64,000 bases of DNA from Nanobdellota archaeon. GTDB taxonomy: Archaea; Nanobdellota; Nanobdellia; Pacearchaeales; JAHJTO01. Numbering within the stretch: the first letter of the stretch is position 1; every line of letters begins with the position of its first letter. The translations under genes and the position numbers were made by a program. Below the pieces are notes generated by a model that saw only the letters and a list, made by a program, of their open reading frames with translations, made no database searches and was not told the DNA's origin. Below are positions 1 to 64,000 of the stretch, piece after piece. The stretch spans positions 1,683-65,682 of the forward strand of contig JBHPFA010000004.1 in NCBI GenBank assembly GCA_042572295.1, read 5' to 3'.

Positions 1-1340
1 ACCCTAAGATTGATGATAACCTCGGGAAACTGAGGCTAATAATCAATAGGTGTGAGAGGTTGGAATACACTTTCACTGAAACGTAAGGTCTTAGGATGAG
101 ACTGCACCCGATTAGGCTTGTTGTTGAGGTAAATACTCAACAAACCAACGATCGGTAAGGGCTCTTAACGGAGAGGCCCTGAGAAGGAATCTGAGACACT
201 ATTCCTAGCTCTATGGAGTGCAGCAGGCGGGAGAATTTTCCAATGTCCGAAAGGATGAGAAAGGAATCCAAAGTGTTCCTCTTAGAGGAACTTTTGTCCA
301 CTATAAAAAGGTGGAAGAATAAGGACTGGGCAAGACTGGTGCCAGCCGCCGCGGTAATCCCAGCAGTCCAAATCGCAACCGCATTTATTAGGTCTAAAAC
401 ATTCGTAGCTCGCGAAGTAAGTTTTCTGTGAAATCGTTGCGCTCAACGTAACGGCGTGCAGGAGATACTGCTTTGCTGGAGATCGGGAGACGTAACGAGT
501 ACGTTTGAGGTAGTGGTAAAATACTTTAATCTCAACTGGACTAACAATGGCGAAGGCACGTTACGAGAACGATTCTGACGGTGAGGAATGAAGGCCAGGG
601 GCGCAAAATGGATTAGATACCCATGTAGTCCTGGCAGTAAACCCTGCTTACTAAACATTGTGTTCCCTTAGGGGGAATGCAGTGCTGAAGCGAAGGCGTA
701 GAGTAAGCTACCTGGGGAGTATAGCCGCAAGGCCGAAACTTAAAGAAATTGGCGGGGGGACACACAAGGAGTGACGCGTGCGGTTCAATTAGATTCTACA
801 CCGTGAACCTCACCAGGAGCGACAGCAGGATGAAGGTCAGTCTGAAGGGCTTACCCGACACGCTGAGAGGAGATGCATGGCCAACGTAAGCTTGTGCCGT
901 GAGGTGCCCTGTTAAATCAGGTAACAAGCGAGACCTGCATGTATAATTGCTACTTGGAAAAAGAGCACATTATACAGACTGCCTCAGTAATGAGGAGGAA
1001 GGCGCAGTCGACGTTAGGTGGTACGTCCCGAATCCCCTGGGCTACACGCGCGCGGCAATGCTACATGCAATGAGACGCAACTCCGAAAGGAGGAGCAAAT
1101 CCCTTAAAATGTAGCTTAGTTCAGATTGAAGTCTGCAACTCGATTTCATGACGATGGAATTCCTAGTAATCGGATATCATCAGTGTCCGGTGAATAAGTC
1201 CCTGTTCCTTGCACACACTGCCCATCAAGCCAACCGAATTATGTCTGGATGAAATCCGAAAGGAGTGAATTCAAATATGATAAGGTAGGTTAAGTTGTCA
1301 CAAGGTATCCGTAGGGGAACCTGCGGATGGATCACCTCCT
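1..1340 (+). rRNA. rrs: 16S rRNA (5' end lies upstream of the window)
   Basis: GTGCCAGCCGCCGCGGTAA at ~339-357, GGATTAGATACCC at ~610-622, AAACTTAAAG at ~736, and the 3' anti-SD end GGATCACCTCCT at 1329-1340. Confidence 0.98.
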
Positions 1341-1404
1341 AAAAATTAATAAAAGAACATGGTCAAACACTAATAGTACTATTTCAACAACTCTACGAAA
1401 CTAA

Positions 1405-1475
1405 GGGCCTGTAGTCCAATGGTAGAATTCGTCCTTTGCAAGGATGGGATCTGGGTTCGATTCCCAGCAGGTCCA
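1405..1475 (+). tRNA. tRNA-Ala(UGC) in the 16S-23S spacer
   Basis: Acceptor stem GGGCCTG/CAGGTCC with G3:U70, anticodon arm CGTCC-TT TGC AA-GGATG, T-loop GTTCGATTC. CCA is not encoded. Confidence 0.97.
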
Positions 1476-1642
1476 TTTCAAACTTTTAAAGTTTGATTAA
1501 GAAGATGGATTTAAAATCCATCAAGACGAAACTTTATGTTTCATGATCAAGTTTTCTTGATCAGGTTAAAAAAAAGTAGTTCCCAATGTGAGTTGGGGAT
1601 GAAAGCTGAATAGTCAGTTATTCCGTAATTGTCTATGATGAG

Positions 1643-1713
1643 GCGGCATAGTAAGGAAGACCACTCTAGTTAGAACTTTTAGTTCTAACTATAGGAGTAA
1701 TATATTATTGACC
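1643..1713 (+). other. 5' arm of the 23S rRNA processing stem
   Basis: GCGGCATAGTAAGGAAG (1643-1659) is complementary to CTTCCTTACTATGTCGC (4537-4553). TATATTATTGACC (1701-1713) is complementary to GGTTAATAATATA (4524-4536). Confidence 0.85.
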
Positions 1714-1720
1714 TTCTCAT

Positions 1721-4516
<2,796 letters not shown>

Positions 4517-4580
4517 CACATTTGGTTAATAATATACTTCCTTACTATGTCGCAATCACTTTTTTTAAAAAAATTCTAAA

Positions 4581-4847
4581 ATGAATAAAAGAATAAGAAC
4601 TCAATTGCTGACTGATAAAAAATTCAATTTATCTAAGCTAGAGCTCTCATTATTGGAAAAAGCTTCTAAAACTTTTGAATTAATTTCTACTGGAAAATTA
4701 GATACTGATGAATCAGGAATGGCTTATGATGCCTTTGGAGTATACCAACCAACTCTTGAAAAAGTTAAGAGTATCGAATATTTTGGAAATATTTTAGATA
4801 ACTATGAAAAAGAATTGAAAAAAAGATATGATATAATCACACTTTAA
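4581..4847 (+). CDS. hypothetical protein (88 aa)
   Basis: ATG-started ORF filling the gap after the rRNA operon. No recognisable motif. Confidence 0.55.
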   Translation: MNKRIRTQLLTDKKFNLSKLELSLLEKASKTFELISTGKLDTDESGMAYDAFGVYQPTLEKVKSIEYFGNILDNYEKELKKRYDIITL

Positions 4848-4884
4848 CAATTAACTTTATAATCCTCGATAATTCTTCATAATC

Positions 4885-5565
4885 ATGAAAGTTGCTGTAT
4901 TATTTTCAGGCGGAAAAGATTCTAGCTATGCTTTGTTTAAAGCAAAAGATGTTCATGAACCTGTTGTTTTGATCAGTATGCTTTCTGAAAATAAAGAGAG
5001 TTATATGTTTCAGACTGCAAATGTTAGCATAACTAAGTTTCAAGCAGAAGCGATTGGCTTGCCGATAATTCAGAAATCAACTAAAGGTGAAAAAGAAGAT
5101 GAATTAGAGGATTTGAAAATTGCTTTAGAAGAAGCTAAAGAGAAATATAAGATTGAAGGTGTTGTTACGGGGGCTTTAGGGAGTGTGTATCAAGCTTCAC
5201 GTGTTCAAAGGATATGTAATGATCTGAAGTTATGGTGTTTTAATCCCATTTGGTTGAAAAATCAAATAAATTTATTGAATGAACTTATTGAAAATAATTT
5301 TAAAGTTGTAATTTCAGGAGTTTTTGCTTTTCCTCTGGAAGCAAATCATCTTGGAAGGATAATAGACAAAGAATTCGTTGAAGAAATGAAGATGCTTCAT
5401 GAAAAACATCAAATAAACCCTGCAGGAGAGGGTGGAGAGATTGAATCTACTGTTTTAGATGCTCCTTTCTTTAAGAAAAAGATAGAGATAGTTGAATCTG
5501 AAGTGAAGTTTGATAATCATGCTGGAACTTTTAACATAAAGGAGGCAGTTTTGGCCGCAAAATGA
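4885..5565 (+). CDS. dph6: diphthine-ammonia ligase / Dph6-family PP-loop ATPase
   Basis: LFSGGKDS PP-loop, SYMF(Q), EKEDELEDLK, YQASRV and PAGEGGEIES motifs. Confidence 0.88.
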   Translation: MKVAVLFSGGKDSSYALFKAKDVHEPVVLISMLSENKESYMFQTANVSITKFQAEAIGLPIIQKSTKGEKEDELEDLKIALEEAKEKYKIEGVVTGALGSVYQASRVQRICNDLKLWCFNPIWLKNQINLLNELIENNFKVVISGVFAFPLEANHLGRIIDKEFVEEMKMLHEKHQINPAGEGGEIESTVLDAPFFKKKIEIVESEVKFDNHAGTFNIKEAVLAAK

Positions 5566-6104
5566 TTTTAGTGATTAATATTTGTAAAGATAAATTAAGT
5601 GAAATAGAATTTGTGAGACCTGTGCAGATGATTGTTAAAAGAGCAGGCTTTAGTTGTTTTATTAAACATTATACAGAATTATATGAAGAAGATATCGAAG
5701 AGGCTGATAAGATAATCATTTGTGGAACTGCTTTGCAAGATTTCGATTATCTTGAAAATATCACAAAATTTGAGTGGATAAAAAACTGTAAGAAACCTAT
5801 TCTTGGAATTTGTGCAGGGATGCAGATTATCGGGAAGACTTTTGGTTGTGAGATTTATGATAATGAAAATATTGGGCAGGCAGATGTTAAAACTTCCTCA
5901 CAGAATGACCTTACAGATGAAGACGAGTTTTATGCTTATTTCTTAAACAATAAAACAATCAAAGTAAGTAAGGACTTTGAAGTTCTTGTTCGTGGAAAAG
6001 AAGTTGAAGGGATGATTAAACATAAAAGTAAGAGGATATGGGGAACATTATTCCATCCAGAAGTTATGAACTCTGATATTCTTGTTAGGTTCTGCGAGCT
6101 TTAA
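5562..6104 (+). CDS. class I glutamine amidotransferase
   Basis: PILGICAGMQ nucleophile elbow (Cys) and FHPE (His-Glu). ATGA overlap with the upstream gene. Confidence 0.85.
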   Translation: MILVINICKDKLSEIEFVRPVQMIVKRAGFSCFIKHYTELYEEDIEEADKIIICGTALQDFDYLENITKFEWIKNCKKPILGICAGMQIIGKTFGCEIYDNENIGQADVKTSSQNDLTDEDEFYAYFLNNKTIKVSKDFEVLVRGKEVEGMIKHKSKRIWGTLFHPEVMNSDILVRFCEL

Positions 6105-6610
6105 TAGTCAACATTATCAGCTTCATCTCTTGCCCATTCACGTATGTTTTTATATGATTCATCGGATTTCATTTTTTTCTTTAAAGATCTGATGAAGGAC
6201 AATACTTTTTTCTTATCTTTAGTCCCACGAGCAATTCTTCCAATAGCTATTGCAATGTTTCTCGGAACAAACTTATCCTTTTCTTCTGCTAGACGTACTC
6301 CTCCAAAAATAGAAGCTCTAGCTTGCATATAGCTATAAAAAGTACCAAATACTTTTTTGGAAGTAAATAATTTAGCAGCAACTCCTACTGACCTCTTGCT
6401 ATGAGTATATCGAGCAATTTTTTCAAGACTGCCCTTAATTGCACCTATTACTCTCTCGCCCACATCATACTTTTCCATAAGAAAATCATAGAAATACTTG
6501 CCATTGGGAGATATAGGTTCTCCATTAAGAGTTCTTCCAGGACCTAATCTATAAAGTACAGCCTTTTCATATCTTGCAATACATTTTTCTAATTTTGATT
6601 GTTTTTTCAT
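6101..6610 (-). CDS. hypothetical basic protein
   Basis: 169-aa ORF in a co-directional, tightly packed 4-gene run. Confidence 0.65.
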   Translation of the reverse strand: MKKQSKLEKCIARYEKAVLYRLGPGRTLNGEPISPNGKYFYDFLMEKYDVGERVIGAIKGSLEKIARYTHSKRSVGVAAKLFTSKKVFGTFYSYMQARASIFGGVRLAEEKDKFVPRNIAIAIGRIARGTKDKKKVLSFIRSLKKKMKSDESYKNIREWARDEADNVDY

Positions 6611-6619
6611 TTTTGCTTT

Positions 6620-6985
6620 TTATTTACGACCTATTTTAGTAGGTTTGAGATTATTTTGCTGATTATATTTTTCAATTAATTGAAAATATTTTTCAGAAAG
6701 TCGTGCATTCTTATATAATATATCCACAGTTGGAGAACTAAGTTCTAAAGCATTTGTAACAAGTTCAGCTATGATGGGCCGTAGTCTTTTGGGTGCTTCC
6801 TTTATAACTTTATGATAAATCTCTAATTGAATTATTAACCCTTCTCTTGCATCACTTCCCTCACTTCCCTCCTCATAAAGTCCAAAGTCTGGACGTATAG
6901 GCTCCTTAAATGTTTCTTTAACAATTTTTTCGATATTTATTCCTTTATTTTTACTCATTTTTCCTAATTCTGATTGTTTTTTCAT
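6620..6985 (-). CDS. hypothetical protein
   Basis: 121-aa ORF with 4-bp overlap with the upstream gene. N-terminus resembles that of 6101-6610. Confidence 0.65.
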   Translation of the reverse strand: MKKQSELGKMSKNKGINIEKIVKETFKEPIRPDFGLYEEGSEGSDAREGLIIQLEIYHKVIKEAPKRLRPIIAELVTNALELSSPTVDILYKNARLSEKYFQLIEKYNQQNNLKPTKIGRK

Positions 6986-7542
6986 TTTGATTTCCCCCTT
7001 TTCTTTTTTAGAGACTTAAACAAAGGGCTTTTAGTTCTCTTTAGTGCTCTCTTGGTTTTCTTTACCTTATCCATTCCGATTGAATCTAGTGTTTTCTTGT
7101 CTAATTTTTCATCTTTTGGATATCCTCTTTGTTTCCATCCAAAAAATCCCCCTTCAAGAATATACATGGACATAACTGCAAAGTCTGAAGCAGGTATGTT
7201 GTAATCCCCTATCTTTACACCCTCATATTTATTTTCTACTTCAACATCCAAGAAACCAACATGTTCCATAGGATTTAATCTAGAGACTAAATCAGAATCT
7301 TCAGCAGTTTTTCCTTCTCTCACTGCATCTCCTAAATGTGTAAATAATTGTTTCTCAAAGTAGTCTTCAGAATAACAAGCAACCCTTCCTGATTTATCTG
7401 AAGGATCTCTAGCAAAGTCTTCGATAATCTTACACATCTCTGATGTAGGAACATAATATCTTCCTAGTTTAAAGTAACTAAGAGTATGAATATAACCTGT
7501 ATCTATGTCTCCATGTTTTCTTGTTTTTACTGCTAATGTCAT
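6982..7542 (-). CDS. hypothetical protein
   Basis: 186-aa ORF with GGAG upstream of the start codon. Confidence 0.7.
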   Translation of the reverse strand: MTLAVKTRKHGDIDTGYIHTLSYFKLGRYYVPTSEMCKIIEDFARDPSDKSGRVACYSEDYFEKQLFTHLGDAVREGKTAEDSDLVSRLNPMEHVGFLDVEVENKYEGVKIGDYNIPASDFAVMSMYILEGGFFGWKQRGYPKDEKLDKKTLDSIGMDKVKKTKRALKRTKSPLFKSLKKKRGKSK

Positions 7543-7554
7543 TTTATTTTCTCC

Positions 7555-7755
7555 TTATTTGTAATATCTTTCTTTTGCATTTAATCGAACTAAGTTTTTA
7601 TCCAAAACATAACCCTCTCTCGTTTTCTTGAAAAAGTCATTAGTCTGTTTTTGACGGTAGATCTCTCTACCATAGATGTTTCCCCAATATTCCATTCCTG
7701 ATTCCTTATCAAGGGGGAATTCTTCAACTTTGTTTTCAATTGTTTCGTTTTCCAT
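7555..7755 (-). CDS. hypothetical small protein
   Basis: 66-aa ORF with AAGGAG upstream. First gene of the minus-strand run. Confidence 0.55.
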   Translation of the reverse strand: MENETIENKVEEFPLDKESGMEYWGNIYGREIYRQKQTNDFFKKTREGYVLDKNLVRLNAKERYYK

Positions 7756-7875
7756 TTTGTTTTGCTCCTTACCATTGTGTTAGTATTATAGGGTAGTACT
7801 CCTATATATAACTAGGCCTCCCCCTTGGGGGTTGCAAATAAGAAGGTTTAAATAAGTCAGCGTCGATAAGTTAAT

Positions 7876-8580
7876 ATGAAACTCAAACAATTAGGATTAT
7901 CAGATTCTGAGGAAAAGGCCTACAAAGCCTTAGTTCATCTTGGAAAGTCTTCTGCTAGTGATGTCAGTAGAGAGGGTGGAGTATCTTATGGGAAGATATA
8001 TGAGGTTCTTGCTTCCCTTGAAAGAAAAGGATTAGTTAGAGTTGTTCCCGAGAAAACAAAGAAGTTCACTGCAACAGACCCTACAAATTTGATGAAAATT
8101 GTTGATGATAAAGAAGAACAATTGGGTGTATTGAGAACAGAAGTTAAAAATCTAAAGCAGATGTATGAATCTCGTGAAGAAGAAGTTGTGCAGCTTGTTA
8201 AAGGAGTCAATAATTTTCCAAAAGTAATGCGTAATTTTGCTAAACCCCACAAATATAGCTACAGCATCAAGTATAATTCCCTCTATAAACCAGAAGTGGT
8301 AATGCGAGCAGAAACTGAGGTCTTGAAAGGAATAGATGTTAAATCTTTAGCAAGATATGAAGAAGATACAAAGAGAGATATTAAGAAATGGTTGAAGGTT
8401 GTTCCCAATATCAGAGAAATGAAGAATAAAGGGACTTCTATTTTTATGAATGAATCCGAGGTTGTGTTTACATTAATAAAAAGTAATATTATCGTGTCTA
8501 TTAAGGATAAAACCCTTTGTGATTTGATGAAAAATCTCTTTGATAATACTTATAAGATTTCTGAAAAGATCAAAAAGTAA
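7876..8580 (+). CDS. TrmB-family transcriptional regulator
   Basis: LKQLGLSDSEEKAY...ASDVSREGGVSYGKIYEVLASLERKGLV, the TrmB winged-helix N-terminal domain. Confidence 0.9.
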   Translation: MKLKQLGLSDSEEKAYKALVHLGKSSASDVSREGGVSYGKIYEVLASLERKGLVRVVPEKTKKFTATDPTNLMKIVDDKEEQLGVLRTEVKNLKQMYESREEEVVQLVKGVNNFPKVMRNFAKPHKYSYSIKYNSLYKPEVVMRAETEVLKGIDVKSLARYEEDTKRDIKKWLKVVPNIREMKNKGTSIFMNESEVVFTLIKSNIIVSIKDKTLCDLMKNLFDNTYKISEKIKK

Positions 8581-8610
8581 AGCTTATAAACAACAAATAG
8601 ATCGATAAAT

Positions 8611-8906
8611 TAAGTAACGGAGCTGACTTTCGGAACTTTACTGTAAAAGGTAATTCCTCGATATGTATGAGGAAATAGTTCTGAGGAAGGTCCGCCCACC
8701 CTTTACGCGACGGTGTAAAGAAGTAACCAGTTTCATAAGAAATGGTGCTGTGAAGTATCGGCTCTGCAACAGAAACGATCCTATTAAGTTAGGCTGAAAC
8801 GGGCAACCTGGTTGGTGCAACTCATTTGATGAGGCTTAGTAGAATGTCAGTACATTCTGCCCTCGCTTGCGAGGAGAATGACAGAAGGCGGCCTATCCGT
8901 TACTTA
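8611..8906 (+). ncRNA. rnpB: RNase P RNA
   Basis: P1 TAAGTAACGGA/TCCGTTACTTA, CR-I GAGGAAGGTCCGCCC, CR-II/III ACAGAAA and TGAAACGG, and CR-V ACAGAAGGCGGCCTA pairing with CR-I to form P4. Confidence 0.9.
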
Positions 8907-8956
8907 TTATCTCTTTCTAAAAACGTTTAAAAACATGTTTTTACTGTCAAAACTAC

Positions 8957-9028
8957 GGGTCGGTAGCTCAGGGGGAGAGCACAACGCTGAAGACGTTGGA
9001 GTCGAGGGTTCGAATCCCTCCCGACCCA
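8957..9028 (+). tRNA. tRNA-Phe(GAA)
   Basis: Acceptor stem GGGTCGG/CCGACCC, anticodon arm CAACG-CT GAA GA-CGTTG, T-loop GTTCGAATC. Confidence 0.96.
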
Positions 9029-9080
9029 TTCAAGAAACTTTTATAAACGAGAATAGCTAGTTTATATTAATAAAAAGAGG

Positions 9081-9635
9081 GTGAAAATGAGAGCTTTATT
9101 AGATAAGAGGGGAGCATTTGAAATGAGTATGACAACTGTGGTTGTTATCGTTCTAGCAATGTTAATGTTGATAATGGGATTAACTTTAGTAAGAACTATT
9201 TTTACTGGAGCTAAGTATAATGTTGAAAATTTAAATGAGGAAGTTAAAGGGGAGATTAACAAACTGTTTATTGAAGAAGATCAAAGATCTGCTATTTACT
9301 TACCAGGAGATACTTTAGAATTGCAACAAGGAAAGGGATCAAATATTGCTTTCGCAATAAGAAATGTTGGTGCTGGCGCAAAATTCAGTTATAGTGTTAA
9401 GTCAATATCAAATGATTGTATAACTAGTGATCCTATGGATTGGTTTAGATTACCCCCTACAGTAAATGAACTTCCAATTCCAAGTGGAAGCACTTTCCAT
9501 GGAAAATTGGTTTTACAAACAGGAACAGATGCTGAAATATGTATTTCCCAATTCGTAATAGAGATTCAAAAAGAAGGCCAACTTTATGATAGTCCTTCCT
9601 TTATTGTAGAATCAAAAGCTAGAGGACTGCTTTAA
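9081..9635 (+). CDS. pilin-like protein with class III signal peptide
   Basis: KRG/AFEMS followed by a hydrophobic stretch, then a beta-rich domain. Confidence 0.75.
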   Translation: MKMRALLDKRGAFEMSMTTVVVIVLAMLMLIMGLTLVRTIFTGAKYNVENLNEEVKGEINKLFIEEDQRSAIYLPGDTLELQQGKGSNIAFAIRNVGAGAKFSYSVKSISNDCITSDPMDWFRLPPTVNELPIPSGSTFHGKLVLQTGTDAEICISQFVIEIQKEGQLYDSPSFIVESKARGLL

Positions 9636-9677
9636 TTTTACAGTAAGATTATTAAACAATTCTAGCATGAGGAAACT

Positions 9678-11060
9678 ATGTTAAAAGTATATAACACTTT
9701 GACAAGAAAGAAAGAGGTATTCAAGCCCTTGAAGAAGGGCCAAGTAGGAGTTTATACTTGTGGGCCTACAGTTTATTGGTATCAACATATTGGAAATCTA
9801 AGAACTTTTGTTAATGAGGACTTTATGAAAAGAGTTCTTTTGTATAATAAATTTAAGGTCAAGCATGTAATCAATATAACAGATGTAGGCCATTTAACTT
9901 CTGATGCCGATGTTGGTGAAGATAAAATGATGAAAGGGTTAAAACGAGAGGGTTTGCCTCCAACAGAAAAATCTCTCCTTTTATTGGCAGAGAGATATTC
10001 CAAGACCTTCAAAGAAGATCTTAAAAAATTGAATGTAATTGAACCAAGTGTTTGGAGTGTTGCTACAAAACATATCAAAGAAATGATCAATCTAATTAAG
10101 AAAATAGAAAAAAGAGGTTATAGCTATGAAACTGATTCTGCAGTCTACTTTGATATAACTAAATTCAAAGATTATGGTAAACTGGCAAAACTCAAGCTTG
10201 ATGAATCTAAAACAAAATCCAGAACAGAATTAGATCCTGATAAAAAACATGCTGCAGATTTTGTGTTGTGGTTCAAAGCTACTGGAAAAAGAGAGAAACA
10301 TATAATGAAATGGGATTCTCCATGGGGGAAAGGATTCCCTGGATGGCATATAGAATGTTCTGCAATGTCTGCAAAGTATCTCGGAGAAACTTTGGATATC
10401 CACTCGGGTGGAGAAGAACACATTTCGGTACACCACACTAATGAAATTGCACAAAGTGAAGCAGCTACTGGAAAGAAATTTGTAAACTACTGGAGACATA
10501 ATAGGTGGCTTCTTCTAAAGGGTGGAAAGATGGCAAAAAGTGCTGATGGAGGGTATCTTCTTTCAAAATTAGAATCTCAAGGATTTAGTCCATTAGCTTA
10601 TAGATATTTTTGTTTAAGCTCACATTATAGAACTCTGCTAGACTTTACAAAAGAAGGAATGAAAAATGCAAAGAATTCTTATGACCGACTTAAAAATATT
10701 TGTGCAGAATTAAAAGACGACAAGAAAAAGAATGAAAAATATTTGAAAGAATTTGAAAAAGAAATAAATGATGATTTTGAATCTCCAAAAGCACTATCAG
10801 TTTTATGGAAACTTTTACGTGACTCACAAGCTGTTGGAAAGTTAAACACTATTAAAGAGATGGATAAAGTTTTTGGTTTGGATTTATTAAAGAAAGAAAA
10901 AATAAATATCTCTTCTAATATTCAAAAGCTAGTCGAAGACAGAGATGCTGCAAGAAAAGCAAAAGATTGGGGTAAATCAGACAAAATAAGAGATGAGCTA
11001 GAGAAAAAAGGCTGGCAAGTCAATGATACTCCTGAAGGGACTAAAGTAAATAAAGTATAG
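9678..11060 (+). CDS. cysS: cysteine--tRNA ligase
   Basis: YTCGPTVY, HIGN, PGWHIECSAM and KMAKS motifs. Confidence 0.97.
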   Translation: MLKVYNTLTRKKEVFKPLKKGQVGVYTCGPTVYWYQHIGNLRTFVNEDFMKRVLLYNKFKVKHVINITDVGHLTSDADVGEDKMMKGLKREGLPPTEKSLLLLAERYSKTFKEDLKKLNVIEPSVWSVATKHIKEMINLIKKIEKRGYSYETDSAVYFDITKFKDYGKLAKLKLDESKTKSRTELDPDKKHAADFVLWFKATGKREKHIMKWDSPWGKGFPGWHIECSAMSAKYLGETLDIHSGGEEHISVHHTNEIAQSEAATGKKFVNYWRHNRWLLLKGGKMAKSADGGYLLSKLESQGFSPLAYRYFCLSSHYRTLLDFTKEGMKNAKNSYDRLKNICAELKDDKKKNEKYLKEFEKEINDDFESPKALSVLWKLLRDSQAVGKLNTIKEMDKVFGLDLLKKEKINISSNIQKLVEDRDAARKAKDWGKSDKIRDELEKKGWQVNDTPEGTKVNKV

Positions 11061-11125
11061 ATTATTCTGCTACAGCAATGTGGCAACACAAGACTTATAA
11101 ACTGATTTATCTGAGATGTTTTGAA

Positions 11126-11521
11126 ATGGGATTCATAAAAACAATAAAAATGAAAAAAGAAATATTGAATGTTGTAGACTTAGAGAAAAGACTTCAAGGA
11201 TCAGATGTCAGTATAAGAAGATTCCTTCCAAAAGAGGCTTTTACTTACAGTAGTACTGATCCTAAAAATGGTTGGATAGAGGATTTTAAGATAGAATTCT
11301 ATTCAATTAGAAACAAGAAAAATAAGATACGTGCAAGAATAACAGGAACTTATCATGAATTCTATTTCAATGGAGCTAAAGTTGGGAAACATTCACAAAC
11401 TGTCTCTCAAGACTTCAAAAAATGGGTTGCTATTCCTTCAAAATATTTTAGCAAGAACTATACTGAAAGGTTAGGTTTTAATAGTAAGGTGGCGTTTTTC
11501 ATATATGGCAAAAGAAATTGA
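11126..11521 (+). CDS. hypothetical protein (start uncertain; ORF open from 11078)
   Basis: Co-directional ORF overlapping the next gene. A TATA-like TTATAAA lies ~25 nt upstream of ATG 11126. Confidence 0.55.
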   Translation: MGFIKTIKMKKEILNVVDLEKRLQGSDVSIRRFLPKEAFTYSSTDPKNGWIEDFKIEFYSIRNKKNKIRARITGTYHEFYFNGAKVGKHSQTVSQDFKKWVAIPSKYFSKNYTERLGFNSKVAFFIYGKRN

Positions 11522-12059
11522 TTATAAAAAATTTAGGTGGTTTTTCACATCTTCTGGATTATTAGTTGTTGGAGGTAAGTCTGCTGAGCAGAATGAACAA
11601 TTGATTAAACTAACTAAGCCTAATGATGTTGTCTTACATACAAAAGATCCTGGCTCACCTTTCTGTGTTATCATAGATGAAATAGAAGAGACTCCTGCAG
11701 ATGTTCAAGAAGCTGCTATTTTTTGTGCTTCTTTAAGCCAAGCATGGAAAAAGAAAAAGAATCTGATTGAAGTCAATATTTTTCGTAGAGAGCAAATGAA
11801 TAAAACAAAGAGTATGAAGAAAGGTACTTTTGGAGTTAAAGGTGGAGAACAAAAAATTAAAGTTGTTCCAAAACTGTACTTGACTTTTCAAGAGAATAAA
11901 TTAAGATGTGTGCCTTTTGAGTGTGATATTGCTGAAATAACTCCTGGAGATTTATCCAAGGTAAAAGCAGCTGAAGCGATTGCTAAAAGAATGAGAATTC
12001 CTTTAGATGAAGTTTTATCTACATTGCCTCCAGACAAAATAGGATTAAAATGGTTGTAA
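11505..12059 (+). CDS. NFACT-R (DUF814) RNA-binding domain protein
   Basis: KFRWFFTSSGLLVVGGKSAEQNE...LHT..PGSPF...EAAIFCASLSQAWK. Confidence 0.85.
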   Translation: MAKEIDYKKFRWFFTSSGLLVVGGKSAEQNEQLIKLTKPNDVVLHTKDPGSPFCVIIDEIEETPADVQEAAIFCASLSQAWKKKKNLIEVNIFRREQMNKTKSMKKGTFGVKGGEQKIKVVPKLYLTFQENKLRCVPFECDIAEITPGDLSKVKAAEAIAKRMRIPLDEVLSTLPPDKIGLKWL

Positions 12060-12298
12060 CAAACGTTCAATTAGGGAAGGGGGGAATAACTGATAATTTT
12101 ATTGAGACTATTAAGAATGGTTTCAAGAAACATGATCAAGTAAAAGTTCAAGTCCTACAATCCTTTTCAAGAGATAAAGCAGATATTAAGAAGTCTGCTC
12201 AAGAAATATGTGATAAAATTGAAAATAAAAGATTTAAGTTCAAACCAAAATTAATAGGGTTTACCATTACTCTTCTGAGATTTAAGAATAAAAAGTGA
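12050..12298 (+). CDS. YhbY/CRM-domain RNA-binding protein
   Basis: VQLGKGGITDNFI...HDQVKV...IGFTITL. Confidence 0.82.
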   Translation: MVVTNVQLGKGGITDNFIETIKNGFKKHDQVKVQVLQSFSRDKADIKKSAQEICDKIENKRFKFKPKLIGFTITLLRFKNKK

Positions 12299-12404
12299 TA
12301 TGTGCCGTCCGACACATTTATAAATCCTCATTTTTAGGATTAATTAGGCTTAAGGCTTATTCATAAGCGATTTAATGTCGTAAGACATGGCCTACTAAAA
12401 CAAA

Positions 12405-12833
12405 ATGACAGAACAAGCAACATCACTATATGACCTAGAAGGTGGAAAATATACTACTAAACTTGCTTCCAAATTAAAAGAAATGGGTGAGTTTGAGATG
12501 CCTGAATGGGCTAATTATGTTAAGACAAGTTCTACTAAAGAAAGACCTCCTATAGATCTTAATTGGTGGTATGCAAGAGCTGCAAGTATTCTTAGGCAAA
12601 TTTATCTAAAAGGAACATTAGGTGTTGGAAGATTATCAACAAAGTATGGAAGTAAACAAAACAGAGGAGGAAAACCTTCAAGATTCTATAGTGGAGGGAA
12701 AAAAATAATCAGAACAATTCTACAACAGTCTGAAAAAGCAGGATTCCTTGAAAAAGTAACAGAAGGAAGACATGGTAGAAAATTAACTAAAAAAGGAAAA
12801 CAGTTCCTTGATGAAGCTGCAGGGGAAAAGTAA
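12405..12833 (+). CDS. rps19e: ribosomal protein eS19
   Basis: PEWANYVKT..KERPP...WWYARAASILR...YG...IIRTILQQ. Confidence 0.96.
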   Translation: MTEQATSLYDLEGGKYTTKLASKLKEMGEFEMPEWANYVKTSSTKERPPIDLNWWYARAASILRQIYLKGTLGVGRLSTKYGSKQNRGGKPSRFYSGGKKIIRTILQQSEKAGFLEKVTEGRHGRKLTKKGKQFLDEAAGEK

Positions 12834-13034
12834 ATGGCAAGATTAAAACCACTTTCAAAGAAATTGAAGCTTGGAAAAGCTGGAAGGAGAACTAAATGGG
12901 CTCCTTTTTGGACTGTTTTGAAAGCTATGGGAAAAGGAAAGAAAGTTCATCCTTCAAGATTAACAAGACAAAAGAGACACTGGAAAAGAACTAAGTTAAA
13001 GATCGGACCAAGGAAAATAAAGAAATGGTATTAG
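12834..13034 (+). CDS. rpl39e: ribosomal protein eL39
   Basis: MAR.KP..KK.KL.KA...P.W...K...RHWKRTKLK, located between S19e and L31e. Confidence 0.85.
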   Translation: MARLKPLSKKLKLGKAGRRTKWAPFWTVLKAMGKGKKVHPSRLTRQKRHWKRTKLKIGPRKIKKWY

Positions 13035-13312
13035 GATTAGGAAAAATTATAGAATCTGTAAAACCGAAAAGAAGAGTCGGAAAAATTACTAATGATAGTA
13101 GAGGATCTCCTCAAAGTTATATTTTTGAAGAAAATAATGGAACAAATTACCTCGTAGTTTATAGGGGTAAAAGTGGAGAGTGTTCAATGAAGAAAGGGGA
13201 TGAAGTATGGATGAACCTACCAAGTTATTCTGAAAGATCAATTGAATTTAATAAAGAAGATTATGGAGTAATAAAAAAAATAGAAGATACAGATCTATGG
13301 AGCAAAGAATAA
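13025..13312 (+). CDS. hypothetical protein inserted in the ribosomal protein operon
   Basis: 95-aa ORF overlapping rpl39e by 10 nt and ending 1 nt before rpl31e. Confidence 0.6.
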   Translation: MVLGLGKIIESVKPKRRVGKITNDSRGSPQSYIFEENNGTNYLVVYRGKSGECSMKKGDEVWMNLPSYSERSIEFNKEDYGVIKKIEDTDLWSKE

Positions 13313-13313
13313 A

Positions 13314-13880
13314 ATGGCAAACTTAGAAAGACAATACACAATACCTTTGAGAAGAGAAACTTTGAAAGTTCCTAAATATAGAAGAGCTAAAAAAGCTGTT
13401 AAAGCAATTAGAGAATTCTTAGCAAGACACATGAAGACTGATTTTGAAAAAGTTAAATTAGGTAGATGGTTAAATGAATTAGTATGGGAAAGAGGAATAA
13501 AGAACCCTCCAAATAAAGTAAGAGTTAATGTTTCTAAAGATGATAAGGGAATTGCAACAGCTGAATTAATCGAGCTTTCTGAAAGATCTAAAAAAATTGA
13601 CGCTAAAGATCAAGCAAGAATGAAAGTAATTGATGAGAAGAAAAAGAAAGAAGATGATGAGAAGAAAGCACAAGAAGAAGCTCAAAAGAAAGCTGCTGAA
13701 GAAGAGAAGAAAAAGCAAGAAGCTGCTAAAACTGAAGCAGAAAAGGAAGTTGATAAGGAAAAGAAAGATATCGAAAAAGTAGAGAAACAAGTTGTAGATA
13801 CCCCTAAGACTCCAAAAACAGCTGCTCCTAAAGCAAAATCTGCCCCTAAGCACCCAGTAAGAAAGGCTATGCAGAAGTAA
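13314..13880 (+). CDS. rpl31e: ribosomal protein eL31 with charged C-terminal extension
   Basis: ERQYTIPLR...RRAKKAVKAIREFLARHMK...LNELVWERGIKNPP. Confidence 0.95.
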   Translation: MANLERQYTIPLRRETLKVPKYRRAKKAVKAIREFLARHMKTDFEKVKLGRWLNELVWERGIKNPPNKVRVNVSKDDKGIATAELIELSERSKKIDAKDQARMKVIDEKKKKEDDEKKAQEEAQKKAAEEEKKKQEAAKTEAEKEVDKEKKDIEKVEKQVVDTPKTPKTAAPKAKSAPKHPVRKAMQK

Positions 13881-13911
13881 AGCTTATTAATTCTTAATCT
13901 AACTTATTCTT

Positions 13912-14736
13912 ATGAAAACAGTTCAAGATTTATCAAAAGGTTGTTTTATCAATATAGATAAACCTGTAGGAAAGACTTCTCATGATATTGATTTAATTCT
14001 TAGAAAAGTGTTCAAAGTTAAGAAAACATCTCATTTTGGGACTTTAGATCCAATGGTTACTGGAATTTTGCCCATTGCTTTAGGAAAAGGTGTTAAATTA
14101 TTCCAATACATGAGGTCTGGAAAAGAATATGTGGGAGTTATGAGACTTCATGAAGATATTGATAAGAAGAAAGTTGAAGAAGTTATTAAAAGGCATTTTA
14201 CTGGAAAGATTAAACAAACTCCTCCTGTAAAATCTCGTGTTAAAAGAGTTGAGAGAGAAAGAGAGATATATTCATTTAAAATCCTTGAACAAGAAGGCAA
14301 GAATTTCTTGTTCCATGTAGATTGTGAAGCTGGAACTTACATAAGAAAGCTCTTACATGACTTAGGAGAGAAGTTAGGTATTGGAGCACACATGGCGGAA
14401 CTAAGAAGAGTGAGGGCAGGAATGTTTAATGAAAGCAATATTGTTAGGATAGATGAAATTGTAAGGGCTGTTGAAGCTAATGATGAAAAAACTTTATTGA
14501 AACACCTTATCCCTAAGGAGATTCTTCTTAAAGAGATGAAATCAATAGATGTAAATGAAGAGGGGATGAAGAGAGTAGGTCAAGGAGGGCCTTTATTCCA
14601 ATCTAATTTAGTCAAAAAGGCTAAAGTCGAAAAAGGAGATAAAGTAGGAGTTCTGTTTAACAATGAGTTAATAGCAATTCACACAATTGTTGATGTAGAG
14701 AGATTTATGGCAAAGCCAGATAGTGTGCTTATTTGA
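13912..14736 (+). CDS. cbf5: pseudouridine synthase Cbf5 (TruB family) with PUA domain
   Basis: IDKP..TSH, HFGTLDP (catalytic Asp), KEYV, QTPPVKS and EAGTYIRKL motifs. Confidence 0.93.
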   Translation: MKTVQDLSKGCFINIDKPVGKTSHDIDLILRKVFKVKKTSHFGTLDPMVTGILPIALGKGVKLFQYMRSGKEYVGVMRLHEDIDKKKVEEVIKRHFTGKIKQTPPVKSRVKRVEREREIYSFKILEQEGKNFLFHVDCEAGTYIRKLLHDLGEKLGIGAHMAELRRVRAGMFNESNIVRIDEIVRAVEANDEKTLLKHLIPKEILLKEMKSIDVNEEGMKRVGQGGPLFQSNLVKKAKVEKGDKVGVLFNNELIAIHTIVDVERFMAKPDSVLI

Positions 14737-14787
14737 AGAAATCATAATGTTTAAAACCTTCAAAAATTTAAGGAACTAAGAGGTAAC

Positions 14788-16320
14788 ATGGGAAGAGAAG
14801 AGGAAATTGTCAAAGAGAGGCTCAAGAAGATTGAGGCTTTGAAAAAGCTTGGGCTAGAGCCTTATGCTTATAGATATGATCAAAAAGACTTTGCAGCAGC
14901 GCTTAAAGAAAAATTTGATAGTAAGTTAAAAGATAATCAAATAAGTAAAGACAAAGTAAAGGTTGCTGGAAGATTGATGGGTGTAAGGTCTTTTGGAAAG
15001 ATTGCTTTTGCTAAGTTAGTTGATAAGACTGGACAAATACAGGTTGTGTTAGAAGAAAAGGCTTCTGGAAAGAAAACTATTGATTTCTTATCAAAATACT
15101 TAGATGCTGGAGATATTGTTGGTGTTGAAGGAGTTATGCATAAAACAAAGAGGGGCGAAACTTCAATCTTAGTAAAAAAGATGGAGTTATTGACAAAATC
15201 AATCGGAACGCTTCCAGACAAATGGCATGGCTTACAAGATAAAGAAGAAAGATATAGAAAAAGATATCTTGATTTGATTGTTGATCCTGAAGTAAAGAAA
15301 GTTTTTATTATAAGGGCCAAGATTCTTGAAGCAATGAGAGAATACATGACAAAAAATGACTTCATTGAAGTCGAAACTCCTTTATTGCAAAGTATTTATG
15401 GGGGAGCACATGCAAAACCATTCAAAACACACTGTGATGCTTATGATTCTGATGTTTTTTTGAGTATTGCTCCAGAGTTATATTTGAAGAAGGCTTTAGT
15501 TGGAGGATTTGGAAGAGTTTATGAGATAACAAAGAAATTCAGAAATGAAGGTGTTGATAGACAGCATAATCCAGAGCATATGACAATTGAATGGTATCAA
15601 GCTTATGCAGACTATAATGATGGGATGGCAATGTTTGAAGGTTTAATCAAAGAGGTTGCTATGAAACTATTTGGAAAGTTGACTTTTGAATTCCAAGGAC
15701 ATAAGATTGATCTGAGAAAGTGGAAAAGATTGAGTATAAATGATGCTATTAAGCAATATTTGAATGAAGATGTGAGCAAGGTTAAAACAACTGCTGAGGC
15801 AAAGAAGATTGCTAAAAAACATGGAGTTGATCCTACAGGTGTTACAAAAGGAAATCTTCCTGATGAATTAATGAAATTATTTAGAGAGAAATTGATTCAG
15901 CCAACATTCTTAACTGATTATCCAATGGAGTTATCTCCCTTAGCAAAGCCAAAAAGAGGAGATCCAACAAAAGCTGAAGTATTCCAGCCATTTATTGGTG
16001 GAATGGAATTAGCAAGAGCTTATTCAGAGTTAAGTGATCCTAGATTACAAGCAAAGCATTTTGGAGAACAGGAACAAGAAAGAGACGAAGGGAATGTTGA
16101 GGCAATGCAGACCGATACAGACTTTGTAGATGCCTTAGAATATGGAATGCCTCCTGCATGTGGTGTTGGGATTGGTATTGAAAGGTTAGTTATGCTATTT
16201 GCTGATCAAACTTCTATAAGAGATGTTATTTTGTTTCCTTTCATGAAGCCAGAAGTTGAAGAAAGTAAAAAGCCTGAGAAAAAAGATGAGAAAAAAGGAA
16301 AAAAACCAAAGAAAAAGTAA
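14788..16320 (+). CDS. lysS: lysine--tRNA ligase (class II)
   Basis: N-terminal OB fold, RYRKRYLDL, EVETP, FRNEG and EYGMPP..G.GIGIERLVML. Confidence 0.97.
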   Translation: MGREEEIVKERLKKIEALKKLGLEPYAYRYDQKDFAAALKEKFDSKLKDNQISKDKVKVAGRLMGVRSFGKIAFAKLVDKTGQIQVVLEEKASGKKTIDFLSKYLDAGDIVGVEGVMHKTKRGETSILVKKMELLTKSIGTLPDKWHGLQDKEERYRKRYLDLIVDPEVKKVFIIRAKILEAMREYMTKNDFIEVETPLLQSIYGGAHAKPFKTHCDAYDSDVFLSIAPELYLKKALVGGFGRVYEITKKFRNEGVDRQHNPEHMTIEWYQAYADYNDGMAMFEGLIKEVAMKLFGKLTFEFQGHKIDLRKWKRLSINDAIKQYLNEDVSKVKTTAEAKKIAKKHGVDPTGVTKGNLPDELMKLFREKLIQPTFLTDYPMELSPLAKPKRGDPTKAEVFQPFIGGMELARAYSELSDPRLQAKHFGEQEQERDEGNVEAMQTDTDFVDALEYGMPPACGVGIGIERLVMLFADQTSIRDVILFPFMKPEVEESKKPEKKDEKKGKKPKKK

Positions 16321-16510
16321 GAAGGAGAAAAAAGAGAAGACTCCACGACTTGTTATTCGTTTTAATATTAAGAAAGTTCTTTCAAAAGATATTCGTCTAG
16401 GTAGTAAGGTTGCTGAAGCTTTAGACAAAAAGATTTCTGATGTTTTGAAGAATGCTGCTGAAAGGGCAAAACAAAATCATAGAACAACAATTCTTCCTCA
16501 GGACTTATAA
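16286..16510 (+). CDS. histone-fold protein (DUF1931/HMf-like) with Lys-rich N-terminus
   Basis: IRLGSKVAEAL...AAERAKQNHRTTILPQDL is a histone-fold C-terminal signature. The only in-frame ATG (16286) lies inside lysS. Confidence 0.8.
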   Translation: MRKKEKNQRKSKKEKKEKTPRLVIRFNIKKVLSKDIRLGSKVAEALDKKISDVLKNAAERAKQNHRTTILPQDL

Positions 16511-17785
16511 TTAAGCTATAGTCATGAGTCCATCTATTGAAGGAGATACAAAGTTGAAGACACCTTCTTTGTTATTTTTTATGTCTCCTAATGTGATATC
16601 AATACCTTCTTTACTTGCAAGTAGCTCGAAATCATCTAGATTTATTTTAAGTTCTCCAGCTTTTTTAGTTTTGACAGCAGTTCTTGCATTATAAGAATGT
16701 AGAACTGTAGGTAAAATATCTTCTCTCTTAGGTATGACTGCAAGAAGATCTCCTCCTCCCACAGAAAAGTAAAATGAAGATTCTGATTCAATATCAAATA
16801 GAGGATTTCCTTTAGTGAGTCTAAAATTGACTTCTCCCCCTTCTTTAAGCTCCTTAGTAGGGGCTTTAGATGAGATTCCTAGTGTCTTTGCATCCTTACA
16901 GTATTTTACCATATTTCCCCTATAATTCTTAAGATAAGCATCACATTTTGCTAATAACACTCTATCCCCATAAGGAAGTTTTGTTCCAAAAACACTTTTC
17001 TCTGATTTTTCTGCACTAGGCCTTACAAACATATGCATACCTTCCACTACCTTTACATCTCCTGCAAACCAAACCAAACCATCTTTTAGTGTAACTACAT
17101 TACATAAATCTTGTTTAGGTTTTTCAGCCAAGATATCTTCCCTAAGACATTCATAACCATTAAGAATGAATCCTTCTCCAATAAATCTTTCTTTTCCCAA
17201 GCTCTCACTCACTTTAGGAGTTAATGGAGTATTGAAAGATATAACAATAGGAGATCCTGCAAACAAGCCCAATTCATTATCTCCAAATTTCATCTTGGAA
17301 GCTGTTTCAGGATTTAATATAATTAATCTATCCTCACACACTTCACCATACTTCTTAAGATCATTACAGCCTTTTCTGACATATATCACTCTTGTGCCTT
17401 TATCTAGTTCGACTTTTCTGTCCCTAAATTGGCAAGCCACTTGTCCAGTGACCCAAAAACTTGCACCAGTGATTTCTCCGGCAGAATTTTTAATTAGCCC
17501 TTTATTTTCATCGTTAGTTCCTGCAGGAGGATTTTCTGGACCAAGAGCTTTATCATTAAAATGTATAGGGGCACCTTTTTCAAGACAATTTTTAATCCCT
17601 ACAGGGGCTTCATCCACTGTTCGTGAAGGAGCAGGAGTAGAATCAGTTGTTGCTGCTCTAGAAGCGTTTCCTGTTATGATAGCTTGACCTAAAGACAATA
17701 CCAACACTGTGGCGACTAATAACACTAAGTATCTCCTGAACCAAATGTCCTTCATTTCTCCAGTCTTTTTGTTTTTTCTTACCAT
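16511..17785 (-). CDS. secreted or membrane-anchored hypothetical protein
   Basis: Basic N-terminus, hydrophobic helix, ITGNA motif, then a Cys-containing beta-rich body. Paralog of 17787-19415. Confidence 0.75.
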   Translation of the reverse strand: MVRKNKKTGEMKDIWFRRYLVLLVATVLVLSLGQAIITGNASRAATTDSTPAPSRTVDEAPVGIKNCLEKGAPIHFNDKALGPENPPAGTNDENKGLIKNSAGEITGASFWVTGQVACQFRDRKVELDKGTRVIYVRKGCNDLKKYGEVCEDRLIILNPETASKMKFGDNELGLFAGSPIVISFNTPLTPKVSESLGKERFIGEGFILNGYECLREDILAEKPKQDLCNVVTLKDGLVWFAGDVKVVEGMHMFVRPSAEKSEKSVFGTKLPYGDRVLLAKCDAYLKNYRGNMVKYCKDAKTLGISSKAPTKELKEGGEVNFRLTKGNPLFDIESESSFYFSVGGGDLLAVIPKREDILPTVLHSYNARTAVKTKKAGELKINLDDFELLASKEGIDITLGDIKNNKEGVFNFVSPSIDGLMTIA

Positions 17786-17786
17786 C

Positions 17787-19415
17787 TTATGTTACAATTA
17801 AGCTTTCTTTCAATAAAGGGGTGTCTAATTCAAATATAATCCCTCCATCAAAACTCTTTTCACCAGTTTGAATATCTACTTTTCCATGTTTAGCTATTAT
17901 TTTTGCATCTTCAATAATGATTTCTAATTCTCCTTCCATCTTTCCAGGCTTTTTACTTGCAAACCTCCTCATTTTATGTTCAACGAAAACATCATCTTGT
18001 CCTCTTTTAGTAATTCCTACAATATTTCCATTAGTTACCTTGAAAACAACCCTTAAACTACTCCCTGCTAATTTTTTATTGTTAAAGAAAATATCTGGAT
18101 TGGCAAACGCAATGTTTACTTCTCCACCTTCTTTAAGATTTTCTGAAGATTTTTTTGCAATTGCTGCAATCACTGCTTCGCCTTTTGATTCACAGATTTG
18201 AATTGCGTTTCCCTTGTAGAATTTGTTGATTCCTTGATTACATCCAGCTATTAGTACTCTGTTAGTGTCAGGGTCTTCTCCTTCCATTTTCTTAACTATT
18301 GCGTGTGCATTTCGTTCTTTATCTAAGCTAAGAAGCCCAGTGAATAATACTAATCCATTCTTGACAGTTGCAATTTCGCAAGGTTCTGTCCTCGATACTG
18401 GAGTAGGTTTAGATTCTGTTTCAAAATTTGAAATACAGTGATATCCATCTAAAGTTGTGTCCCCTCCAACTAAAAGCTCGTCAGCTTCTTTTACAGAAAG
18501 ATAAAGGAAAGTGATTCTTTTTCCGTGTGTTGAAGAAGGAATAGTTAAGAGGTGTTCTCCATATTCAATTGTTCTACGTTCTGGGAATCCCATAATCTCA
18601 TTGCTTGAAAAAGCAAGCCTTTGTATATCTTCAGAGTATTTCACTTCCATTAAAGGAGGCAGTTCAAACTCTTTTCCTCCAAATTTACAAGTTGTAATTT
18701 GTTTAGTTTTAAAATCTGCTTTAGTGATGACTTTCTTGCCATTAGTATTTATTGTCCCATCAACAGCATTTGCATCAAGACAATTTACATTTCCTTTAGG
18801 TATAGGGGGCCTTTTAGCCACTACTACTGGATCTTTTGGCTTTGCCGCTACTGCTTCTCTAAGTGGTTCTTTTTCAGGTTCAGGTAAAAGTTCACCTTTA
18901 GATATGGAGGTAATATAAACTTCACTTGCAGGATAAGGCAAATAAGGCTTTGATTCTTTTTGAAAAGCGACAAAAGGATTAAAGGCTGATCCAAAAGCTT
19001 TTACTCCCCTAAATAATTTGGAATATAAGGGTGTAGCCTCTCTTCTTGCTTTTAATAATTCTACTATTTTTAACGCCTCCTCTTTTTGGAAGTCATCTTC
19101 TCCAAAGACCCTAAGTTTTAGAGAGTACATTTCTGAGACACCAACATAAGGTCCTGCCCTTTGGAAAGGATCAAGTAATTCTTGCGAGATCCTAATTGCT
19201 GCAATTTTTTCTAAACCTTCTTCAAATAATTCTAATTGTTCTTCAGTTATTGCTAGATTTTCAGTTATAGGTATAGCTTCATTTACTACTGATCCAGTCA
19301 TTCCAAAACCAAACTGTTGATTTAATGAAAGAATTACTGCAGCAACCACTAATATAATTAGAAAGTTATAAAAAAGCTTATTAGCCCCCTCTTGAAATAT
19401 ACGTTTCTTCACCAC
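17787..19415 (-). CDS. secreted or membrane-anchored hypothetical protein
   Basis: N-terminal TM helix and MTGSVV motif. Shares KNGLVLFTG, RVLIAGC and LKEGGEVN blocks with 16511-17785. Confidence 0.75.
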   Translation of the reverse strand: MVKKRIFQEGANKLFYNFLIILVVAAVILSLNQQFGFGMTGSVVNEAIPITENLAITEEQLELFEEGLEKIAAIRISQELLDPFQRAGPYVGVSEMYSLKLRVFGEDDFQKEEALKIVELLKARREATPLYSKLFRGVKAFGSAFNPFVAFQKESKPYLPYPASEVYITSISKGELLPEPEKEPLREAVAAKPKDPVVVAKRPPIPKGNVNCLDANAVDGTINTNGKKVITKADFKTKQITTCKFGGKEFELPPLMEVKYSEDIQRLAFSSNEIMGFPERRTIEYGEHLLTIPSSTHGKRITFLYLSVKEADELLVGGDTTLDGYHCISNFETESKPTPVSRTEPCEIATVKNGLVLFTGLLSLDKERNAHAIVKKMEGEDPDTNRVLIAGCNQGINKFYKGNAIQICESKGEAVIAAIAKKSSENLKEGGEVNIAFANPDIFFNNKKLAGSSLRVVFKVTNGNIVGITKRGQDDVFVEHKMRRFASKKPGKMEGELEIIIEDAKIIAKHGKVDIQTGEKSFDGGIIFELDTPLLKESLIVT

Positions 19416-19463
19416 TTTTCCTTCATTAGAAATGTTTAAAAGTCTTAATAAATGTTTTCTTAT

Positions 19464-19958
19464 ATGACAGAAGAAAATGTATTTGTGTTTGTTAAACCTG
19501 ATGCAATGATTAAAGGAATATATGGAATCATATTAGATGATATTGCATCCTCTGGATTAAAACTTGTTGGAGCAAAGTTAGTTAGAGTAACTAAAGAGCT
19601 TGCTGAAAAACATTATGAAGTTCATAAAGGAAAACCTTTCTATGAAGGATTAATTAAACATATTACTGGAGAATTTCATGTTGACAAAGTCATGGCTTTA
19701 GTTTACAAAGGAGATAATGCAATAAAAAGAATGAGAGAACTTGCTGGAGCAACACATCCTGAAAAAGCAGGGCCAACAACATTAAGAGGAAAGTTTGGAA
19801 GAGTAACTGCTCAAGATGTAATGGAAAATGTAGTTCATGTTTCAGATGCTCCAGAAACTGCTGAAACAGAGATTAAACTTTGGTTTTCTCCTAGTGAATT
19901 AACAGAAGAAGTTTATCCAACAAAGAAAGAGACTGGTGAAAAAATTATCTGGGCCTAA
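19464..19958 (+). CDS. ndk: nucleoside diphosphate kinase
   Basis: FVKPDA, HYEVHKGKPFY, GATHP and NVVHVSD (phospho-His). Confidence 0.95.
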   Translation: MTEENVFVFVKPDAMIKGIYGIILDDIASSGLKLVGAKLVRVTKELAEKHYEVHKGKPFYEGLIKHITGEFHVDKVMALVYKGDNAIKRMRELAGATHPEKAGPTTLRGKFGRVTAQDVMENVVHVSDAPETAETEIKLWFSPSELTEEVYPTKKETGEKIIWA

Positions 19959-21345
19959 ATTTAATAACTAATTTATCAATTTTCTTGACCATATAGGGAT
20001 CTTCTAATCTATAACCTAATTTTCTGTAATATTCTCTTACACCAACTCCAGAGATTACTTTTACTCTTTTACATTTTAATTGTTTTGCAATTTTCTCTGC
20101 TTTTTTCATTAATCTTATTCCAAAGCCTTTATGTTGTATTTCTCCAGTTCTTTTCTCTCCAATTACAACTTGAGGACCATAAACATGCAATTCTCTTACA
20201 TAAAGACTGTCTCCAACAACCCTCAATCTACATATTCCAAATAAAACTCCTTCAGAGTTTGAAAATTCTAAGAATATTTCTTCCTCACCAGAAGCAGTGT
20301 ATTCAAAAACCTTTAATTCAACTGTTCTAGTGTCAATAGGCATTTTATTGTTCCTTTGAACAAATCCAAACTCTCTGCAACGTATACAATTACACTTCAA
20401 GCCTTTAGAGTCCATTATTTCTTTTACTTCTTTTCTTAAATCTAATCTTGCAGGCTCTCCTATTACAAACTCTTTGTGGAATTCTCTCATTACACGCATT
20501 ATTCTAACATAACTTGGAGTGATTTGTTTTATTTTCATTACAAGATTAATTAATTGCTCATTTGTATAGGGCTTATAATTCATTTTCTTGTAAGTTTTTG
20601 CTAAAGCCGAGCCTTCCATAATTTGTGTTGGGTAGATTTTTATTTGATCTGGTCTAAAATCAGGATTCTTGAATATTTCTTTGAACATCTCAAAGTCTTT
20701 TTTAGGATTACTTCCTGGTAAGCCCGGCATCATATGATATCCAACTTTGAATCCTGCATCTTTTAGTCTTTTAGTTGCATCTATAACATCTTGTACAGTA
20801 TGGCCCCTATTAACTTTCTTATAGATCTCATCATCTAAAGCTTGAACACCTAACTCACACCTTGTTGCACCATAATCTAACATCTGGTTTATGTGATGTC
20901 TTTCACAAGTGTCTGGGCGAGTTTCAACACATAAGGCAATACAACGATATTCTGCATTCTGATTAACCTTTTTTGCCTGTTTCAAGTCTTTGCTTTTCTT
21001 CCCATTTAATGCATCAAAACACTTTTTGACGAATTCTTGTTGAAAGTCTTTAGTACATTGTAAGAATGTGCCTCCAAGAATAATTAACTCTATTTTATTT
21101 ACTGGTTGACCCATAAGATGGAATGCCCTAAGTCTTGCCCTTATCTGTTCTCCTGGATCATAATTTACAGGTTCAGCCCTAGTGATTGTTGAGCTTTTTG
21201 GAGTGTAGCTTTGAGAGACCCCTAAAGAAGGGCAATAAGTACATGTTCCATGATCACAAAGTCTTGGTGGGACGGCAACTGCTATAGGAGTCACTCCTGA
21301 TAGAGTCTTTGTCCTTTTCCTTACAACTTGTCTTTTAGAACTCAT
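19945..21345 (-). CDS. elp3: Elp3 tRNA uridine(34) acetyltransferase (radical SAM + GNAT)
   Basis: TLSGVTP, CDHGTCTYCP, GGTF, ETRPD, ELHVYG, QHKGFG and ISGVGVREYY. Confidence 0.95.
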   Translation of the reverse strand: MSSKRQVVRKRTKTLSGVTPIAVAVPPRLCDHGTCTYCPSLGVSQSYTPKSSTITRAEPVNYDPGEQIRARLRAFHLMGQPVNKIELIILGGTFLQCTKDFQQEFVKKCFDALNGKKSKDLKQAKKVNQNAEYRCIALCVETRPDTCERHHINQMLDYGATRCELGVQALDDEIYKKVNRGHTVQDVIDATKRLKDAGFKVGYHMMPGLPGSNPKKDFEMFKEIFKNPDFRPDQIKIYPTQIMEGSALAKTYKKMNYKPYTNEQLINLVMKIKQITPSYVRIMRVMREFHKEFVIGEPARLDLRKEVKEIMDSKGLKCNCIRCREFGFVQRNNKMPIDTRTVELKVFEYTASGEEEIFLEFSNSEGVLFGICRLRVVGDSLYVRELHVYGPQVVIGEKRTGEIQHKGFGIRLMKKAEKIAKQLKCKRVKVISGVGVREYYRKLGYRLEDPYMVKKIDKLVIKFRPR

Positions 21346-21429
21346 ATAAAATGGAGATAAGCCCCATTTAAAAAGCTAAGGATTATCGTAAGATTTTTAT
21401 ACCATTATCACTTGGAAAGAGTAACGAAA

Positions 21430-21882
21430 ATGAGTAAGAAACATAAGAAAAAATATAAGAAAAGCCATACTCCAAAAGATGTAGAGAAGGCTGTAGGTAA
21501 TTTAAGAAAAAAGCTTAAAAGAATGCCTTATTTTACTGAACTTTCTGGATATGCACCTTGGGCAGCTAAGGCGATAAGTAATGGAGATTATTCTCCTACA
21601 ATTAGATCATGGAGAGATTTTTTGACAGGTGTGTATTCTAAAGAATGGCCTCTCGTCAAGATTAACGATACATTTGATAAAGCAATGGGATCTTCTGAAA
21701 AAGTTCTGACAAGTCAAGAATTCAGAAAATATTGTAAACCTGCTTGGATGGTGTTGGAATATGGAAAATCTGACCTATTCCAGAAATATGGGGGATATGT
21801 GGGTTTTAGAGGCCTAAAATTCCCTGAGAAAAAAGAGAAAAGTATTGGTCTTCTTGGAAAATTATATATGGAATCTGACTAA
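21430..21882 (+). CDS. basic helical-repeat protein ending in the GLLGKLYMESD tag
   Basis: MPYFTEL...AISNGDYSPTIRSWRDFL resembles repeats in 29907-30530. ATG 21430 is preferred over TTG 21412. Confidence 0.7.
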   Translation: MSKKHKKKYKKSHTPKDVEKAVGNLRKKLKRMPYFTELSGYAPWAAKAISNGDYSPTIRSWRDFLTGVYSKEWPLVKINDTFDKAMGSSEKVLTSQEFRKYCKPAWMVLEYGKSDLFQKYGGYVGFRGLKFPEKKEKSIGLLGKLYMESD

Positions 21883-21893
21883 AGTTCGTTTAA

Positions 21894-21910
21894 ACAAAAC
21901 CTTTATAAAT
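21894..21910 (+). promoter_or_regulatory. putative BRE/TATA promoter of the SNF2 operon
   Basis: A-rich stretch followed by TTTATAAA at 21902-21909, 40 nt upstream of ATG 21950. Confidence 0.55.
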
Positions 21911-21949
21911 AAGTTGTTCTTCTATAATAGTAACAGGATTTTCTGTAAA

Positions 21950-24900
21950 ATGGAAGAAAACCCTCAAAATGATTTAATAAGTAAATTTGAAGAAGCCGCA
22001 GCTGATGGTGATGAAAATGCTAAAAAATTGCTTGAAAGAGCAAAAAAAAGAGGCCTCTCTACTGAGGCTTTGTTAGCTATAGCGATGCATGAAGAATTTG
22101 ATAAGATCCGTGCAGGCTCCCAACAAAGAAGGAATTTGGGTGAAAGATTAAAGAAGCTTAGAAAAGGAGCTGCATCACAAGTTCTAGAATTTAAGAGAAA
22201 ATTGAATAGAGAGATTGCTGATTTACACTATAACACAAAAACAGATTGGAAAAAATTAACAGACTGGGCAAAGAAAAAAGAAGAAGATTTGAAGAAAAGA
22301 AAAATAAAAAGAGAAGTCAAAAGTGCGATGGATTCTTGCCTTGAACAAGTTTATCTTAAGAAAGCTAAGCAATTAATAAATGAAAAGGGGATGAAAAAAG
22401 GTGACCTAAAAATCCCTATTGAATTGAAGAGAGTTGGAAAAAATAACGGAAGATATGCTGGAGTCAATGGCTTGAAGAAATTTATTGATGAACACAAAAA
22501 TGATAAAGGTAGGGGTGGAGGAGCAATCCGTGCATTGCTTTTCCTTGGAAATTCTGGAGGAGAAGTTAAAGGAGAGCTTATTGATGAGATAGTCAAAGAA
22601 TATCGCCTTCCAGAATTAGAAAACAATCCTAATTGGAAAAAGGTAAACCGACTTAGTGATTGTTTTGGAAAATTCTCAGTAAAAACAAATGATGATGTTG
22701 TTATAGATGCGGAACTACTTGTTGATTATTTGAAAGTTGATGAAAAAGACTTGCCGAATTCAATGAAGAGAATTCTGGACAGAATGGCAATCAACCACTA
22801 TATGCCAATCCATGATAGTAATCCTGGAAAGACTATCAATGATTTAGAAAGAATAGTCAATGGAGATACTGTAAAACTTTCTAAGAGACTTGCATCTAGA
22901 ACTCTTAGGTACTTAAAACAGCTAGAAAAAGTAGATATTCCAGGATTTGGAACGTTGACTAATCAAAAAGATACTCATGGGTATAGATTAAGAAACTTCC
23001 AATTTGATGGAGCAAAGTTTATTTCTGGAAAGAAAAGAGTTCTTGTTGCCGACGATATGGGTATGTTCAAAACTGCACAAACAATATTCGGAAAAGCATT
23101 AATAGAAAAGAAAATTGGAAAGATACCTTCACTTGTTGTTTGTCCTAACATGACAAAAGATCACTGGGTGAAGGAAATTTACAGATGGTATAGAAACGGA
23201 AGAGTACCGAGGGTTGCAGTTATCAAGGGAGATACTGTAGAGATAAAGTCCTCCCCAGATAGTTCTTGTATAGAAAAAAGAAAACTTGATGATATACTGA
23301 ATGAAAAGGATGCTGAGAGAATAAAGAATGATTATGATGTTGATTTTGTTATTGCAAATTATGAATCTTTTTCAAGAGAAAAAGAAGATGGTTCGCTAGC
23401 GCATAAAAGAGATCTTTATCTTAGCAGATTTAATCTAAAACATATAGTCGCTGATGAGGTCCATAATGCTAATCACCCCCATGCATTAAGAACAAAAGCT
23501 CTAAGGGATATAATTAATTCTTCAGAATACGTTACTATGTTATCTGGAACTCCTGTCCCCAATAGCATTTTAGACTTATATATGATCCTTCATTATTTAG
23601 ATCCAAAGAATTTCAATATTGATTTAGACAGTGATGAAAATATTGGTGAAACTATGAAAAATTTCGCTTTTAATTATGTAAGGGATGAAAAATACAGAAA
23701 TGATGTTAAGAAAATCTTGCACTCCAAGATGATTAGAAGAAAGACTGATAGATTCCTTAAGAGAGACGTTCCAAGGCTTGAAAATGAAGGCAATGAGATT
23801 GTTGAAGTACCCTTGTATGGAGATCATCTAAAAGTTTATGAGGAAATATTCAATAATGAGAAGGTAGATGCTTTGGGGGCATTAAACCAACTTAGAAAAG
23901 CTTCATTAGATCCTTTACTTGTAGATCCAAAATATATACAAGATAGAGAACTTAGAAAGAAAGTCAAAAAGGGACTTATTAAATCATGCAAGTACGAGGA
24001 ACTCCAGAAAAGAGTCAAAGAAGCTGTAGATGCTGGAAAGAAGGTTTTGATTTTCAAGAGTTCAGTATTTACAAAGGGAGTAACTAGTAAATACCCTCAA
24101 AGAGGAATCAAAGACCCTTTAGAAAGAGTTTTAGGGGAAGATTATAGAGAATATAATCCAGTAGTTATTGATAAGGACGTAGATACTGATAGCACTGGTA
24201 AGAAGATTAGTAAGAGAAACTTATTGAGACTTAAATTCCAATTTGGAACTGCTGATAAGATAGTTAAACATTTGGCAGATCAAGGAGATTATTATACTGT
24301 TCCTGCAATTGAAGAGAAGTTAAAGGATTTGAATGTTGATCCAAATGTTGATACTAAAGTAATGCTTGCTACTTTGGGAACTATGAATGAAGGAGTTGAT
24401 GTAACTGGTGCGGATGTTATGATTAACTTAGATCTTCCGGATAGACCTTCTGATGTAGACCAAGGAGATAGAAGATCTAGAAGAGTTGGGGAAATTAAGA
24501 AGAAAAGTGTAAGAATTGATAGATTGATTGCAAAAGTTCCTGATTTAAGATCTATGGATGAAGGAATCTATCAAAGAATTATGCAGAAAAAGGAAAATAT
24601 AGCTGCTATCTTTGACCATGTTCCTGTAACAATTGAAGATTTAGTAAATTCTCAAGAAGATAAAATAAAGACTACTTCCCCTGGAATTGATGAAGCAATG
24701 CCTATTAGATGGAAAACAGCAACTGGATTCTTTAATAAGCACACTGGAAAGGGGCAAGAAAAGTTCCAAGAAGATATAGAACTTAAAGAGATAGGAAAGA
24801 GAATTGCAAGAGCACAAGCTTCTAACTTAGAAACTGGTTATGGTGGAAATACTGCAAGAGTTTATACTAAAGTTATTGAAGGACTTGAAAGTGTTTTAGG

Positions 24901-25654
24901 AAAGAAAGATTGTAAATATGCTGATTTAGCCTCTGGACCGGCTACACTTTCTTATTTCTTAAGAAAACCTGTTGATTGTGTAGACATAAATCCATTCACA
25001 CTTAAGCAAGGTCAGAAATTAGCTGCTCCTGGAAGCAAATTCTATCCAGGATTTTTAATAGACTTGCCTAAAGAAATGGGGAGTAAAAAATATGATTTCG
25101 CAGTTTATTCTTTAGCATTGCACTTGCTTGGAGAAAGAAAACAAACGGATCAAGGGATGGTTAGAGAAAGAGAAAAATCCTTAAGAGAAGTTAATAAAAT
25201 CTTGAAGAAAGATGGTTATTTGATTCTTACTGCGCCAGAAGCAAAAATGAATGCTAAAAATGTACCTGAATTTTATGAAGGTTTGGAAAAATTAGGATTC
25301 AAAGTCATTCCTCAATTAAGTGGATTTGTAAAGGCCAAAGAAAAAGGTAAAAAATTCAAAGTGTACATGATTGTTGCACAAAAATATTCAGAACCTAAAA
25401 AGATTGCCCCTGGTAAACATTATTTTAGAATGTCTGAAAGACCCACAATTAGTGGAAATAATGGGACTAAAATAATTTCTAAAAACCAGCCTAGAAAGAA
25501 AGCTACAGATTCTAAAGGAGGCATAAGAGATAAAGGGAGTGAAGAAATGATGAAAGAAAGAAAGATCTGTCGTGAATTCGAGATCTTAAAAGGAAACAAT
25601 TATGGTAGCCTAGTAGATGCTATCAAAAGTTATGTTCAAGGAGGATACAAATGA
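21950..25654 (+). CDS. SNF2-family helicase/ATPase fused to a C-terminal class I SAM-dependent methyltransferase
   Basis: LRNFQFDG (Q motif), LVADDMGMFKT (Walker A variant), LVVCP, IVADEVH, LSGTPVPN, EGVDVTGADVMINLD, QGDRRSRRVG. C-terminal YADLASGP, VDINP, YDFAVYSLALH and LREVNKILKKDGYL. Confidence 0.88.
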   Translation: MEENPQNDLISKFEEAAADGDENAKKLLERAKKRGLSTEALLAIAMHEEFDKIRAGSQQRRNLGERLKKLRKGAASQVLEFKRKLNREIADLHYNTKTDWKKLTDWAKKKEEDLKKRKIKREVKSAMDSCLEQVYLKKAKQLINEKGMKKGDLKIPIELKRVGKNNGRYAGVNGLKKFIDEHKNDKGRGGGAIRALLFLGNSGGEVKGELIDEIVKEYRLPELENNPNWKKVNRLSDCFGKFSVKTNDDVVIDAELLVDYLKVDEKDLPNSMKRILDRMAINHYMPIHDSNPGKTINDLERIVNGDTVKLSKRLASRTLRYLKQLEKVDIPGFGTLTNQKDTHGYRLRNFQFDGAKFISGKKRVLVADDMGMFKTAQTIFGKALIEKKIGKIPSLVVCPNMTKDHWVKEIYRWYRNGRVPRVAVIKGDTVEIKSSPDSSCIEKRKLDDILNEKDAERIKNDYDVDFVIANYESFSREKEDGSLAHKRDLYLSRFNLKHIVADEVHNANHPHALRTKALRDIINSSEYVTMLSGTPVPNSILDLYMILHYLDPKNFNIDLDSDENIGETMKNFAFNYVRDEKYRNDVKKILHSKMIRRKTDRFLKRDVPRLENEGNEIVEVPLYGDHLKVYEEIFNNEKVDALGALNQLRKASLDPLLVDPKYIQDRELRKKVKKGLIKSCKYEELQKRVKEAVDAGKKVLIFKSSVFTKGVTSKYPQRGIKDPLERVLGEDYREYNPVVIDKDVDTDSTGKKISKRNLLRLKFQFGTADKIVKHLADQGDYYTVPAIEEKLKDLNVDPNVDTKVMLATLGTMNEGVDVTGADVMINLDLPDRPSDVDQGDRRSRRVGEIKKKSVRIDRLIAKVPDLRSMDEGIYQRIMQKKENIAAIFDHVPVTIEDLVNSQEDKIKTTSPGIDEAMPIRWKTATGFFNKHTGKGQEKFQEDIELKEIGKRIARAQASNLETGYGGNTARVYTKVIEGLESVLGKKDCKYADLASGPATLSYFLRKPVDCVDINPFTLKQGQKLAAPGSKFYPGFLIDLPKEMGSKKYDFAVYSLALHLLGERKQTDQGMVREREKSLREVNKILKKDGYLILTAPEAKMNAKNVPEFYEGLEKLGFKVIPQLSGFVKAKEKGKKFKVYMIVAQKYSEPKKIAPGKHYFRMSERPTISGNNGTKIISKNQPRKKATDSKGGIRDKGSEEMMKERKICREFEILKGNNYGSLVDAIKSYVQGGYK

Positions 25655-26208
25655 AATACACAGAATTCTTTGCTAGAGATTCAAAAGTTGTCTCAAAACA
25701 ACTTTTAGGAATGGATCTAGTAAGGACTTTTGGAGGAAGCGAAGATAAGAGAGCGACTATTGCAATGGCTAGTGCTTATAATGGCGAAGCTGGAAGACCT
25801 CAAAAAGGTCTTTTATACGCGCCTGGAGAGCTTTACTTGCCATGGTTTAGTGGATTTAGGAAACTTGCAATTGGATCAGACAAAGAGAATAAACCCTCTG
25901 TCATAACAATTGATGCAATAGTAACTCCTAGCGGAAATGTTCTAACTTCTTCAAAGATCTGTGATTACTTTAGGCTAGGTAAGAATAGCGACAAAGAATT
26001 AGTCGTTAATTACAAGAAAAGTGCACCTAGTATCTATGTAATCGGAGAAAGCGGCAACAGTATTAAGGAAGTTGATGAAAAGAGAGCTTCTAACTGTGTC
26101 GGACAATGGTCTTTGAAAGTGTTAGACGCTCTTAGAGGTATTTCCCCTAAAGGGAAAACCAAAAAGAAAGAGAAATTGAAGCTTCTTCAAAAGTACATGG
26201 AAGCATAA
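25651..26208 (+). CDS. degenerate 3-methyladenine DNA glycosylase (AAG/MPG)-like protein
   Basis: FFARDSKVVSKQLLG.DLVR...ATIAMASAYNG...APGELY matches the MPG N-terminus, but IVETEAY has become IAMASAY. 4-bp overlap with the SNF2 gene. Confidence 0.7.
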   Translation: MKYTEFFARDSKVVSKQLLGMDLVRTFGGSEDKRATIAMASAYNGEAGRPQKGLLYAPGELYLPWFSGFRKLAIGSDKENKPSVITIDAIVTPSGNVLTSSKICDYFRLGKNSDKELVVNYKKSAPSIYVIGESGNSIKEVDEKRASNCVGQWSLKVLDALRGISPKGKTKKKEKLKLLQKYMEA

Positions 26209-26237
26209 AACATTTCTCCAGTAGTTTTTAAGCTAAA

Positions 26238-27827
26238 ATGATAAATTTGGAGAAAAAGATAGTTGGAAATACAAAAAATGTAGGTGTGGCTCTGGGAGAG
26301 GTTCAAGGAGAAGAGATTTTGTGTTATACGAAACCTTCTGATGAGCAATTGAAAAAAGATTATGCTGAGTTTAAGTCTTGTAAAAAAATTGGGGAAAAAT
26401 ATGACTTGAATCCTTCAACTATTGCTAGATGGCTGAAAAAAATTGGAGTTGAAAGAAATCGTGGAATAAATAGGCCTTCTGAGGAACAGTTAAGAAAAGA
26501 TTATACTGAATTAAAGTCTACATATAAGGTTGGAGCAAAATATGGCTTATGCCAAAAGACTATTAGTAAATGGTTAAAAGAGGCAGGAATTGATGTTAAA
26601 AACCATAACATAAGAGAAAGTCCCACCAAGAAACAATTAAAGAAAGATTATAAAAGATTAAAGTCAACTCACAAACTTGGAAAAGAATATGATGTAAGCC
26701 AAAGACTTGCCCTTACTTGGTTAAATGATGCAGGGATTGGGGTTAAGAACTGTAGATATTATGAAAGACCTTCTGGGGAACGGTTAAAGAAAGATTATGT
26801 TAAATTAAAAACTTGTGAGAAGGTGGGGGAGAAATATGGGAGACGTCCTAGTACTGTTAATAGGTGGTTAAAGGATATTGGTGTTGAAGTTAAAGATAAT
26901 AGACAAGGGAAAAGACCTTCTGATGAAAAATTAAAGAAAGATTATGTTAAATTAAAAACCTGTGAAAAAGTGGGGAAGAAATATGACGTTTCTAGTGCTG
27001 CTGTTAATAAATGGTTGAAAGCGGCAGGTGTTGAAGTTAAAAGTCATCGTTATTATGACAGACCTTCTGAAGAACAGTTAAAGAAAGATTATGCTGAATT
27101 GAAGTCTATCATTAAGATGGGGGAGAAATATGGTGTAAGAGAAGGTACTGCAAGTAGGTGGTTGAAAGATGTAGGGGTTGAGGTTAAAAGTCACTTATAT
27201 ATTCGTAAGGCTTCTAATGATGAATTAAAAAAATCTTATGAAGAATTAAAATCTACTCGTAAAGTTGGAGAAAAATATGAAATAAGTCCTTCTGCCGTTC
27301 GTATTCGGTTAAATGAAATGGGTGTAGAAACCAAAAACCACAATCATAGGGAAAGGCCTTCTCCAGAACAATTGAAAAAAGACTATAGAGAATTAAAATC
27401 AATTGTCAAGATGGGGGAGAAATATGGTACTAACCCTACTACTGCTGGGGAATGGTTGAATGATATTGGAGTTAAATTGAACAGAGGAATAGATAAGCCA
27501 TCTGATGAACAATTAATAAGAGATTATGCTGAATTGAAATCTGTTGCAAAAATCAGCAAGAAATACGATGTAAGCACCCATACTGCTTATAGGTGGCTGA
27601 AGAAAGGAGGAGGGGTTGAGATTAAAACTCGCGCTAGAGGAAAAAAACCTTCTTATGAGCAATTAAAGAAAGATTATGAAAGATTAAAAGATACTCACAA
27701 GATTGGAGAAAAATATGATGTTAGTACTTCTACTGCTTATAATTGGTTAAAAGGTATAAAAACTGATGGACTAAGGACTGGGAGAAAAAAAGGACTTCTT
27801 GGAAAATTATACATGGAGGGAGATTGA
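26238..27827 (+). CDS. tandem HTH-repeat protein, 10 modules
   Basis: Ten ~49-aa units of RPS.EQLKKDY.ELKS..K.G.KY.v....a..WL...Gv. Ends in GLLGKLYMEGD. Confidence 0.9.
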   Translation: MINLEKKIVGNTKNVGVALGEVQGEEILCYTKPSDEQLKKDYAEFKSCKKIGEKYDLNPSTIARWLKKIGVERNRGINRPSEEQLRKDYTELKSTYKVGAKYGLCQKTISKWLKEAGIDVKNHNIRESPTKKQLKKDYKRLKSTHKLGKEYDVSQRLALTWLNDAGIGVKNCRYYERPSGERLKKDYVKLKTCEKVGEKYGRRPSTVNRWLKDIGVEVKDNRQGKRPSDEKLKKDYVKLKTCEKVGKKYDVSSAAVNKWLKAAGVEVKSHRYYDRPSEEQLKKDYAELKSIIKMGEKYGVREGTASRWLKDVGVEVKSHLYIRKASNDELKKSYEELKSTRKVGEKYEISPSAVRIRLNEMGVETKNHNHRERPSPEQLKKDYRELKSIVKMGEKYGTNPTTAGEWLNDIGVKLNRGIDKPSDEQLIRDYAELKSVAKISKKYDVSTHTAYRWLKKGGGVEIKTRARGKKPSYEQLKKDYERLKDTHKIGEKYDVSTSTAYNWLKGIKTDGLRTGRKKGLLGKLYMEGD

Positions 27828-27828
27828 A

Positions 27829-28470
27829 ATGCCATATAGAAAAGTTGATAGACCTTCTAAGAAACAATTAAGGCAAGATTACAAGGAATTGAAGTCTTGT
27901 GGAAAGATTGGAAAAAAATATGGAGTGAGTAGAATGGGTGCTCTTAATTGGTTGAGATATGCAGGAGTTGAAGTTAGACAATATAATCAAATAGAAGAAA
28001 TTTCTGGAAGACAATTAAGGAAAGATTATAGGGAATTGAATTCTTGTAAAAAAATTGGGGAGAAATATGGAATTAATGGAGGCACTATATCTAAACGATT
28101 AAAGGAATTAGGAGTTAAGATTAAGGAAAATAGAGTTATAGAAAGGCCTCCTAAAAGACAGCTAAAAAAGGACTATAGAGAATTGGGTTCTTGTGGAAAA
28201 ATGGGGGAAAAATATAAAGTGTCTCTCCACACTGTTAGCAAATGGCTAAATGATATTGGAATCGTTGTAAGAAATGGTTATGAAAGACCTTCTAAGGAAC
28301 AATTAAGAAAAGATTATGCTGAATTGAAATCTACAATAAAACTAGGGGAAAGATATAATGTATGTCAAGCGACTGCCCGTAATTGGTTGGTAGAAGAGGG
28401 TATTAAAATGAGAAAAAGATCTCCACCAAGACAAGGTCTTCTTAAAAGAATATACCTGGGGGAAGATTGA
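27829..28470 (+). CDS. tandem HTH-repeat protein, 4 modules
   Basis: Same repeat unit. ATG lies 1 nt after the upstream stop, with GGAGG upstream. Ends in GLLKRIYLGED. Confidence 0.88.
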   Translation: MPYRKVDRPSKKQLRQDYKELKSCGKIGKKYGVSRMGALNWLRYAGVEVRQYNQIEEISGRQLRKDYRELNSCKKIGEKYGINGGTISKRLKELGVKIKENRVIERPPKRQLKKDYRELGSCGKMGEKYKVSLHTVSKWLNDIGIVVRNGYERPSKEQLRKDYAELKSTIKLGERYNVCQATARNWLVEEGIKMRKRSPPRQGLLKRIYLGED

Positions 28471-28471
28471 G

Positions 28472-29248
28472 ATGACAACACCTTATGAAAGACCTCCGAG
28501 AGAACAATTAAAGAAAGATTATACTGAATTGAAATCTTGCACTAAAATAGCTAAGAAATATGGTATAAGTAAAAGCGCAATAGGAAATTGGATGGCTGAT
28601 GCAAAAATTAAACTAAAGGAAGCTCCAAGATATAATAGGCCTTCTGATGAAAAATTAAAAAGTCTTTATGAAGAACATGGCTCAAGTAAGAAAGTCGGAG
28701 AAGTATTGGGAGTTCCTCAAGTAAGAGCCTGGAAATGGTTGAAGAAAGCAAAGATATACATGCCAACAAGTCTTGAAAGGCCTTCTGATGAAAAGTTAAG
28801 GGAACTTTATGAAGAACATAAATCTGCAACAAAGATCGCAGGAGTTTTAGATGTGAGCCCAAAGACAGCATGCAACTGGCTAGAAGATATAGGAGTTAAT
28901 CTAAAATTTATACGTTATAAAAACAAACCATCAGTTGAAGAATTAAAGAGACTCTATAAAAAACATAATTCAGGTAATAAAATAGCTGCAGAATTAGGAG
29001 TAGGATCCCAAGCAGTAAGAAAATGGCTAGAGAAACACAAAATCCAAAAAACAAGGGTCAAAAGGCCCCCTTACAAACAGTTAAAGAGAGATTATATTAA
29101 ATTGAAGACTCCTAAGAAAATTGGAGAAAAATATAGTGTTAGGCCTTCTACTATTTATGCTTGGTTTAGAGAGTTAGATATTGGAACAAAAAGAAAATCT
29201 CCTACAAAATCTGGCCTTCTTGGAAAATTATACATGGAGGGAGATTGA
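28472..29248 (+). CDS. tandem HTH-repeat protein, 5 modules
   Basis: Same repeat unit; modules 2-4 are a subtype (LYEEH.S..KIA.vLgV). Ends in GLLGKLYMEGD. Confidence 0.88.
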   Translation: MTTPYERPPREQLKKDYTELKSCTKIAKKYGISKSAIGNWMADAKIKLKEAPRYNRPSDEKLKSLYEEHGSSKKVGEVLGVPQVRAWKWLKKAKIYMPTSLERPSDEKLRELYEEHKSATKIAGVLDVSPKTACNWLEDIGVNLKFIRYKNKPSVEELKRLYKKHNSGNKIAAELGVGSQAVRKWLEKHKIQKTRVKRPPYKQLKRDYIKLKTPKKIGEKYSVRPSTIYAWFRELDIGTKRKSPTKSGLLGKLYMEGD

Positions 29249-29249
29249 G

Positions 29250-29903
29250 ATGGGAGTACCTTGGAATAAAAAAGATAGACCTTCTGATGAACAGTTAAGG
29301 AAGGATTATACTAAATTTAGATCTATTACAAAGATGGGTAAGAAATATGAAGTAGCTCAATGTACTGTTTATAAATGGTTGAAAGAAGCAAAAATTGAAA
29401 CTCCTATGAGTTACAAAAGACCTTCTGATGAACAATTAAAAGAAGATTATAGGAAATTGAAATCTAGTACCAGAATCGGGAGGAAATATGGTGTTAGTGG
29501 AGGTGCTGTTCTAAAATGGTTGAAAAAATCTAAGATTGAAGCTAAAAGCCGTCTTTACAAAGAAAGACCTTCTGATGAACAATTGAGGAAAGATTATACT
29601 AAGTTGAAGACTACTAAAAAAGTTGGAAATAAATATGAGATTCACCAAGGAACTGCCCATAGGTGGTTGAAAAAAGCAGGAATCGAAACTAAAAACCAGA
29701 ATTATAAAGACAGACCTTCTGATGAGCAGCTGAAGAAAGACTATGCTGAGTTGAAATCCACTCGTAAAATCGGAAGAAAGTATAGAATTAGTCAAAGAGC
29801 TGCACTTGATTGGTTATTGGCTGGGGGAATTGATATTAAAGACTCTAACAATAAATTAAAACTTCAAGGCCTCCTTGGAAAATTATACATGGAGGGAGAC
29901 TGA
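29250..29903 (+). CDS. tandem HTH-repeat protein, 4 modules
   Basis: Four RPSDEQL units. ATG lies 1 nt after the upstream stop. Ends in GLLGKLYMEGD. Confidence 0.88.
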   Translation: MGVPWNKKDRPSDEQLRKDYTKFRSITKMGKKYEVAQCTVYKWLKEAKIETPMSYKRPSDEQLKEDYRKLKSSTRIGRKYGVSGGAVLKWLKKSKIEAKSRLYKERPSDEQLRKDYTKLKTTKKVGNKYEIHQGTAHRWLKKAGIETKNQNYKDRPSDEQLKKDYAELKSTRKIGRKYRISQRAALDWLLAGGIDIKDSNNKLKLQGLLGKLYMEGD

Positions 29904-29906
29904 AAT

Positions 29907-30530
29907 ATGGAAAAAATAACTTTGAAATATATACATGAAACTTTCAATGAAGGAAAGGATAGAAGGGGCTATGCTCTTTCTCCGCTTAAATTCATTGAAA
30001 GACATCCAGAGATAGCTACAGCAATATATAATGGAAAGGTTCCTGAACTTAGAAATGTAGCTCATCTTTACAGAATAAGAGGTCTAGACCCAACTAAAGG
30101 AGACGTTTTATCTAAAGAAGAGATTAGAAGAAGAGTATATCCTCATGTTAAAAAGATAATTGCGCCAACTAGAGAAAAAATGGTAGAGATAGATCCTGCT
30201 GTGATTTTTTCAATCATACATGGAGGTTATGATCCAAAAAAGAGGACTTGGATAGGATTTTTGAAAGCAGAAGGATTTATACAAAATAATAAAAATGTTG
30301 GAAGGAAAATACAAATAACTGAAGAAATGATAGATAATGCCTATGATGGTTGTATGGATAAAAATGGGGAGAGTTATATGCCAAGCATATTAGAGATGAA
30401 AAAAGAATTAAAGAAAGACTATTCTGGCGCATTAGAAAGAATGGGAATGACACATACTGGATTTATAGCTTTAAGGAGAATGGGTGGAAGATTAGGCAAG
30501 GCGCCTAGTGGATTAGAGAAGAAACTATAA
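29907..30530 (+). CDS. helical-repeat hypothetical protein
   Basis: About three loosely repeated units (e.g. PTREKM...SIIHGGYDPKKRTWIGFL), similar to 21430-21882. Confidence 0.7.
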   Translation: MEKITLKYIHETFNEGKDRRGYALSPLKFIERHPEIATAIYNGKVPELRNVAHLYRIRGLDPTKGDVLSKEEIRRRVYPHVKKIIAPTREKMVEIDPAVIFSIIHGGYDPKKRTWIGFLKAEGFIQNNKNVGRKIQITEEMIDNAYDGCMDKNGESYMPSILEMKKELKKDYSGALERMGMTHTGFIALRRMGGRLGKAPSGLEKKL

Positions 30531-30629
30531 AAAATTGAAAAGAAATATAGTGTTGATTCTATACAGTTTCTAGGTCGTTAGAACTATAGGAAAGTTTATA
30601 AGTGATTACCACTACAAAATAGTATCAAA

Positions 30630-31283
30630 ATGGAAAAGATACTTGAGCTTGTTGAAAGAAAAAAACCCTTTGAATATGGTGGAATTTTAGAACAGAATTT
30701 TTTTAAAAGAGATTGTAAAACTATAGCAAGGGATTTGTTAGGTAAAGAAATATCAAGGGGATATTCAGGAGGGGGTGCAGGAATGGTTGTTTTCATTAAT
30801 TATGGGATTATAATTAAAGCTAGCGCTTATGAGGGAAATGGCCCTCAAGAAGGATTATCTTTTGCTCCAGGAAGAATTTGTATTAATGATTCAGAGTTGA
30901 GTATGGGCACTGAAAGGAAAAGAAAATCTTCTATAGTTACTATTGATGCACTAGCTATTCCTTCTTTTGCTATAGTTGGTAGCAGAAAAATAGAAGTCCG
31001 AGAAAAACCTAAGATAATCTTTTCTGAAAATATGCAAGATTTTCATGAACAATTTGATACTTATAAGGGGATTGAGAATAATGAACCAGTCTATGACACT
31101 ACAGCACATGAAAGACACAGTGAGCTTGGAGAATATTGTTATGATGCACTAAGGGAAGGGTTTCGTATTACTAGCTATAAAGAAGATATTACTAATTTAT
31201 TTGGTGGGATAAAGGAAATAGGAAAAAATAAAGCCCCTAATTGTATTGGAACTTATACTCTTGACTCTTTAGTCTCTTCTTAA
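30630..31283 (+). CDS. second degenerate AAG/MPG-like protein
   Basis: FFKRDCKTIARDLLGK...GIIIKASAYEG..PQEGLSFAPG...TIDA...APNCIG. Paralog of 25651-26208. Confidence 0.7.
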   Translation: MEKILELVERKKPFEYGGILEQNFFKRDCKTIARDLLGKEISRGYSGGGAGMVVFINYGIIIKASAYEGNGPQEGLSFAPGRICINDSELSMGTERKRKSSIVTIDALAIPSFAIVGSRKIEVREKPKIIFSENMQDFHEQFDTYKGIENNEPVYDTTAHERHSELGEYCYDALREGFRITSYKEDITNLFGGIKEIGKNKAPNCIGTYTLDSLVSS

Positions 31284-31323
31284 GACCATCAAAATTTAAA
31301 TAATGCTGTTTTCTAGTTAATTG

Positions 31324-31719
31324 ATGTCAAAGAAAAGAGGAAGTGCTGCTGAAAGGGAATTATTGCATATGTTCTGTGATCATGGGTTCTCAGCGATAAG
31401 AGTTGCTGGAAGTGGAAGCATGGCAGAACCAAGCTGTGATCTGCTTGTGGGGAATGGATCCTTGATGGCTGCTATAGAATGTAAATTGACTAGGCAAAAA
31501 AAGAAATATATCACTAAAGAACAAATGAATGAATTTGTTGATTTTAGTAAGAATTTTGGATTAACTGGACTGATTGCGGTTAAGTTTGTAAGAAAAGGTT
31601 GGTGGTTTATTTCTCCAGAGAGGATGGATGATACTGGAAAGAATTTCGCTATTTCTTTAGAAGATATAAAAGAAAGAGGAATGCACTTTAATGATTTAAT
31701 GATTAAACATAAAAAATGA
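31324..31719 (+). CDS. hjc: Holliday junction resolvase Hjc
   Basis: KRG...ERELL...GFSAIRVAGSG...DLL...AIECK (PD-(D/E)xK). Confidence 0.92.
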   Translation: MSKKRGSAAERELLHMFCDHGFSAIRVAGSGSMAEPSCDLLVGNGSLMAAIECKLTRQKKKYITKEQMNEFVDFSKNFGLTGLIAVKFVRKGWWFISPERMDDTGKNFAISLEDIKERGMHFNDLMIKHKK

Positions 31720-32894
31720 AAACTAAACTTGTCTTTTTGGCCATGGCCATTTTATTTTTGAGTTCTGCTGCTTCTGCCATTATAATAAATGAGATTAAAG
31801 CAAATGATGTTGAATGGATTGAGGTTTATAATGAAGGTAGTGTTTTATTGAATCTAGAATCATGGACAATTGAAGATTCTGGAGGAGATAATCCTGACAC
31901 TTTGAGCTGTGAGGGGATTTCTGAGTGTAATTTAACCACAAGTTCTGAATATTTTTTGATTTTAGGTAAGGCCAACACTATTTCTGAGATTACTTCCAAT
32001 AATGTGACTTATTTTTATACAGACGATCAAAAAATTGGTAATGGATTAAATGATGATGGAGATAATCTTACAATAAAAGATAATGGAACAATAATTTATT
32101 CTAAAACTTACAGTACTTTAAGCAATTCTTCATTAAGTTTTCAATATAATGGAACGGGTTGGTGTGAAGGGGATTTAACACCTGGACAAGCAAGCTCTTG
32201 TATTGTTGTACAAGAAGAAAATCAGACTCAAGAGAACCAAACTCAAGATAATCAGACAGATCCTGTGGTTTGTGATGATAATGTATGGGATATTTTAGAT
32301 TATCCCGATTTGATTGAATTCGGAGATACAGATAGAATTAAAGTAAGTTTTAATCCAACTTGTTATGATTGGGATGCTGTAAAGTTTTTGGTTTATGGAA
32401 GTTCCCAAAGAATCATTTCTTATGAAAATGGCACAAAAATAGAGAAATATTTTGAATGTCAAGAAGGAATCGAATTTGATGATTTAGGTAATGAGACTCA
32501 GACATTTGATATCCCTTTTTATGCTTATCCTAATTGTGATGATAAATATAGTAGTGATAAGTTTGGTGTTTCTTTGAGGGTTTGTAGACCTTCCTGGACT
32601 AAATATGATGAAAGAAAATTGAATATCTCCTTTGCATTAAGAGAAGAAGAATGTAATGGGAAAGACGTTAATGTTACTGCAGATGTTACTGCAGATGTTA
32701 CTGCTGATGTTAATGTGACTCAAGATTCCGATACTGAATCCGATCAGACTATAGGAGATAATGACTCTTCTGAGAAGAAAGAAGTAGTCTATCAATCAAA
32801 TAAAGGGCCCAGTTTGAGATTTGCGATCTATTTACTGGCAATTTTGATGATTTTATTGGTTATTTATATGGTTATAAATAACAATAACCTTTAA
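31716..32894 (+). CDS. lamin-tail-domain surface protein with C-terminal TM anchor
   Basis: Signal peptide, IIINEI...EWIEVYN...L..WTIED...LNDDGD...TPG, and a C-terminal hydrophobic helix. Confidence 0.82.
   Translation: MKTKLVFLAMAILFLSSAASAIIINEIKANDVEWIEVYNEGSVLLNLESWTIEDSGGDNPDTLSCEGISECNLTTSSEYFLILGKANTISEITSNNVTYFYTDDQKIGNGLNDDGDNLTIKDNGTIIYSKTYSTLSNSSLSFQYNGTGWCEGDLTPGQASSCIVVQEENQTQENQTQDNQTDPVVCDDNVWDILDYPDLIEFGDTDRIKVSFNPTCYDWDAVKFLVYGSSQRIISYENGTKIEKYFECQEGIEFDDLGNETQTFDIPFYAYPNCDDKYSSDKFGVSLRVCRPSWTKYDERKLNISFALREEECNGKDVNVTADVTADVTADVNVTQDSDTESDQTIGDNDSSEKKEVVYQSNKGPSLRFAIYLLAILMILLVIYMVINNNNL
32671..32712 (+). repeat. 12-bp coding tandem repeat (ATGTTACTGCAG x ~3.5; VTAD)
   Basis: Directly visible in the sequence, in the linker of the LTD protein. 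Confidence 0.85.
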
Positions 32895-32923
32895 AATAGG
32901 TGATTTGTCCTTTTCTATATAAA

Positions 32924-33418
32924 ATGAATATAAGAGATAAATTAGCAGATGGATGGATACATAGTAATATCATAATAGAAATACTTGGAAAGCCCCCTGC
33001 ATATGTAGATAAAATAATCAAAGAAGTTGTAGAATCTATAAAGAAGATTGAGGGTATAGAAGTCATAAATGCTAATTTTCATGAGCCTAGAGAAGCTAAA
33101 ACCCTTTTCTCTACATTTGCAGAAATAGAATTGATTGCTCAAGATATTATGAAGCTTACAGAATTAGTGTTTAATTATATGCCAAGCAACATTGAGATTA
33201 TTGAGCCTGAAAACATGAAGATTGATTTAGTTAAAGCAAATGATTTCTTTAATATGCTGGCCTCTAAACTGCACGCATATGATTCTTCTATTAAAGGACT
33301 TAAGTTTGAAACTTTATACTTGAAAAAAACTCTTGAAAAGGCAGGACTTACTCCAAAACAACCTGCTCAAGAAATTAAACCTGCAATTCTTGAAGAAACT
33401 AAAGAGAAAAAAGAATAA
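32924..33418 (+). CDS. conserved hypothetical protein
   Basis: IIEILGKP...FSTFAEIE...YMPSNIEIIEP. ATG 32924 is preferred over GTG 32900. Confidence 0.7.
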   Translation: MNIRDKLADGWIHSNIIIEILGKPPAYVDKIIKEVVESIKKIEGIEVINANFHEPREAKTLFSTFAEIELIAQDIMKLTELVFNYMPSNIEIIEPENMKIDLVKANDFFNMLASKLHAYDSSIKGLKFETLYLKKTLEKAGLTPKQPAQEIKPAILEETKEKKE

Positions 33419-35569
33419 TTATTGAATTTTCTGTCTTCCAACTTTATCTAAAGCAATTTTAAGTGGTTGTTGAGGTTTCTTTGAAAATAATTTAAGATAT
33501 ATCAATACTCCAACAGATATTGCTGCTAAAGCAAGCATTGTCCAACCAATAGCTTTCTTGTTTAAAGGTTTCTTTTCTTTTTCTACTTCTTCATCAACAT
33601 CAACTTCCTCTTCAGTTATTAACAATTCAATAGGGAGTGAAACAGAAGTGCCAGAAGTTTCTGCATTAATACTTCCAGAATATTCTCCAAAAGCATTTTC
33701 TGTATTGAAAATAATTTCTATTTCTTGAGACTTGCCTGGAGAAATTTCAAAATCTGCAGGTTCTATGCTCTCTAATATATTTGAAAGGCCAAATGTGGCT
33801 ATGCTAACTTGTTGAGATTCTTTTGCCAGACTTGTTAATTTTACAATAATCGAATTACTTTCCTTTTTAGTTAAAGAGGAATTTATTTTGTCAGGAGTAA
33901 ATTGTAATTCTGCTGGGAAGAGTGAAACCCCTCCTGAAGAAGTTTCATTAAGAATAGTTTCTGTTTCTTCTTCTGTGATTCCTGAAGGAAAGATAATTAT
34001 TGGAATCCTATAACTTCTCTCATTTGTAGAAAATAAAGTATTGTAGCTTATTTCTGCTTCTGTAAATGTTAAAGAAGAATATTTTTGAGAGGAAAATATT
34101 AAGGAAGCTTCAGATGATGGAAAAATTGTTACTTCTTCGGTAGATCCAAAAAGAGAAGCGCTTAAATTAACACTGAAAATTCCATTATTAGTAAAAGAAA
34201 TGGTCAAGTTTTCTCCACTGTTTACTTTTACTAATCCTGTTGAAGAAATTAAAGGTTCTATTTTGTCTGAAGAAAATAATCTAAGGGCATAAGAAGTTTC
34301 TTTTTGATTTCCAAATATCCCTTGGCTTTCAAATAGATTCTTTAACCAAGTTTCTCCTTTTAATTTTGCATTTCCACTAATTACTTCAGTTACTAAGACT
34401 GTTGAAAGGACATCAGGGGTGTTTGATAAAGCTAATGCGACTTTTGCCCAGAATCCTTCTTGTGCTTGATTGTTGATTAACCAAGTTTCAATATCATTAT
34501 CATTTGTTAATGAATAGTAGATTGCTCGTTGTTCAGTAGATTCTATATTTTCCCCTAGCCAAGCTGTTTCTTCTTGTAAGCTTGTTTCTCCGAGTTCTTC
34601 CAAAGCTAAGATTGCATATGCTGTTGAATCAACATCACATTCACTTCTGTATTCTTCTCCCCAACATTTTTTGTTATTAATAACAAGAGAATATGAAAGG
34701 CCCTCAGTTTGCATAGGGAAATTATGTACCTTCCCTAAATAAGTATTTGAAACTTTTGCTGAAGAAAGTGAACAAGCAGTTGTAAGAGTAATTTCAGAAT
34801 CATCCGGAAGTGTTAAGGAGATTGGAGAATTTGCTCCAGAGGTTAATGTAAGTGATTGATTCACTCCATTAATTGTTAAATCACATGTTTGTGCAGAATT
34901 TGATGTAACTATCAAATCCCAAAGTCCTAATTCAATATTATTCTCTGCATCAAGCAACCAAGCTTTTATTTTTTCTTTTTGTTCTGAATCCTTAAGAGGA
35001 ATTGCTGCGAGTGAAGTTGGTTTAACTTCACAAGTAGAAGAAGGCCAACATTCTTGAGAAGAACTTTTAGAAAGTAATGTTGATTTCCCTTCTTCAAACA
35101 AATCTGAATCATAATTTAAAACATTTAATGCCAAAGCAATATCTTCTACAGAAAGAGAAGACCACTTATTATCCACCTTACTTATTAACCAAGAATAAGC
35201 TTCTTGTAAGGGCCTTTGAATTATGAAATTTGTTTCCTTTACTTCTTCAATTAGAGTTTCTTCTTGACATAAAGAAACAACTCTAAACTTATTTTCTCCA
35301 TATTTTGTCGGAACTTTTGCCCAAACAAGCCATTTATCATTTGCAATTTGTTCTAAATTAAAATCAATAGAATATTTTATGTTATCCCTATAAAAACCTA
35401 AATCTTCCTCTGCTAAAGGTTTCTTGAATTCTCCTGTAATCTCTGCTTGAAAATTCTCTCCAGAATAATATGCTTGTTTAGAGAGCTGAACAAAAGCACA
35501 TTCAGCAGAAGAGAAAGGCATTAAAGTCAAGATAAAGGCCAATATTGCTAAAAATAAAAGTTTATTCAT
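33419..35569 (-). CDS. surface protein with alpha/alpha-toroid (prenyltransferase/squalene-cyclase-like) repeats, Ig-like domains and a C-terminal TM helix
   Basis: Signal peptide, AYSWL, CWP...C.VK.TSLA, WLINNQAQEGFW, and a C-terminal TM helix with basic tail. Confidence 0.72.
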   Translation of the reverse strand: MNKLLFLAILAFILTLMPFSSAECAFVQLSKQAYYSGENFQAEITGEFKKPLAEEDLGFYRDNIKYSIDFNLEQIANDKWLVWAKVPTKYGENKFRVVSLCQEETLIEEVKETNFIIQRPLQEAYSWLISKVDNKWSSLSVEDIALALNVLNYDSDLFEEGKSTLLSKSSSQECWPSSTCEVKPTSLAAIPLKDSEQKEKIKAWLLDAENNIELGLWDLIVTSNSAQTCDLTINGVNQSLTLTSGANSPISLTLPDDSEITLTTACSLSSAKVSNTYLGKVHNFPMQTEGLSYSLVINNKKCWGEEYRSECDVDSTAYAILALEELGETSLQEETAWLGENIESTEQRAIYYSLTNDNDIETWLINNQAQEGFWAKVALALSNTPDVLSTVLVTEVISGNAKLKGETWLKNLFESQGIFGNQKETSYALRLFSSDKIEPLISSTGLVKVNSGENLTISFTNNGIFSVNLSASLFGSTEEVTIFPSSEASLIFSSQKYSSLTFTEAEISYNTLFSTNERSYRIPIIIFPSGITEEETETILNETSSGGVSLFPAELQFTPDKINSSLTKKESNSIIVKLTSLAKESQQVSIATFGLSNILESIEPADFEISPGKSQEIEIIFNTENAFGEYSGSINAETSGTSVSLPIELLITEEEVDVDEEVEKEKKPLNKKAIGWTMLALAAISVGVLIYLKLFSKKPQQPLKIALDKVGRQKIQ

Positions 35570-35574
35570 TTTTT

Positions 35575-37557
35575 CTATTTGCTTGCATACTTTCTTAGTT
35601 TATCTATAGTTTTTTGCAAGTCTGTGTCTGTTTTAGTTGAGGATTTTCTTTGAGGGGTAGGTCTTGGATGATGTCTTTGATAGGAAAATGGCCTAACAGG
35701 AGTTGGAGGCCCTGCTTGAGTATAAGGCTTCACTGGCGGCCTATAACTTACTTTTCCACCGCTTTTTGGAGGCTCTTTCTTAAATGTTTTTGATAATTTA
35801 TCCATATACTTGTCCAATAAACCTTTTTTGTACAAAAATATCAAAGCTCCAGCCACTACAATTAAGATTATGAATAACCAAATCCAGAAGCTTGCCTTTC
35901 CTTTACAATCTCCTTGACAACAGAAACTTGAAGCAGAAGCATCACTTGCGGAAACAATGTTCCCATCACATTTTTGATTATTGCTACAAAAAATTCCACT
36001 TTGTTCAGAACAAATTACTTGAGAAGGAATACAGCTACCTACACAACACCTATCTGATTCAAGTGTTTTTCTTGTATTAACATCACATTCTTCATCATAA
36101 TCACATTCCTCTCCACCAAGTTCGAAACAAGTTAATGTACAGTCATTATCATCCATGTCTATTAGATCATCACCATCATTGTCAAACTCATCATCACAAG
36201 TATTTTCTGCTACTTCACACTGTCCACGTCTTCCGAAGATATCAGTTACAAATTCTCCTTTACATTCAGATTTACTACAGTCTTCTGTATCACTACAATC
36301 TGCTAAACCTGAAGATTTACAACAGACTCCGACTGCACAAGATATGGAGGCTTTTTCTTCTTCTTCAGATAAACAATCTGTTCTACAGAAATAATTGTAG
36401 ACGTCTTCACAATCATTTATTCCTCCAGAAACGATTTTTGGCCATGATGAATAAAGGGCCATTGCAGTATCTCTAATCTTTTTTGTAGTTCCAAAACTTC
36501 CATCATTATTTTGATTTTTCAAAAGCCAATCTTGCGCTTTAGTTACATTATCTGTAGCGTAATCAAAAAGACCTAAAATTCCAAGAGAAGTATCCCAATA
36601 TTTGCCTTTACCTCTAACTTGTGACCAATATCCTATCCTATTTTGTTTTGATAATAAACTGTTTGCATGATCTTCTTTTCCAGTCAATAGCCAAAGTATT
36701 GAATCTGGAAGTAAATGTTGGTTATTTCCTGATTCTCCAATCAAATAAGGGAGGAAATGAGTATATTCCCTATCTGCTTGATATAAAGCATAAGTTCCCC
36801 ACATTGTAGATTCATAATTACAGCTTGCCCCTTCCTTTATACAGACTGCTTCTATTGCTACATCTGTTGGAGTTTCAAAGGTTTCTGGGGAAATGTAAAG
36901 TGAGCTTGACATATAAGGGATTGATACTGAAGCAGGAACATCGCAAGAGATTGTGTAAATGTTATCTAAGCATCCTTTAGAAATTTTAATCCAGTATTTT
37001 CCTTGGATGATTTGAGATCCAACAATATCTACTAAACTTAAACAAGATGGAGAAGAACCTCCCCATGAATAAGTTTTGTCTTCATTTATTTCTAAGTTGT
37101 ATTCTTTTGAATCATAAACAATAGAACAGTTTGCAGGTTCACTTGAATCCACTTGAAGCAGCCAATTTAAATTTGAACCAGTAAATGTTGTTTCTCTTTC
37201 TAAAAGCCAATCTGTTTCTTCTTCAACAGATTCACCTAAAGCATTTAATGCAAGAATTGAAAAAGCAGTTTCTTTAGACCTACATCTTCTTGCCGGCCAA
37301 CATGCCTCTTCTTCATCCTGTTTATCTAATAAAGCATTCCTTCCATCAACTGCAAGTCTATCATCATAACCTAAAGCCATTAAAGCCAAGGCATTTGTTT
37401 CAGAGTCCAAATTTTGCCATTTCGCGTCGGATTGATCTATTAACCAAAGATAAGCATTCTCTATTTTTAAGTCATCATCTACTTCTGCTATTACTAGGGG
37501 ACAAAGTGATAAAGCTAAGATAGATACTAATAATACAATTACTCCCCTCTTTTTCAT
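35575..37557 (-). CDS. paralogous surface protein with toroid repeats, Cys-rich region and TM anchor
   Basis: AYLWL, CWP..C..KETAF, WLLKNQNNDGSF, CDDEFDNDGDDLIDMDDNDC, then a TM helix and Pro-rich cytoplasmic tail. Confidence 0.72.
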   Translation of the reverse strand: MKKRGVIVLLVSILALSLCPLVIAEVDDDLKIENAYLWLIDQSDAKWQNLDSETNALALMALGYDDRLAVDGRNALLDKQDEEEACWPARRCRSKETAFSILALNALGESVEEETDWLLERETTFTGSNLNWLLQVDSSEPANCSIVYDSKEYNLEINEDKTYSWGGSSPSCLSLVDIVGSQIIQGKYWIKISKGCLDNIYTISCDVPASVSIPYMSSSLYISPETFETPTDVAIEAVCIKEGASCNYESTMWGTYALYQADREYTHFLPYLIGESGNNQHLLPDSILWLLTGKEDHANSLLSKQNRIGYWSQVRGKGKYWDTSLGILGLFDYATDNVTKAQDWLLKNQNNDGSFGTTKKIRDTAMALYSSWPKIVSGGINDCEDVYNYFCRTDCLSEEEEKASISCAVGVCCKSSGLADCSDTEDCSKSECKGEFVTDIFGRRGQCEVAENTCDDEFDNDGDDLIDMDDNDCTLTCFELGGEECDYDEECDVNTRKTLESDRCCVGSCIPSQVICSEQSGIFCSNNQKCDGNIVSASDASASSFCCQGDCKGKASFWIWLFIILIVVAGALIFLYKKGLLDKYMDKLSKTFKKEPPKSGGKVSYRPPVKPYTQAGPPTPVRPFSYQRHHPRPTPQRKSSTKTDTDLQKTIDKLRKYASK

Positions 37558-37608
37558 TGGTATGTTACGCCCATATTATTTAAAACCCTTTCTGTTTCAA
37601 GATTAGAA

Positions 37609-38979
37609 CTAAAAAGCGCCCCTGTAGACTCTTGTTTCCCCTTCTTCCTTTTTTCTTGAGGATTTTTTTCTATTTTTTTGTTTACTGCCCCCAGTTTTAA
37701 TTAGATATTTCACAGTTGTATAATTAACTGGATTCTTTACTTTACGACAAAGACCATCAGGAGTACAAATTAAAAGATCTTTATACATTGTTTGAATCTT
37801 CTCACAATTTGGTGGAAGGACAACTTTACTACGAAGATGCCAATTTAATTGTGAAACCACATATCCTTCTTTTAATGGTTGGGCATTTTTCTTATTCCAT
37901 TCATTAATTTTTTCTTTTATTTCCTCAGAACGAAGATTTATGCTCTTAAAAAAATTTAATAAAACAAATAAACACCTTTTTCTCCCATCATCTTTTATTC
38001 CCTTTAAGGCATTATTTACACAAGGTGGCCACATATCAGTAGTTGTGTCTTTTATTGTTATTGGATTATATTTCCTCTTGGGATTTCCAATATTTAATTG
38101 GCCAACTTTCTTTTTTGAATCTTGAATCTTATTCCAATCAAATGCTTCAAGCATTAATTCTTTTGCTTCATTCTTCTCTGGTGTTGGAAAAAAAGGTTTT
38201 GGGGAAACTCTTGAAGGTTGTGCCCATCCCAAATGGAAGTTTTTTAATTGGTTATGCCTGATGACTATGCTAGAAAAACCACTTTTTTCATTTAGAGAAT
38301 AAGGCATTCTAATCAAATGTCTTGGAGAAATCGCAATTGTATCAATATCAACTACTGAGAATGGATTAAACTTGTCTTTAAAATAAAAATCTTCTACAGG
38401 TTTTTTTGTTCTTTCACTAAGTTCTTGAGGGGTTGTTGTTTCTAGAATCCTATCTCTTAAAGATTTTTCAATTAATTCTCCCAAATAACCTGCAATCATC
38501 CTTGGGCCTTGAGGAAACATATTCTTAACTGGAATGCCTTGAATTTCTGAAGGAAATGCTCCGAATGGTACGAAGATATGCCAGCCTGCACGTCCTGAAA
38601 ATTTCAGACCAACATTTTGAACATTGTGAAATTTTAATGCTCCTAAAATCAGTTCAGCTGAGATTTTGCTGAATCCTAAAAACTTTGAATCAACATCAAG
38701 AATTAAATCCCAGCCTTTCCTTAATTCATTAAGCTTTTCTGGAGTTAGGGCAGTCGTTAGATCTAAAGGATTATGCCATAATTCCTCTGAAAAATGGAAG
38801 GAAGTTACTCCTTTTTCTGCTAAAGCAGCTACATCTCCAGGATATTCAATGATATCTGGACGTTTTCCAAAACCTTCCCCATATCTAGGAACGACCTCTC
38901 TATTTTGAGCATGGTCTGCGATAGCTTTTTGGATGTCTTTCCGTTGGTAAAATAGCCTAGCACTCCTTTTTAGGTCCAT
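37609..38979 (-). CDS. fused DNA primase small/large subunit (PriS-PriL)
   Basis: WDLILDVD, KFSGRAGWH and RMPYSLN (PriS), followed by PPCV...DGRKR...PPNC..C (PriL Fe-S domain). Confidence 0.9.
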   Translation of the reverse strand: MDLKRSARLFYQRKDIQKAIADHAQNREVVPRYGEGFGKRPDIIEYPGDVAALAEKGVTSFHFSEELWHNPLDLTTALTPEKLNELRKGWDLILDVDSKFLGFSKISAELILGALKFHNVQNVGLKFSGRAGWHIFVPFGAFPSEIQGIPVKNMFPQGPRMIAGYLGELIEKSLRDRILETTTPQELSERTKKPVEDFYFKDKFNPFSVVDIDTIAISPRHLIRMPYSLNEKSGFSSIVIRHNQLKNFHLGWAQPSRVSPKPFFPTPEKNEAKELMLEAFDWNKIQDSKKKVGQLNIGNPKRKYNPITIKDTTTDMWPPCVNNALKGIKDDGRKRCLFVLLNFFKSINLRSEEIKEKINEWNKKNAQPLKEGYVVSQLNWHLRSKVVLPPNCEKIQTMYKDLLICTPDGLCRKVKNPVNYTTVKYLIKTGGSKQKNRKKSSRKKEEGETRVYRGAF

Positions 38980-39092
38980 ATTTGGAAGAACTGAAAGCTG
39001 TTTAAATAGTCTTTGTGGGGGAAATGCTTATTTCAAGAAAAGCTACATTATACAATAACAAAGCTTAAAAGTCCAATATAGATTATATTGGC

Positions 39093-39827
39093 ATGTTGCT
39101 TAAGCTTAATGACCCTAAAGCTTTCTCTGACGCGATATCCATCATGTCAGAATTAGTAAATGAGGTAAGAATAAAAGTGAATAAAGGAGGAATGAGTGCT
39201 GTAGCAGTAGATCCTGCTAATGTTGCACTAGTTTCCTTAAAATTGCCCCATTCTGCATTTTCTCAATTTGAATCAGAGGAAGAAGAGCTTTGTGTCAATC
39301 TTGATGACTTAAAACAAGTCTTGAAAAGAGCCCAAGCTGGGGGATCTTTGACTCTTGAGAAAAATGAAAATAAATTAGTTGTTACAATGCAAGACACTGT
39401 AAAAAGAAAATTCACACTTTCACTTATAAACTTAGAAGCTGAAGAGAAACAAATTCCAGAATTAGATTTTCAAAACAAAGTCTTGATGCCTTCTAATCTA
39501 TTTCAACATGCTATAGAAGATGCTGCAATAGTTTCTGATGCTTGTACTTTGGAGACAAAAGAGAATGCTTTTGCAATTGAAGCAAAAGGAAATTTGAACA
39601 GCAGTTGTACAACTTTTAATTCTGATGAAGCAAAGTTCAGTGGAGAAGGAAAATCTCGTTACAGCCTCGAATATTTACAAAAATTCGTCAAAGGTGGAAA
39701 GCTTGCAGATAATGTTTACCTGCAATACCATCACGCACAACATAAATCCGAATATCCATTAAGAGTAGATTTCTTAGGAAATGTTGAATTGACTTTTATT
39801 CTAGCACCTAGGGTTGAAGAAGATTAA
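39093..39827 (+). CDS. pcn: DNA polymerase sliding clamp PCNA
   Basis: AVDPANVALV, YSLEYL and FILAPRVE motifs. Confidence 0.96.
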   Translation: MLLKLNDPKAFSDAISIMSELVNEVRIKVNKGGMSAVAVDPANVALVSLKLPHSAFSQFESEEEELCVNLDDLKQVLKRAQAGGSLTLEKNENKLVVTMQDTVKRKFTLSLINLEAEEKQIPELDFQNKVLMPSNLFQHAIEDAAIVSDACTLETKENAFAIEAKGNLNSSCTTFNSDEAKFSGEGKSRYSLEYLQKFVKGGKLADNVYLQYHHAQHKSEYPLRVDFLGNVELTFILAPRVEED

Positions 39828-39829
39828 AA

Positions 39830-40999
39830 TTAATTTTTCATATTGTTAACAATTTCTTGTGCAAATTCTGAACACTTTATTTCTTTTGGACCTTCCATTA
39901 ATCTTGCTAAGTCATAAGTTACTGTTTTATTTTGGATTGTTTTTTCCAAACCAGCGATGATAAGATCTGCTGCTTCATTCCATCCTAAATATCTTAAAAG
40001 CATTTCTCCAGAAAGAATAACTGAACTCGGATTTACCTTATCTAGTCCAGCATATTTGGGGGCAGTACCGTGTGTTGCTTCAAACACTGCACATCCAGTA
40101 TCATAATTTATATTCGCTCCAGGAGCCATTCCTATTCCTCCAACTTGTGCAGCTAGAGCATCCGAAATGTAATCGCCGTTGAGGTTTGTTGTTGCGATAA
40201 CATCAAACTCTGTCGGTCTTAATAATATTTTTTGTAAAAATGCGTCGGCAATAACATCTTTTACTTCAACATTTGGAAAATCTTTTGCAAGGCCATATCC
40301 CCAATTCATAAAACTTCCTTCTGTATATTTCATAATGTTTCCTTTATGGACGAGAGTTACTGATTTTTTATTATTTTTTTGTGCATAATTTAATGCAGCA
40401 ATGATTAATCTTTCGCTTCCCTCTTTTGAAATAGGTTTTATTCCGATATTAGAATTAACAAATCTTGGTTGTTTTCCGAGGGTGTTTAAGAATTCAACAA
40501 CTTTTCTTGCATCTTCCCCATAAAATTCAATTCCAGAATAAACATCTTCTGTATTTTCTCTAAAAATAATCATATCTACCCTTTCTGGATGTTTTACTGG
40601 AGCGGGAGTTCCTTTAAAATATCTCACAGGACGAACACAGGCATAAAGATCTAGCAATTGTCTTAATGCAACATTGATACTTCTAACACCTTTCCCAATG
40701 GGAGTTGTTAAAGGCCCTTTTATTGCAATCAAATGATTTTTTATTGTGTTTAAAGTTTCTTGAGGCAATAAACTTTCAGGACATTTTTCACCATAAACCT
40801 TTTTTGCCTTATCCCCTGCATAAACTTCTAACCATTCAATCTTTTTTTGTCCATTATAGGCTCTTTCAACTGCTGCATTAAATACTTTTGATGCCGCAGC
40901 CCAAATATCTGGACCAATCCCATCCCCTTCGATAAAAGGAATAATCGGATTGTTCGGAACAATTAAATTTCCCTTTTCTAGCCTAATTTTCTCTGCCAT
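39830..40999 (-). CDS. icd: isocitrate dehydrogenase (homodimeric, E. coli Icd-like)
   Basis: [47 protein letters not shown] and [12 protein letters not shown]. Confidence 0.95.
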
Positions 41000-41138
41000 A
41001 AATTAATTTCTGTTTAGAAGTTATTTAAAGATTTGTTTGATTGAAACAATAATGACTCTTAAGACAAGTACTCCTATTAAAGAGATATATAATTACTTTG
41101 AAGTAAGCTTTATAAACATGTTTTCGTTTAAAAATAAC

Positions 41139-42023
41139 ATGAATAAAAGAGGACAGGTAGCCCTATTTGTGATTATAGGAATATTGCTTGTAAGTGCAGT
41201 TATTTTTGTGTATCTCTTCAAACCACAATTGCTTGGAATATCTCTTGGTCCTGAAGAAGCTCAAAAATTAGTAACTTCACAAGTCCAACCAGTAAGAGAT
41301 TTTACACAAGATTGTATGTATGATTCTGCAAGAAAAACTCTTAACACTATGGGGAGACAAGGAGGATTTGTGCTTCCAAAATTAGATAGAGTCATGATAC
41401 CTTCTGCAGTTATGTCTGATGCTCCATTAATATCTTATGCACTCTTTTATGACAGAGATTTAGGATATATCAATAATCTTCCTTCTATAAATGAATTAAA
41501 AGATGAGTTGATCCCTTTCTTAGAGGGAAGCCTAGATTTTGCTATTTGTATTGAAGAATATGAGAATTTTGAAAAGATATTGGATGTTAAGGTTGTTGGA
41601 GAATTAGATGTTGATGAGAGCAAGGTAGATATTGGAGAAAGTAGTGGACAGATAGTTATTCCTTACAAATATCCTGTTGAGATTTCAAAAGGAGAAGCTT
41701 CTGCATTAATAGAAGATTATGAATTAGTTATCCCTATCAATTTAGCGAGAATAAGAGGGGTTGGAGCAAGAATTATCAATGACTTATCTACTGGAAAGAA
41801 TTACATGGAAGTAATTGGAGAAGAAGCAGATTTAGAATGGGATGAAGTCAGAGCAAATCCAAACTCTGAAAAGATATTTACTTCAGCAGAAGCTTTTAGT
41901 GAAGTTTCTTCAGAAGGATCAAATAAGGCCTATAGCGAAGATAATTTACTTTTTAACCTAGAATATAGAAATCCTGGTTTAGTCACACCTTATAATTTTT
42001 ATTTCCTTGTAGGAAGACCTTAA
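41139..42023 (+). CDS. pilin-like protein with class III signal peptide
   Basis: MNKRG/QVALFVIIGILL. ATG 41139 lies ~25 nt after TTTATAAA. Confidence 0.78.
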   Translation: MNKRGQVALFVIIGILLVSAVIFVYLFKPQLLGISLGPEEAQKLVTSQVQPVRDFTQDCMYDSARKTLNTMGRQGGFVLPKLDRVMIPSAVMSDAPLISYALFYDRDLGYINNLPSINELKDELIPFLEGSLDFAICIEEYENFEKILDVKVVGELDVDESKVDIGESSGQIVIPYKYPVEISKGEASALIEDYELVIPINLARIRGVGARIINDLSTGKNYMEVIGEEADLEWDEVRANPNSEKIFTSAEAFSEVSSEGSNKAYSEDNLLFNLEYRNPGLVTPYNFYFLVGRP

Positions 42024-42024
42024 A

Positions 42025-45000
42025 ATGAGAAAAATAGATTACAGAATTGAAAGAATATTCGCAGTATTTACAATATACTTAATGTTTTCTTTAACTATTG
42101 CTTCTGCATATGCAATTGCAATTCCTGAAGAAGAAATAATGAGTAAACAAAGTCCTTTAGCTTCATTATCACTATTCTTTATCGAAGTACTAGATTCAAT
42201 GCTTCCGGGAGTTGCTGCTGATGATGATTTCTGTTGTGAAAGAACAACAACTGGAAGTTATTGTATTGAGATGGACCGTGATGCTTCAGAGGATTGTGAT
42301 GTTCCACTAACACCTGGAAGATGTTCTGCAGATATAGATGGTTGTTTTATTGGAACTTGTATACAACAGAACGGAGATTGTGACGCTTATATGCCTCAAC
42401 AAAAATGTGAAGACAGCTTCGGAGTTTGGGATTCTAGACCTTTATTAGAAATTGATGCTTGTACGCCTACTTGTTGTATATATACTGATGATGAAAAAAT
42501 TGTAGATACAGAACATGTAGCTTTTAGAAATAAATGTGAAAGATTACCTCAATTCGAAGAAGAGGAATTAAACTTAGAAGAAAGAAATGTTAATCCTGTA
42601 ACTTGTAGAAGTTTAGTTGATGTTGAAACAAATGGTTATTGTACTTTCATAGATAAAGCAGTTTGTGAATTTACAACTTTTGGTGAATGTAATGAAGATG
42701 GAGGAAACTGGGAAGGAAATAAAAGATGTGCTTCTTGTGTTCCAAACTTTGAAATAAGATGTCCTTCTGAAAAAGATCCTATTGAACAAGGATTTGGTGC
42801 TTATTATTTTGATTCTTGTGGTGGTCCTGGAGATATTTATGATGCTTGTGACATCGAGGAAGTTTGTGAAGCTGACGAAGGAGAAATAGCCCATTGTGAA
42901 GATAAAACTTGTCCGCTAGATATTAGATTTACAAACTTAGGTTATGATACAGAATATTTCAAGGCAAATGAAGTTGAAATTGAGGGGATGTTTGAAGGCA
43001 ATTATATTAATACAAAAGTCCTAGCAGGTACTGAAGAAGCAATTAATGGTTATAACTTACAACATGGAGAACAAGCTTGTGTAAGATTCCAAGGTCCAGG
43101 AGAGCAACATTATATGATTTCTTGTATCTTTGGAGAGATGCAAGTTTTTGGTGTACATGATTCAAGAGAAAATATTTGTACATTTAATGGAGAAAACGCT
43201 AATGGTGCAGATAATAGATATGAGACTTGTCAATTAAGTGGACAAAATAAGGGAGTTCATGAATATGGGGCAGGTTCTTTCGGAAAATTACTTTCCAAAA
43301 CTTTTAGTTTTTTGGGAGGAGATTTACTTACACCAAAATTCTGGGATAAATGGGCTTTTTTTGCTGGTCCTCTAGGTCTTTCTACTGAACAAAGATGTAA
43401 AGCTGAAGGTGTTCCTCAAGAAAATAGAAATGCTGTAATTGGTGGAGATGAACCTGAACAATATGGTGGGACTCATTGTATTGCGACAAAAGAGAATAAT
43501 GACTGTGTTCCAAAATATGCCCCTGCAACAAATGATTATTGTAACACTTGTTCAACTAATGAAGCAAGTAATCCTTGGAATAAATGTGGAGAAGAAACTC
43601 AATGTACTTCTTTAGGATATTGTACCCAGCAAGAGAATAGGGCAAATGTTCTTGCAAGTGCAACAATTTGTTTAGCTGAGACGACTGCACAAACTGCAAT
43701 ACTTACTGGAATCAGAGCAATAGCCGATAATGATAAAACAAGAAAGTATTTCGAAGATGCAAGAACAAAACTTCGTGGTGATGAAGAAAGTGCCGAGGCA
43801 GCTAAAAAAGAATTGTCAGATACTTGGGCAGATAAAGCCTATAGGGCCATTGCTGGAGATACAAATAAAGATGATGGTAAAATTGCAAAAAGCATCCCTG
43901 ATTTCTTCAGAAAACTCGTTACTGCTCCTGGAACTCTTGTTGGAGGAGAAATTGATAATGGCAAGGCCACAACTGCTGCAAATGAGCTCGGATTGTTTGG
44001 AACATTAGTTGATAGAGCAATTACATTTACTGAAATATTTTTCTTAGGTCCTCCTAGTATAAAGGCAAGCCAGAAAGCTGCTGAGAAAAAGCTTGAAGAA
44101 GGAAAAAAGACTCTAGATCAACTTTTGAAAGATGCTGATGCAAAAATGAAAAAGCTTGGTGCGGATGCGAAAGTAGTGCACAGTGGAGAAGGAGCTGTAG
44201 AGATTAGCGCTGGGGAAAGAGGATATACTGTAACTACAAATGGAATTTTTGTTGGAGGAGCAGGTCATTTTGAAGATGGAGCGATTCCCCCACAATATAA
44301 AGGAGCTTTTGAAGCAGGTCAAGCTTATTTAGCTGCTCAAAGAATTTTAACAACAGAAGCACAAAGAAAAGCATTGTTTGGTTACTTCGCAAGACAAAGT
44401 GCTCAAACTGCAGCAGATGGAGAACAGCAAAAACTTCAGAATAGAGCGACAGAAATGAATAAGGCCGGACAAGGATTTGAAGCACCTCCTACTACACAAA
44501 GACCACAACAACCTGCAGAACAAATAGATATAGATAAAATAGGAAGTGCAGAAGCTGCTATAAAAGGGTTTGAGGGAAAAATAGGAGAACTAAGGACGCA
44601 AATTCAACAGCAAGAAGCAGCACAACAAAGTCTTCCTGCAAATCAAAGAATTGATTTAAGTCTTACTACTGAACAAATTAATGATATAGATAATGGTGTA
44701 CAAGACTTGATTGAAAATATTGAAAAGCTTAAACAAGATGTTGCACCAAGTACTGTTCAACAACCTCCTCAAAACATAGACCAATACTTAACACAAACTA
44801 ATGAAATAGATGAGGGATTGAAACACTTGATTGAAAATACCGAAGAGCTAACACAAAATTTGGAGGATGCAGCAAGTGCGGCGGAAAGTCCACCTGAAGC
44901 AAAAGTTAAATTAGAGCCAGTAACACAAACTGCAGCAAATCTTGAAGAAAGTCTTAAAGCTTTACAAGGTGCTGGAGGGGTTTTAGGAGAAGCTGGAGCA

Positions 45001-47829
45001 AGTTTAGGTGGAACAGGTAGACAACCACCACAAGAAGGAGGACAAATTAGTTTAGAACCAGAAGAAAGTAGTGGAGACGAGGGAGGACTTAAAGGATTAC
45101 TTAGATTATTAACTGGAGCTGGAAAAGATGGCGGGGGAGAGGTTACACCTCCTGCTGGAGATAATCCTCCTGGAGAGGTAAAAATAGATAAACCTCAAGC
45201 TCAAACAGAACCTAGTTTGAAAAAAATAGGGGGGAGAAAATTAATTTCCAACTTTTTCAAAATAGGAAATAACAAAGATGTCGCTGCAGAATTTGAATTC
45301 AATACTTTTAATATACTAGCTGAAGAACCTGAAACATATACTCTTACATTGAGTGAATCTGGAAATCTTCGATATGAAAACACTTTAACAGGAGCAAGTC
45401 AAGAATTAGTGGCAGTAGATAGCTTCAATGATAAATTAGATAATCTTCTCGATAAATACAATTTCTTAGGTGATATTAAAAGTGCTGAAAACTTTGATAC
45501 TTTCTACGTTAGAAATGCTGATGCTATAAGAGAAAATAATGCAGCATTAGAATTACAACTTAGATCTTTGGCTAAAGATGCAGACAAAATAGCAAACTTT
45601 GGTGTTGGAGGTTACAATTACTTAAGTCCTAGTGAAATAGAAACTTATGACACTACAACATCTCAAATCATTGGAAAAGCCAATAATGGAATGCGTGTAG
45701 ACTTACAAAGTCAAGGACTTAATCAAAAATATTTAGATAACCTTCCTACAGTTAAAGTTTTAAGGAATGTAAATAAATTAAACAGAAAATTAAGTACAGG
45801 ATCCCCAACTGCTTTCTCAGGTCAAGGAGCAATTCCTTTAACAGGTTCGGCAACAGCAGCAAACACACCAGCACCTGGAAGAGTTCCTACATCCCTAGAA
45901 TTAGGAGCAGATCAACTTGCTGTTCAGTCTTCAGAATATCATGGAGGATTATACCACTTCCCTATTCGTGCACAATATGAACAAAAGAAATCAGGATATG
46001 CTGAGACATTAAAAAATTATGTTAAATCTCAAGGAAGTCTTGGTGGATTCCTTGCAAGACAATTTGTTTCTCTTGGAAAAAGTTATCTTGTTGGATTGAT
46101 ATTATTCGTAATGTTAGAAGAAGATGCAGGACTTGCATCATTTGCAAACCCTCAATATTATATAAAAGCAGGAGTATGTTTCTATCTTGCACCTTTTGTA
46201 GGAAGTCATAAGGCTTGTATGAAGGCAAAATGGATAGTTCCTGGAGTTGTTTGTACATTCCAATCAGCTGTAAACTCAGAAGCGCTTTCAAGAAACGTTT
46301 GTATACCTACTCCTGGTGAACAAATGCCTGGAGTAGTTGCTGGACATCAAAACTGTGAGAAATGTCATGAAGATTCTTATCCTTGTACTGCAGAAAGATG
46401 TCAAACATTAAGTTCAGATGGAAGTTGTGTTTATGATGCATATGAAAGGCAATGTTTCCCTGATCCTGAAAAAGTTAAAGAGTGTGGCTCTGCATCCAAA
46501 GTCGAGATGTTAGAGATAAATGATGAGAAGATTCCTTCGAATAATAGATTTACTGTGGTAAACATCCCTTATGAAGATGCTTCTTATGAAATTGAAGTAA
46601 AGACTGATCTTGCAGCCGAATGTAAATACACAATAAATAAAACAGAGGGCTGGGAAAACATGAAGCAATTAATAACTGACAGGTCTTTTGTTAAACATAA
46701 TGTTACATTAAGTGTATTTGACCCTGAAAGAGCTAACTTCACATACTTTGTATTATGTAAAAGAGCTTGTAAACTTCCTAGTTGGTCTGAAACAATTGAA
46801 TTGAATTTAGTAAAAGAAGAAAAGCCAGATTTAATCGGGCCAATAATCATTAGTAAAAATCCTGAACCCGATACTCCAATTGAAGGGGGAAGTCATGATG
46901 AAAGAGAATTATTGATGTGGGTTGAGACTGATGAGAATGCTGTATGTAGATGGAAAGAATGGCCACTTGCAGCAGGAATTGATTCTTTTATTGGAGAAAT
47001 GGAAAGAATAGAAGAGATTGCAAGTAACTTACTTGATACAGAAGCATCACAACAAACATTAGAATCAGAATTATCCTTGACTGGATTGTCTTGGGATGAT
47101 CCAAATTTAACAGATATTGAATATGAAGCTGGAGTAAGTTTTGCAGAAAGACATGAAGTTAGATTTGAAGGAGATAATGCATTAAACAACAGTGAGATTT
47201 ATGCTTATGTATTCTTATGTCAAGATGAAAAAGGAAATCTTGGAGAAGTTCCAGGAATTGTAAGATTCAAGGTTAGTGAAGAGTTTGAAGTTGAAATAAA
47301 AGAGCCCATAAATAAAACAGTTGAAGGCCGCCCAGAGATTAGAGTAACTACTGAAAGATCTTCTTCATGTAGATATAGTATTGAAAATCAAGCTCCCTTC
47401 AAAGAGATGAGCAGCTTTGATCAAACTGGAGGCACAAGCCACAAAACTACAACAACTAAGTTATTATCATTCGGAGATCATAGATTAATTGTAAGTTGTT
47501 TAGATGAAGATGGATTCAATATTGCATCAGATGAAAGTAGATTCAGTGTTGTAAAAGATTCAACTTCACCGAAGATTGTAAGAGCATATAAAGATGCAGA
47601 AACATTATTAGTTTCTACAGATGAATTAACAAGCTGTCAATATGATTTCAAAAGCTTTACTTATGGCGGAGGAAAAGATATGACTGGAAATAATCCAGTT
47701 GCTATAACTCACAGAGTAGAATGGAGACCTAAGACAACTTATTTCATTGTGTGTAGAGATAGATTCGGAAATTTACGTAGCACTTCATTAAAAACTACTA
47801 AAAGTACTTCAGGGGCATTTTCAATATAA
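42025..47829 (+). CDS. giant (1934 aa) secreted Cys-rich surface protein with a central helical region and C-terminal Ig-like repeats
   Basis: N-terminal hydrophobic segment, CC/CxxC-rich regions, and repeated V.TD..A.C.Y...H...Y...C.D..GN units at the C-terminus. Confidence 0.85.
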   Translation: MRKIDYRIERIFAVFTIYLMFSLTIASAYAIAIPEEEIMSKQSPLASLSLFFIEVLDSMLPGVAADDDFCCERTTTGSYCIEMDRDASEDCDVPLTPGRCSADIDGCFIGTCIQQNGDCDAYMPQQKCEDSFGVWDSRPLLEIDACTPTCCIYTDDEKIVDTEHVAFRNKCERLPQFEEEELNLEERNVNPVTCRSLVDVETNGYCTFIDKAVCEFTTFGECNEDGGNWEGNKRCASCVPNFEIRCPSEKDPIEQGFGAYYFDSCGGPGDIYDACDIEEVCEADEGEIAHCEDKTCPLDIRFTNLGYDTEYFKANEVEIEGMFEGNYINTKVLAGTEEAINGYNLQHGEQACVRFQGPGEQHYMISCIFGEMQVFGVHDSRENICTFNGENANGADNRYETCQLSGQNKGVHEYGAGSFGKLLSKTFSFLGGDLLTPKFWDKWAFFAGPLGLSTEQRCKAEGVPQENRNAVIGGDEPEQYGGTHCIATKENNDCVPKYAPATNDYCNTCSTNEASNPWNKCGEETQCTSLGYCTQQENRANVLASATICLAETTAQTAILTGIRAIADNDKTRKYFEDARTKLRGDEESAEAAKKELSDTWADKAYRAIAGDTNKDDGKIAKSIPDFFRKLVTAPGTLVGGEIDNGKATTAANELGLFGTLVDRAITFTEIFFLGPPSIKASQKAAEKKLEEGKKTLDQLLKDADAKMKKLGADAKVVHSGEGAVEISAGERGYTVTTNGIFVGGAGHFEDGAIPPQYKGAFEAGQAYLAAQRILTTEAQRKALFGYFARQSAQTAADGEQQKLQNRATEMNKAGQGFEAPPTTQRPQQPAEQIDIDKIGSAEAAIKGFEGKIGELRTQIQQQEAAQQSLPANQRIDLSLTTEQINDIDNGVQDLIENIEKLKQDVAPSTVQQPPQNIDQYLTQTNEIDEGLKHLIENTEELTQNLEDAASAAESPPEAKVKLEPVTQTAANLEESLKALQGAGGVLGEAGASLGGTGRQPPQEGGQISLEPEESSGDEGGLKGLLRLLTGAGKDGGGEVTPPAGDNPPGEVKIDKPQAQTEPSLKKIGGRKLISNFFKIGNNKDVAAEFEFNTFNILAEEPETYTLTLSESGNLRYENTLTGASQELVAVDSFNDKLDNLLDKYNFLGDIKSAENFDTFYVRNADAIRENNAALELQLRSLAKDADKIANFGVGGYNYLSPSEIETYDTTTSQIIGKANNGMRVDLQSQGLNQKYLDNLPTVKVLRNVNKLNRKLSTGSPTAFSGQGAIPLTGSATAANTPAPGRVPTSLELGADQLAVQSSEYHGGLYHFPIRAQYEQKKSGYAETLKNYVKSQGSLGGFLARQFVSLGKSYLVGLILFVMLEEDAGLASFANPQYYIKAGVCFYLAPFVGSHKACMKAKWIVPGVVCTFQSAVNSEALSRNVCIPTPGEQMPGVVAGHQNCEKCHEDSYPCTAERCQTLSSDGSCVYDAYERQCFPDPEKVKECGSASKVEMLEINDEKIPSNNRFTVVNIPYEDASYEIEVKTDLAAECKYTINKTEGWENMKQLITDRSFVKHNVTLSVFDPERANFTYFVLCKRACKLPSWSETIELNLVKEEKPDLIGPIIISKNPEPDTPIEGGSHDERELLMWVETDENAVCRWKEWPLAAGIDSFIGEMERIEEIASNLLDTEASQQTLESELSLTGLSWDDPNLTDIEYEAGVSFAERHEVRFEGDNALNNSEIYAYVFLCQDEKGNLGEVPGIVRFKVSEEFEVEIKEPINKTVEGRPEIRVTTERSSSCRYSIENQAPFKEMSSFDQTGGTSHKTTTTKLLSFGDHRLIVSCLDEDGFNIASDESRFSVVKDSTSPKIVRAYKDAETLLVSTDELTSCQYDFKSFTYGGGKDMTGNNPVAITHRVEWRPKTTYFIVCRDRFGNLRSTSLKTTKSTSGAFSI

Positions 47830-47841
47830 TTCTTCTAGAAA

Positions 47842-48372
47842 ATGGTAAGGAAATTTAACAAAAAAGGTCAAAGCACTATTGAATTTCCCTTTCAAATGCT
47901 CTTTTCATTAATTCTTATTGCAGTTTTCTTATATGCTGCATTCACAGGAATAAATTATTTTTTAGAAAGAGCAGACCAAATAAAAATAGGTCAATTTGTC
48001 TTAGAAATAAAGGCTGAAGTGAATGAAGTTTGGCAAACTGCTGAATCTGAACAAGACTATACTGCTCAACTTCCAAGTAAAATTGAAGTAGTTTGTTTCG
48101 GGGACCTTTCTAGTACATTAGTCAATTTATTCTGTCCTGATTTTGAACTTTATAGACGACAAGCATTGATTCGTGAAGCGAATATGCTTCTTTGTCCACC
48201 TGTAGAATCTACTAAAGTGGGAACAGATGCTTATTATAAAATTGATTGTGAGGGCAAGGAATGTTTAAAGATTGAACAAGATCTGGGTGTGAGCTGTATT
48301 CCTGTTGAAAATGGAAAACTTTCTCTTACTTTGAGTAAAGATTTAGAAAGCCCTACAGTCTCAATTAATTAA
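47842..48372 (+). CDS. pilin-like protein (class III signal peptide)
   Basis: KKG/QSTIEFPFQMLFSLILIAV. Confidence 0.78.
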   Translation: MVRKFNKKGQSTIEFPFQMLFSLILIAVFLYAAFTGINYFLERADQIKIGQFVLEIKAEVNEVWQTAESEQDYTAQLPSKIEVVCFGDLSSTLVNLFCPDFELYRRQALIREANMLLCPPVESTKVGTDAYYKIDCEGKECLKIEQDLGVSCIPVENGKLSLTLSKDLESPTVSIN

Positions 48373-48373
48373 A

Positions 48374-49330
48374 ATGATGAAAAAAAGAGGTGCAGTTTCG
48401 TATGTATGGATATTCTCCTTAATTATCGGAGCATTGATTCTGTTCCTTGCAATATTTTCTGCTCAAAAATTTACAGAAACTTCTAGTCTGCAAGAACAAA
48501 GAACTTTAGTGAGGCAATTTGATATTTTGCTTGATCCTTTTGCAAGTGTTGGAAGTATTGCAACAATGACTTTGAGTAAAAGTGTTTCAATGGCTACTGA
48601 TGTTCAAATAAATTTTAGATGTAGTAAAGAAGAAAATTATAATGAAGTGAATTTAAGAACAAAAACAAGGGGAGAATGGAATAAATGGCCAATTCCTGGA
48701 TTCAAGATTAGAGATAAGTATGTTTTCTCTGAAAGTTTAGAAGGAAAAGATTTTTGGGTGTTTGCTAAACAGTTTGAAATGCCTTGGCGTGTTGATGATT
48801 TAATTTATATTGCAGATCAAAGCTATTGTTTTAATTTTGATATTGAAAATGCTCCCCAAAACATGAAACCTGAATTGGAAGCAATAAAAAGAGAAGTCGA
48901 AGCATTACAATCTGATGTAATTGCCGTCGAGGGAAGTTGTATTCCTGGAAGTAAAGATGTTTGCATCAAAACAAGTCATGGAAGAAGAGATTGCAGCATA
49001 AATGTGTTTTACGACTTGGGTCTTGTTAAGAAAGATGGAGAATCAATCCCTTTCATTGATAATTCATTGATGTATGGAATAATTCTTTCTGATCCAGAGT
49101 TTTATGATTGTAATTTAAACAGATTACTTAGAAGAGCAAGAACTCAGACCGAGATAAACTTAGACAAAGCAAAAGTGATGGAACAAAAAGGATGTAACAC
49201 TAGGGGATTGCAAAGTAGTCTAGAAAAGATGAAGACTGAATTAAATCGTGAAAGAATAATTATAGGAGAATTAAAAAGAATTTCTGAAGAAGTTGAAAAA
49301 AATAATCCTAAGGAGTGTGCTGTGTTTTAA
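48374..49330 (+). CDS. pilin-like protein (class III signal peptide)
   Basis: KKRG/AVSYVWIFSLIIGALIL. Confidence 0.75.
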   Translation: MMKKRGAVSYVWIFSLIIGALILFLAIFSAQKFTETSSLQEQRTLVRQFDILLDPFASVGSIATMTLSKSVSMATDVQINFRCSKEENYNEVNLRTKTRGEWNKWPIPGFKIRDKYVFSESLEGKDFWVFAKQFEMPWRVDDLIYIADQSYCFNFDIENAPQNMKPELEAIKREVEALQSDVIAVEGSCIPGSKDVCIKTSHGRRDCSINVFYDLGLVKKDGESIPFIDNSLMYGIILSDPEFYDCNLNRLLRRARTQTEINLDKAKVMEQKGCNTRGLQSSLEKMKTELNRERIIIGELKRISEEVEKNNPKECAVF

Positions 49331-49774
49331 ATGGATAAAGGACAATTAAAAATTCAAGAGATGGCATTTGTTTTGTTAGCATTAGCATTTCTTGGAAGTT
49401 TAGTCTTTATTTTTGTTATTAATTTTCAATCAGACAACATAACTTCGGAAGCAGAATCATTGAATCAGGAAAGAGCTTTAGTGTTAAGAGACAAGATTGC
49501 CAGTTTGCCTGAATTAAAATGTGCTAGAATAAACTGTATTGATAAAGATAAAGCAGAGATTTTAGGAGATTATGACTTAGATGATGTGTTTCAAGGTTTA
49601 GTGGGGGCAAGAATAGTTCAATTATATCCTAAAGGAAATGAAATAGTGCTTTATGAAACAAATAAACCAAAAACAAGAGATTATCCTACATTCATCAATC
49701 TATGCGAACAGCAAAAGATAGGTTCCGTGTTTGATTATAACTGTGGATTGGCCTTACTTTTAGTGAGCATATAA
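49331..49774 (+). CDS. pilin-like protein (class III signal peptide)
   Basis: KG/QLKIQEMAFVLLAL. Confidence 0.78.
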   Translation: MDKGQLKIQEMAFVLLALAFLGSLVFIFVINFQSDNITSEAESLNQERALVLRDKIASLPELKCARINCIDKDKAEILGDYDLDDVFQGLVGARIVQLYPKGNEIVLYETNKPKTRDYPTFINLCEQQKIGSVFDYNCGLALLLVSI

Positions 49775-49778
49775 TAAA

Positions 49779-50210
49779 ATGAAGATAAACAACAAAAAAG
49801 GACAAGAAGAGATTATGGGTTTCATGCTAATAGTATTGCTTATAGTCATAATCGGATTCATTTTTGTATTCTTCTTAAGGCCTCAAGAAGTTGATGCTGG
49901 AGACTCTCAAGTAGAGAACTTGCTTTATGCTATTACTGCAACCACTTATGATGGCCAGACGATTAGCTCTAGAATAGGGAATTGTGAGAAAGGAATTGGA
50001 TGTATAGAGTTAGGAGAAGGTCTTTCAGATATAATGGATGCTGCTTTTGCTGGATCTGGAACTGTGATAGGCCAGAATTTGCGAGGATATAGCCTTAATA
50101 TGAGTGGAGGAGTGATTTATTTCGTTTCTGAGGGCAATATAACAGGCCAGAGAAGAGGTTCTGGAACTGTTGTGAGTGATACTCTAATAAGGCTTAGATT
50201 CTATTACTAA
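49779..50210 (+). CDS. pilin-like protein (class III signal peptide)
   Basis: KKG/QEEIMGFMLIVLLIVIIG. Confidence 0.78.
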   Translation: MKINNKKGQEEIMGFMLIVLLIVIIGFIFVFFLRPQEVDAGDSQVENLLYAITATTYDGQTISSRIGNCEKGIGCIELGEGLSDIMDAAFAGSGTVIGQNLRGYSLNMSGGVIYFVSEGNITGQRRGSGTVVSDTLIRLRFYY

Positions 50211-50221
50211 AGGGCTTAGAA

Positions 50222-50587
50222 TTAGAGCTTTATGTTGATTTGGAGTGTATCTAAGTTAATTACAGGCTTTAGACTAACTCTAGACTTGCCTTGTTTTTGC
50301 AGTCTAACTATGCCAAAATGGTTCAATAATGCTATGTCTTTTCTTACAGATTGGAAGTCTCTATCCAACATTTTAGCTAAAACATAAATTGAGGAAGGAT
50401 CATTTTGCTTTATTGTATGGATTAATTTGGCCCTTTCATTGCTCAACAAAGCACGCACTTGAGCCACTTCTCCAAAAAGAGATTCTCTAGAAAATAAATG
50501 AAATAAAGTACCAAAAGTACCTCGTTTATGTTGCAAAGAAATGTATTTTATCCCCGCTCTTTTCTTTTTTTTCTGTTTTTGTGCCAT
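50222..50587 (-). CDS. winged-HTH regulator (HVO_A0114-like)
   Basis: LLSNERAKLIHTIK...PSSIYVLAKMLDRDFQSVRKDI..L...GIV...KP. Confidence 0.8.
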   Translation of the reverse strand: MAQKQKKKKRAGIKYISLQHKRGTFGTLFHLFSRESLFGEVAQVRALLSNERAKLIHTIKQNDPSSIYVLAKMLDRDFQSVRKDIALLNHFGIVRLQKQGKSRVSLKPVINLDTLQINIKL

Positions 50588-50870
50588 TTGTTAAAATAGT
50601 TTGGATTCATAAATATATAAATCTTATGGTTTATGGATAGTGGTTTAAAATTCCACTATATCTAGAAAGCATACTTTGAATATACTGGTTATTTTATACT
50701 ATATATCTTGAAAATATGCTTTAAATCTCATACTTTTTTCATTATATCGACGGAAAAAAGAACTTTAAAATTTAATATGCAAATAGCCATTTAACAAGTA
50801 ATAATACCGTAATATTTAAAAAGAAAAATTCGTTTTTTACACAAAAAGTTCGCTTTTTTTCGAAGAAACA

Positions 50871-50985
50871 GAAACGTTTATAAACGATATTTTTGTATAT
50901 AACTTGTACTCGTAGCACAATTCAAAGAGATTTGAATTAACTATGAAGGACGGAAAAAATTATGTTTTATAAAATGAAAGGAGGT
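50871..50985 (+). promoter_or_regulatory. S-layer promoter (BRE/TATA), structured leader and SD
   Basis: GAAACG-TTTATAAA at 50871-50884, stem-loop at 50910-50946, and AGGAGGT at 50979-50985, complementary to the 16S 3' end. Confidence 0.7.
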
Positions 50986-50993
50986 TTAAAGAA

Positions 50994-53294
50994 ATGAAGT
51001 TAAACTTCAGAAAAGTCGTACCAGTGATCGCAGGCGCTCTACTTTTAGGATCCACTTTAGGATTCGCTACAGGAGTTACAGGTGCTAGCTTATCTTATCC
51101 GGATGATTTTAACGATGCAGTAATTGTTTATGGTGCTCAAGCAGCAACATCAGACTTTAACGCAGCTATGTTATTATCAGAGGGATTAAGTTCAGTTATC
51201 GCAGACTCATCAGTTAGTGGAGAAAGTCACAAGATTGAATCAAACGCACAGAATCTAAATGTAAATGAAAGCCTTACAACTGTACAAACTACTGCAATAG
51301 ATGCGAATGACTTACCAGAATTGCTTAAAACGGTAGAATACCAAAGCAGAGATGGAGTTATTTACAAATATGAGCAAGAGTTACAAGTACAACCAGGAAT
51401 TCAATTTACACATTTTAGAGATGACGACCTGAAGGATGAACCGGTTATAGGTATAAAAATGGCAAAGAGTACGCCAGTTTTCAATTATACACTAAGGTTC
51501 CTTAAAAACGCTCAAAGTGACGTTACAACTGCAGGAAGACTTGAAGATCTTGAAGATACCGAAATGGAAATCTTGGGTAAGAACTACAAGCTACTTAATG
51601 CATACAACGCTACAAACTTGAAATTAGAGTTTATGGGTGGTTCTGATGGTGATACATTAGAAGAAGGAGGAACTGGAAGTTATTCAATTGGAGGAGTTGC
51701 CTATGACGTGGAAGTTACACATATCGGATCAACAGAAGCTAAGTTCATTATTAATGGACAAACAACAACTTCTATGGTTGAAGGTGGAACTTTCAAATTG
51801 AATGATGGAACACAAGTCGGGGTTAGAGACATTTTGTATACTGCAAAGACAGGCCAAGCAAGCAAGGTAGAAATTACTTTGGGAGCTGAAAAGCTTACTT
51901 TGGAGAATTCGCAAACTGTTGAAATCAACGATGTTGATGTTGAAGGCTTAACAGCTACTATCACTCAAGGGAATTCCGGAAGCAAAGTTACAGTTTCTGA
52001 TATAAGAATTGATTGGGTAACACAGGACGAAGCTTTCGTTGCTGCAGGTGACTCTCTTTTATTCCCTAAGTTGGAATCATTCAAACTACAAATGACTGAT
52101 TTAACAACTCCGGAGAGTGAAGAAGTTATCTTAAAGAACGATGGTAGTGCTAGAATGGGTATTTCATGGCCTTTCAAGACTGGAAGTAAGACTATTGACG
52201 TATTATACGGTAATGGTTCTGAATTCCAAGGAGTTGGAAAGGATGCAACACACAAACTAGTTACTAAAGAAGGTTCTGGAAGCGCAATTACTTTTGATGA
52301 GGACACAGACGAATATTTCGTCGCAACTTATCAATCAGAAACAGCGGTTGAATCATATCTACTGGAAGCAAAAATTAGACAATCTGCAAGTGTCAACTAT
52401 ACAGACATCAAAGATGCTGTAACAGGGGAATATGTTTGTCAAGAGAGACAAATATTAGGAACTTGTACTATCGGATCCGTTACTCTTACAGTAGGGGCAT
52501 CAAATTATGCAGATAATTGGGTAGTTTTGACAGGTGCAACAGATGTTTACTTTGACAGAATGTACACTGAGGAAGGCATGGCTATGTTCTTACCAATGGA
52601 GAATGTAACAGGTATACATACAAGATACCTGAACACATCTAATTTACCTACTTCAAGAATTTTAGAATTCTTCGAAGAAAGTAAAGACAGTGCAGTTTTG
52701 AGTGTAGGATTCAATGCAACTGTTGGTAGTTGGACAAGTGATGGAAAAGTTCAAGTTTCAAGCTTGGCTGGACCATTCGCAAACTACGGAACAGATAGTC
52801 AATGGCCTGAAATGGGTGATACAGACGACCTTGTTGCTTATGTAGCTTCGGACTTAGGTACTAAATTAGTACACAATACTGGGGGAACTCAGGATTGGGT
52901 ATCAATTGAATACCATGGCGAAGAAACTATAGGTAACTTATGGGTTACTGCTCCAGAAGTTGTGGCAGGTGGCGCTCAAATGGTAAAGGATGTCGGTTAT
53001 ACAGATTTCGGAACTGAAGACGTAATAGTCGTCGGAGGTCCTGCTGTAAATACAATCGCATCAAAACTTCTCGGATTTGACGGTGAACTAACAACTGGCC
53101 CTGAGGCTGGTTGGAGTGTAGACACTTTCATGGCAAAATTATTCACAGGTAGTGAAATGATGGACCCTGGAACTGTAGCACTATTGGTTGCTGGATATGA
53201 GGCAGAAGACACTACTGCAGCTGCAAAATATGTTGTTGCTGGAGAAGCGTTGGATGTAGAGAAGACAAAGACGGCGGCTACTGCTTACTACTAG
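50994..53294 (+). CDS. S-layer protein
   Basis: N-terminal RKVVPVIAGALLLGSTLGFA...IVYGA.AA.SD and C-terminal IVVGGPAVN...LLVAGYEAEDT, the split S-layer N/C domain signature. Strong SD. Confidence 0.88.
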   Translation: MKLNFRKVVPVIAGALLLGSTLGFATGVTGASLSYPDDFNDAVIVYGAQAATSDFNAAMLLSEGLSSVIADSSVSGESHKIESNAQNLNVNESLTTVQTTAIDANDLPELLKTVEYQSRDGVIYKYEQELQVQPGIQFTHFRDDDLKDEPVIGIKMAKSTPVFNYTLRFLKNAQSDVTTAGRLEDLEDTEMEILGKNYKLLNAYNATNLKLEFMGGSDGDTLEEGGTGSYSIGGVAYDVEVTHIGSTEAKFIINGQTTTSMVEGGTFKLNDGTQVGVRDILYTAKTGQASKVEITLGAEKLTLENSQTVEINDVDVEGLTATITQGNSGSKVTVSDIRIDWVTQDEAFVAAGDSLLFPKLESFKLQMTDLTTPESEEVILKNDGSARMGISWPFKTGSKTIDVLYGNGSEFQGVGKDATHKLVTKEGSGSAITFDEDTDEYFVATYQSETAVESYLLEAKIRQSASVNYTDIKDAVTGEYVCQERQILGTCTIGSVTLTVGASNYADNWVVLTGATDVYFDRMYTEEGMAMFLPMENVTGIHTRYLNTSNLPTSRILEFFEESKDSAVLSVGFNATVGSWTSDGKVQVSSLAGPFANYGTDSQWPEMGDTDDLVAYVASDLGTKLVHNTGGTQDWVSIEYHGEETIGNLWVTAPEVVAGGAQMVKDVGYTDFGTEDVIVVGGPAVNTIASKLLGFDGELTTGPEAGWSVDTFMAKLFTGSEMMDPGTVALLVAGYEAEDTTAAAKYVVAGEALDVEKTKTAATAYY

Positions 53295-53309
53295 AGATAC
53301 CTAGATAGC

Positions 53310-53344
53310 TTATTTATTTTTTTATTCTTTTTCTTTATTTTTTT
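53310..53344 (+). terminator. T-rich archaeal terminator
   Basis: Consecutive T-tracts directly after the S-layer stop codon. Confidence 0.55.
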
Positions 53345-53413
53345 AAGTTTGAGCGTGAGCTCTATTTTTCTTAAAGAAAGATTTTTAAATGAATTTTTGT
53401 TCAAATAGACAGG

Positions 53414-54064
53414 ATGGACAAGTCAAAAAAGGGGACTCAGAAAACTGTAAAGGATCCCAAGAAACAAGCAATATTGGTTGTTTTAGTTTTATTATTATTG
53501 GTTGGAAGTTTCTTCATAAGTGTAAAGATAAGTGAAAAATGGATTAATGATTCTAAATCATTTGAATATGGGAGATATGTTGTATTCAAAACTAAGATTG
53601 GAGGTGTTGACTTTTATGCGTTGCCCATAAAACTTGTAGATCATGAGCTGTTTTGGCTAAAATTGCGTGGAGATCCAAGAGAGATTGAAAGTGTAGAATC
53701 AAATATTGAGGAAGGAATATTTGGAGGAACAAACAAAGTATGGTTGACTACAAATCCTTCTTATGATGCTAATGCAGTTATTGCTGGTGCAGAAATAGCA
53801 AAATTTACTCAAGGGATAGGTATTTCGACTAGTGCGGCATTTGTTGTAAGTGGATATAACGAAACTCTTCAAAAGAATTGTGAAGATTCTAATATTGGAG
53901 AAAAAGTGGTTGATTTAAGATTAGGAAATCAAACAAGAGTTTATTCCGAGGGTTATTGTATTATTGTTGAAGGAAAAGATGATGAAGAGATAATAGATGC
54001 TGCAGATAAGTTTGTTTATGAATGGCTTGATAGATTCACTCTTGAAGAGGTTGAATTAGAATAA
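53414..54064 (+). CDS. membrane-anchored hypothetical protein
   Basis: N-terminal TM helix. C-terminal KNC...L..GN.T.V...G.CI...G.D...A.DK block is shared with 54066-54659. Confidence 0.75.
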   Translation: MDKSKKGTQKTVKDPKKQAILVVLVLLLLVGSFFISVKISEKWINDSKSFEYGRYVVFKTKIGGVDFYALPIKLVDHELFWLKLRGDPREIESVESNIEEGIFGGTNKVWLTTNPSYDANAVIAGAEIAKFTQGIGISTSAAFVVSGYNETLQKNCEDSNIGEKVVDLRLGNQTRVYSEGYCIIVEGKDDEEIIDAADKFVYEWLDRFTLEEVELE

Positions 54065-54065
54065 A

Positions 54066-54659
54066 ATGATATCTAAGATTGTTACACAAGAAGAAAAGGA
54101 TAAGAAAGAAAAAAGAATGAAAGTATTTTTTGCAGTTTTCATGGTTTCAGTTTTCGTGATGAGTACGTTTGGAATTGCTTTGTCTTCGTCAGATTCAAAA
54201 AATAAAAAATATGAGGGAATAACCTTTTACCTTACTGAAAATGGTTGGCAGGGTAAGAATTTGGAATTTTATACAAATTTTCTTCCCCAGGATGTTGAAG
54301 ATATTCCTTTAACAGGAATGCTTTCTACAGAATCTTTATTGAATAAGTTATATGTAGTTTCAGACCCTTCAAAATCAATTTCTTCTTCTTGGTATGAATT
54401 GACTAGGGTAATTCCAGTAGGAAATCCCAATCCTTCTTGCCTTCCTGAAGATGCTGATGAAGAAGGGTGTTTAGAACTGCCTTTAAAGAACTGTAGTGAT
54501 GCTGATTATCAAAATGCTGTGCTTATCTTCAGATATGGCAATGAGACCTCTATAGGGGCTTATGGAAGCTGTTTAGAGATAGTTGGAGAGGATGAGGTAA
54601 GTATGGTTAAAGCAATAGATAAAGTGATATTTGTTACATATGGGATAATAAAGCCTTAA
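54066..54659 (+). CDS. membrane-anchored hypothetical protein (paralog of 53414-54064)
   Basis: N-terminal TM helix and LKNC...GNET...G.CL..VG...KAIDK. Confidence 0.75.
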   Translation: MISKIVTQEEKDKKEKRMKVFFAVFMVSVFVMSTFGIALSSSDSKNKKYEGITFYLTENGWQGKNLEFYTNFLPQDVEDIPLTGMLSTESLLNKLYVVSDPSKSISSSWYELTRVIPVGNPNPSCLPEDADEEGCLELPLKNCSDADYQNAVLIFRYGNETSIGAYGSCLEIVGEDEVSMVKAIDKVIFVTYGIIKP

Positions 54660-54660
54660 A

Positions 54661-55155
54661 ATGGTATTAGAATTGTTTCCAAATGAGATTTTAGAGGTGA
54701 TTTCTCCAATTGTTCTTAGTATGTTGCCAATAGCAGAATTAAGGGGCGGCATTCCGCTTGCAATGGCTTTAGGATGGCATCCTGCAGCTGCAATAATAGT
54801 TAATTTTCTTGCTAATATATTGATTATCTTCCCTGTGTGGTTTTTCCTTGATTATATTCATGTACATCTTCTTAAAGTTAAGATCTATAAAAAATTCTCA
54901 AATAAAATATTGGGAAGAATGAGGCATAAAGCAGCTCATCTAAAGAAAAGGATGGAAGTTTATGAATGGATTGCACTTACTTTGTTTGTGGCAGTACCTC
55001 TGCCAGTTACTGGAGCTTATACTGGAAGTATAGTTGCTTGGATTTTAGGATTAGATAGAAAGAAGAGCTTTATTTTCATAACATTAGGAGTGTTTATTGC
55101 CGCTGTAATAATCACTTTAGCAACATTAGGTGTTATAAACTTCTTTAATATCTGA
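54661..55155 (+). CDS. small multidrug export family membrane protein (COG2426)
   Basis: SMLPIAELRGGIP...LFVAVPLPVTGAYTG. Confidence 0.88.
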   Translation: MVLELFPNEILEVISPIVLSMLPIAELRGGIPLAMALGWHPAAAIIVNFLANILIIFPVWFFLDYIHVHLLKVKIYKKFSNKILGRMRHKAAHLKKRMEVYEWIALTLFVAVPLPVTGAYTGSIVAWILGLDRKKSFIFITLGVFIAAVIITLATLGVINFFNI

Positions 55156-55632
55156 TAAGAAAGGTGCTTTCTTTATCTTGAAGGTTTTGATTGATATAAA
55201 CCATATTGCAATGACTGCAATTGTGCTTACAAAATACCAAGTAAATAAATGAATCTGATCAAATAAGACAAATCCAGAAATGAATAACACTGAAAGTAAA
55301 AATATCCTTAACCAATTGAATAATAAGAATAATCCTGCAGAAAATAAGAATAGTTTGATTCTTTTCTTCCATTTTATCGAAGGTGTTGCAAAGTTTAGGA
55401 TAAATAAAAGAAAGAATGCTGAAACACCCACACATGCTGGAATAATTTCTATTTTAAATTGTTCTATAATGAAAGAATTTGAAATCAAAGTAACTTCATA
55501 AAATAAATCTAATAAGAAATAAGTAGGATAGAGTGTTAAAGGGAGTAAAACAAGCTGATAAAAAGGAATTAAGAGTGCAAGAACAATCATAACACCATAT
55601 CTAACAACAATATCTTTGATTTGGCTTTTCAT
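55126..55632 (-). CDS. exosortase/archaeosortase-family protein (pacearchaeosortase-like)
   Basis: Multi-TM protein with IEIIPAC (Cys), NWLR (Arg) and QIH (His) triad. Confidence 0.8.
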   Translation of the reverse strand: MKSQIKDIVVRYGVMIVLALLIPFYQLVLLPLTLYPTYFLLDLFYEVTLISNSFIIEQFKIEIIPACVGVSAFFLLFILNFATPSIKWKKRIKLFLFSAGLFLLFNWLRIFLLSVLFISGFVLFDQIHLFTWYFVSTIAVIAIWFISIKTFKIKKAPFLSDIKEVYNT

Positions 55633-55686
55633 TACTCCCTAAAAGAGAACGTTGTTTAAATAATTAACATTTAATTAAAAAGAAAA

Positions 55687-57606
55687 TTACTTTTGATCTT
55701 GTTTTAAGCTTCCAAGAAGTTGTGAGAAATTAGGTTTATTTCTTCCTGTAAAGATTAAAAGAATAACTGCTACGATTGCTAAGACTAATACTGTGTTTAT
55801 GATTGCCCAAGTTGTATTGTTCTTATATTGGTCTCCAATCTTTGAAAAGATATTTGATTTTGAAGGCTCTTGAACAGTTACTGGTACATTAAGAACTTCA
55901 GTCTTTCCATCGTATGTCGCTTTGAATGAAAGATCATGTGAACCTGATACGTCTTCATTAGGTTGAAGCTTAACAGTTACATACTTTTCTTCTCCAGCTG
56001 TTAAAGTCAAGCTTGAAGGTTGTACTGATTTAACTTCAGCCCAAGATGCTGTTGCAGCAAAAGTATAGGTCTTTGATGTTTTACTAGGGTTCTTAACAAG
56101 AACTCTTACATCTGATTCTTTATCGACAGTCGCTACAGAAGTTTCTGTTGTGAAAGATACATCCTCTAACTTACAGCTTACTACTGGAGAATATGAAAAG
56201 AATTCTTTTTCATCATACTTTTCATCATCTTCATCATAATCATAACTAAGTGTTAATTTAATCTTGTTTGTTCCTTCAACATCTTCAGGAACGTTAATGT
56301 TAAAAGTAAAAATGCCTGAATCATCTCCTTCATCTAAATCTTTGTATATTTCATCAAATGTTTGGTCAAAAGCTTCTAGAACAACTTTAACTTGCTCTTC
56401 ATCATTACTTCCGATATTGATTATTTCTCCGCTGAAAGACATTGTACCACCACAAATTGGTGCTGCATCATATTCAACATCTTTGGGAACAACTTCCCTA
56501 GTTGATTTTTCAATATCTAATTTGAAGTATCTTTGCTGACAATTTCCACTTGTTTCATCGTTGTCAACTCTTAAGTATAAGTAATGTGTTCCTTCTTCGA
56601 TATCTGCAGGAACTTCAATTTCTAGAGTAATAGTCTCTTTGCTGTCATCATTGATCTTAATCTTAACTTTATCATCTGCATCGTCTACTTCTCCATCTTC
56701 ATAAACTAATACTGCTTCGGCAATTACTTTGATGTTATCATCATCGTCAGTATTTGAAATCTTTACATCAAGTTCAATAATTTCTAATGGAGCAAAGTCT
56801 TCATTCTCTACATCATTTTGGTTCTTGATTTGATAGATGCTTATTGGAGTGGAAGTTAAGTTTCCTAGTTCAATATCTTCACAATAAGGATAAATCACCT
56901 CAAAAAATTGTGAGGAAGGTGAAGTTATATTTAATGTGTTATTATAAACTCCTAAAACTGAAAGTGTTATTGTCTTTTCTCCAACATCTGTATTGTCAGT
57001 TGTTACAAGCTTTGCAGTTCCAGTTCTGGATACTCCTGGATTTAATGTGAAGTTTTGATTATAAGAGGTTGATTCGTTAAAAGCACTTAGATCTAAAACA
57101 GCATTTGAGCTTAAAAGAACATTACCAGTATTTGTTATATTGAACTCTAAACTTCTGTTTTGAGTTTGATAAAGGTTTGCAGCTCCTGTAATCCAATCAA
57201 TAGAATAGGAAGGTGAAGCTGCTAAAGTAACTGAAAAAACTTGAGTATCGCTAACAGTTGCTCCTGTGCTTAATAATTTTCCTGTAAGGCTTAATGTTAA
57301 AGAATGTAAACCTTGGTCTTCAAATTGAGGAACATGAACATTAAGGTTAACTGATTGAGTTGCATTAGCCACAAGAGTAGAAGGTGAACATGTAATGTTC
57401 CAGTTTTCACCAGTCATTGTACAGCTAAGGTTTGTTATAGAATCACTTGGGTTTAAGTTAGCTAAACTGAAACTGCCTGTAACATCTGCGTTATGTAATC
57501 CAGTTAAAGCAGTTGTAGCCATAGTGATGTTTAAATTACTATCAGCAAGAGCTAAACCTGCGAATGCAATCAAAAACACTCCGATGAAAATTGATAAATA
57601 TCTCAT
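55687..57606 (-). CDS. putative S-layer/surface glycoprotein with Ig-like domains and C-terminal TM helix
   Basis: Signal peptide, many N-x-S/T sequons, N.G...Ig-like repeats and a C-terminal TM helix. Lies directly upstream of the sortase. Confidence 0.78.
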   Translation of the reverse strand: MRYLSIFIGVFLIAFAGLALADSNLNITMATTALTGLHNADVTGSFSLANLNPSDSITNLSCTMTGENWNITCSPSTLVANATQSVNLNVHVPQFEDQGLHSLTLSLTGKLLSTGATVSDTQVFSVTLAASPSYSIDWITGAANLYQTQNRSLEFNITNTGNVLLSSNAVLDLSAFNESTSYNQNFTLNPGVSRTGTAKLVTTDNTDVGEKTITLSVLGVYNNTLNITSPSSQFFEVIYPYCEDIELGNLTSTPISIYQIKNQNDVENEDFAPLEIIELDVKISNTDDDDNIKVIAEAVLVYEDGEVDDADDKVKIKINDDSKETITLEIEVPADIEEGTHYLYLRVDNDETSGNCQQRYFKLDIEKSTREVVPKDVEYDAAPICGGTMSFSGEIINIGSNDEEQVKVVLEAFDQTFDEIYKDLDEGDDSGIFTFNINVPEDVEGTNKIKLTLSYDYDEDDEKYDEKEFFSYSPVVSCKLEDVSFTTETSVATVDKESDVRVLVKNPSKTSKTYTFAATASWAEVKSVQPSSLTLTAGEEKYVTVKLQPNEDVSGSHDLSFKATYDGKTEVLNVPVTVQEPSKSNIFSKIGDQYKNNTTWAIINTVLVLAIVAVILLIFTGRNKPNFSQLLGSLKQDQK

Positions 57607-57755
57607 TTTTTGTTGTAATTGAGTAGTTACAACGCATATTTAAATGTTTCGTTTCGGAGGTAGCAATCCTAAGCCGTAATTATATATAGAGAATATATGA
57701 GGGCCATAAAACGAGAGAATACTCTTAACTTTATGAGTTTCTAGAAAAAATCAAT

Positions 57756-58133
57756 TTACTTAAGCCTTTCAATTCTAGGCGCTTCTGCCTTGTAGATTGT
57801 AGCAAAAGCAGGTGTTGCAATAAGAACATTTTCACCAAAGCCTGCTAAGTGGCCTTGTAATGCATCAACAGTCTTCTTCAATTTTGCAACAGATCTCTTA
57901 AGTTCAATTATATCTTTTGATCTAAGGTGTTTTATGTCAATAACTGCAATTGTGTAACCTTCACGAAGAACTTCAAGAATTGTGTTTGTATCTTCGAATG
58001 TTTTAAGAATGAAGGGTCTTACAACGATTTTTGCCTTCTTGCCAACATCTCTGCTGATATCTACTTCGATATATTCCTCTTCTGGCATTTCCTCTTTCCC
58101 GAAGGCATCTTTAATCTTTGACATAAATCCCAT
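57756..58133 (-). CDS. sepF: cell division protein SepF
   Basis: D...IL..LREG..IAVIDI..L....ELKR.V.KLK......G..AG.G...LIATP. Confidence 0.85.
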   Translation of the reverse strand: MGFMSKIKDAFGKEEMPEEEYIEVDISRDVGKKAKIVVRPFILKTFEDTNTILEVLREGYTIAVIDIKHLRSKDIIELKRSVAKLKKTVDALQGHLAGFGENVLIATPAFATIYKAEAPRIERLK

Positions 58134-58205
58134 TTTTTTCTTTTATGTTAATTTTTGTGTTTGCAAGTTTATAAACATTTCTATTCTTTTTTGATTTTTC
58201 GAGGA

Positions 58206-58541
58206 TTATTTCAATTCCCCCATTACTTCATCTCTTAATTTAGTTAATCTCTCTTTTATTGAGTTTTCTTGCTTTTCTAAATTCTTAACCCTTAAATCAG
58301 AAACCTCTTTTTTACTTTCTAAGTCTTTTTTTAGATCATCTTTTTCTGACTTAATCATTATTTGTCCAACAACCTTATAGACTTCCCCTTTTGCATTGTT
58401 TAATTCCTCTAATGCCTCGGAAGTCTCACTTAACTCAAATTGTAAGGTCTGTTTTTGCATAATCATATTTTGAAGATTCTGCTCTATAAGTTGCAATTCT
58501 TGAATTTTAGCTGCAAGTTCTTTGCCTATCTGTTTCTCCAT
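58206..58541 (-). CDS. pfdB: prefoldin beta subunit
   Basis: Coiled coil with ALEEL...VYKVVGQIMIK hairpin. Confidence 0.9.
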   Translation of the reverse strand: MEKQIGKELAAKIQELQLIEQNLQNMIMQKQTLQFELSETSEALEELNNAKGEVYKVVGQIMIKSEKDDLKKDLESKKEVSDLRVKNLEKQENSIKERLTKLRDEVMGELK

Positions 58542-58545
58542 TAGT

Positions 58546-58683
58546 TTATACCGCCTTTATCTTAACTTGCTTTTTTCTTGGTTTAAAGAAAACTTTAGAA
58601 CCACAAGCAGGACAAGTAAATCTTTTTTCTAAACTTTTGTGAGAAGTTTGTTTCCCACAATAAAAACATTTGTAAGTTGTCAT
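58546..58683 (-). CDS. rpo12: RNA polymerase subunit Rpo12 (RpoP), 45 aa; absent from the ORF track
   Basis: Translated by hand: MTTYKCFYCGK...FTCPACGSKVFFKPR. Lies directly downstream of L37ae. Confidence 0.9.
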   Translation of the reverse strand: MTTYKCFYCGKQTSHKSLEKRFTCPACGSKVFFKPRKKQVKIKAV

Positions 58684-58684
58684 T

Positions 58685-58900
58685 TTAAGCTTCTAAGTAG
58701 AATGCACCTCCTGTAAATTTCTTTTTGCAAAATTTGCAATTCCAAATACCTTTAGCAAGTCTTTTTGCAGTAGGTTTTTGACAGTATGGGCAAACCTGTT
58801 TTGTTCTTTGTTTTTTCTCTACTGCAATAAAAGATTCTCTAACTTTTTTTCCATAACCGGATCCAAATTTTCCTGCTGTAAAGACTTTTTTTGTTTTCAT
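58685..58900 (-). CDS. rpl37ae: ribosomal protein eL43 (L37ae)
   Basis: TKKV..AGKFG.GYG...CPYC...R.AKGIW.C..C...FTGGA. True start is ATG at 58900. Confidence 0.93.
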   Translation of the reverse strand: MKTKKVFTAGKFGSGYGKKVRESFIAVEKKQRTKQVCPYCQKPTAKRLAKGIWNCKFCKKKFTGGAFYLEA

Positions 58901-58914
58901 TTTTTTTATATAAG

Positions 58915-58988
58915 TGGGGCTACCCGGATTTGAACCGGGATCGCAAGCTCCCAAAGCTCGAAGGCTAACCAGGTTACCCCATAGCCCC
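58915..58988 (-). tRNA. tRNA-Pro(UGG)
   Basis: Reverse complement GGGGCTATGGGGTAACCTGGTTAGCCTTCGAGC-TT TGG GA-GCTTGCGATCCCGGTTCAAATCCGGGTAGCCCCA. Confidence 0.96.
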
Positions 58989-59031
58989 ATTCTTAAAGAT
59001 TAGAGCATTAAGGTGTTTTTAAGGCTTATGA

Positions 59032-59718
59032 TTATTTTTTCTTTTCTTCAGCAGGCTTAGCTTCCTTTGCTGGAGCTCCTGTTGCTCCTGCTGCTGGTGT
59101 TGCTGCAGCTGCTGCAGCTGCTGCTGTCTTTTCTTCTTCAGCTTTAGCTTTCTCTTCTTCTTCCTTCTTCTTTTGCTCTTCTTGTGAAAGCTTGATTTTC
59201 TCGAAGAAAGCATTTAATTCATCTAATTTTTCTTTTGAAGGTTCTGTAAGTCCTTCATTTATTTGTTTATCATAAACTCCCTCATCTATCTCTGGAGTAA
59301 TTATTTTGGGCTCCTTACTTTCGATTAAAATTCCTAAACTTCTGCAACATCCAACCATTGTTTTTACTGTTGATTTCAAATCTTTCTCAAGACTTTGTTT
59401 AGATTTCGCAACTTTGATTAATTGCTCGATTGATGCATTTGCAACTTTGATTTTTTGAGGTTGGCTAGATCCTTTCTCTATTCCAAACTCTTTTTTAATC
59501 ATTTCCGACGTTGGTGGTGAAAGAACTTCAACTTTAACTTCTTTAGTTTTTGAATCAATATTTAAAGTTACTGGAACTTTCATTCCCTTAAATTCAGTTG
59601 TTGAAGAATTAACATCTTTCATTAATTTTCCCATGTTCAATCCTAAAGGACCTATCTTCTGAGAAATTGCTGGACTAGGTTTCATATTCCCTCCTTCAAC
59701 CATTAATTTAACTTTCAT
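59032..59718 (-). CDS. rpl11: ribosomal protein uL11 with C-terminal extension
   Basis: VEGG..KP.P.I...IGPLGLN...F.GMKVPV...PPTS..IKKE. Follows spt5. Confidence 0.95.
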   Translation of the reverse strand: MKVKLMVEGGNMKPSPAISQKIGPLGLNMGKLMKDVNSSTTEFKGMKVPVTLNIDSKTKEVKVEVLSPPTSEMIKKEFGIEKGSSQPQKIKVANASIEQLIKVAKSKQSLEKDLKSTVKTMVGCCRSLGILIESKEPKIITPEIDEGVYDKQINEGLTEPSKEKLDELNAFFEKIKLSQEEQKKKEEEEKAKAEEEKTAAAAAAAATPAAGATGAPAKEAKPAEEKKK

Positions 59719-59719
59719 T

Positions 59720-60166
59720 TTATTCGTCTTTTTCTCTCCTTATTACTCTTACATTATCTATTTTTACTGTGATAGGAATTGGTACAGCAGCTTCGAGAAG
59801 TTCTACAACTACTTCTCCCTTATTCTTATCCACTCTTACAACTTTTGCTTTTTCCTTTTTGAAAGCTTCTCCTATGATTTCAATTATATCTCCCTTCTCT
59901 ATATTGACTTCTGCAATCTCTGGTTCAATCATATTCTTGATTTCTTCGAATTCTACTGTTTTTGGAAGTAAGCCTTTAACATTCATCAAATCAAATGAAG
60001 CAAGTTCTGCAGTCTCACGAGAATCTGTTTCCATTAAGAGATATCCTCTTAAACCATGTGGTCTTGCTATAGCAAATAAATTAAGATTTCTTTTTTTAGC
60101 CCTATCAGTAATAAAGTCAACTACTTGATCTTCTTTGTTTGCTGATACTTTAACAATAAATATCAT
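59720..60166 (-). CDS. spt5: transcription elongation factor Spt5 (NusG)
   Basis: NGN domain (LRGYL) plus KOW motif (GDIIEII..AFK.EKAKV...VELLEAAVPIPIT). Confidence 0.95.
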   Translation of the reverse strand: MIFIVKVSANKEDQVVDFITDRAKKRNLNLFAIARPHGLRGYLLMETDSRETAELASFDLMNVKGLLPKTVEFEEIKNMIEPEIAEVNIEKGDIIEIIGEAFKKEKAKVVRVDKNKGEVVVELLEAAVPIPITVKIDNVRVIRREKDE

Positions 60167-60216
60167 TTTATAATTAGATTACAAAAATATGGGAAAAAGA
60201 GCATTTATTAATCTTT

Positions 60217-60411
60217 CTAAAACAGGGTGTGTAGTGGTGTAAGCCTAAAAATAAGAGAAATCAAGAATCCCATCAATCCTATGACCAATAAGCCCAATCC
60301 AGAGGCTTGAGCAATCACTTTGAACTCTTCTTTTGTCGGTTTCTTCATAATTGTCCAGACTCTGTTACATTTCATAAAAAATTCCCTACTCTTAAGAATC
60401 CACTCTGCCAT
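60217..60411 (-). CDS. secE: protein translocase SecE/Sec61-gamma
   Basis: RVW...KKP..EEF...A..SGLG...IG..GF, between ftsZ and spt5. Confidence 0.92.
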   Translation of the reverse strand: MAEWILKSREFFMKCNRVWTIMKKPTKEEFKVIAQASGLGLLVIGLMGFLISLIFRLTPLHTLF

Positions 60412-60416
60412 TTTAT

Positions 60417-61502
60417 TTATTCAACAAATTCTATTCCTAATTCTTCAGATATTTCATCAGTTTTCTTGCTTGAAGTGGTTTCTCCAGGACCAAGAATCTG
60501 TGAGGACTTTACTCCAGTTACAATAAGCATGACTTTTATAGTTTTCTCCATGTCTTCACTTATTTGGGCTCCCCAAATCAGCTTTGCATCAGGGCTTAAT
60601 TTCTTGCTTACAGTCTCTATAACTTCTCTTGCTTCATGAAGACTTAAATCTGTTCCCCCAATAATATTTACTAATGCTCCTGTTGCACCTTCAACTTTAA
60701 CATCAAGAAGAGGGTTTTCGATTGCTTTCTCAACAGCTTCTGCAGCTCTTGTCTGAGAATCTGCTTCTCCAACACCTATCAAAGCGACCCCTCCGCCAGA
60801 CATTACTGTTTTTATGTCTGCAAAATCAAGGTTTACTAATCCAGGTTTTGTTACTAATTCTGTTGTTCCCTTTACTGCATTTGTTAATATTTCATCTGCA
60901 ACCTTGAATGCTGTATGTAATGGCAATTCAGGTGCTAATTCTAATAATTTGTCATTAGGAATTACAATTAAAGTATCAACTAAATCTTCCATTCTTTCAA
61001 GACCATAGATTGCATTTTCGCATCTTTTGTTCCCCTCTATTGTGAAAGGTAGAGTTACTACACCTATAGTTAACATCCCCATCTTATTTGCTATCTCTGC
61101 AACAACTGGAGCTGCTCCTGTACCTGTTCCTCCACCAAGACCACAAGTTATGAAAACTAGGTCTGCCCCTTGGAGTTTTTGTTTTATCTCATGTTCGGAC
61201 TCTCTAGCAGATTCTTCTCCTATTTTAGGATCACTTCCTGCGCCAAGTCCTTGAGCTAGCTCTTTTCCGATAAGAATTTTTGCATCAGCATTAGTATAAA
61301 GTAAATCTTGAGCATCAGTATTTATGGATATCATCTCAGCACCCTTTATGCCGATTTCTCTCATACGGGAAAGTGTGTTTCCACCGCCTCCACCAATACC
61401 AAATACTTTGATTTTAGCTTTTTGTTTACTTAGAATTTCTTCGAGTTCTCTGTCTACAGCCTGAACATCATTGCCAATCTCTTTTATTTCAAGATCACCC
61501 AT
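60417..61502 (-). CDS. ftsZ: cell division protein FtsZ
   Basis: [23 protein letters not shown] and NLDFAD motifs. Confidence 0.98.
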
Positions 61503-61562
61503 AATTTAGAAAGAGATATGGCGTCTTTATAAATTTTAGTATCTTGTCAGCATATACTTATT

Positions 61563-62216
61563 TTATACGCTTTTTACATCTATTTTAAGAGTAGTTAGTT
61601 TTTCTATCCTTTCTGTGATTTCCTTTAAGAACTTGTCTGGCCATTTAATTCTTGTCTCTATAAGTGCTTTATTACCTTCAACAGACTTGATGGCCTTTTT
61701 AGGATCTTCTTTTAAGAAATAAGAAACCAAACATTCTAATTTTTCTTTATTATCATTGAGTATCCTCTTTACTTTAAAATTGTACAAGATGTCTTTTCCG
61801 GCTAAAGGGTTGTTGAAGTCTGTGATTACTCTTCCCCCAGAGACTGCAGAAATTCTTGCAAGCATATCATCCATGTTAAGAATAAGTCCTGGATAAGGAT
61901 TGATTCCCTTTGAGGTGAATACTTGGATTGGAAGTATCTTGATCAATTTAGCATCTCTATTTCCAAAGGCTTCTTTTGGCCCCAATTCTATAGAATAATC
62001 TTTCCCTAGCTCTTTTTCCTCTAAAGCTTTGTCTAAACCCTTTAGAACCATTCCTTCCCCAATACAAAAGATAAGGGGTTTTACCTTGTCCAAAGGCATA
62101 TTTGCTTTTTTGGCTTCTTCTTTAATTGAAGTATCAAATAGGGCATTGGTTTGTTTTATTCTTGCAGTAAAATCTAACTCTACAAATTGTCCTTTTTTTG
62201 TTGATTCATTTACCAT
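61563..62216 (-). CDS. FKBP-type peptidyl-prolyl isomerase (long archaeal type)
   Basis: FDTS, IGEGMVLKGLD..L, EAFG.R and DFNNPLAGK. Confidence 0.9.
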   Translation of the reverse strand: MVNESTKKGQFVELDFTARIKQTNALFDTSIKEEAKKANMPLDKVKPLIFCIGEGMVLKGLDKALEEKELGKDYSIELGPKEAFGNRDAKLIKILPIQVFTSKGINPYPGLILNMDDMLARISAVSGGRVITDFNNPLAGKDILYNFKVKRILNDNKEKLECLVSYFLKEDPKKAIKSVEGNKALIETRIKWPDKFLKEITERIEKLTTLKIDVKSV

Positions 62217-62303
62217 ATTGCTTGTTACAATGGGGGGTTTTTAAATTTTTTCAGTAATTTTTCCAAAACAAAAATTTATAAACGAAGGTTATTTCGGACA
62301 TTT

Positions 62304-62693
62304 ATGCCTTTAAAAATAATTAGTGCTAGTGAAATAAGAGCTGGGACAAATGTCCTTATCGATAATAATGCTTGTAGTGTAAAAAGTGTTGATATTAGTA
62401 AGACTGGAAAACATGGCCATGCTAAAGTTAGAATGGAATGTATAGGGCTTATCGATGGTAAAAAGAGAATAGTGCTAAAACCTGGACATGATAAGTTTGA
62501 TGTGCCTCTTGTTGAAAAGAAAAGGGGACAAGTGTTATCAACAACTGAAAGCAATGCTAGTATTATGGATGTTGAAAGCTTCGAAACATTAAATGTGGAT
62601 GTAATCTCAGAATTGAAAGGAACTATCAGTGAAGGGGACCAAGTAGAATACTGGGATATTGAAGGAACAAAAATCATAAAGAGGAAAATATAA
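62304..62693 (+). CDS. eif5a: translation factor aIF5A
   Basis: SKTGKHGHAK hypusine motif. Confidence 0.96.
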   Translation: MPLKIISASEIRAGTNVLIDNNACSVKSVDISKTGKHGHAKVRMECIGLIDGKKRIVLKPGHDKFDVPLVEKKRGQVLSTTESNASIMDVESFETLNVDVISELKGTISEGDQVEYWDIEGTKIIKRKI

Positions 62694-62694
62694 G

Positions 62695-62856
62695 ATGGCA
62701 AAAATACCTGCTGCTCAAGCAAGACTTTTCAAGAATGTTTTCATTTGTAAAAGATGTAGTGCTAAAGTGAAAGCTGATGCAAGAAAAATTATAGAAGGAA
62801 AGGTTAAGTGTAGGGCTTGTAACGGCAAAGCATTTAGACCAAAAAGGAAGAAGTAA
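62695..62856 (+). CDS. rpl40e: ribosomal protein eL40, 53 aa; absent from the ORF track
   Basis: Translated by hand: MAKIPAAQARLFKNVFICKRC...KCRAC....FRPKRKK. Confidence 0.88.
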   Translation: MAKIPAAQARLFKNVFICKRCSAKVKADARKIIEGKVKCRACNGKAFRPKRKK

Positions 62857-62881
62857 GCTTAACTTCTTATAAAAATTAAAC

Positions 62882-64000
62882 ATGGTAAGTTTTTTATATT
62901 ATGACATAGGATTTCTTGTTCTATTTAGTACATTGGTTGCTCTTTTTCTTTATAAAAATAGAAAAAAGTTGCAAATAGAATCTAAGATTATTCTTCTTTA
63001 CAGAACTAAGATGGGGTTAGATACTATAGACTACATAGGTAAGAAACATCCAAAGCTTCTTAAGTTCTTGAGTAACTTTGTTATTGCTGCAGGATATTTG
63101 ATGATGGCAGCTTCTCTTTTGCTTTTAATCCAAGTTTTAATTATAATGTTTAAAGCACCAGTACTTCCTAAAGTCCCCCCTTTAATTCCACTTGTCCCCT
63201 ATATTGATATATTGATAAACAAAGCATTACCTACAGTCAACATACCTCCGTTTTATTTTACTTATTGGATAATTGTTATTGGAATTGTTGCAGTCTTTCA
63301 TGAATTTGCCCATGGAGTTTTTGCTAAACTAAAAAATGTAAGGATAATATCTACTGGTTTTGGATTTATTGGTCCTCTTCTTGCAGCTTTTGTAGAGATC
63401 GATGAGAAACAAATGGAGAAAAAACCTGTTAAGGCGCAACTTGCAGTTCTTGCAGCAGGTTCAACGGCCAATTTAGTTTTGTGGATTATGTTTTTGGCAA
63501 TAACTGGAGTATTCTTTACAGCAGCTTTTGTTCCAAGTGGAGTAGTATTCAATAATTATATGTCTGAAGAATTAAGTTTTTCGGATATTGCTTTGATAGA
63601 TAATCATTCTTTAAGTAGAGAGATACAGAATATAGATGAATTAATCGCAGTTGTAGAAAATGTAAATAAAAGCATAGTTGAAATAAAGTCAAAAGAGAAA
63701 TCTTTCTTTGCAGATCTATATAATTTACATAAACAAAAAGGAGTCATAGATAGGTTAGATAATGACATAGACTCTGTTTACTTGATTGCAGATAGTCCTG
63801 CGTTTAATGCAAATCTGAGTGGAGCAATACAAGAAATTTCTACAGAGAGTGAAACATATAAGATTGGAGATTTAGATTCTCTTCGAGAGGCTTTAATTAA
63901 CCTCAATGCAGGTCAAGAAGTTGATATAAAGACCACTAAAGGAAATTATTCTTTGAGGTTAACTGATCATCCTTCTGAGGAAGATAGAAGTGCTCTGGGA
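62882..64000 (+). CDS. site-2 protease (M50 family), runs off the window end
   Basis: Translated by hand: hydrophobic N-terminus, HEFAHG zinc motif, AAFVE.DE and LAAG..AN. Confidence 0.88.
   Translation, partial: MVSFLYYDIGFLVLFSTLVALFLYKNRKKLQIESKIILLYRTKMGLDTIDYIGKKHPKLLKFLSNFVIAAGYLMMAASLLLLIQVLIIMFKAPVLPKVPPLIPLVPYIDILINKALPTVNIPPFYFTYWIIVIGIVAVFHEFAHGVFAKLKNVRIISTGFGFIGPLLAAFVEIDEKQMEKKPVKAQLAVLAAGSTANLVLWIMFLAITGVFFTAAFVPSGVVFNNYMSEELSFSDIALIDNHSLSREIQNIDELIAVVENVNKSIVEIKSKEKSFFADLYNLHKQKGVIDRLDNDIDSVYLIADSPAFNANLSGAIQEISTESETYKIGDLDSLREALINLNAGQEVDIKTTKGNYSLRLTDHPSEEDRSALG

Follow-up and report, generated by a model that had tools for sequence, protein, structure and literature searches.

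A shared C-terminal peptide marks the proteins of a conserved DPANN gene cluster encoding an SNF2-methyltransferase, a DNA glycosylase, and DNA-binding repeat proteins

The C-terminal pentapeptide of chemoreceptors docks the methyltransferase CheR, a class I SAM methyltransferase, and the acidic C-terminal tail of bacterial SSB is a tethering peptide that recruits enzymes. Analogous in logic only are the specificity subunits of type I restriction-modification systems and the recruitment of SWI/SNF remodellers by activation domains. The peptide described here was found in a 64,000-nucleotide stretch of a Nanobdellota archaeon genome (the window). By analogy with the CheR and SSB tethers, it is a short conserved C-terminal peptide behind a flexible linker, carried by many paralogues, and might likewise engage a docking site; it differs in its sequence and in the proteins concerned, and here the enzyme itself carries the tail. 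With type I restriction-modification systems the locus shares clustered genes in variable number, and, as in those systems and in SWI/SNF recruitment, exchangeable DNA-reading proteins would steer a motor and a methyltransferase to DNA sites. In contrast to type I systems, the cluster is without HsdS homology and without a nuclease, and the families that its methyltransferase domain matches are generic class I ones (Methyltransf_11/31), not those of DNA methylases. PADLOC returned only generic SNF2 matches for the cluster (ZorD, DpdE, and DrmD).

Seven consecutive genes with related C termini

The sequence-only reading of the window had described a tag, GLLGKLYME(G/S)D, which we found at the C-terminal ends of ORF A (21430 to 21882; ...KSIGLLGKLYMESD) and of the HTH-repeat arrays H1 (26238 to 27827; ...RKKGLLGKLYMEGD), H3 (28472 to 29248; ...TKSGLLGKLYMEGD), and H4 (29250 to 29903; ...KLQGLLGKLYMEGD). 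Its reported variant GLLKRIYLGED is indeed the C terminus of H2 (27829 to 28470; ...PRQGLLKRIYLGED), and the degenerate form KLLQKYMEA likewise ends the first of two MPG-like proteins (MPG-like 1, 25651 to 26208), which terminates in ...KLKLLQKYMEA. Our analysis adds a seventh carrier, the SNF2-methyltransferase (21950 to 25654), with the related tail SLVDAIKSYVQGGYK. The carriers are seven consecutive forward-strand genes, A to H4, encoding repeat proteins, a DNA glycosylase, and the SNF2-methyltransferase. In a six-frame scan of the 14 contigs of the 856-kb genome (G000), the pattern GLL.[KR][LIVM]Y.{1,6}$ was found in five ORFs only, all of them tag carriers of this locus, and a looser C-terminal pattern was found in 23 of 835 ORFs of at least 100 amino acids, 7 of the 23 being the cluster genes A to H4. 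These genome-wide pattern scans exclude a chance origin of the tag and confine it to the cluster in this genome.

ORF A (150 amino acids) has its own TATA-like box upstream and ends in the tag copy GLLGKLYMESD plus TAA (21847 to 21882). A Pfam search with A gave no match, and a search for homologues among 5.8 billion proteins returned only A itself. It aligns by BLASTP, at E values of 2.6e-10 to 1.5e-8, with four small repeat proteins of the cluster in genome G151; three of these clear the Pfam HNH_repeat threshold of 26, and the fourth falls just short at 25.9. On sequence comparison, A belongs to the second adaptor class of the cluster, the HNH_repeat-like small adaptors. The tagged proteins had been called unrelated, which does not hold for A, as it is homologous to HNH_repeat-like proteins that belong to the same cluster type elsewhere and carry the same tail type; since its homologues share both, the tag is characteristic of a single conserved gene cluster. 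The ORF directly upstream of A (19945 to 21345) appears Elp3-like by eye.

The SNF2-methyltransferase (1,234 amino acids) is an SNF2-family ATPase (Pfam SNF2-rel_dom, 93.6 bits) fused to a class I SAM methyltransferase. Its Helicase_C and Methyltransf_31/11 scores lie below the Pfam cut-offs for these families; the protein aligns end to end with homologues of other clusters, of which the one in G151 passes Methyltransf_11. Its tail, GSLVDAIKSYVQGGYK plus TGA (25604 to 25654), is of the ancestral type, and homologues have similar ends (L133, ...DLDSAIQSYIQKVAGK; P0153, ...PLEEKIKKYVSKSI; G151, ...DLQKAIRRFQERKGK...). MPG-like 1 is predicted to have an alkyladenine/methylpurine DNA glycosylase fold followed by a 29-residue linker and tail. 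Its structure model (pLDDT 85) matched nine chains of human AAG in Foldseek (E, 3.9e-9 to 4.5e-7), and tblastn aligned it (E, 9e-18) with a homologue in genome G106 that passes Pfam PF02245. The 29-residue extension is missing from all nine aligned homologues, and the tail it carries (26179 to 26208, with TAA) is spaced as in the tails of other genomes.

The four arrays were assigned by Pfam: H1 (529 amino acids; HTH_23, 90.7 bits; tag at 27792 to 27827), H2 (213 amino acids; variant tag at 28435 to 28470), H3 (258 amino acids; tag at 29213 to 29248), and H4 (217 amino acids; tag at 29868 to 29903), the last modelled as four three-helix units. Tandem small HTH units also make up one archaeal DNA-binding protein, Cbp1, the multi-HTH CRISPR-repeat-binding protein of Sulfolobales (NCBIfam NF040595). 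H3 matches positions 5 to 124 of the 135 in the HTH_Cbp1 model, and was rejected as a member of that family at 48.8 bits against a cut-off of 140. Downstream on the same strand are two tail-less proteins: a 207-amino-acid protein (29907 to 30530) with no family match, translationally close to H4 (TGAAATATG), for which no homologue was found in other cluster loci, and MPG-like 2 (30630 to 31283; 217 amino acids), related by tblastn (E, 1.5e-7) to the MPG-like protein of G106.

Linkers rich in K, R, S, and P precede the tails. In the models of MPG-like 1 and H4, the domains are predicted confidently and the tail forms a helix of its own with low or moderate confidence: in MPG-like 1, the helix at residues 172 to 184 has a pLDDT of 72 to 75 and the linker before it 59; in H4, the HTH units exceed 90, residues 201 to 206 fall below 50, and the helix at 202 to 214 is at about 50. 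The earlier proposal of a docking signal fits this modelled anatomy, a basic linker followed by a short, probably amphipathic helix.

Conservation of the tail within and between genomes

Over the 36 nucleotides compared per copy, identity is 35/36 for H1 and H3, 34/36 for H3 and H4, and 33/36 for H1 and H4, whereas the bodies of these three arrays share only 32 to 46% of aligned residues. A matches H1, H3, or H4 at 28/36 positions, and H2 matches the others at 23 to 28/36. The synonymous differences listed in the sequence-only reading between the close copies are correct. A keeps 10 of the 11 tag residues, and over its first nine codons (GLLGKLYME) differs from H3 at three nucleotides, all silent; as 17 of the 81 possible single changes in these codons are silent, three of three has a probability of 0.0074 (simulation, equal rates assumed for all substitutions). 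At identical tag residues, A and the arrays use the same codon in 5 of 9 cases, against 54 to 64% for the array bodies among themselves, so that A has diverged from the arrays at synonymous sites about as far as the array bodies have from each other. The Leu-Leu pair is CTTCTT in five of six copies, although CTT makes up only 23% of Leu codons.

Related tails occur in homologues from other DPANN genomes, and in syntenic clusters the LL-x-x-Y-h tails are kept while their codons are shuffled. All four tandem adaptor genes behind the SNF2-methyltransferase of G034 terminate in SLLE[QS]Y[VI], with Leu, Ser, Glu, and Val codons shuffled among them, and the last of the four, without a coupled neighbor, still has the motif. 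Four of the five pattern matches near the ends of G034 frames longer than 100 codons are these cluster tails; the fifth sits in a doubtful 134-codon frame. In G151, five of six small genes ahead of the SNF2-methyltransferase terminate in ..LE[ST/D][IL]LE... Other tail types are common to a single locus (3/3 in G106, 2/2 in G186, and 8/8 in the Micrarchaeota MAG L035), and metagenome contigs carry the tail on arrays, an HNH_repeat-like protein, and an SNF2-methyltransferase. Homology of the short tails (G000, G034, and G151) to the long types (G106, G093/G186, and L035) is uncertain. Searching 1.84 billion representative sequences with H4 (phmmer) yielded 783 matches; among the best 150 of these HTH-array homologues, 27 have h-h-x-x-[YF]-h no more than 14 residues from the C terminus. 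The strict form h-h-x-x-Y-h-G lies in the final 22 residues in 16 proteins, compared with three interior occurrences in 64,316 residues.

The silent-only changes in the core of A and the codon-shuffled tails of syntenic clusters bear out the claim of conservation at the protein level: the tag is selected as protein, beyond the conservation of its DNA. Tails are alike within a genome and different between genomes, which fits coevolution, either among the tails themselves or with a partner specific to the lineage; the likeness within a genome could also stem from recent duplication or gene conversion.

Shine-Dalgarno sites in the terminal codons

Some of the residues that seem to belong to the motif are set by the Shine-Dalgarno (SD) site of the next gene. 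As had been proposed for three copies, GGAGGGAG lies inside the tails of H1, H3, and H4, 6 to 9 nucleotides ahead of the next ATG, which starts 1 to 3 nucleotides past the stop codon. The tail of the SNF2-methyltransferase also contains GGAGG, and its gene overlaps the next by ATGA. The copy in A, correctly described as lacking GGAGG, reads ATGGAATCTGACTAA and has no coupled downstream gene; it is followed by a 67-nucleotide spacer with a TATA-like TTTATAAATA and without GGAGG, and then by the ATG of the SNF2-methyltransferase at 21950. At positions where it needs no SD, A has returned to the common codons TAT and GAA. Gly is missing from tails without a tightly coupled downstream gene, namely, those of A (MESD), MPG-like 1 (YMEA), the last G034 gene (YIED), and a 164-amino-acid protein of L134 (EEYIKPNKK...). 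The Gly- and Glu-rich end of the tail is an imprint left by the SD site of the next gene, as where an SD site is embedded at the 3' end of the preceding gene: GGAGG falls within the last codons, the next start lies 1 to 3 nucleotides past the stop or overlaps it, and terminal G/E residues are thereby fixed. Such embedding covers only the last two to four residues of the tail, and the LL..Y core persists without an SD in A, the last G034 gene, and MPG-like 1, so a ribosome-binding role alone is insufficient, as had been argued.

A docking helix and its alternatives

A PCNA sliding clamp (NCBIfam DNA polymerase sliding clamp; E, 7e-59) is encoded on the forward strand of the window at 39093 to 39827 and is a candidate hub only. 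If the tail were a noncanonical PCNA-interacting peptide (PIP box), each cluster protein would sit on the clamp independently in a tool-belt arrangement, and one external hub would most simply account for a tail on every class, SNF2-methyltransferase included. Like a PIP box, the tail is a short peptide at the extreme C terminus behind a flexible basic linker, on proteins of unrelated folds that all work on DNA, with an aliphatic residue at position 4 and Tyr or a hydrophobic residue at 7 and 8 (Q-G-L-L-G-K-L-Y, x-S-L-L-E-Q-Y-V, and E-K-A-V-Q-D-Y-I). Passages of a review of archaeal PCNA place PIP boxes mostly at extreme termini, describe their conformation as a single 3-10 turn, and mention among the clients Dpo4 without the Gln and RNase H without the second aromatic residue (PMC3504372). 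However, the suggested likeness fails in two defining features of the sequence: Gln is present in two of the five tags and in none of the four G034 tails, and positions 7 and 8 are L-Y or Y-V/I/M, not two aromatics. The C-terminal PIPs of the genome's own replication proteins are canonical (QKSLKKFF and QVTMKQWFGEKS at the very end, and QVTMKQWF...), whereas the tail is limited to one gene cluster and varies strongly by genome, up to helices of 20 to 24 residues in syntenic clusters, while the PCNA pocket is conserved. The modelled tails, helices of about three turns, also look unlike a single 3-10 turn. We regard clamp binding as unlikely.

It is quite improbable that the peptide is functionless, a remnant of duplication or recombination that gene conversion has kept uniform and that is retained as DNA supplying the SD and start context of the next gene. 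The placement of GGAGGGAG, the near-identical tails of H1, H3, and H4 on divergent bodies, the retained rare codons TAC, GAG, and CTT, and the nearly identical L035 junctions (tail plus head of the next gene) across paralogues would suit such a remnant, but not the core kept in genes without coupling or SD, the silent changes in A, the same residues written in different codons in G034 and G151, or the tail's presence on four protein classes and in 27 of the 150 best-matching distant homologues. Proteins of different folds that share a C-terminal signal are typical of secretion substrates, and the G034 cluster adjoins genes for a 984-amino-acid ATPase and membrane proteins of VirB4/TraC-type look by eye. 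A signal for export or transfer by secretion or conjugation-like machinery, or a protease or chaperone tag, nevertheless seems very unlikely, as this adjacency occurs at one locus only, no transfer-apparatus genes were recognized in G106, G151, and L035 (by eye, from ORF ends only) or beside the cluster in the window, and the profiled window neighbors are housekeeping genes (class II tRNA synthetase, NDK, Hjc, and PCNA). There is also a slight chance that the conserved DNA acts as an RNA hairpin, in which the Leu-Leu codons (CUUCUU or CCUCCU) mask GGAGG until the upstream ribosome arrives. The minimum-energy fold pairs these codons with the purine-rich SD region at six of six junctions, and the constant CTTCTT would be explained; yet any SD pairs with pyrimidine-rich Leu codons, and the folds are no better than shuffled sequences (z, +0.57, +0.10, -0.91, -1.54, +0.58, and -2.30). 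Moreover, A has no SD, G034 uses mixtures of TTA, CTT, and CTA, and the conserved G-K-L-Y or E-x-Y-V residues would go unexplained.

We tentatively favor a docking helix, tethered by a flexible basic linker, that may assemble the cluster proteins, a reading drawn from the sequences and models, in which both the docking and its target are inferred. The tag would be the form taken in this lineage by a C-terminal peptide that occurs widely and has h-L-(E)-x-h-h-x-x-Y-h as its core. The peptide is probably an amphipathic helix roughly three turns long, and its final two to four residues (E/G-G-D, etc.) would stand outside its function as the in-frame SD of the next gene. The helix might dock onto a receptor surface of one of the cluster proteins, or the tails might pack against one another; the SNF2-methyltransferase is not obviously the receptor, since it carries the tail itself in G000, L133, P0153, and G151. 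The DPANN cluster that the tag marks is conserved and patchy in its distribution; it encodes an AAG/MPG-like glycosylase, an SNF2-methyltransferase, and DNA-binding repeat proteins, the genes for the last forming a tandem, variable set. Nearly every cluster protein is so marked, and the carriers fall into four classes: HTH arrays, HNH_repeat-like proteins, AAG-fold glycosylase, and SNF2-methyltransferases. The helix would fold on binding and gather interchangeable DNA-reading proteins and enzymes in one complex.

Proteins carrying the C-terminal tag

The C-terminal peptide GLLGKLYME(G/S)D (the tag) was found at every ORF end where the sequence-only reading had placed it. ORF A (21430-21882) ends in ...KSIGLLGKLYMESD, and the four helix-turn-helix (HTH) arrays H1 (26238-27827), H2 (27829-28470), H3 (28472-29248), and H4 (29250-29903) end in ...RKKGLLGKLYMEGD, ...PRQGLLKRIYLGED, ...TKSGLLGKLYMEGD, and ...KLQGLLGKLYMEGD, respectively, each followed by the stop codon, as are the other ends quoted here unless trailing dots are given. 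The degenerate form on MPG-like 1 (25651-26208), a putative AAG-like glycosylase, reads ...KLKLLQKYMEA. A loose-pattern ORF scan revealed a seventh carrier, the SNF2-methyltransferase (21950-25654), which ends in GSLVDAIKSYVQGGYK. The proteome-wide search that the earlier reading had proposed was carried out as a six-frame scan of the genome that includes the window (856 kb in 14 contigs, 77% complete; the window is C4:1683-65682), and it returned the tag in A and H1 to H4 only. The loose C-terminal pattern matched 23 of 835 ORFs of at least 100 aa, 7 of which are the consecutive genes from A to H4. Back-translated GLLGKLYME had no exact match when 400 further genomes from this order were searched; the exact tag is lineage specific, and the motif class alone is common to others.

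H1 to H4 are arrays of HTH units of about 46 residues (Pfam HTH_23/HTH_28). Pfam gathering cutoffs are exceeded by H1 (HTH_23, 90.7 bits; cutoff, 24.6), H3 (59.5 bits), H2 (25.4 bits), and H4 (HTH_28, 30.8 bits; cutoff, 25), and the model of H4 has four confident three-helix units. H3 resembles the multi-HTH protein Cbp1 (NF040595), but with 48.8 bits against an NCBIfam equivalog cutoff of 140 it is not a member of that family. A word-index protein search with H3 gave no match at an E value of ≤1e-3, and the protein atlas held generic multi-HTH clusters only.

The 1,234-aa protein is predicted to combine an SNF2 ATPase, a helicase C domain, and a class I SAM methyltransferase in one chain. Its SNF2-rel_dom match scores 93.6 bits, and its Helicase_C (21.1 bits versus 23.5) and Methyltransf_31 (21.6 bits versus 27) matches fall below threshold; in the homologue from genome G151 the corresponding domains are above cutoff (Helicase_C, 48.7 bits; Methyltransf_11, 27.5 bits versus 21.2). 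The protein aligns end to end with its homologues, one of which is named a helicase/SAM-dependent methyltransferase in its source.

Neither MPG-like 1 nor MPG-like 2 (30630-31283) has a Pfam match at an E value of ≤0.01. The model of MPG-like 1 (pLDDT, 85) matches nine chains of human AAG (E values, 3.9e-9 to 4.5e-7; TM, 0.61 to 0.68), and its sequence matches (E value, 9e-18) the homologue from genome G106, one of three that pass the PF02245 cutoff of 27 bits (G034, 41 bits; G106, 45 bits; G151, 89 bits). When ten MPG-like proteins were aligned, NC.G.[YW]S marked the end of the domain, and MPG-like 1 is the only one with a further 29 residues, made up of a K-rich linker and the tail, as we call the wider class of C-terminal peptides to which the tag belongs.

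ORF A has no Pfam match, no homologue in 60 related genomes, and no match other than itself among 5.8 billion proteins. It is nevertheless not the unrelated protein it had been taken for, since it is linked by BLASTP to four small proteins of the G151 cluster (E values, 2.6e-10 to 1.5e-8), three of which score 29 to 35.5 bits and one 25.9 bits against PF18780, the homing endonuclease associated repeat (cutoff, 26). By this BLASTP link, A is assigned to another class of repeat proteins that bind DNA, the second one belonging to such clusters.

Related clusters and the wider tail family

A search of 40 relatives with H4 led to genome G034, of the same order and a different family, where an MPG-like gene, a 1,183-aa SNF2-methyltransferase gene, and four tandem repeat-protein genes lie together; the tails read NSLLEQYVGETI, SSLLESYVGEEAHEE, KSLLESYVERQ, and ESLLEQYIED. 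Directly upstream of this cluster (G034:C1:616000-635900, locus L021) are small genes for membrane proteins and one for an ATPase of 984 aa (425-5385 of the locus), which by eye look like a VirB4/TraC-type transfer apparatus; none of these lies beside the cluster in the window. In G151 an MPG-like gene is followed by six small repeat-protein genes and, last, the SNF2-methyltransferase, and five of the six small proteins carry tails (..LLESILED.., ..LLESLLEEG.., ..LETILEGG.., ..FEDILENGG.., and ..LESLLEEGG..). G106 has an MPG-like gene, an SNF2-methyltransferase, and three arrays, all three of which share a 24-residue tail. The same layout with a single array occurs in G357, G358, and G212, with G106-like tails in G357 and G212 and a different end in G358. 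Beside the MPG-like gene of these three genomes, on the opposite strand, stands a second tandem paralogue family of two to four genes (470 to 630 aa; L124, 13654-19752; L126, 3859-7169; L127, 351-7432; all minus strand), whose products start with M.K.YND.AK.. or MRKDTYDFE... and share a C-terminal region of their own (..QL.A.KAH.TMGTY...). In G186, G093, and G013 the SNF2-methyltransferase is followed by arrays with a third tail type containing IPGHG. Two IPGHG-tail clusters (L125 and L030) have no MPG-like gene in the stretch read; what comes after them instead is a conserved gene whose product has about 138 aa (M..TTSYF.V...VKGKKISIAR.H..; L125, 7668-8084; L030, 10581-10994).

In a Micrarchaeota MAG (locus L035), eight tandem paralogues flank the SNF2-methyltransferase and all eight end in ...QSRR[KR]EAILQVVEAMEEF... 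The first array gene (6604-7443) and the SNF2-methyltransferase (9479-12640) of this locus have a common N-terminal peptide, MARGKQVE, and the internal paralogues all start with MLAS[KR]Q.., overlapping the preceding stop. Junctions at L035 are thus conserved on both sides.

When 401 genomes sampled from the order were searched with the methyltransferase part of the window protein, 10 gave a match (E value, ≤1e-8), which is a lower bound because the divergent copy of G034, found through its arrays, was missed. The distribution is patchy, since the cluster was not found in searches of the three nearest genomes (G001 to G003). Most of what a locus search found with the SNF2 alignment as query were generic SNF2 genes, and the methyltransferase part was covered by three loci only (L034, L035, and L036). 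The window neighbors identified by profile, a class II tRNA synthetase, NDK, Hjc, and PCNA (39093-39827), are housekeeping genes. The ORF directly upstream of the cluster (19945-21345) is Elp3-like by eye, and four large ORFs (716, 660, 456, and 1,934 aa) at 33419-38979 (minus strand) and 42025-47829 (plus strand) have no Pfam match at an E value of ≤1e-5.

With H4 as the query, phmmer gave 783 matches at an E value of ≤1e-3 among 1.84 billion representatives. In the best 150 of these, h-h-x-x-[YF]-h lies within 14 residues of the C terminus in 27 proteins, and the tail consensus is s-L-E-x-h-h-x-x-Y-h-G; the strict form occurs within the last 22 residues in 16 proteins, compared with 3 times in 64,316 interior residues. 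Other ends among the best 150, judged by eye, are of the G106 type (about 12), the IPGHG type (3), and HNH nuclease (about 7). A locus search with a small alignment, A5, found no relative among genome contigs; among metagenome contigs it found seven loci, six of them short and one weak, and a search of viral sequences gave four weak matches. One short metagenome contig (L130) carries tandem arrays with tails, and in two others (L132 and L135) MPG-like genes adjoin arrays. In L133 an SNF2-methyltransferase ending in ...DLDSAIQSYIQKVAGK is followed by an array ending in ...SLEKAVQEYIEK, and an HNH_repeat-like protein of L134 ends in ...YLEQAVEEYIKPNKKSKSL. Further SNF2-methyltransferases end in ...PLEEKIKKYVSKSI, ...RLEEFIRESLQK, and ...DLQKAIRRFQERKGK.... 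From the examples in the window, in other genomes, and in metagenomes, it follows that all four cluster protein classes can bear the tail.

Selection on the peptide and the embedded Shine-Dalgarno sequence

Over the 36 nt of the tail, H1, H3, and H4 are identical to one another at 33 to 35 positions and A is identical to each of them at 28; together with CTTCTT, constant among the tail copies, this near identity of H1, H3, and H4 suggests that the copies were recently duplicated or have undergone gene conversion. Where array bodies of the window agree in a residue, they use the same codon in 54 to 64% of cases, which is the background from strong codon bias. In the tail, A and the arrays share the codon at 5 of 9 residues, equal to this background, although A retains 10 of the 11 residues. 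The first nine codons of the tag on A differ at three positions, each time silently (P, ∼0.007, assuming equal substitution rates), and the tails of G034 and G151 encode the same residues with different codons. From these silent changes, the retained residues, and the different codons in G034 and G151, we conclude that the tail peptide itself is under selection, in agreement with the proposal that the tag is conserved at the protein level.

We counted a Shine-Dalgarno sequence as embedded in the tail where a GGAGG-like run lies 5 to 10 nt before a start codon adjoining the stop or overlapping with it. This applies to all four arrays: the tails of H1, H3, and H4 contain GGAGGGAG and that of H2 contains GGGGGAAG, and the next ATG follows the TGA by one base in H1 to H3 and by three bases in H4. 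The expectation that GGAGG inside the tag serves the next gene thus held at H1, H3, and H4, as did the observation that the A copy has neither GGAGG nor a coupled ATG, a 67-nt spacer separating it from the ATG at 21950. MPG-like 1 lacks an embedded Shine-Dalgarno sequence and has a 29-nt spacer downstream, and in G151 an overlapping ATGA start follows GAAGGAGG at a distance of 7 nt. Tails without a coupled downstream gene, namely those of A, MPG-like 1, L134, and the final gene in G034, lack the terminal Gly. The terminal G/E residues of the tails are the Shine-Dalgarno sequence of the next gene, a clean example of such a sequence shaping a protein's last residues.

Predicted hairpins of the tail with the Shine-Dalgarno sequence folded no better than shuffled sequence, and a weak hairpin with it is possible. 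A programmed frameshift fusing successive arrays was considered, as no stop codon interrupts the downstream frame at the junction, and was dropped with nothing favoring it. The spacer after A holds a TATA-like box, TTTATAAATA (21902-21911), and no GGAGG before the 21950 ATG; another, TTTTTATA, lies at 21393-21400. The boxes precede the ATGs of the SNF2-methyltransferase and A, respectively, by about 30 to 40 nt, which suggests separate promoters with short leaders.

A candidate docking helix and its possible role

C-terminal peptides that serve for docking are known as a class. In each tail, a linker rich in K, R, S, and P leads into an amphipathic helix about three turns long, whose hydrophobic residues occupy i, i+1, i+4, and i+5. 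The models show this as a separate helix after a low-confidence linker (confidence, ∼50 in H4 and 72 to 75 in MPG-like 1), as is usual for peptides that fold when they bind. Among the genomes scanned the tail is restricted to one cluster, where it is found on different folds, and tails are alike within one genome and different between genomes. For these reasons, we read the tail as a docking helix that would assemble the cluster's proteins. The SNF2-methyltransferase is itself often tailed, which argues for a receptor elsewhere; this could be the MPG-like protein, which usually has no tail, or PCNA, or the tails could pack against one another. Complex prediction with the SNF2-methyltransferase core (residues 330 to 1234; 6-row alignment) and the H4 tail (44 residues; 5-row alignment) scored 0.00 without controls and speaks neither for nor against binding.

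The main rival reading, that the tail is a PCNA-interacting (PIP-like) peptide, we regard as unlikely. A review (PMC3504372) places PIP boxes usually at the extreme terminus and describes some archaeal clients without the Gln or without the second aromatic residue. The likeness noted in the sequence-only reading holds for terminal location, the tag core ending 2 to 4 residues before the stop, and for hydrophobic spacing, with L, V, or I at PIP position 4 of every listed tail and the Tyr/hydrophobic pair beginning three residues later. It fails at the defining Gln of position 1, which is present in two of five tags (H2 and H4; K, I, or S in the others) and in none of the four G034 tails (N, S, K, and E), the wide family having mostly E, K, or D, and at the aromatic pair of positions 7 and 8, which is L-Y in the tags and Y-M, Y-V, or Y-I in MPG-like 1 and other genomes. 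Variation of the tail between genomes is, moreover, far beyond what a conserved PCNA pocket suggests, and this genome's own C-terminal PIP-like ends are canonical: a 338-aa protein starting with MGLQ (contig C11, 6597-7613) ends in QKSLKKFF (F-F), and a 1,145-aa protein (contig C2, 88199-91636) ends in QVTMKQWFGEKS (W-F). Both ends would be useful as positive controls for PCNA binding. The HbYX motif for proteasome docking consists of Hydrophobic-Tyr-X as the last three residues, and it is ruled out by position, since each of the six copies has its Tyr 4 to 5 residues before the C terminus.

The tail motif and the cluster that it marks appear to be undescribed: no description of either was found in searches of full-text articles, supplementary files aside, and PADLOC found no known defense system, with generic SNF2 matches to ZorD, DpdE, and DrmD only. 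Building on the docking-helix reading, we tentatively propose, as a possibility that is still doubtful, that the cluster is a modular DNA-targeting system of DPANN archaea. Exchangeable readers, namely HTH arrays and HNH_repeat modules whose number and repeat count vary between genomes, would plug through the common C-terminal peptide into a shared engine composed of the SNF2 translocase-methyltransferase and the AAG-like glycosylase. The gene repertoire would then program the sites at which DNA is remodeled, methylated, or base-excised, for defense or for manipulation of genome or host DNA, a purpose that fits the patchy distribution.

Docking peptides, being short, are difficult to detect in uncultured archaea, and comparative genomics has here exposed what we read as one. 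The conserved cluster to which it leads combines an AAG-like glycosylase and an SNF2 motor-methyltransferase fusion with tandem DNA-binding repeat proteins, of which there are up to eight. Should the tail be what plugs readers into enzymes, the arrays would become candidates for programmable readers of DNA, and the cluster would represent a simple, testable modular recruitment of a chromatin-type motor in very small archaeal genomes.

What the first reader, a model, noticed from the sequence alone, without database searches (positions are those of the whole stretch)
26238..29903. 23 tandem HTH modules with a conserved scaffold and hypervariable recognition helix (TALE/zinc-finger-like code?)
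Seen: each ~47-50-aa unit keeps RPS.EQL..DY..LKS..K.G.KY and W-L...G. The segment before WL differs in nearly every unit: NPSTIAR, CQKTISK, SQRLALT, RPSTVNR, SSAAVNK, REGTASR, SPSAVRI, NPTTAGE, STHTAYR, STSTAYN, SRMGALN, NGGTISK, SLHTVSK, CQATARN, AQCTVYK, SGGAVLK, HQGTAHR, SQRAALD and others. Units 4 and 5 of 26238-27827 share an almost identical scaffold (LKKDYVKLKTCEKVG) yet have different variable segments. Established: in tri-helical HTH domains the helix after the turn contacts major-groove bases. Inference: each module reads a short sequence and arrays are built by duplication and diversification, giving a potentially programmable DNA-binding platform.
Basis: partly seen in the sequence, partly recalled or inferred. 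Interest (0 to 1): 0.88.

Follow-up and report, generated by a model that had tools for sequence, protein, structure and literature searches.

The report
Tandem HTH arrays serving an SNF2 system
Four neighbouring genes of a small-genome archaeon encode 23 linked DNA-binding helix-turn-helix modules that most likely act as interchangeable targeting subunits for a neighbouring, undescribed remodeller-methyltransferase gene system, rather than as a simple TALE-like code.

Summary
Four translationally coupled genes (26238-29903) encode 10+4+5+4 = 23 modules of 47-50 aa, each a tri-helical HTH.

Variability is patterned, not uniform. It is high at exposed helix-3 positions, but equally high at positions 4, 12, 17, 18 and in the linkers. 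No small recognition alphabet recurs, so a TALE-like cipher is unsupported.

The modules belong to a large unnamed family: 952 cluster representatives at E<=1e-10, with arrays of up to 17 modules. In relatives the modules are fused to HNH or LAGLIDADG homing nucleases.

Here, and in at least six other loci, nuclease-free arrays sit in an operon with two partners:
- an SNF2 ATPase fused to a SAM-methyltransferase-like domain;
- an AAG/MPG-like protein that lacks the catalytic Glu.

An all-alpha domain is fused to the arrays in some genomes and to the SNF2 protein in others (hhalign 93.5%, E 2.3e-7). Arrays without it keep a conserved C-terminal tail.

Best reading: the arrays are sequence-specific DNA-targeting adaptors of this system. 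No description was found in the papers I searched.

The parts
21845..25654 (+). SNF2 ATPase fused to a class-I SAM-methyltransferase-like domain, with a ~365-aa N-terminal extension. The likely start is ATG 21950. The protein ends in a tail-like motif (SLVDAIKSYVQGGYK).
   Evidence: Pfam: SNF2-rel_dom 1.6e-26; Helicase_C, Methyltransf_31 and Methyltransf_11 weak and below cut-off. It aligns over 1056 aa with the G034 orthologue, E 2e-20. Its C-part is 35% identical to the G277 protein. The stop overlaps the next gene's ATG.
22637..22927 (+). Segment of the SNF2 N-terminal extension that is homologous to the second half of the all-alpha C-domain carried by the arrays of other genomes.
   Evidence: hhalign of the C-domain alignment A12 against the N-extension alignment A14: probability 93.5%, E 2.3e-7, C-domain 68-161 aligned to N-extension 230-326. 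BLASTP chain: L060 N-extension vs G277 C-domain 1e-10, and L060 vs this window 2e-19.
25651..26208 (+). AAG/MPG-like protein 1 (185 aa). It has Ser at the catalytic-Glu column and ends in a tail-like motif (LLQKYMEA).
   Evidence: NCBIfam 3-methyladenine glycosylase 8.5e-4. A profile of 7 such proteins hits human AAG (1f4r, 1bnk) at 1.1e-10.
26238..27827 (+). g1: 529 aa, a 31-aa leader, 10 HTH modules and the tail GLLGKLYMEGD. Modules: 26331-26471, 26472-26618, 26619-26765, 26766-26912, 26913-27059, 27060-27206, 27207-27353, 27354-27494, 27495-27644, 27645-27791.
   Evidence: Pfam HTH_23 3.5e-26, 90.7 bits.
27829..28470 (+). g2: 213 aa, 4 HTH modules (27850-27996, 27997-28143, 28144-28284, 28285-28431) and the tail GLLKRIYLGED.
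   Evidence: The ATG lies 1 nt after the g1 stop and is preceded by GGAGG inside the g1 tail codons.
28472..29248 (+). g3: 258 aa, 5 HTH modules (28490-28636, 28637-28777, 28778-28924, 28925-29062, 29063-29209) and the tail GLLGKLYMEGD. Modules 2-4 are the most divergent (LY instead of DY at positions 10-11).
   Evidence: Pfam HTH_23 2.3e-16.
29250..29903 (+). g4: 217 aa, 4 HTH modules (29277-29417, 29418-29564, 29565-29711, 29712-29858) and the tail GLLGKLYMEGD.
   Evidence: AF2 model: pLDDT 75.7, three helices per module.
27810..27831 (+). Junction cassette: the tail codons TACATGGAGGGAGATTGA (containing GGAGG), then 1 nt, then ATG. It recurs at 29231-29252 and 29886-29909, and in diverged form at 28453-28474.
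   Evidence: Pattern search: 3 matches against 0.08 expected, 0 of 100 shuffles reaching 3. Junction sequences.
29907..30530 (+). 207-aa protein, coupled to g4 and without a tail. It is probably three repeats of a second DNA-binding module type (homing-endonuclease-associated repeat-like).
   Evidence: Leads only. Atlas feature hits 0.83-0.85 and structure rows TM 0.37-0.45 point to PF18780 HNH_repeat clusters. No Pfam or NCBIfam hit.
30630..31283 (+). AAG/MPG-like protein 2 (217 aa), with Ser at the catalytic-Glu column and an internal ~60-aa insertion.
   Evidence: 34% identity to protein 1 in A10. NCBIfam 3.8e-3. It is part of the profile that hits human AAG.

Best explanation
The four genes encode strings of independent tri-helical HTH domains joined by short basic linkers that begin with a conserved R-P-S. 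Each domain most likely places helix 3 in the major groove. Its exposed, variable positions (27-29, 32, 33, 36-38) would then give each module its own short sequence preference, while the linker follows the backbone or minor groove. A 4-10-module protein would thus read a long composite site, roughly 10 bp per module by analogy with Cbp1/Cbp2 and paired domains.

The proteins are not free-standing regulators. They are alternative DNA-targeting adaptor subunits of an accessory gene system. Its other parts are an SNF2 ATPase fused to a SAM-methyltransferase-like domain and an AAG/MPG-like protein that lacks the general-base Glu. The shared C-terminal tail ties each array to the system. In other genomes a full all-alpha C-domain does this job. 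The most likely docking site is the SNF2 protein, whose N-terminal extension carries the other half of that domain.

Shown: module anatomy, the pattern of variation, the family's spread, the synteny, and the domain fused alternately to either partner.
Inferred: DNA binding, per-module specificity, tail docking, and the system's purpose (defence against foreign DNA, or locus-specific chromatin or epigenetic action).
For: 1. Anatomy. There are 23 modules. Pfam HTH_23/HTH_28 match. AF2 gives three helices per module with low-confidence linkers, pTM 0.32. The weak best fold rows are all tandem-HTH DNA binders: Mos1/SETMAR/Tc3, DUX4, Myb-repeat proteins and Cbp2 (2lvs). NCBIfam gives Cbp1 at 3.1e-6 over residues 13-142.

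2. Mosaic divergence. Helix-3 and linker codons are saturated while scaffold codons are nearly identical, even at synonymous sites.

3. Family. The exhaustive profile search finds 5559 representatives at E<=1e-3, 952 at <=1e-10 and 57 at <=1e-30. The best 150 carry 3-17 modules. Relatives are fused to HNH (P0033, 6.8e-10) or LAGLIDADG, so these are targeting modules.

4. Synteny with SNF2-MTase and/or an MPG-like gene:
- G034
- G277
- G284 (its array uses another repeat type but the same C-domain)
- G391
- G116
- metagenome loci L063, L060 and L065

5. Fusion/fission. The array C-domain matches the SNF2 N-extension (hhalign 93.5%, E 2.3e-7; BLASTP 1e-10 and 2e-19). The pattern is complementary in 7 of 7 loci read. 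Tail-type arrays go with a long SNF2 (G000, G034, L063, L060). C-domain arrays go with a short SNF2 (G277, G284, G391).

6. Tail. Its Tyr is invariant in 13 of 13 aligned proteins. Tails are near-identical within a locus (five in L063; three identical plus one diverged here) but differ between loci.

7. Accessory distribution. Arrays were found in 0 of 3 genomes of the same family, including the same-genus genome at 92% completeness. The SNF2-MTase was found in 2 of 60 relatives.
Against: - No binding data exist for DNA or for the partner proteins.
- Of the 7 other array-positive genomes in the phylum sample, 3 (G094, G314, G394) show no SNF2 or MPG gene next to the hit. These were single-module hits.
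- G116 (100% complete) has arrays and an MPG-like gene but no SNF2 at E<=1e-5.
- More distant SNF2-MTase loci (G320, G275) have other neighbours and no arrays.
- Direct BLASTP of our N-extension against the G277 array found nothing, and a first 2-row profile comparison gave only 2.5% probability. The link rests on an intermediate sequence and richer profiles.
- hhalign covers only the second half of the C-domain. That the tail equals its helix 31-40 is my reading by eye.
- In this genome the SNF2-MTase and MPG-like protein 1 also end in tail-like motifs. This fits a common hub outside the operon as well as it fits docking on the SNF2 protein.
- The methyltransferase hits are below Pfam cut-offs.
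Confidence: 0.55

Rival explanations
1. One reading: a stand-alone, programmable DNA-binding platform. Each module reads a fixed short word through its recognition helix, so arrays follow a TALE- or zinc-finger-like code.
For: Variable positions lie on helix 3. Near-identical scaffolds carry unrelated helix-3 segments. Array length varies from 3 to 17 modules across the family. Some heptads fall into loose classes, such as .PST..., S..(A/G)AL. and ST.TAY..
Against: All 23 heptads are different. The linkers and positions 4, 12, 17 and 18 vary as much as helix 3. Modules are about 54% identical per column rather than near-identical. The predicted geometry is flexible (pTM 0.32). The genes are embedded in an operon with effector-like proteins.
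Confidence: 0.15
2. Ordinary multi-HTH transcription or nucleoid proteins, like Cbp1/Cbp2 or Myb- and paired-type factors. Their position beside the SNF2-MTase and MPG-like genes would have no functional meaning.
For: Weak Cbp1 hit (3.1e-6, 27 bits). Cbp2 and other tandem-HTH regulators are among the best fold rows. Cbp1 has three HTH repeats that bind a 25-bp repeat (PMC3597662, passages read). Three array-positive genomes show no linkage.
Against: Linkage recurs in different gene orders in 8 other loci. The domain is fused alternately to either partner. Genes are translationally coupled. No Cas1 was found in the genome, which is 77% complete, and the window has no CRISPR-like repeats. The Cbp1 score is far below its cut-off of 140.
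Confidence: 0.13
3. Remnants or trans-acting specificity subunits of homing endonucleases: selfish-element DNA-binding arrays that lost their nuclease, or that recruit one encoded elsewhere.
For: Related modules are fused to LAGLIDADG (L014 2e-8, L017 4.8e-12; P0007 and P0009) and to HNH. The neighbouring 207-aa protein resembles homing-endonuclease-associated repeats, as a lead only. The distribution is patchy.
Against: No nuclease domain was found in g1-g4 or their neighbours. The reading frames are intact, with conserved tails and coupled starts. The conserved partners are an ATPase-methyltransferase and an AAG-like protein, not a nuclease.
Confidence: 0.08
4. The tail is a degenerate PCNA-interacting peptide. 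The arrays, the SNF2-MTase and MPG-like protein 1 would then each be tethered to the sliding clamp rather than to each other.
For: The tails sit at the extreme C-terminus and fit x-x-x-hydrophobic-x-x-(Y/L)-(V/I/M/Y). In this genome three kinds of protein carry one. C-terminal PIP boxes are common on archaeal repair enzymes (recalled knowledge).
Against: Fen1 of the same genome ends in a canonical QKSLKKFF. The tails lack the Gln and the aromatic pair. In other genomes the same motif lies inside a folded domain. This was not tested.
Confidence: 0.07

Closest known systems
Cbp1/Cbp2, archaeal CRISPR-repeat-binding proteins (NCBIfam NF040595; PDB 2lvs)
   Same: They are tandem homeodomain-like HTH repeats joined by basic linkers. 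The whole string reads one long site, about 25 bp for 2-3 repeats (PMC3597662, passages read). There is a weak sequence hit over three modules and 2lvs is among the best fold rows.
   Different: Cbp1/Cbp2 have 2-3 repeats, against 4-10 here and up to 17 in relatives. The score of 27 bits is far below the cut-off of 140. No Cas1 or CRISPR was found here. Cbp proteins have no conserved tail and no SNF2/AAG-like operon.
Nuclease-associated modular DNA-binding domains of homing endonucleases (NUMOD-type HTH modules; PF18780 homing-endonuclease-associated repeats)
   Same: They are short DNA-binding modules, repeated in variable numbers, that aim a catalytic domain. Relatives of these modules are fused to LAGLIDADG and HNH nucleases. 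Repeat types are interchangeable within one architecture (G277 against G284).
   Different: The window proteins carry no nuclease. NUMOD1 is absent from the complete Pfam lists of g2 and g4 at E<=1. The partners are an SNF2-methyltransferase and an AAG-like protein. The NUMOD concept is recalled; I saw it only in search listings.
Bipartite and multi-HTH eukaryotic-type binders (paired domain, Tc1/mariner DNA-binding domains, Myb R1R2R3, DUX4 double homeodomain)
   Same: They share the tri-helical fold, flexible linkers and additive recognition. They are the best, though weak, Foldseek rows.
   Different: No row reaches E<=1e-3. These proteins have 2-4 domains and no operon context.
TALE repeats and C2H2 zinc-finger arrays
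   Same: They share the idea of tandem modules with variation focused on DNA-contacting residues and with varying array length.
   Different: The fold differs: a 49-aa HTH against a 34-aa two-helix repeat or a zinc-binding finger. There is no RVD-like small alphabet, no Cys/His ligands, much lower repeat identity and a flexible predicted geometry.
SNF2 helicases of defence systems (ZorD, DrmD, DpdE) and SNF2-methyltransferase fusions such as fungal DNMT5 (recalled)
   Same: The SNF2 part of the neighbour hits ZorD, DpdE and DrmD profiles at 1e-21 to 1e-9. An ATPase is coupled to a methyltransferase-like domain.
   Different: The hits cover only the generic SNF2 core. No other Zorya, DISARM or Dpd gene is nearby. 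The methyltransferase-like domain resembles Methyltransf_11/31, not DNA methyltransferase families.

Membership tests
Homeodomain-like / transposase-type HTH (Pfam HTH_23, HTH_28) | Profile score above the curated cut-off | tested here: met
   HTH_23: g1 90.7 bits, g3 59.5, g2 25.1 (cut-off 24.6). g4 scores 23.0, below the cut-off, but HTH_28 gives 30.1 against 25. 88 of 90 family representatives match HTH_23.
Homeodomain-like / transposase-type HTH (Pfam HTH_23, HTH_28) | Three-helix bundle with a helix-turn-helix formed by helices 2 and 3 | tested here: met
   AF2 model of g4: helices 13-23, 26-32, 37-46 and so on for all four modules, with module pLDDT of 80-91.
Homeodomain-like / transposase-type HTH (Pfam HTH_23, HTH_28) | Binds DNA through helix 3 | not testable with these tools
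   Inferred from the family only.
Cbp1 CRISPR-repeat-binding protein (NF040595) | Equivalog score of at least 140 bits | tested here: not met
   27.1 bits, E 3.1e-6.
Cbp1 CRISPR-repeat-binding protein (NF040595) | Occurs in genomes with CRISPR arrays whose repeats it binds | tested here: not met
   No Cas1 in G000, which is 77% complete. No CRISPR-like repeats in the window. The rest of the genome was not scanned for repeats.
TALE repeats | Near-identical 33-35-aa two-helix repeats that differ at a two-residue RVD | tested here: not met
   Modules are 47-50 aa with three helices. Mean column identity is 54%, and many positions are variable.
C2H2 zinc-finger arrays | Cys2-His2 zinc ligands in every unit | tested here: not met
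   The module alignment has no conserved Cys/His pattern.
Homing endonuclease with modular DNA-binding repeats | A nuclease domain (LAGLIDADG, HNH, GIY-YIG or PD-(D/E)xK) in the same protein | tested here: not met
   None in g1-g4. Present in relatives L014, L017, P0007, P0009 and P0033.
Array adaptors of the SNF2-MTase / AAG-like operon (unnamed; defined here) | Encoded next to an SNF2-methyltransferase fusion and an MPG-like gene | tested here: met
   Window genes 21845-31283. The same holds in G034, G277, G284 and L063.
Array adaptors of the SNF2-MTase / AAG-like operon (unnamed; defined here) | A C-terminal tail (hydrophobic pair, 2-3 residues, Tyr, then Gly or an acidic residue), or the full all-alpha C-domain | tested here: met
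   All four window proteins have the tail. The Tyr is invariant in 13 of 13. Of the 43 representatives I read, out of the best 150, 14 have a canonical tail and 4 more a variant.
Array adaptors of the SNF2-MTase / AAG-like operon (unnamed; defined here) | Physical binding of the tail to the SNF2 N-extension | not testable with these tools
   Supported only indirectly, by the fusion/fission pattern.
AAG/MPG 3-methyladenine DNA glycosylase (PF02245), for the two flanking genes | Family profile match | tested here: inconclusive
   The window proteins alone score 0.1 and 0.04 in Pfam, and 8.5e-4 and 3.8e-3 in NCBIfam. Their neighbours' orthologues pass (41-57 bits). The joint profile hits human AAG at 1.1e-10.
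AAG/MPG 3-methyladenine DNA glycosylase (PF02245), for the two flanking genes | General-base Glu (Glu125 of human AAG) | tested here: not met
   The column aligned to the Glu of human ETEAY holds S and S in the window, A in G034, A in G116, G in G277 and G in G284. Only G320 keeps E. The Tyr two residues later is kept as Y or W. The role of Glu125 comes from PMC12347255 (passages read). The residue numbering offset is my inference.

The most novel reading that the evidence does not exclude
This is a protein-guided targeting system of small-genome archaea. A single effector pair, an SNF2 ATPase-methyltransferase plus a catalytically altered AAG-like base-flipping protein, is aimed at many DNA sequences by a cassette-like set of interchangeable repeat-array 'guide' proteins. 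The guides use HTH, homing-endonuclease-associated or a third repeat type. They plug in through a shared tail or domain and diversify at their DNA-reading residues. The system would serve defence against foreign DNA or site-specific marking or remodelling of DNA.
Probability: 0.3. Interest if true: 0.85.

Novelty: new variant of a known kind. Interest (0 to 1): 0.7.

Why it matters
Proteins that string 4-17 HTH domains together are a large family that I did not find described: 952 cluster representatives at E<=1e-10.

This locus shows the family in a defined context. The arrays are separate, duplicated, fast-diverging DNA-reading subunits. They are linked by gene order and by a migrating domain to an SNF2-methyltransferase and a glycosylase-fold protein without its catalytic base.

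If the adaptor model holds, it would be a new way for prokaryotes to aim one enzyme complex at many sequences using protein guides. It would also supply natural material for studying how tandem HTH modules combine their specificities.

It gives a concrete function to test for accessory genes in poorly understood ultra-small archaea.

Tried and rejected
- The word-indexed homologue search with g4 at near lengths found none among 1156 candidates. With the module profile at longer lengths it found only 6. The exhaustive search shows this was a sensitivity limit, not rarity.
- Foldseek gave no PDB match at E<=1e-3 for the g4 model or the C-domain model.
- Direct BLASTP of our SNF2 N-extension, and of G034's, against the G277 array found nothing. 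A first 2-row/4-row hhalign gave probability 2.5%. Richer alignments later gave 93.5%.
- Complex prediction of the SNF2 N-extension with the last module plus tail returned 'no answer', score 0.00. I count it neither for nor against binding.
- The look-up of sequencing runs: none was listed and no RNA holder was listed.
- The Pfam tally over 90 representatives shows only the top 25 families, all HTH, so the share with nuclease fusions could not be counted.
- P0018's putative PD-(D/E)xK core has no Pfam hit, and P0008's C-terminus hits only DUF5889 below the cut-off. Calling these nucleases is my reading by eye.
- PADLOC gave generic SNF2 hits only and no defence-system assignment.
- Viruses: GenBank phages gave no match at 1e-5. 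IMG/VR gave one weak locus at 26% identity. I did not pursue a viral origin.
- Genome contigs with A5: 53 pattern hits, none confirmed.
- Five literature searches found no paper describing these arrays or this operon. Only listings and abstracts were seen. Supplements were closed and not consulted.
- A site-wise dN/dS or tree analysis was planned but not done, because the script machine was lost.

Full report
**Setting.** The window comes from an archaeon. It holds an archaeal 16S-tRNA-Ala-23S operon and RNase P RNA and an Hjc resolvase at 31321-31719. G+C is about 34%. The assembly is 856 kb and 77% complete. Calling it a DPANN-like organism is my inference from genome size and composition.

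**Observation.** The region 26238-29903 holds four co-directional genes. g1 to g4 contain 10, 4, 5 and 4 units of 47-50 aa, 23 in all.
- The listed TTG starts of g2 and g4 lie inside the upstream genes. The likely starts are ATG 27829 and ATG 29250.
- Each upstream gene ends ...TAC ATG GAG GGA GAT TGA, followed by one base and then ATG. A GGAGG therefore sits in the last codons and the genes are translationally coupled.
- This 18-nt junction occurs 3 times, against 0.08 expected.
- The repeat is not chance. TRF finds periods of 147 and 141 nt. Pfam HTH_23 reaches 3.5e-26 for g1. All 10 matches to g4 in the organism's own genome lie in this locus.

**Module anatomy.** The consensus is RPS.EQLKKDY.ELKS..K.G.KY.V...T...WL...G.
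- An AF2 model of g4 (pLDDT 75.7) gives three helices per module, at module positions 4-14, 17-23 and 28-37.
- The linkers are low-confidence and pTM is 0.32, so the modules are beads on a string.
- Column entropies are 0-1.2 bits at the core positions (L7, Y11, K19, G21, Y24, W34, L35).
- They are 2.4-3.15 bits at positions 27-29, 32 and 33.
- They are also 2.5-3.2 bits at positions 4, 12, 17 and 18, and 3.0-3.5 bits at linker positions 45-48.
- Variation therefore follows a surface-exposure pattern. Helix 3 is among the most variable parts, but not the only one.
- All 23 heptads differ.

**Mosaic divergence.**
- In g1 modules 4 and 5, codons 1-24 differ at 3 synonymous and 3 non-synonymous codons. 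Codons 25-33 differ in 7 of 9 codons, by 14 of 27 nt, all non-synonymous. Most linker codons differ too.
- Across five modules from g1 and g4, the first 33 nt are nearly invariant, including third positions (AGACCTTCT for RPS), while nt 73-99 have almost no conserved column.
- This fits scaffold homogenisation by recombination while distinct reading heads are retained, or cassette-like replacement of those segments.
- I could not compute dN/dS because the script machine was lost.

**Family.**
- Word-indexed searches found almost nothing.
- The exhaustive profile search found 5559 cluster representatives at E<=1e-3, 952 at <=1e-10 and 57 at <=1e-30. The best 150 have 3-17 matched modules.
- 88 of 90 scanned match HTH_23.
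- I read 43 of the best 150. Fourteen end in a conserved tail such as ...SLEEAVHEYLGEIK...LEKAVQDYIGK or ...ELLKSYVGDKKYAS, and four more have variants. Two carry a ~190-aa all-alpha C-domain. Two end in an HNH domain (P0033 confirmed, 6.8e-10). Two carry a nuclease-like core that I recognise only by eye.
- Other relatives are fused to LAGLIDADG domains (L014 2e-8, L017 4.8e-12; P0007 and P0009).
- The module is therefore a DNA-targeting unit shared with homing endonucleases.
- The nearest named relatives are weak: Cbp1 at 27 bits against a cut-off of 140, and the TyrR HTH 1g2h at 4.9e-5. The best Foldseek rows, none significant, are tandem-HTH DNA binders including Cbp2.
- Cbp1 and Cbp2 use 3 or 2 HTH repeats with basic linkers to bind a 25-bp repeat (PMC3597662, passages read). 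My estimate of about 10 bp per module comes from this.

**Context.** In the window the order is as follows.
- SNF2-methyltransferase fusion, 21845-25654. Pfam gives SNF2-rel_dom 1.6e-26 and weak Methyltransf_31/11.
- AAG/MPG-like protein 1.
- g1 to g4.
- A 207-aa protein whose Atlas neighbours are homing-endonuclease-associated-repeat clusters (leads only).
- AAG/MPG-like protein 2.

The same partners recur elsewhere in different orders.
- G034: MPG-like, then SNF2-MTase (1183 aa), then four repeat proteins that all end in SLLE(Q/S)Y(V/I).
- G277: MPG-like, then a 5-module HTH array with C-domain, then SNF2-MTase of 783 aa, with overlapping stops and starts.
- G284: the same three genes, but the array is built from the other repeat type.
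- G391: arrays, then an array with C-domain, then an SNF2 gene.
- G116: an MPG-like gene next to two arrays.
- Metagenome contig L063: an array, then SNF2-MTase (1142 aa), then four more repeat proteins of three module types, then MPG-like. All five repeat proteins end in IKQ(A/V)LDGMLN(D/E)YIQG..K.
- L060: an array, then an SNF2 gene.
- L065: two tail-bearing arrays, then MPG-like.

**Counter-examples.**
- Of the 7 other genomes in a 400-genome phylum sample with a module hit at E<=1e-6, three (G094, G314, G394; one hit each) have no SNF2 or MPG gene nearby.
- G116 has no SNF2 hit.
- Distant SNF2-MTase loci (G320, G275) lack arrays.
- Both arrays and the SNF2-MTase are accessory. Arrays were found in 0 of 3 same-family genomes, and the SNF2-MTase in 2 of 60 relatives and 6 of 400 in the phylum sample.

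**A migrating domain.**
- The array C-domain folds confidently as one all-alpha unit (pLDDT 84.8, pTM 0.79) with no PDB match.
- Its second half is homologous to part of the N-terminal extension of the long SNF2-MTases. BLASTP of the L060 N-extension against the G277 C-domain gives 1e-10. L060 against our N-extension gives 2e-19. Profile against profile gives 93.5%, E 2.3e-7, with C-domain 68-161 aligned to our residues 230-326, window 22637-22927.
- In all 7 loci where both genes are readable, the pattern is complementary. Arrays with only a tail accompany a long SNF2 protein (G000, G034, L063, L060). Arrays with the full C-domain accompany a short one (G277, G284, G391).
- A domain fused to either partner in different genomes is classical evidence that the two proteins work together.
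- The tail resembles helix 31-40 of the C-domain (DIE.VI..LY.G). This is by eye only.
- Tails are near-identical within a locus and differ between loci. This fits co-evolution with a partner encoded in the locus, or recent duplication.
- In this genome the SNF2-MTase and MPG-like protein 1 also end in tail-like motifs, so a common hub is possible.
- A PCNA-box reading remains open. Fen1 of this genome ends in a canonical QKSLKKFF, which the tails do not match well.

**The AAG-like proteins.**
- A profile of seven of them hits human AAG at 1.1e-10.
- At the column of the general-base Glu (Glu125; PMC12347255, passages read), the window copies have Ser and the G034, G116, G277 and G284 copies have Ala or Gly. 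The Tyr two residues on is kept.
- G116 also has a canonical MPG elsewhere (201 bits, against 50.5 for the array-linked copy).
- The array-linked copies thus form a diverged subfamily that probably cannot act as ordinary glycosylases.

**Verdict.** The TALE-like-code interpretation is only partly supported. The best explanation is that these multi-HTH proteins are alternative sequence-specific targeting subunits of an SNF2-methyltransferase / AAG-like system, for which the searches named in this report found no paper. The purpose of the system is unknown. I favour defence against, or marking of, specific DNA sequences. None of the binding steps has been tested.

Noticed in passing
window 25651-26208 and 30630-31283; L041 2478-3014; L039 6729-7250; L047 7389-7844; L056 9714-10196: The AAG/MPG-like proteins linked to the arrays carry Ser, Ala or Gly where human AAG has its general-base Glu, but keep the neighbouring Tyr. 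They look like a catalytically altered glycosylase-fold subfamily.
   Followed up: partly
G116: C9:2844-3353 versus C6:26788-27165: One genome holds both a canonical MPG gene (201 bits) and the diverged array-linked copy (50.5 bits). This suggests the linked copy is a specialised paralogue.
   Followed up: no
L016 (G033) 1288-3273: An ORF with three HTH modules and a LAGLIDADG-like domain runs in frame, without a stop, into a methionyl-tRNA synthetase gene (open frame of 1026 aa). This is either a homing endonuclease gene lodged directly upstream or a fusion.
   Followed up: no
L065 2635-4473: A GyrB-like ORF seems to be interrupted, after a conserved motif, by unrelated sequence that could be an intein.
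   Followed up: no
L039 (G116) 391-2145, minus strand: A 584-aa protein carries a motif (DFRVGNWIIEVEG) like the nuclease-like core seen inside the array proteins P0018, P0020 and P0005. It is not annotated by any search I ran.
   Followed up: no
window 29907-30530; L041 6597-7946 and 9578-10588; L063 13078-13836 and 14201-16374: At least two further repeat-module types share the same tails and operons as the HTH arrays: a homing-endonuclease-associated-repeat-like type and a '...YDKLTR...' type. The G034 449-aa protein hits PF18780 only weakly (6e-5, below cut-off).
   Followed up: partly
window 42025-47829: A single ORF of 1934 aa. It holds 120-nt-spaced direct repeats at 44673-44859.
   Followed up: no
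window 31716-32894: A 392-aa protein with a hydrophobic N-terminus, a C-terminal hydrophobic stretch and a short NVTADVTADVTADV repeat. It is probably a surface protein.
   Followed up: no
G000 C1:66678-67388: A second SNF2-family gene (627-aa frame) lies elsewhere in the genome, away from the arrays.
   Followed up: no
window 1-4532 and 8613-8904: A 16S-tRNA-Ala-23S operon lies at the window start, and an archaeal RNase P RNA lies next to tRNA-Phe.
   Followed up: no
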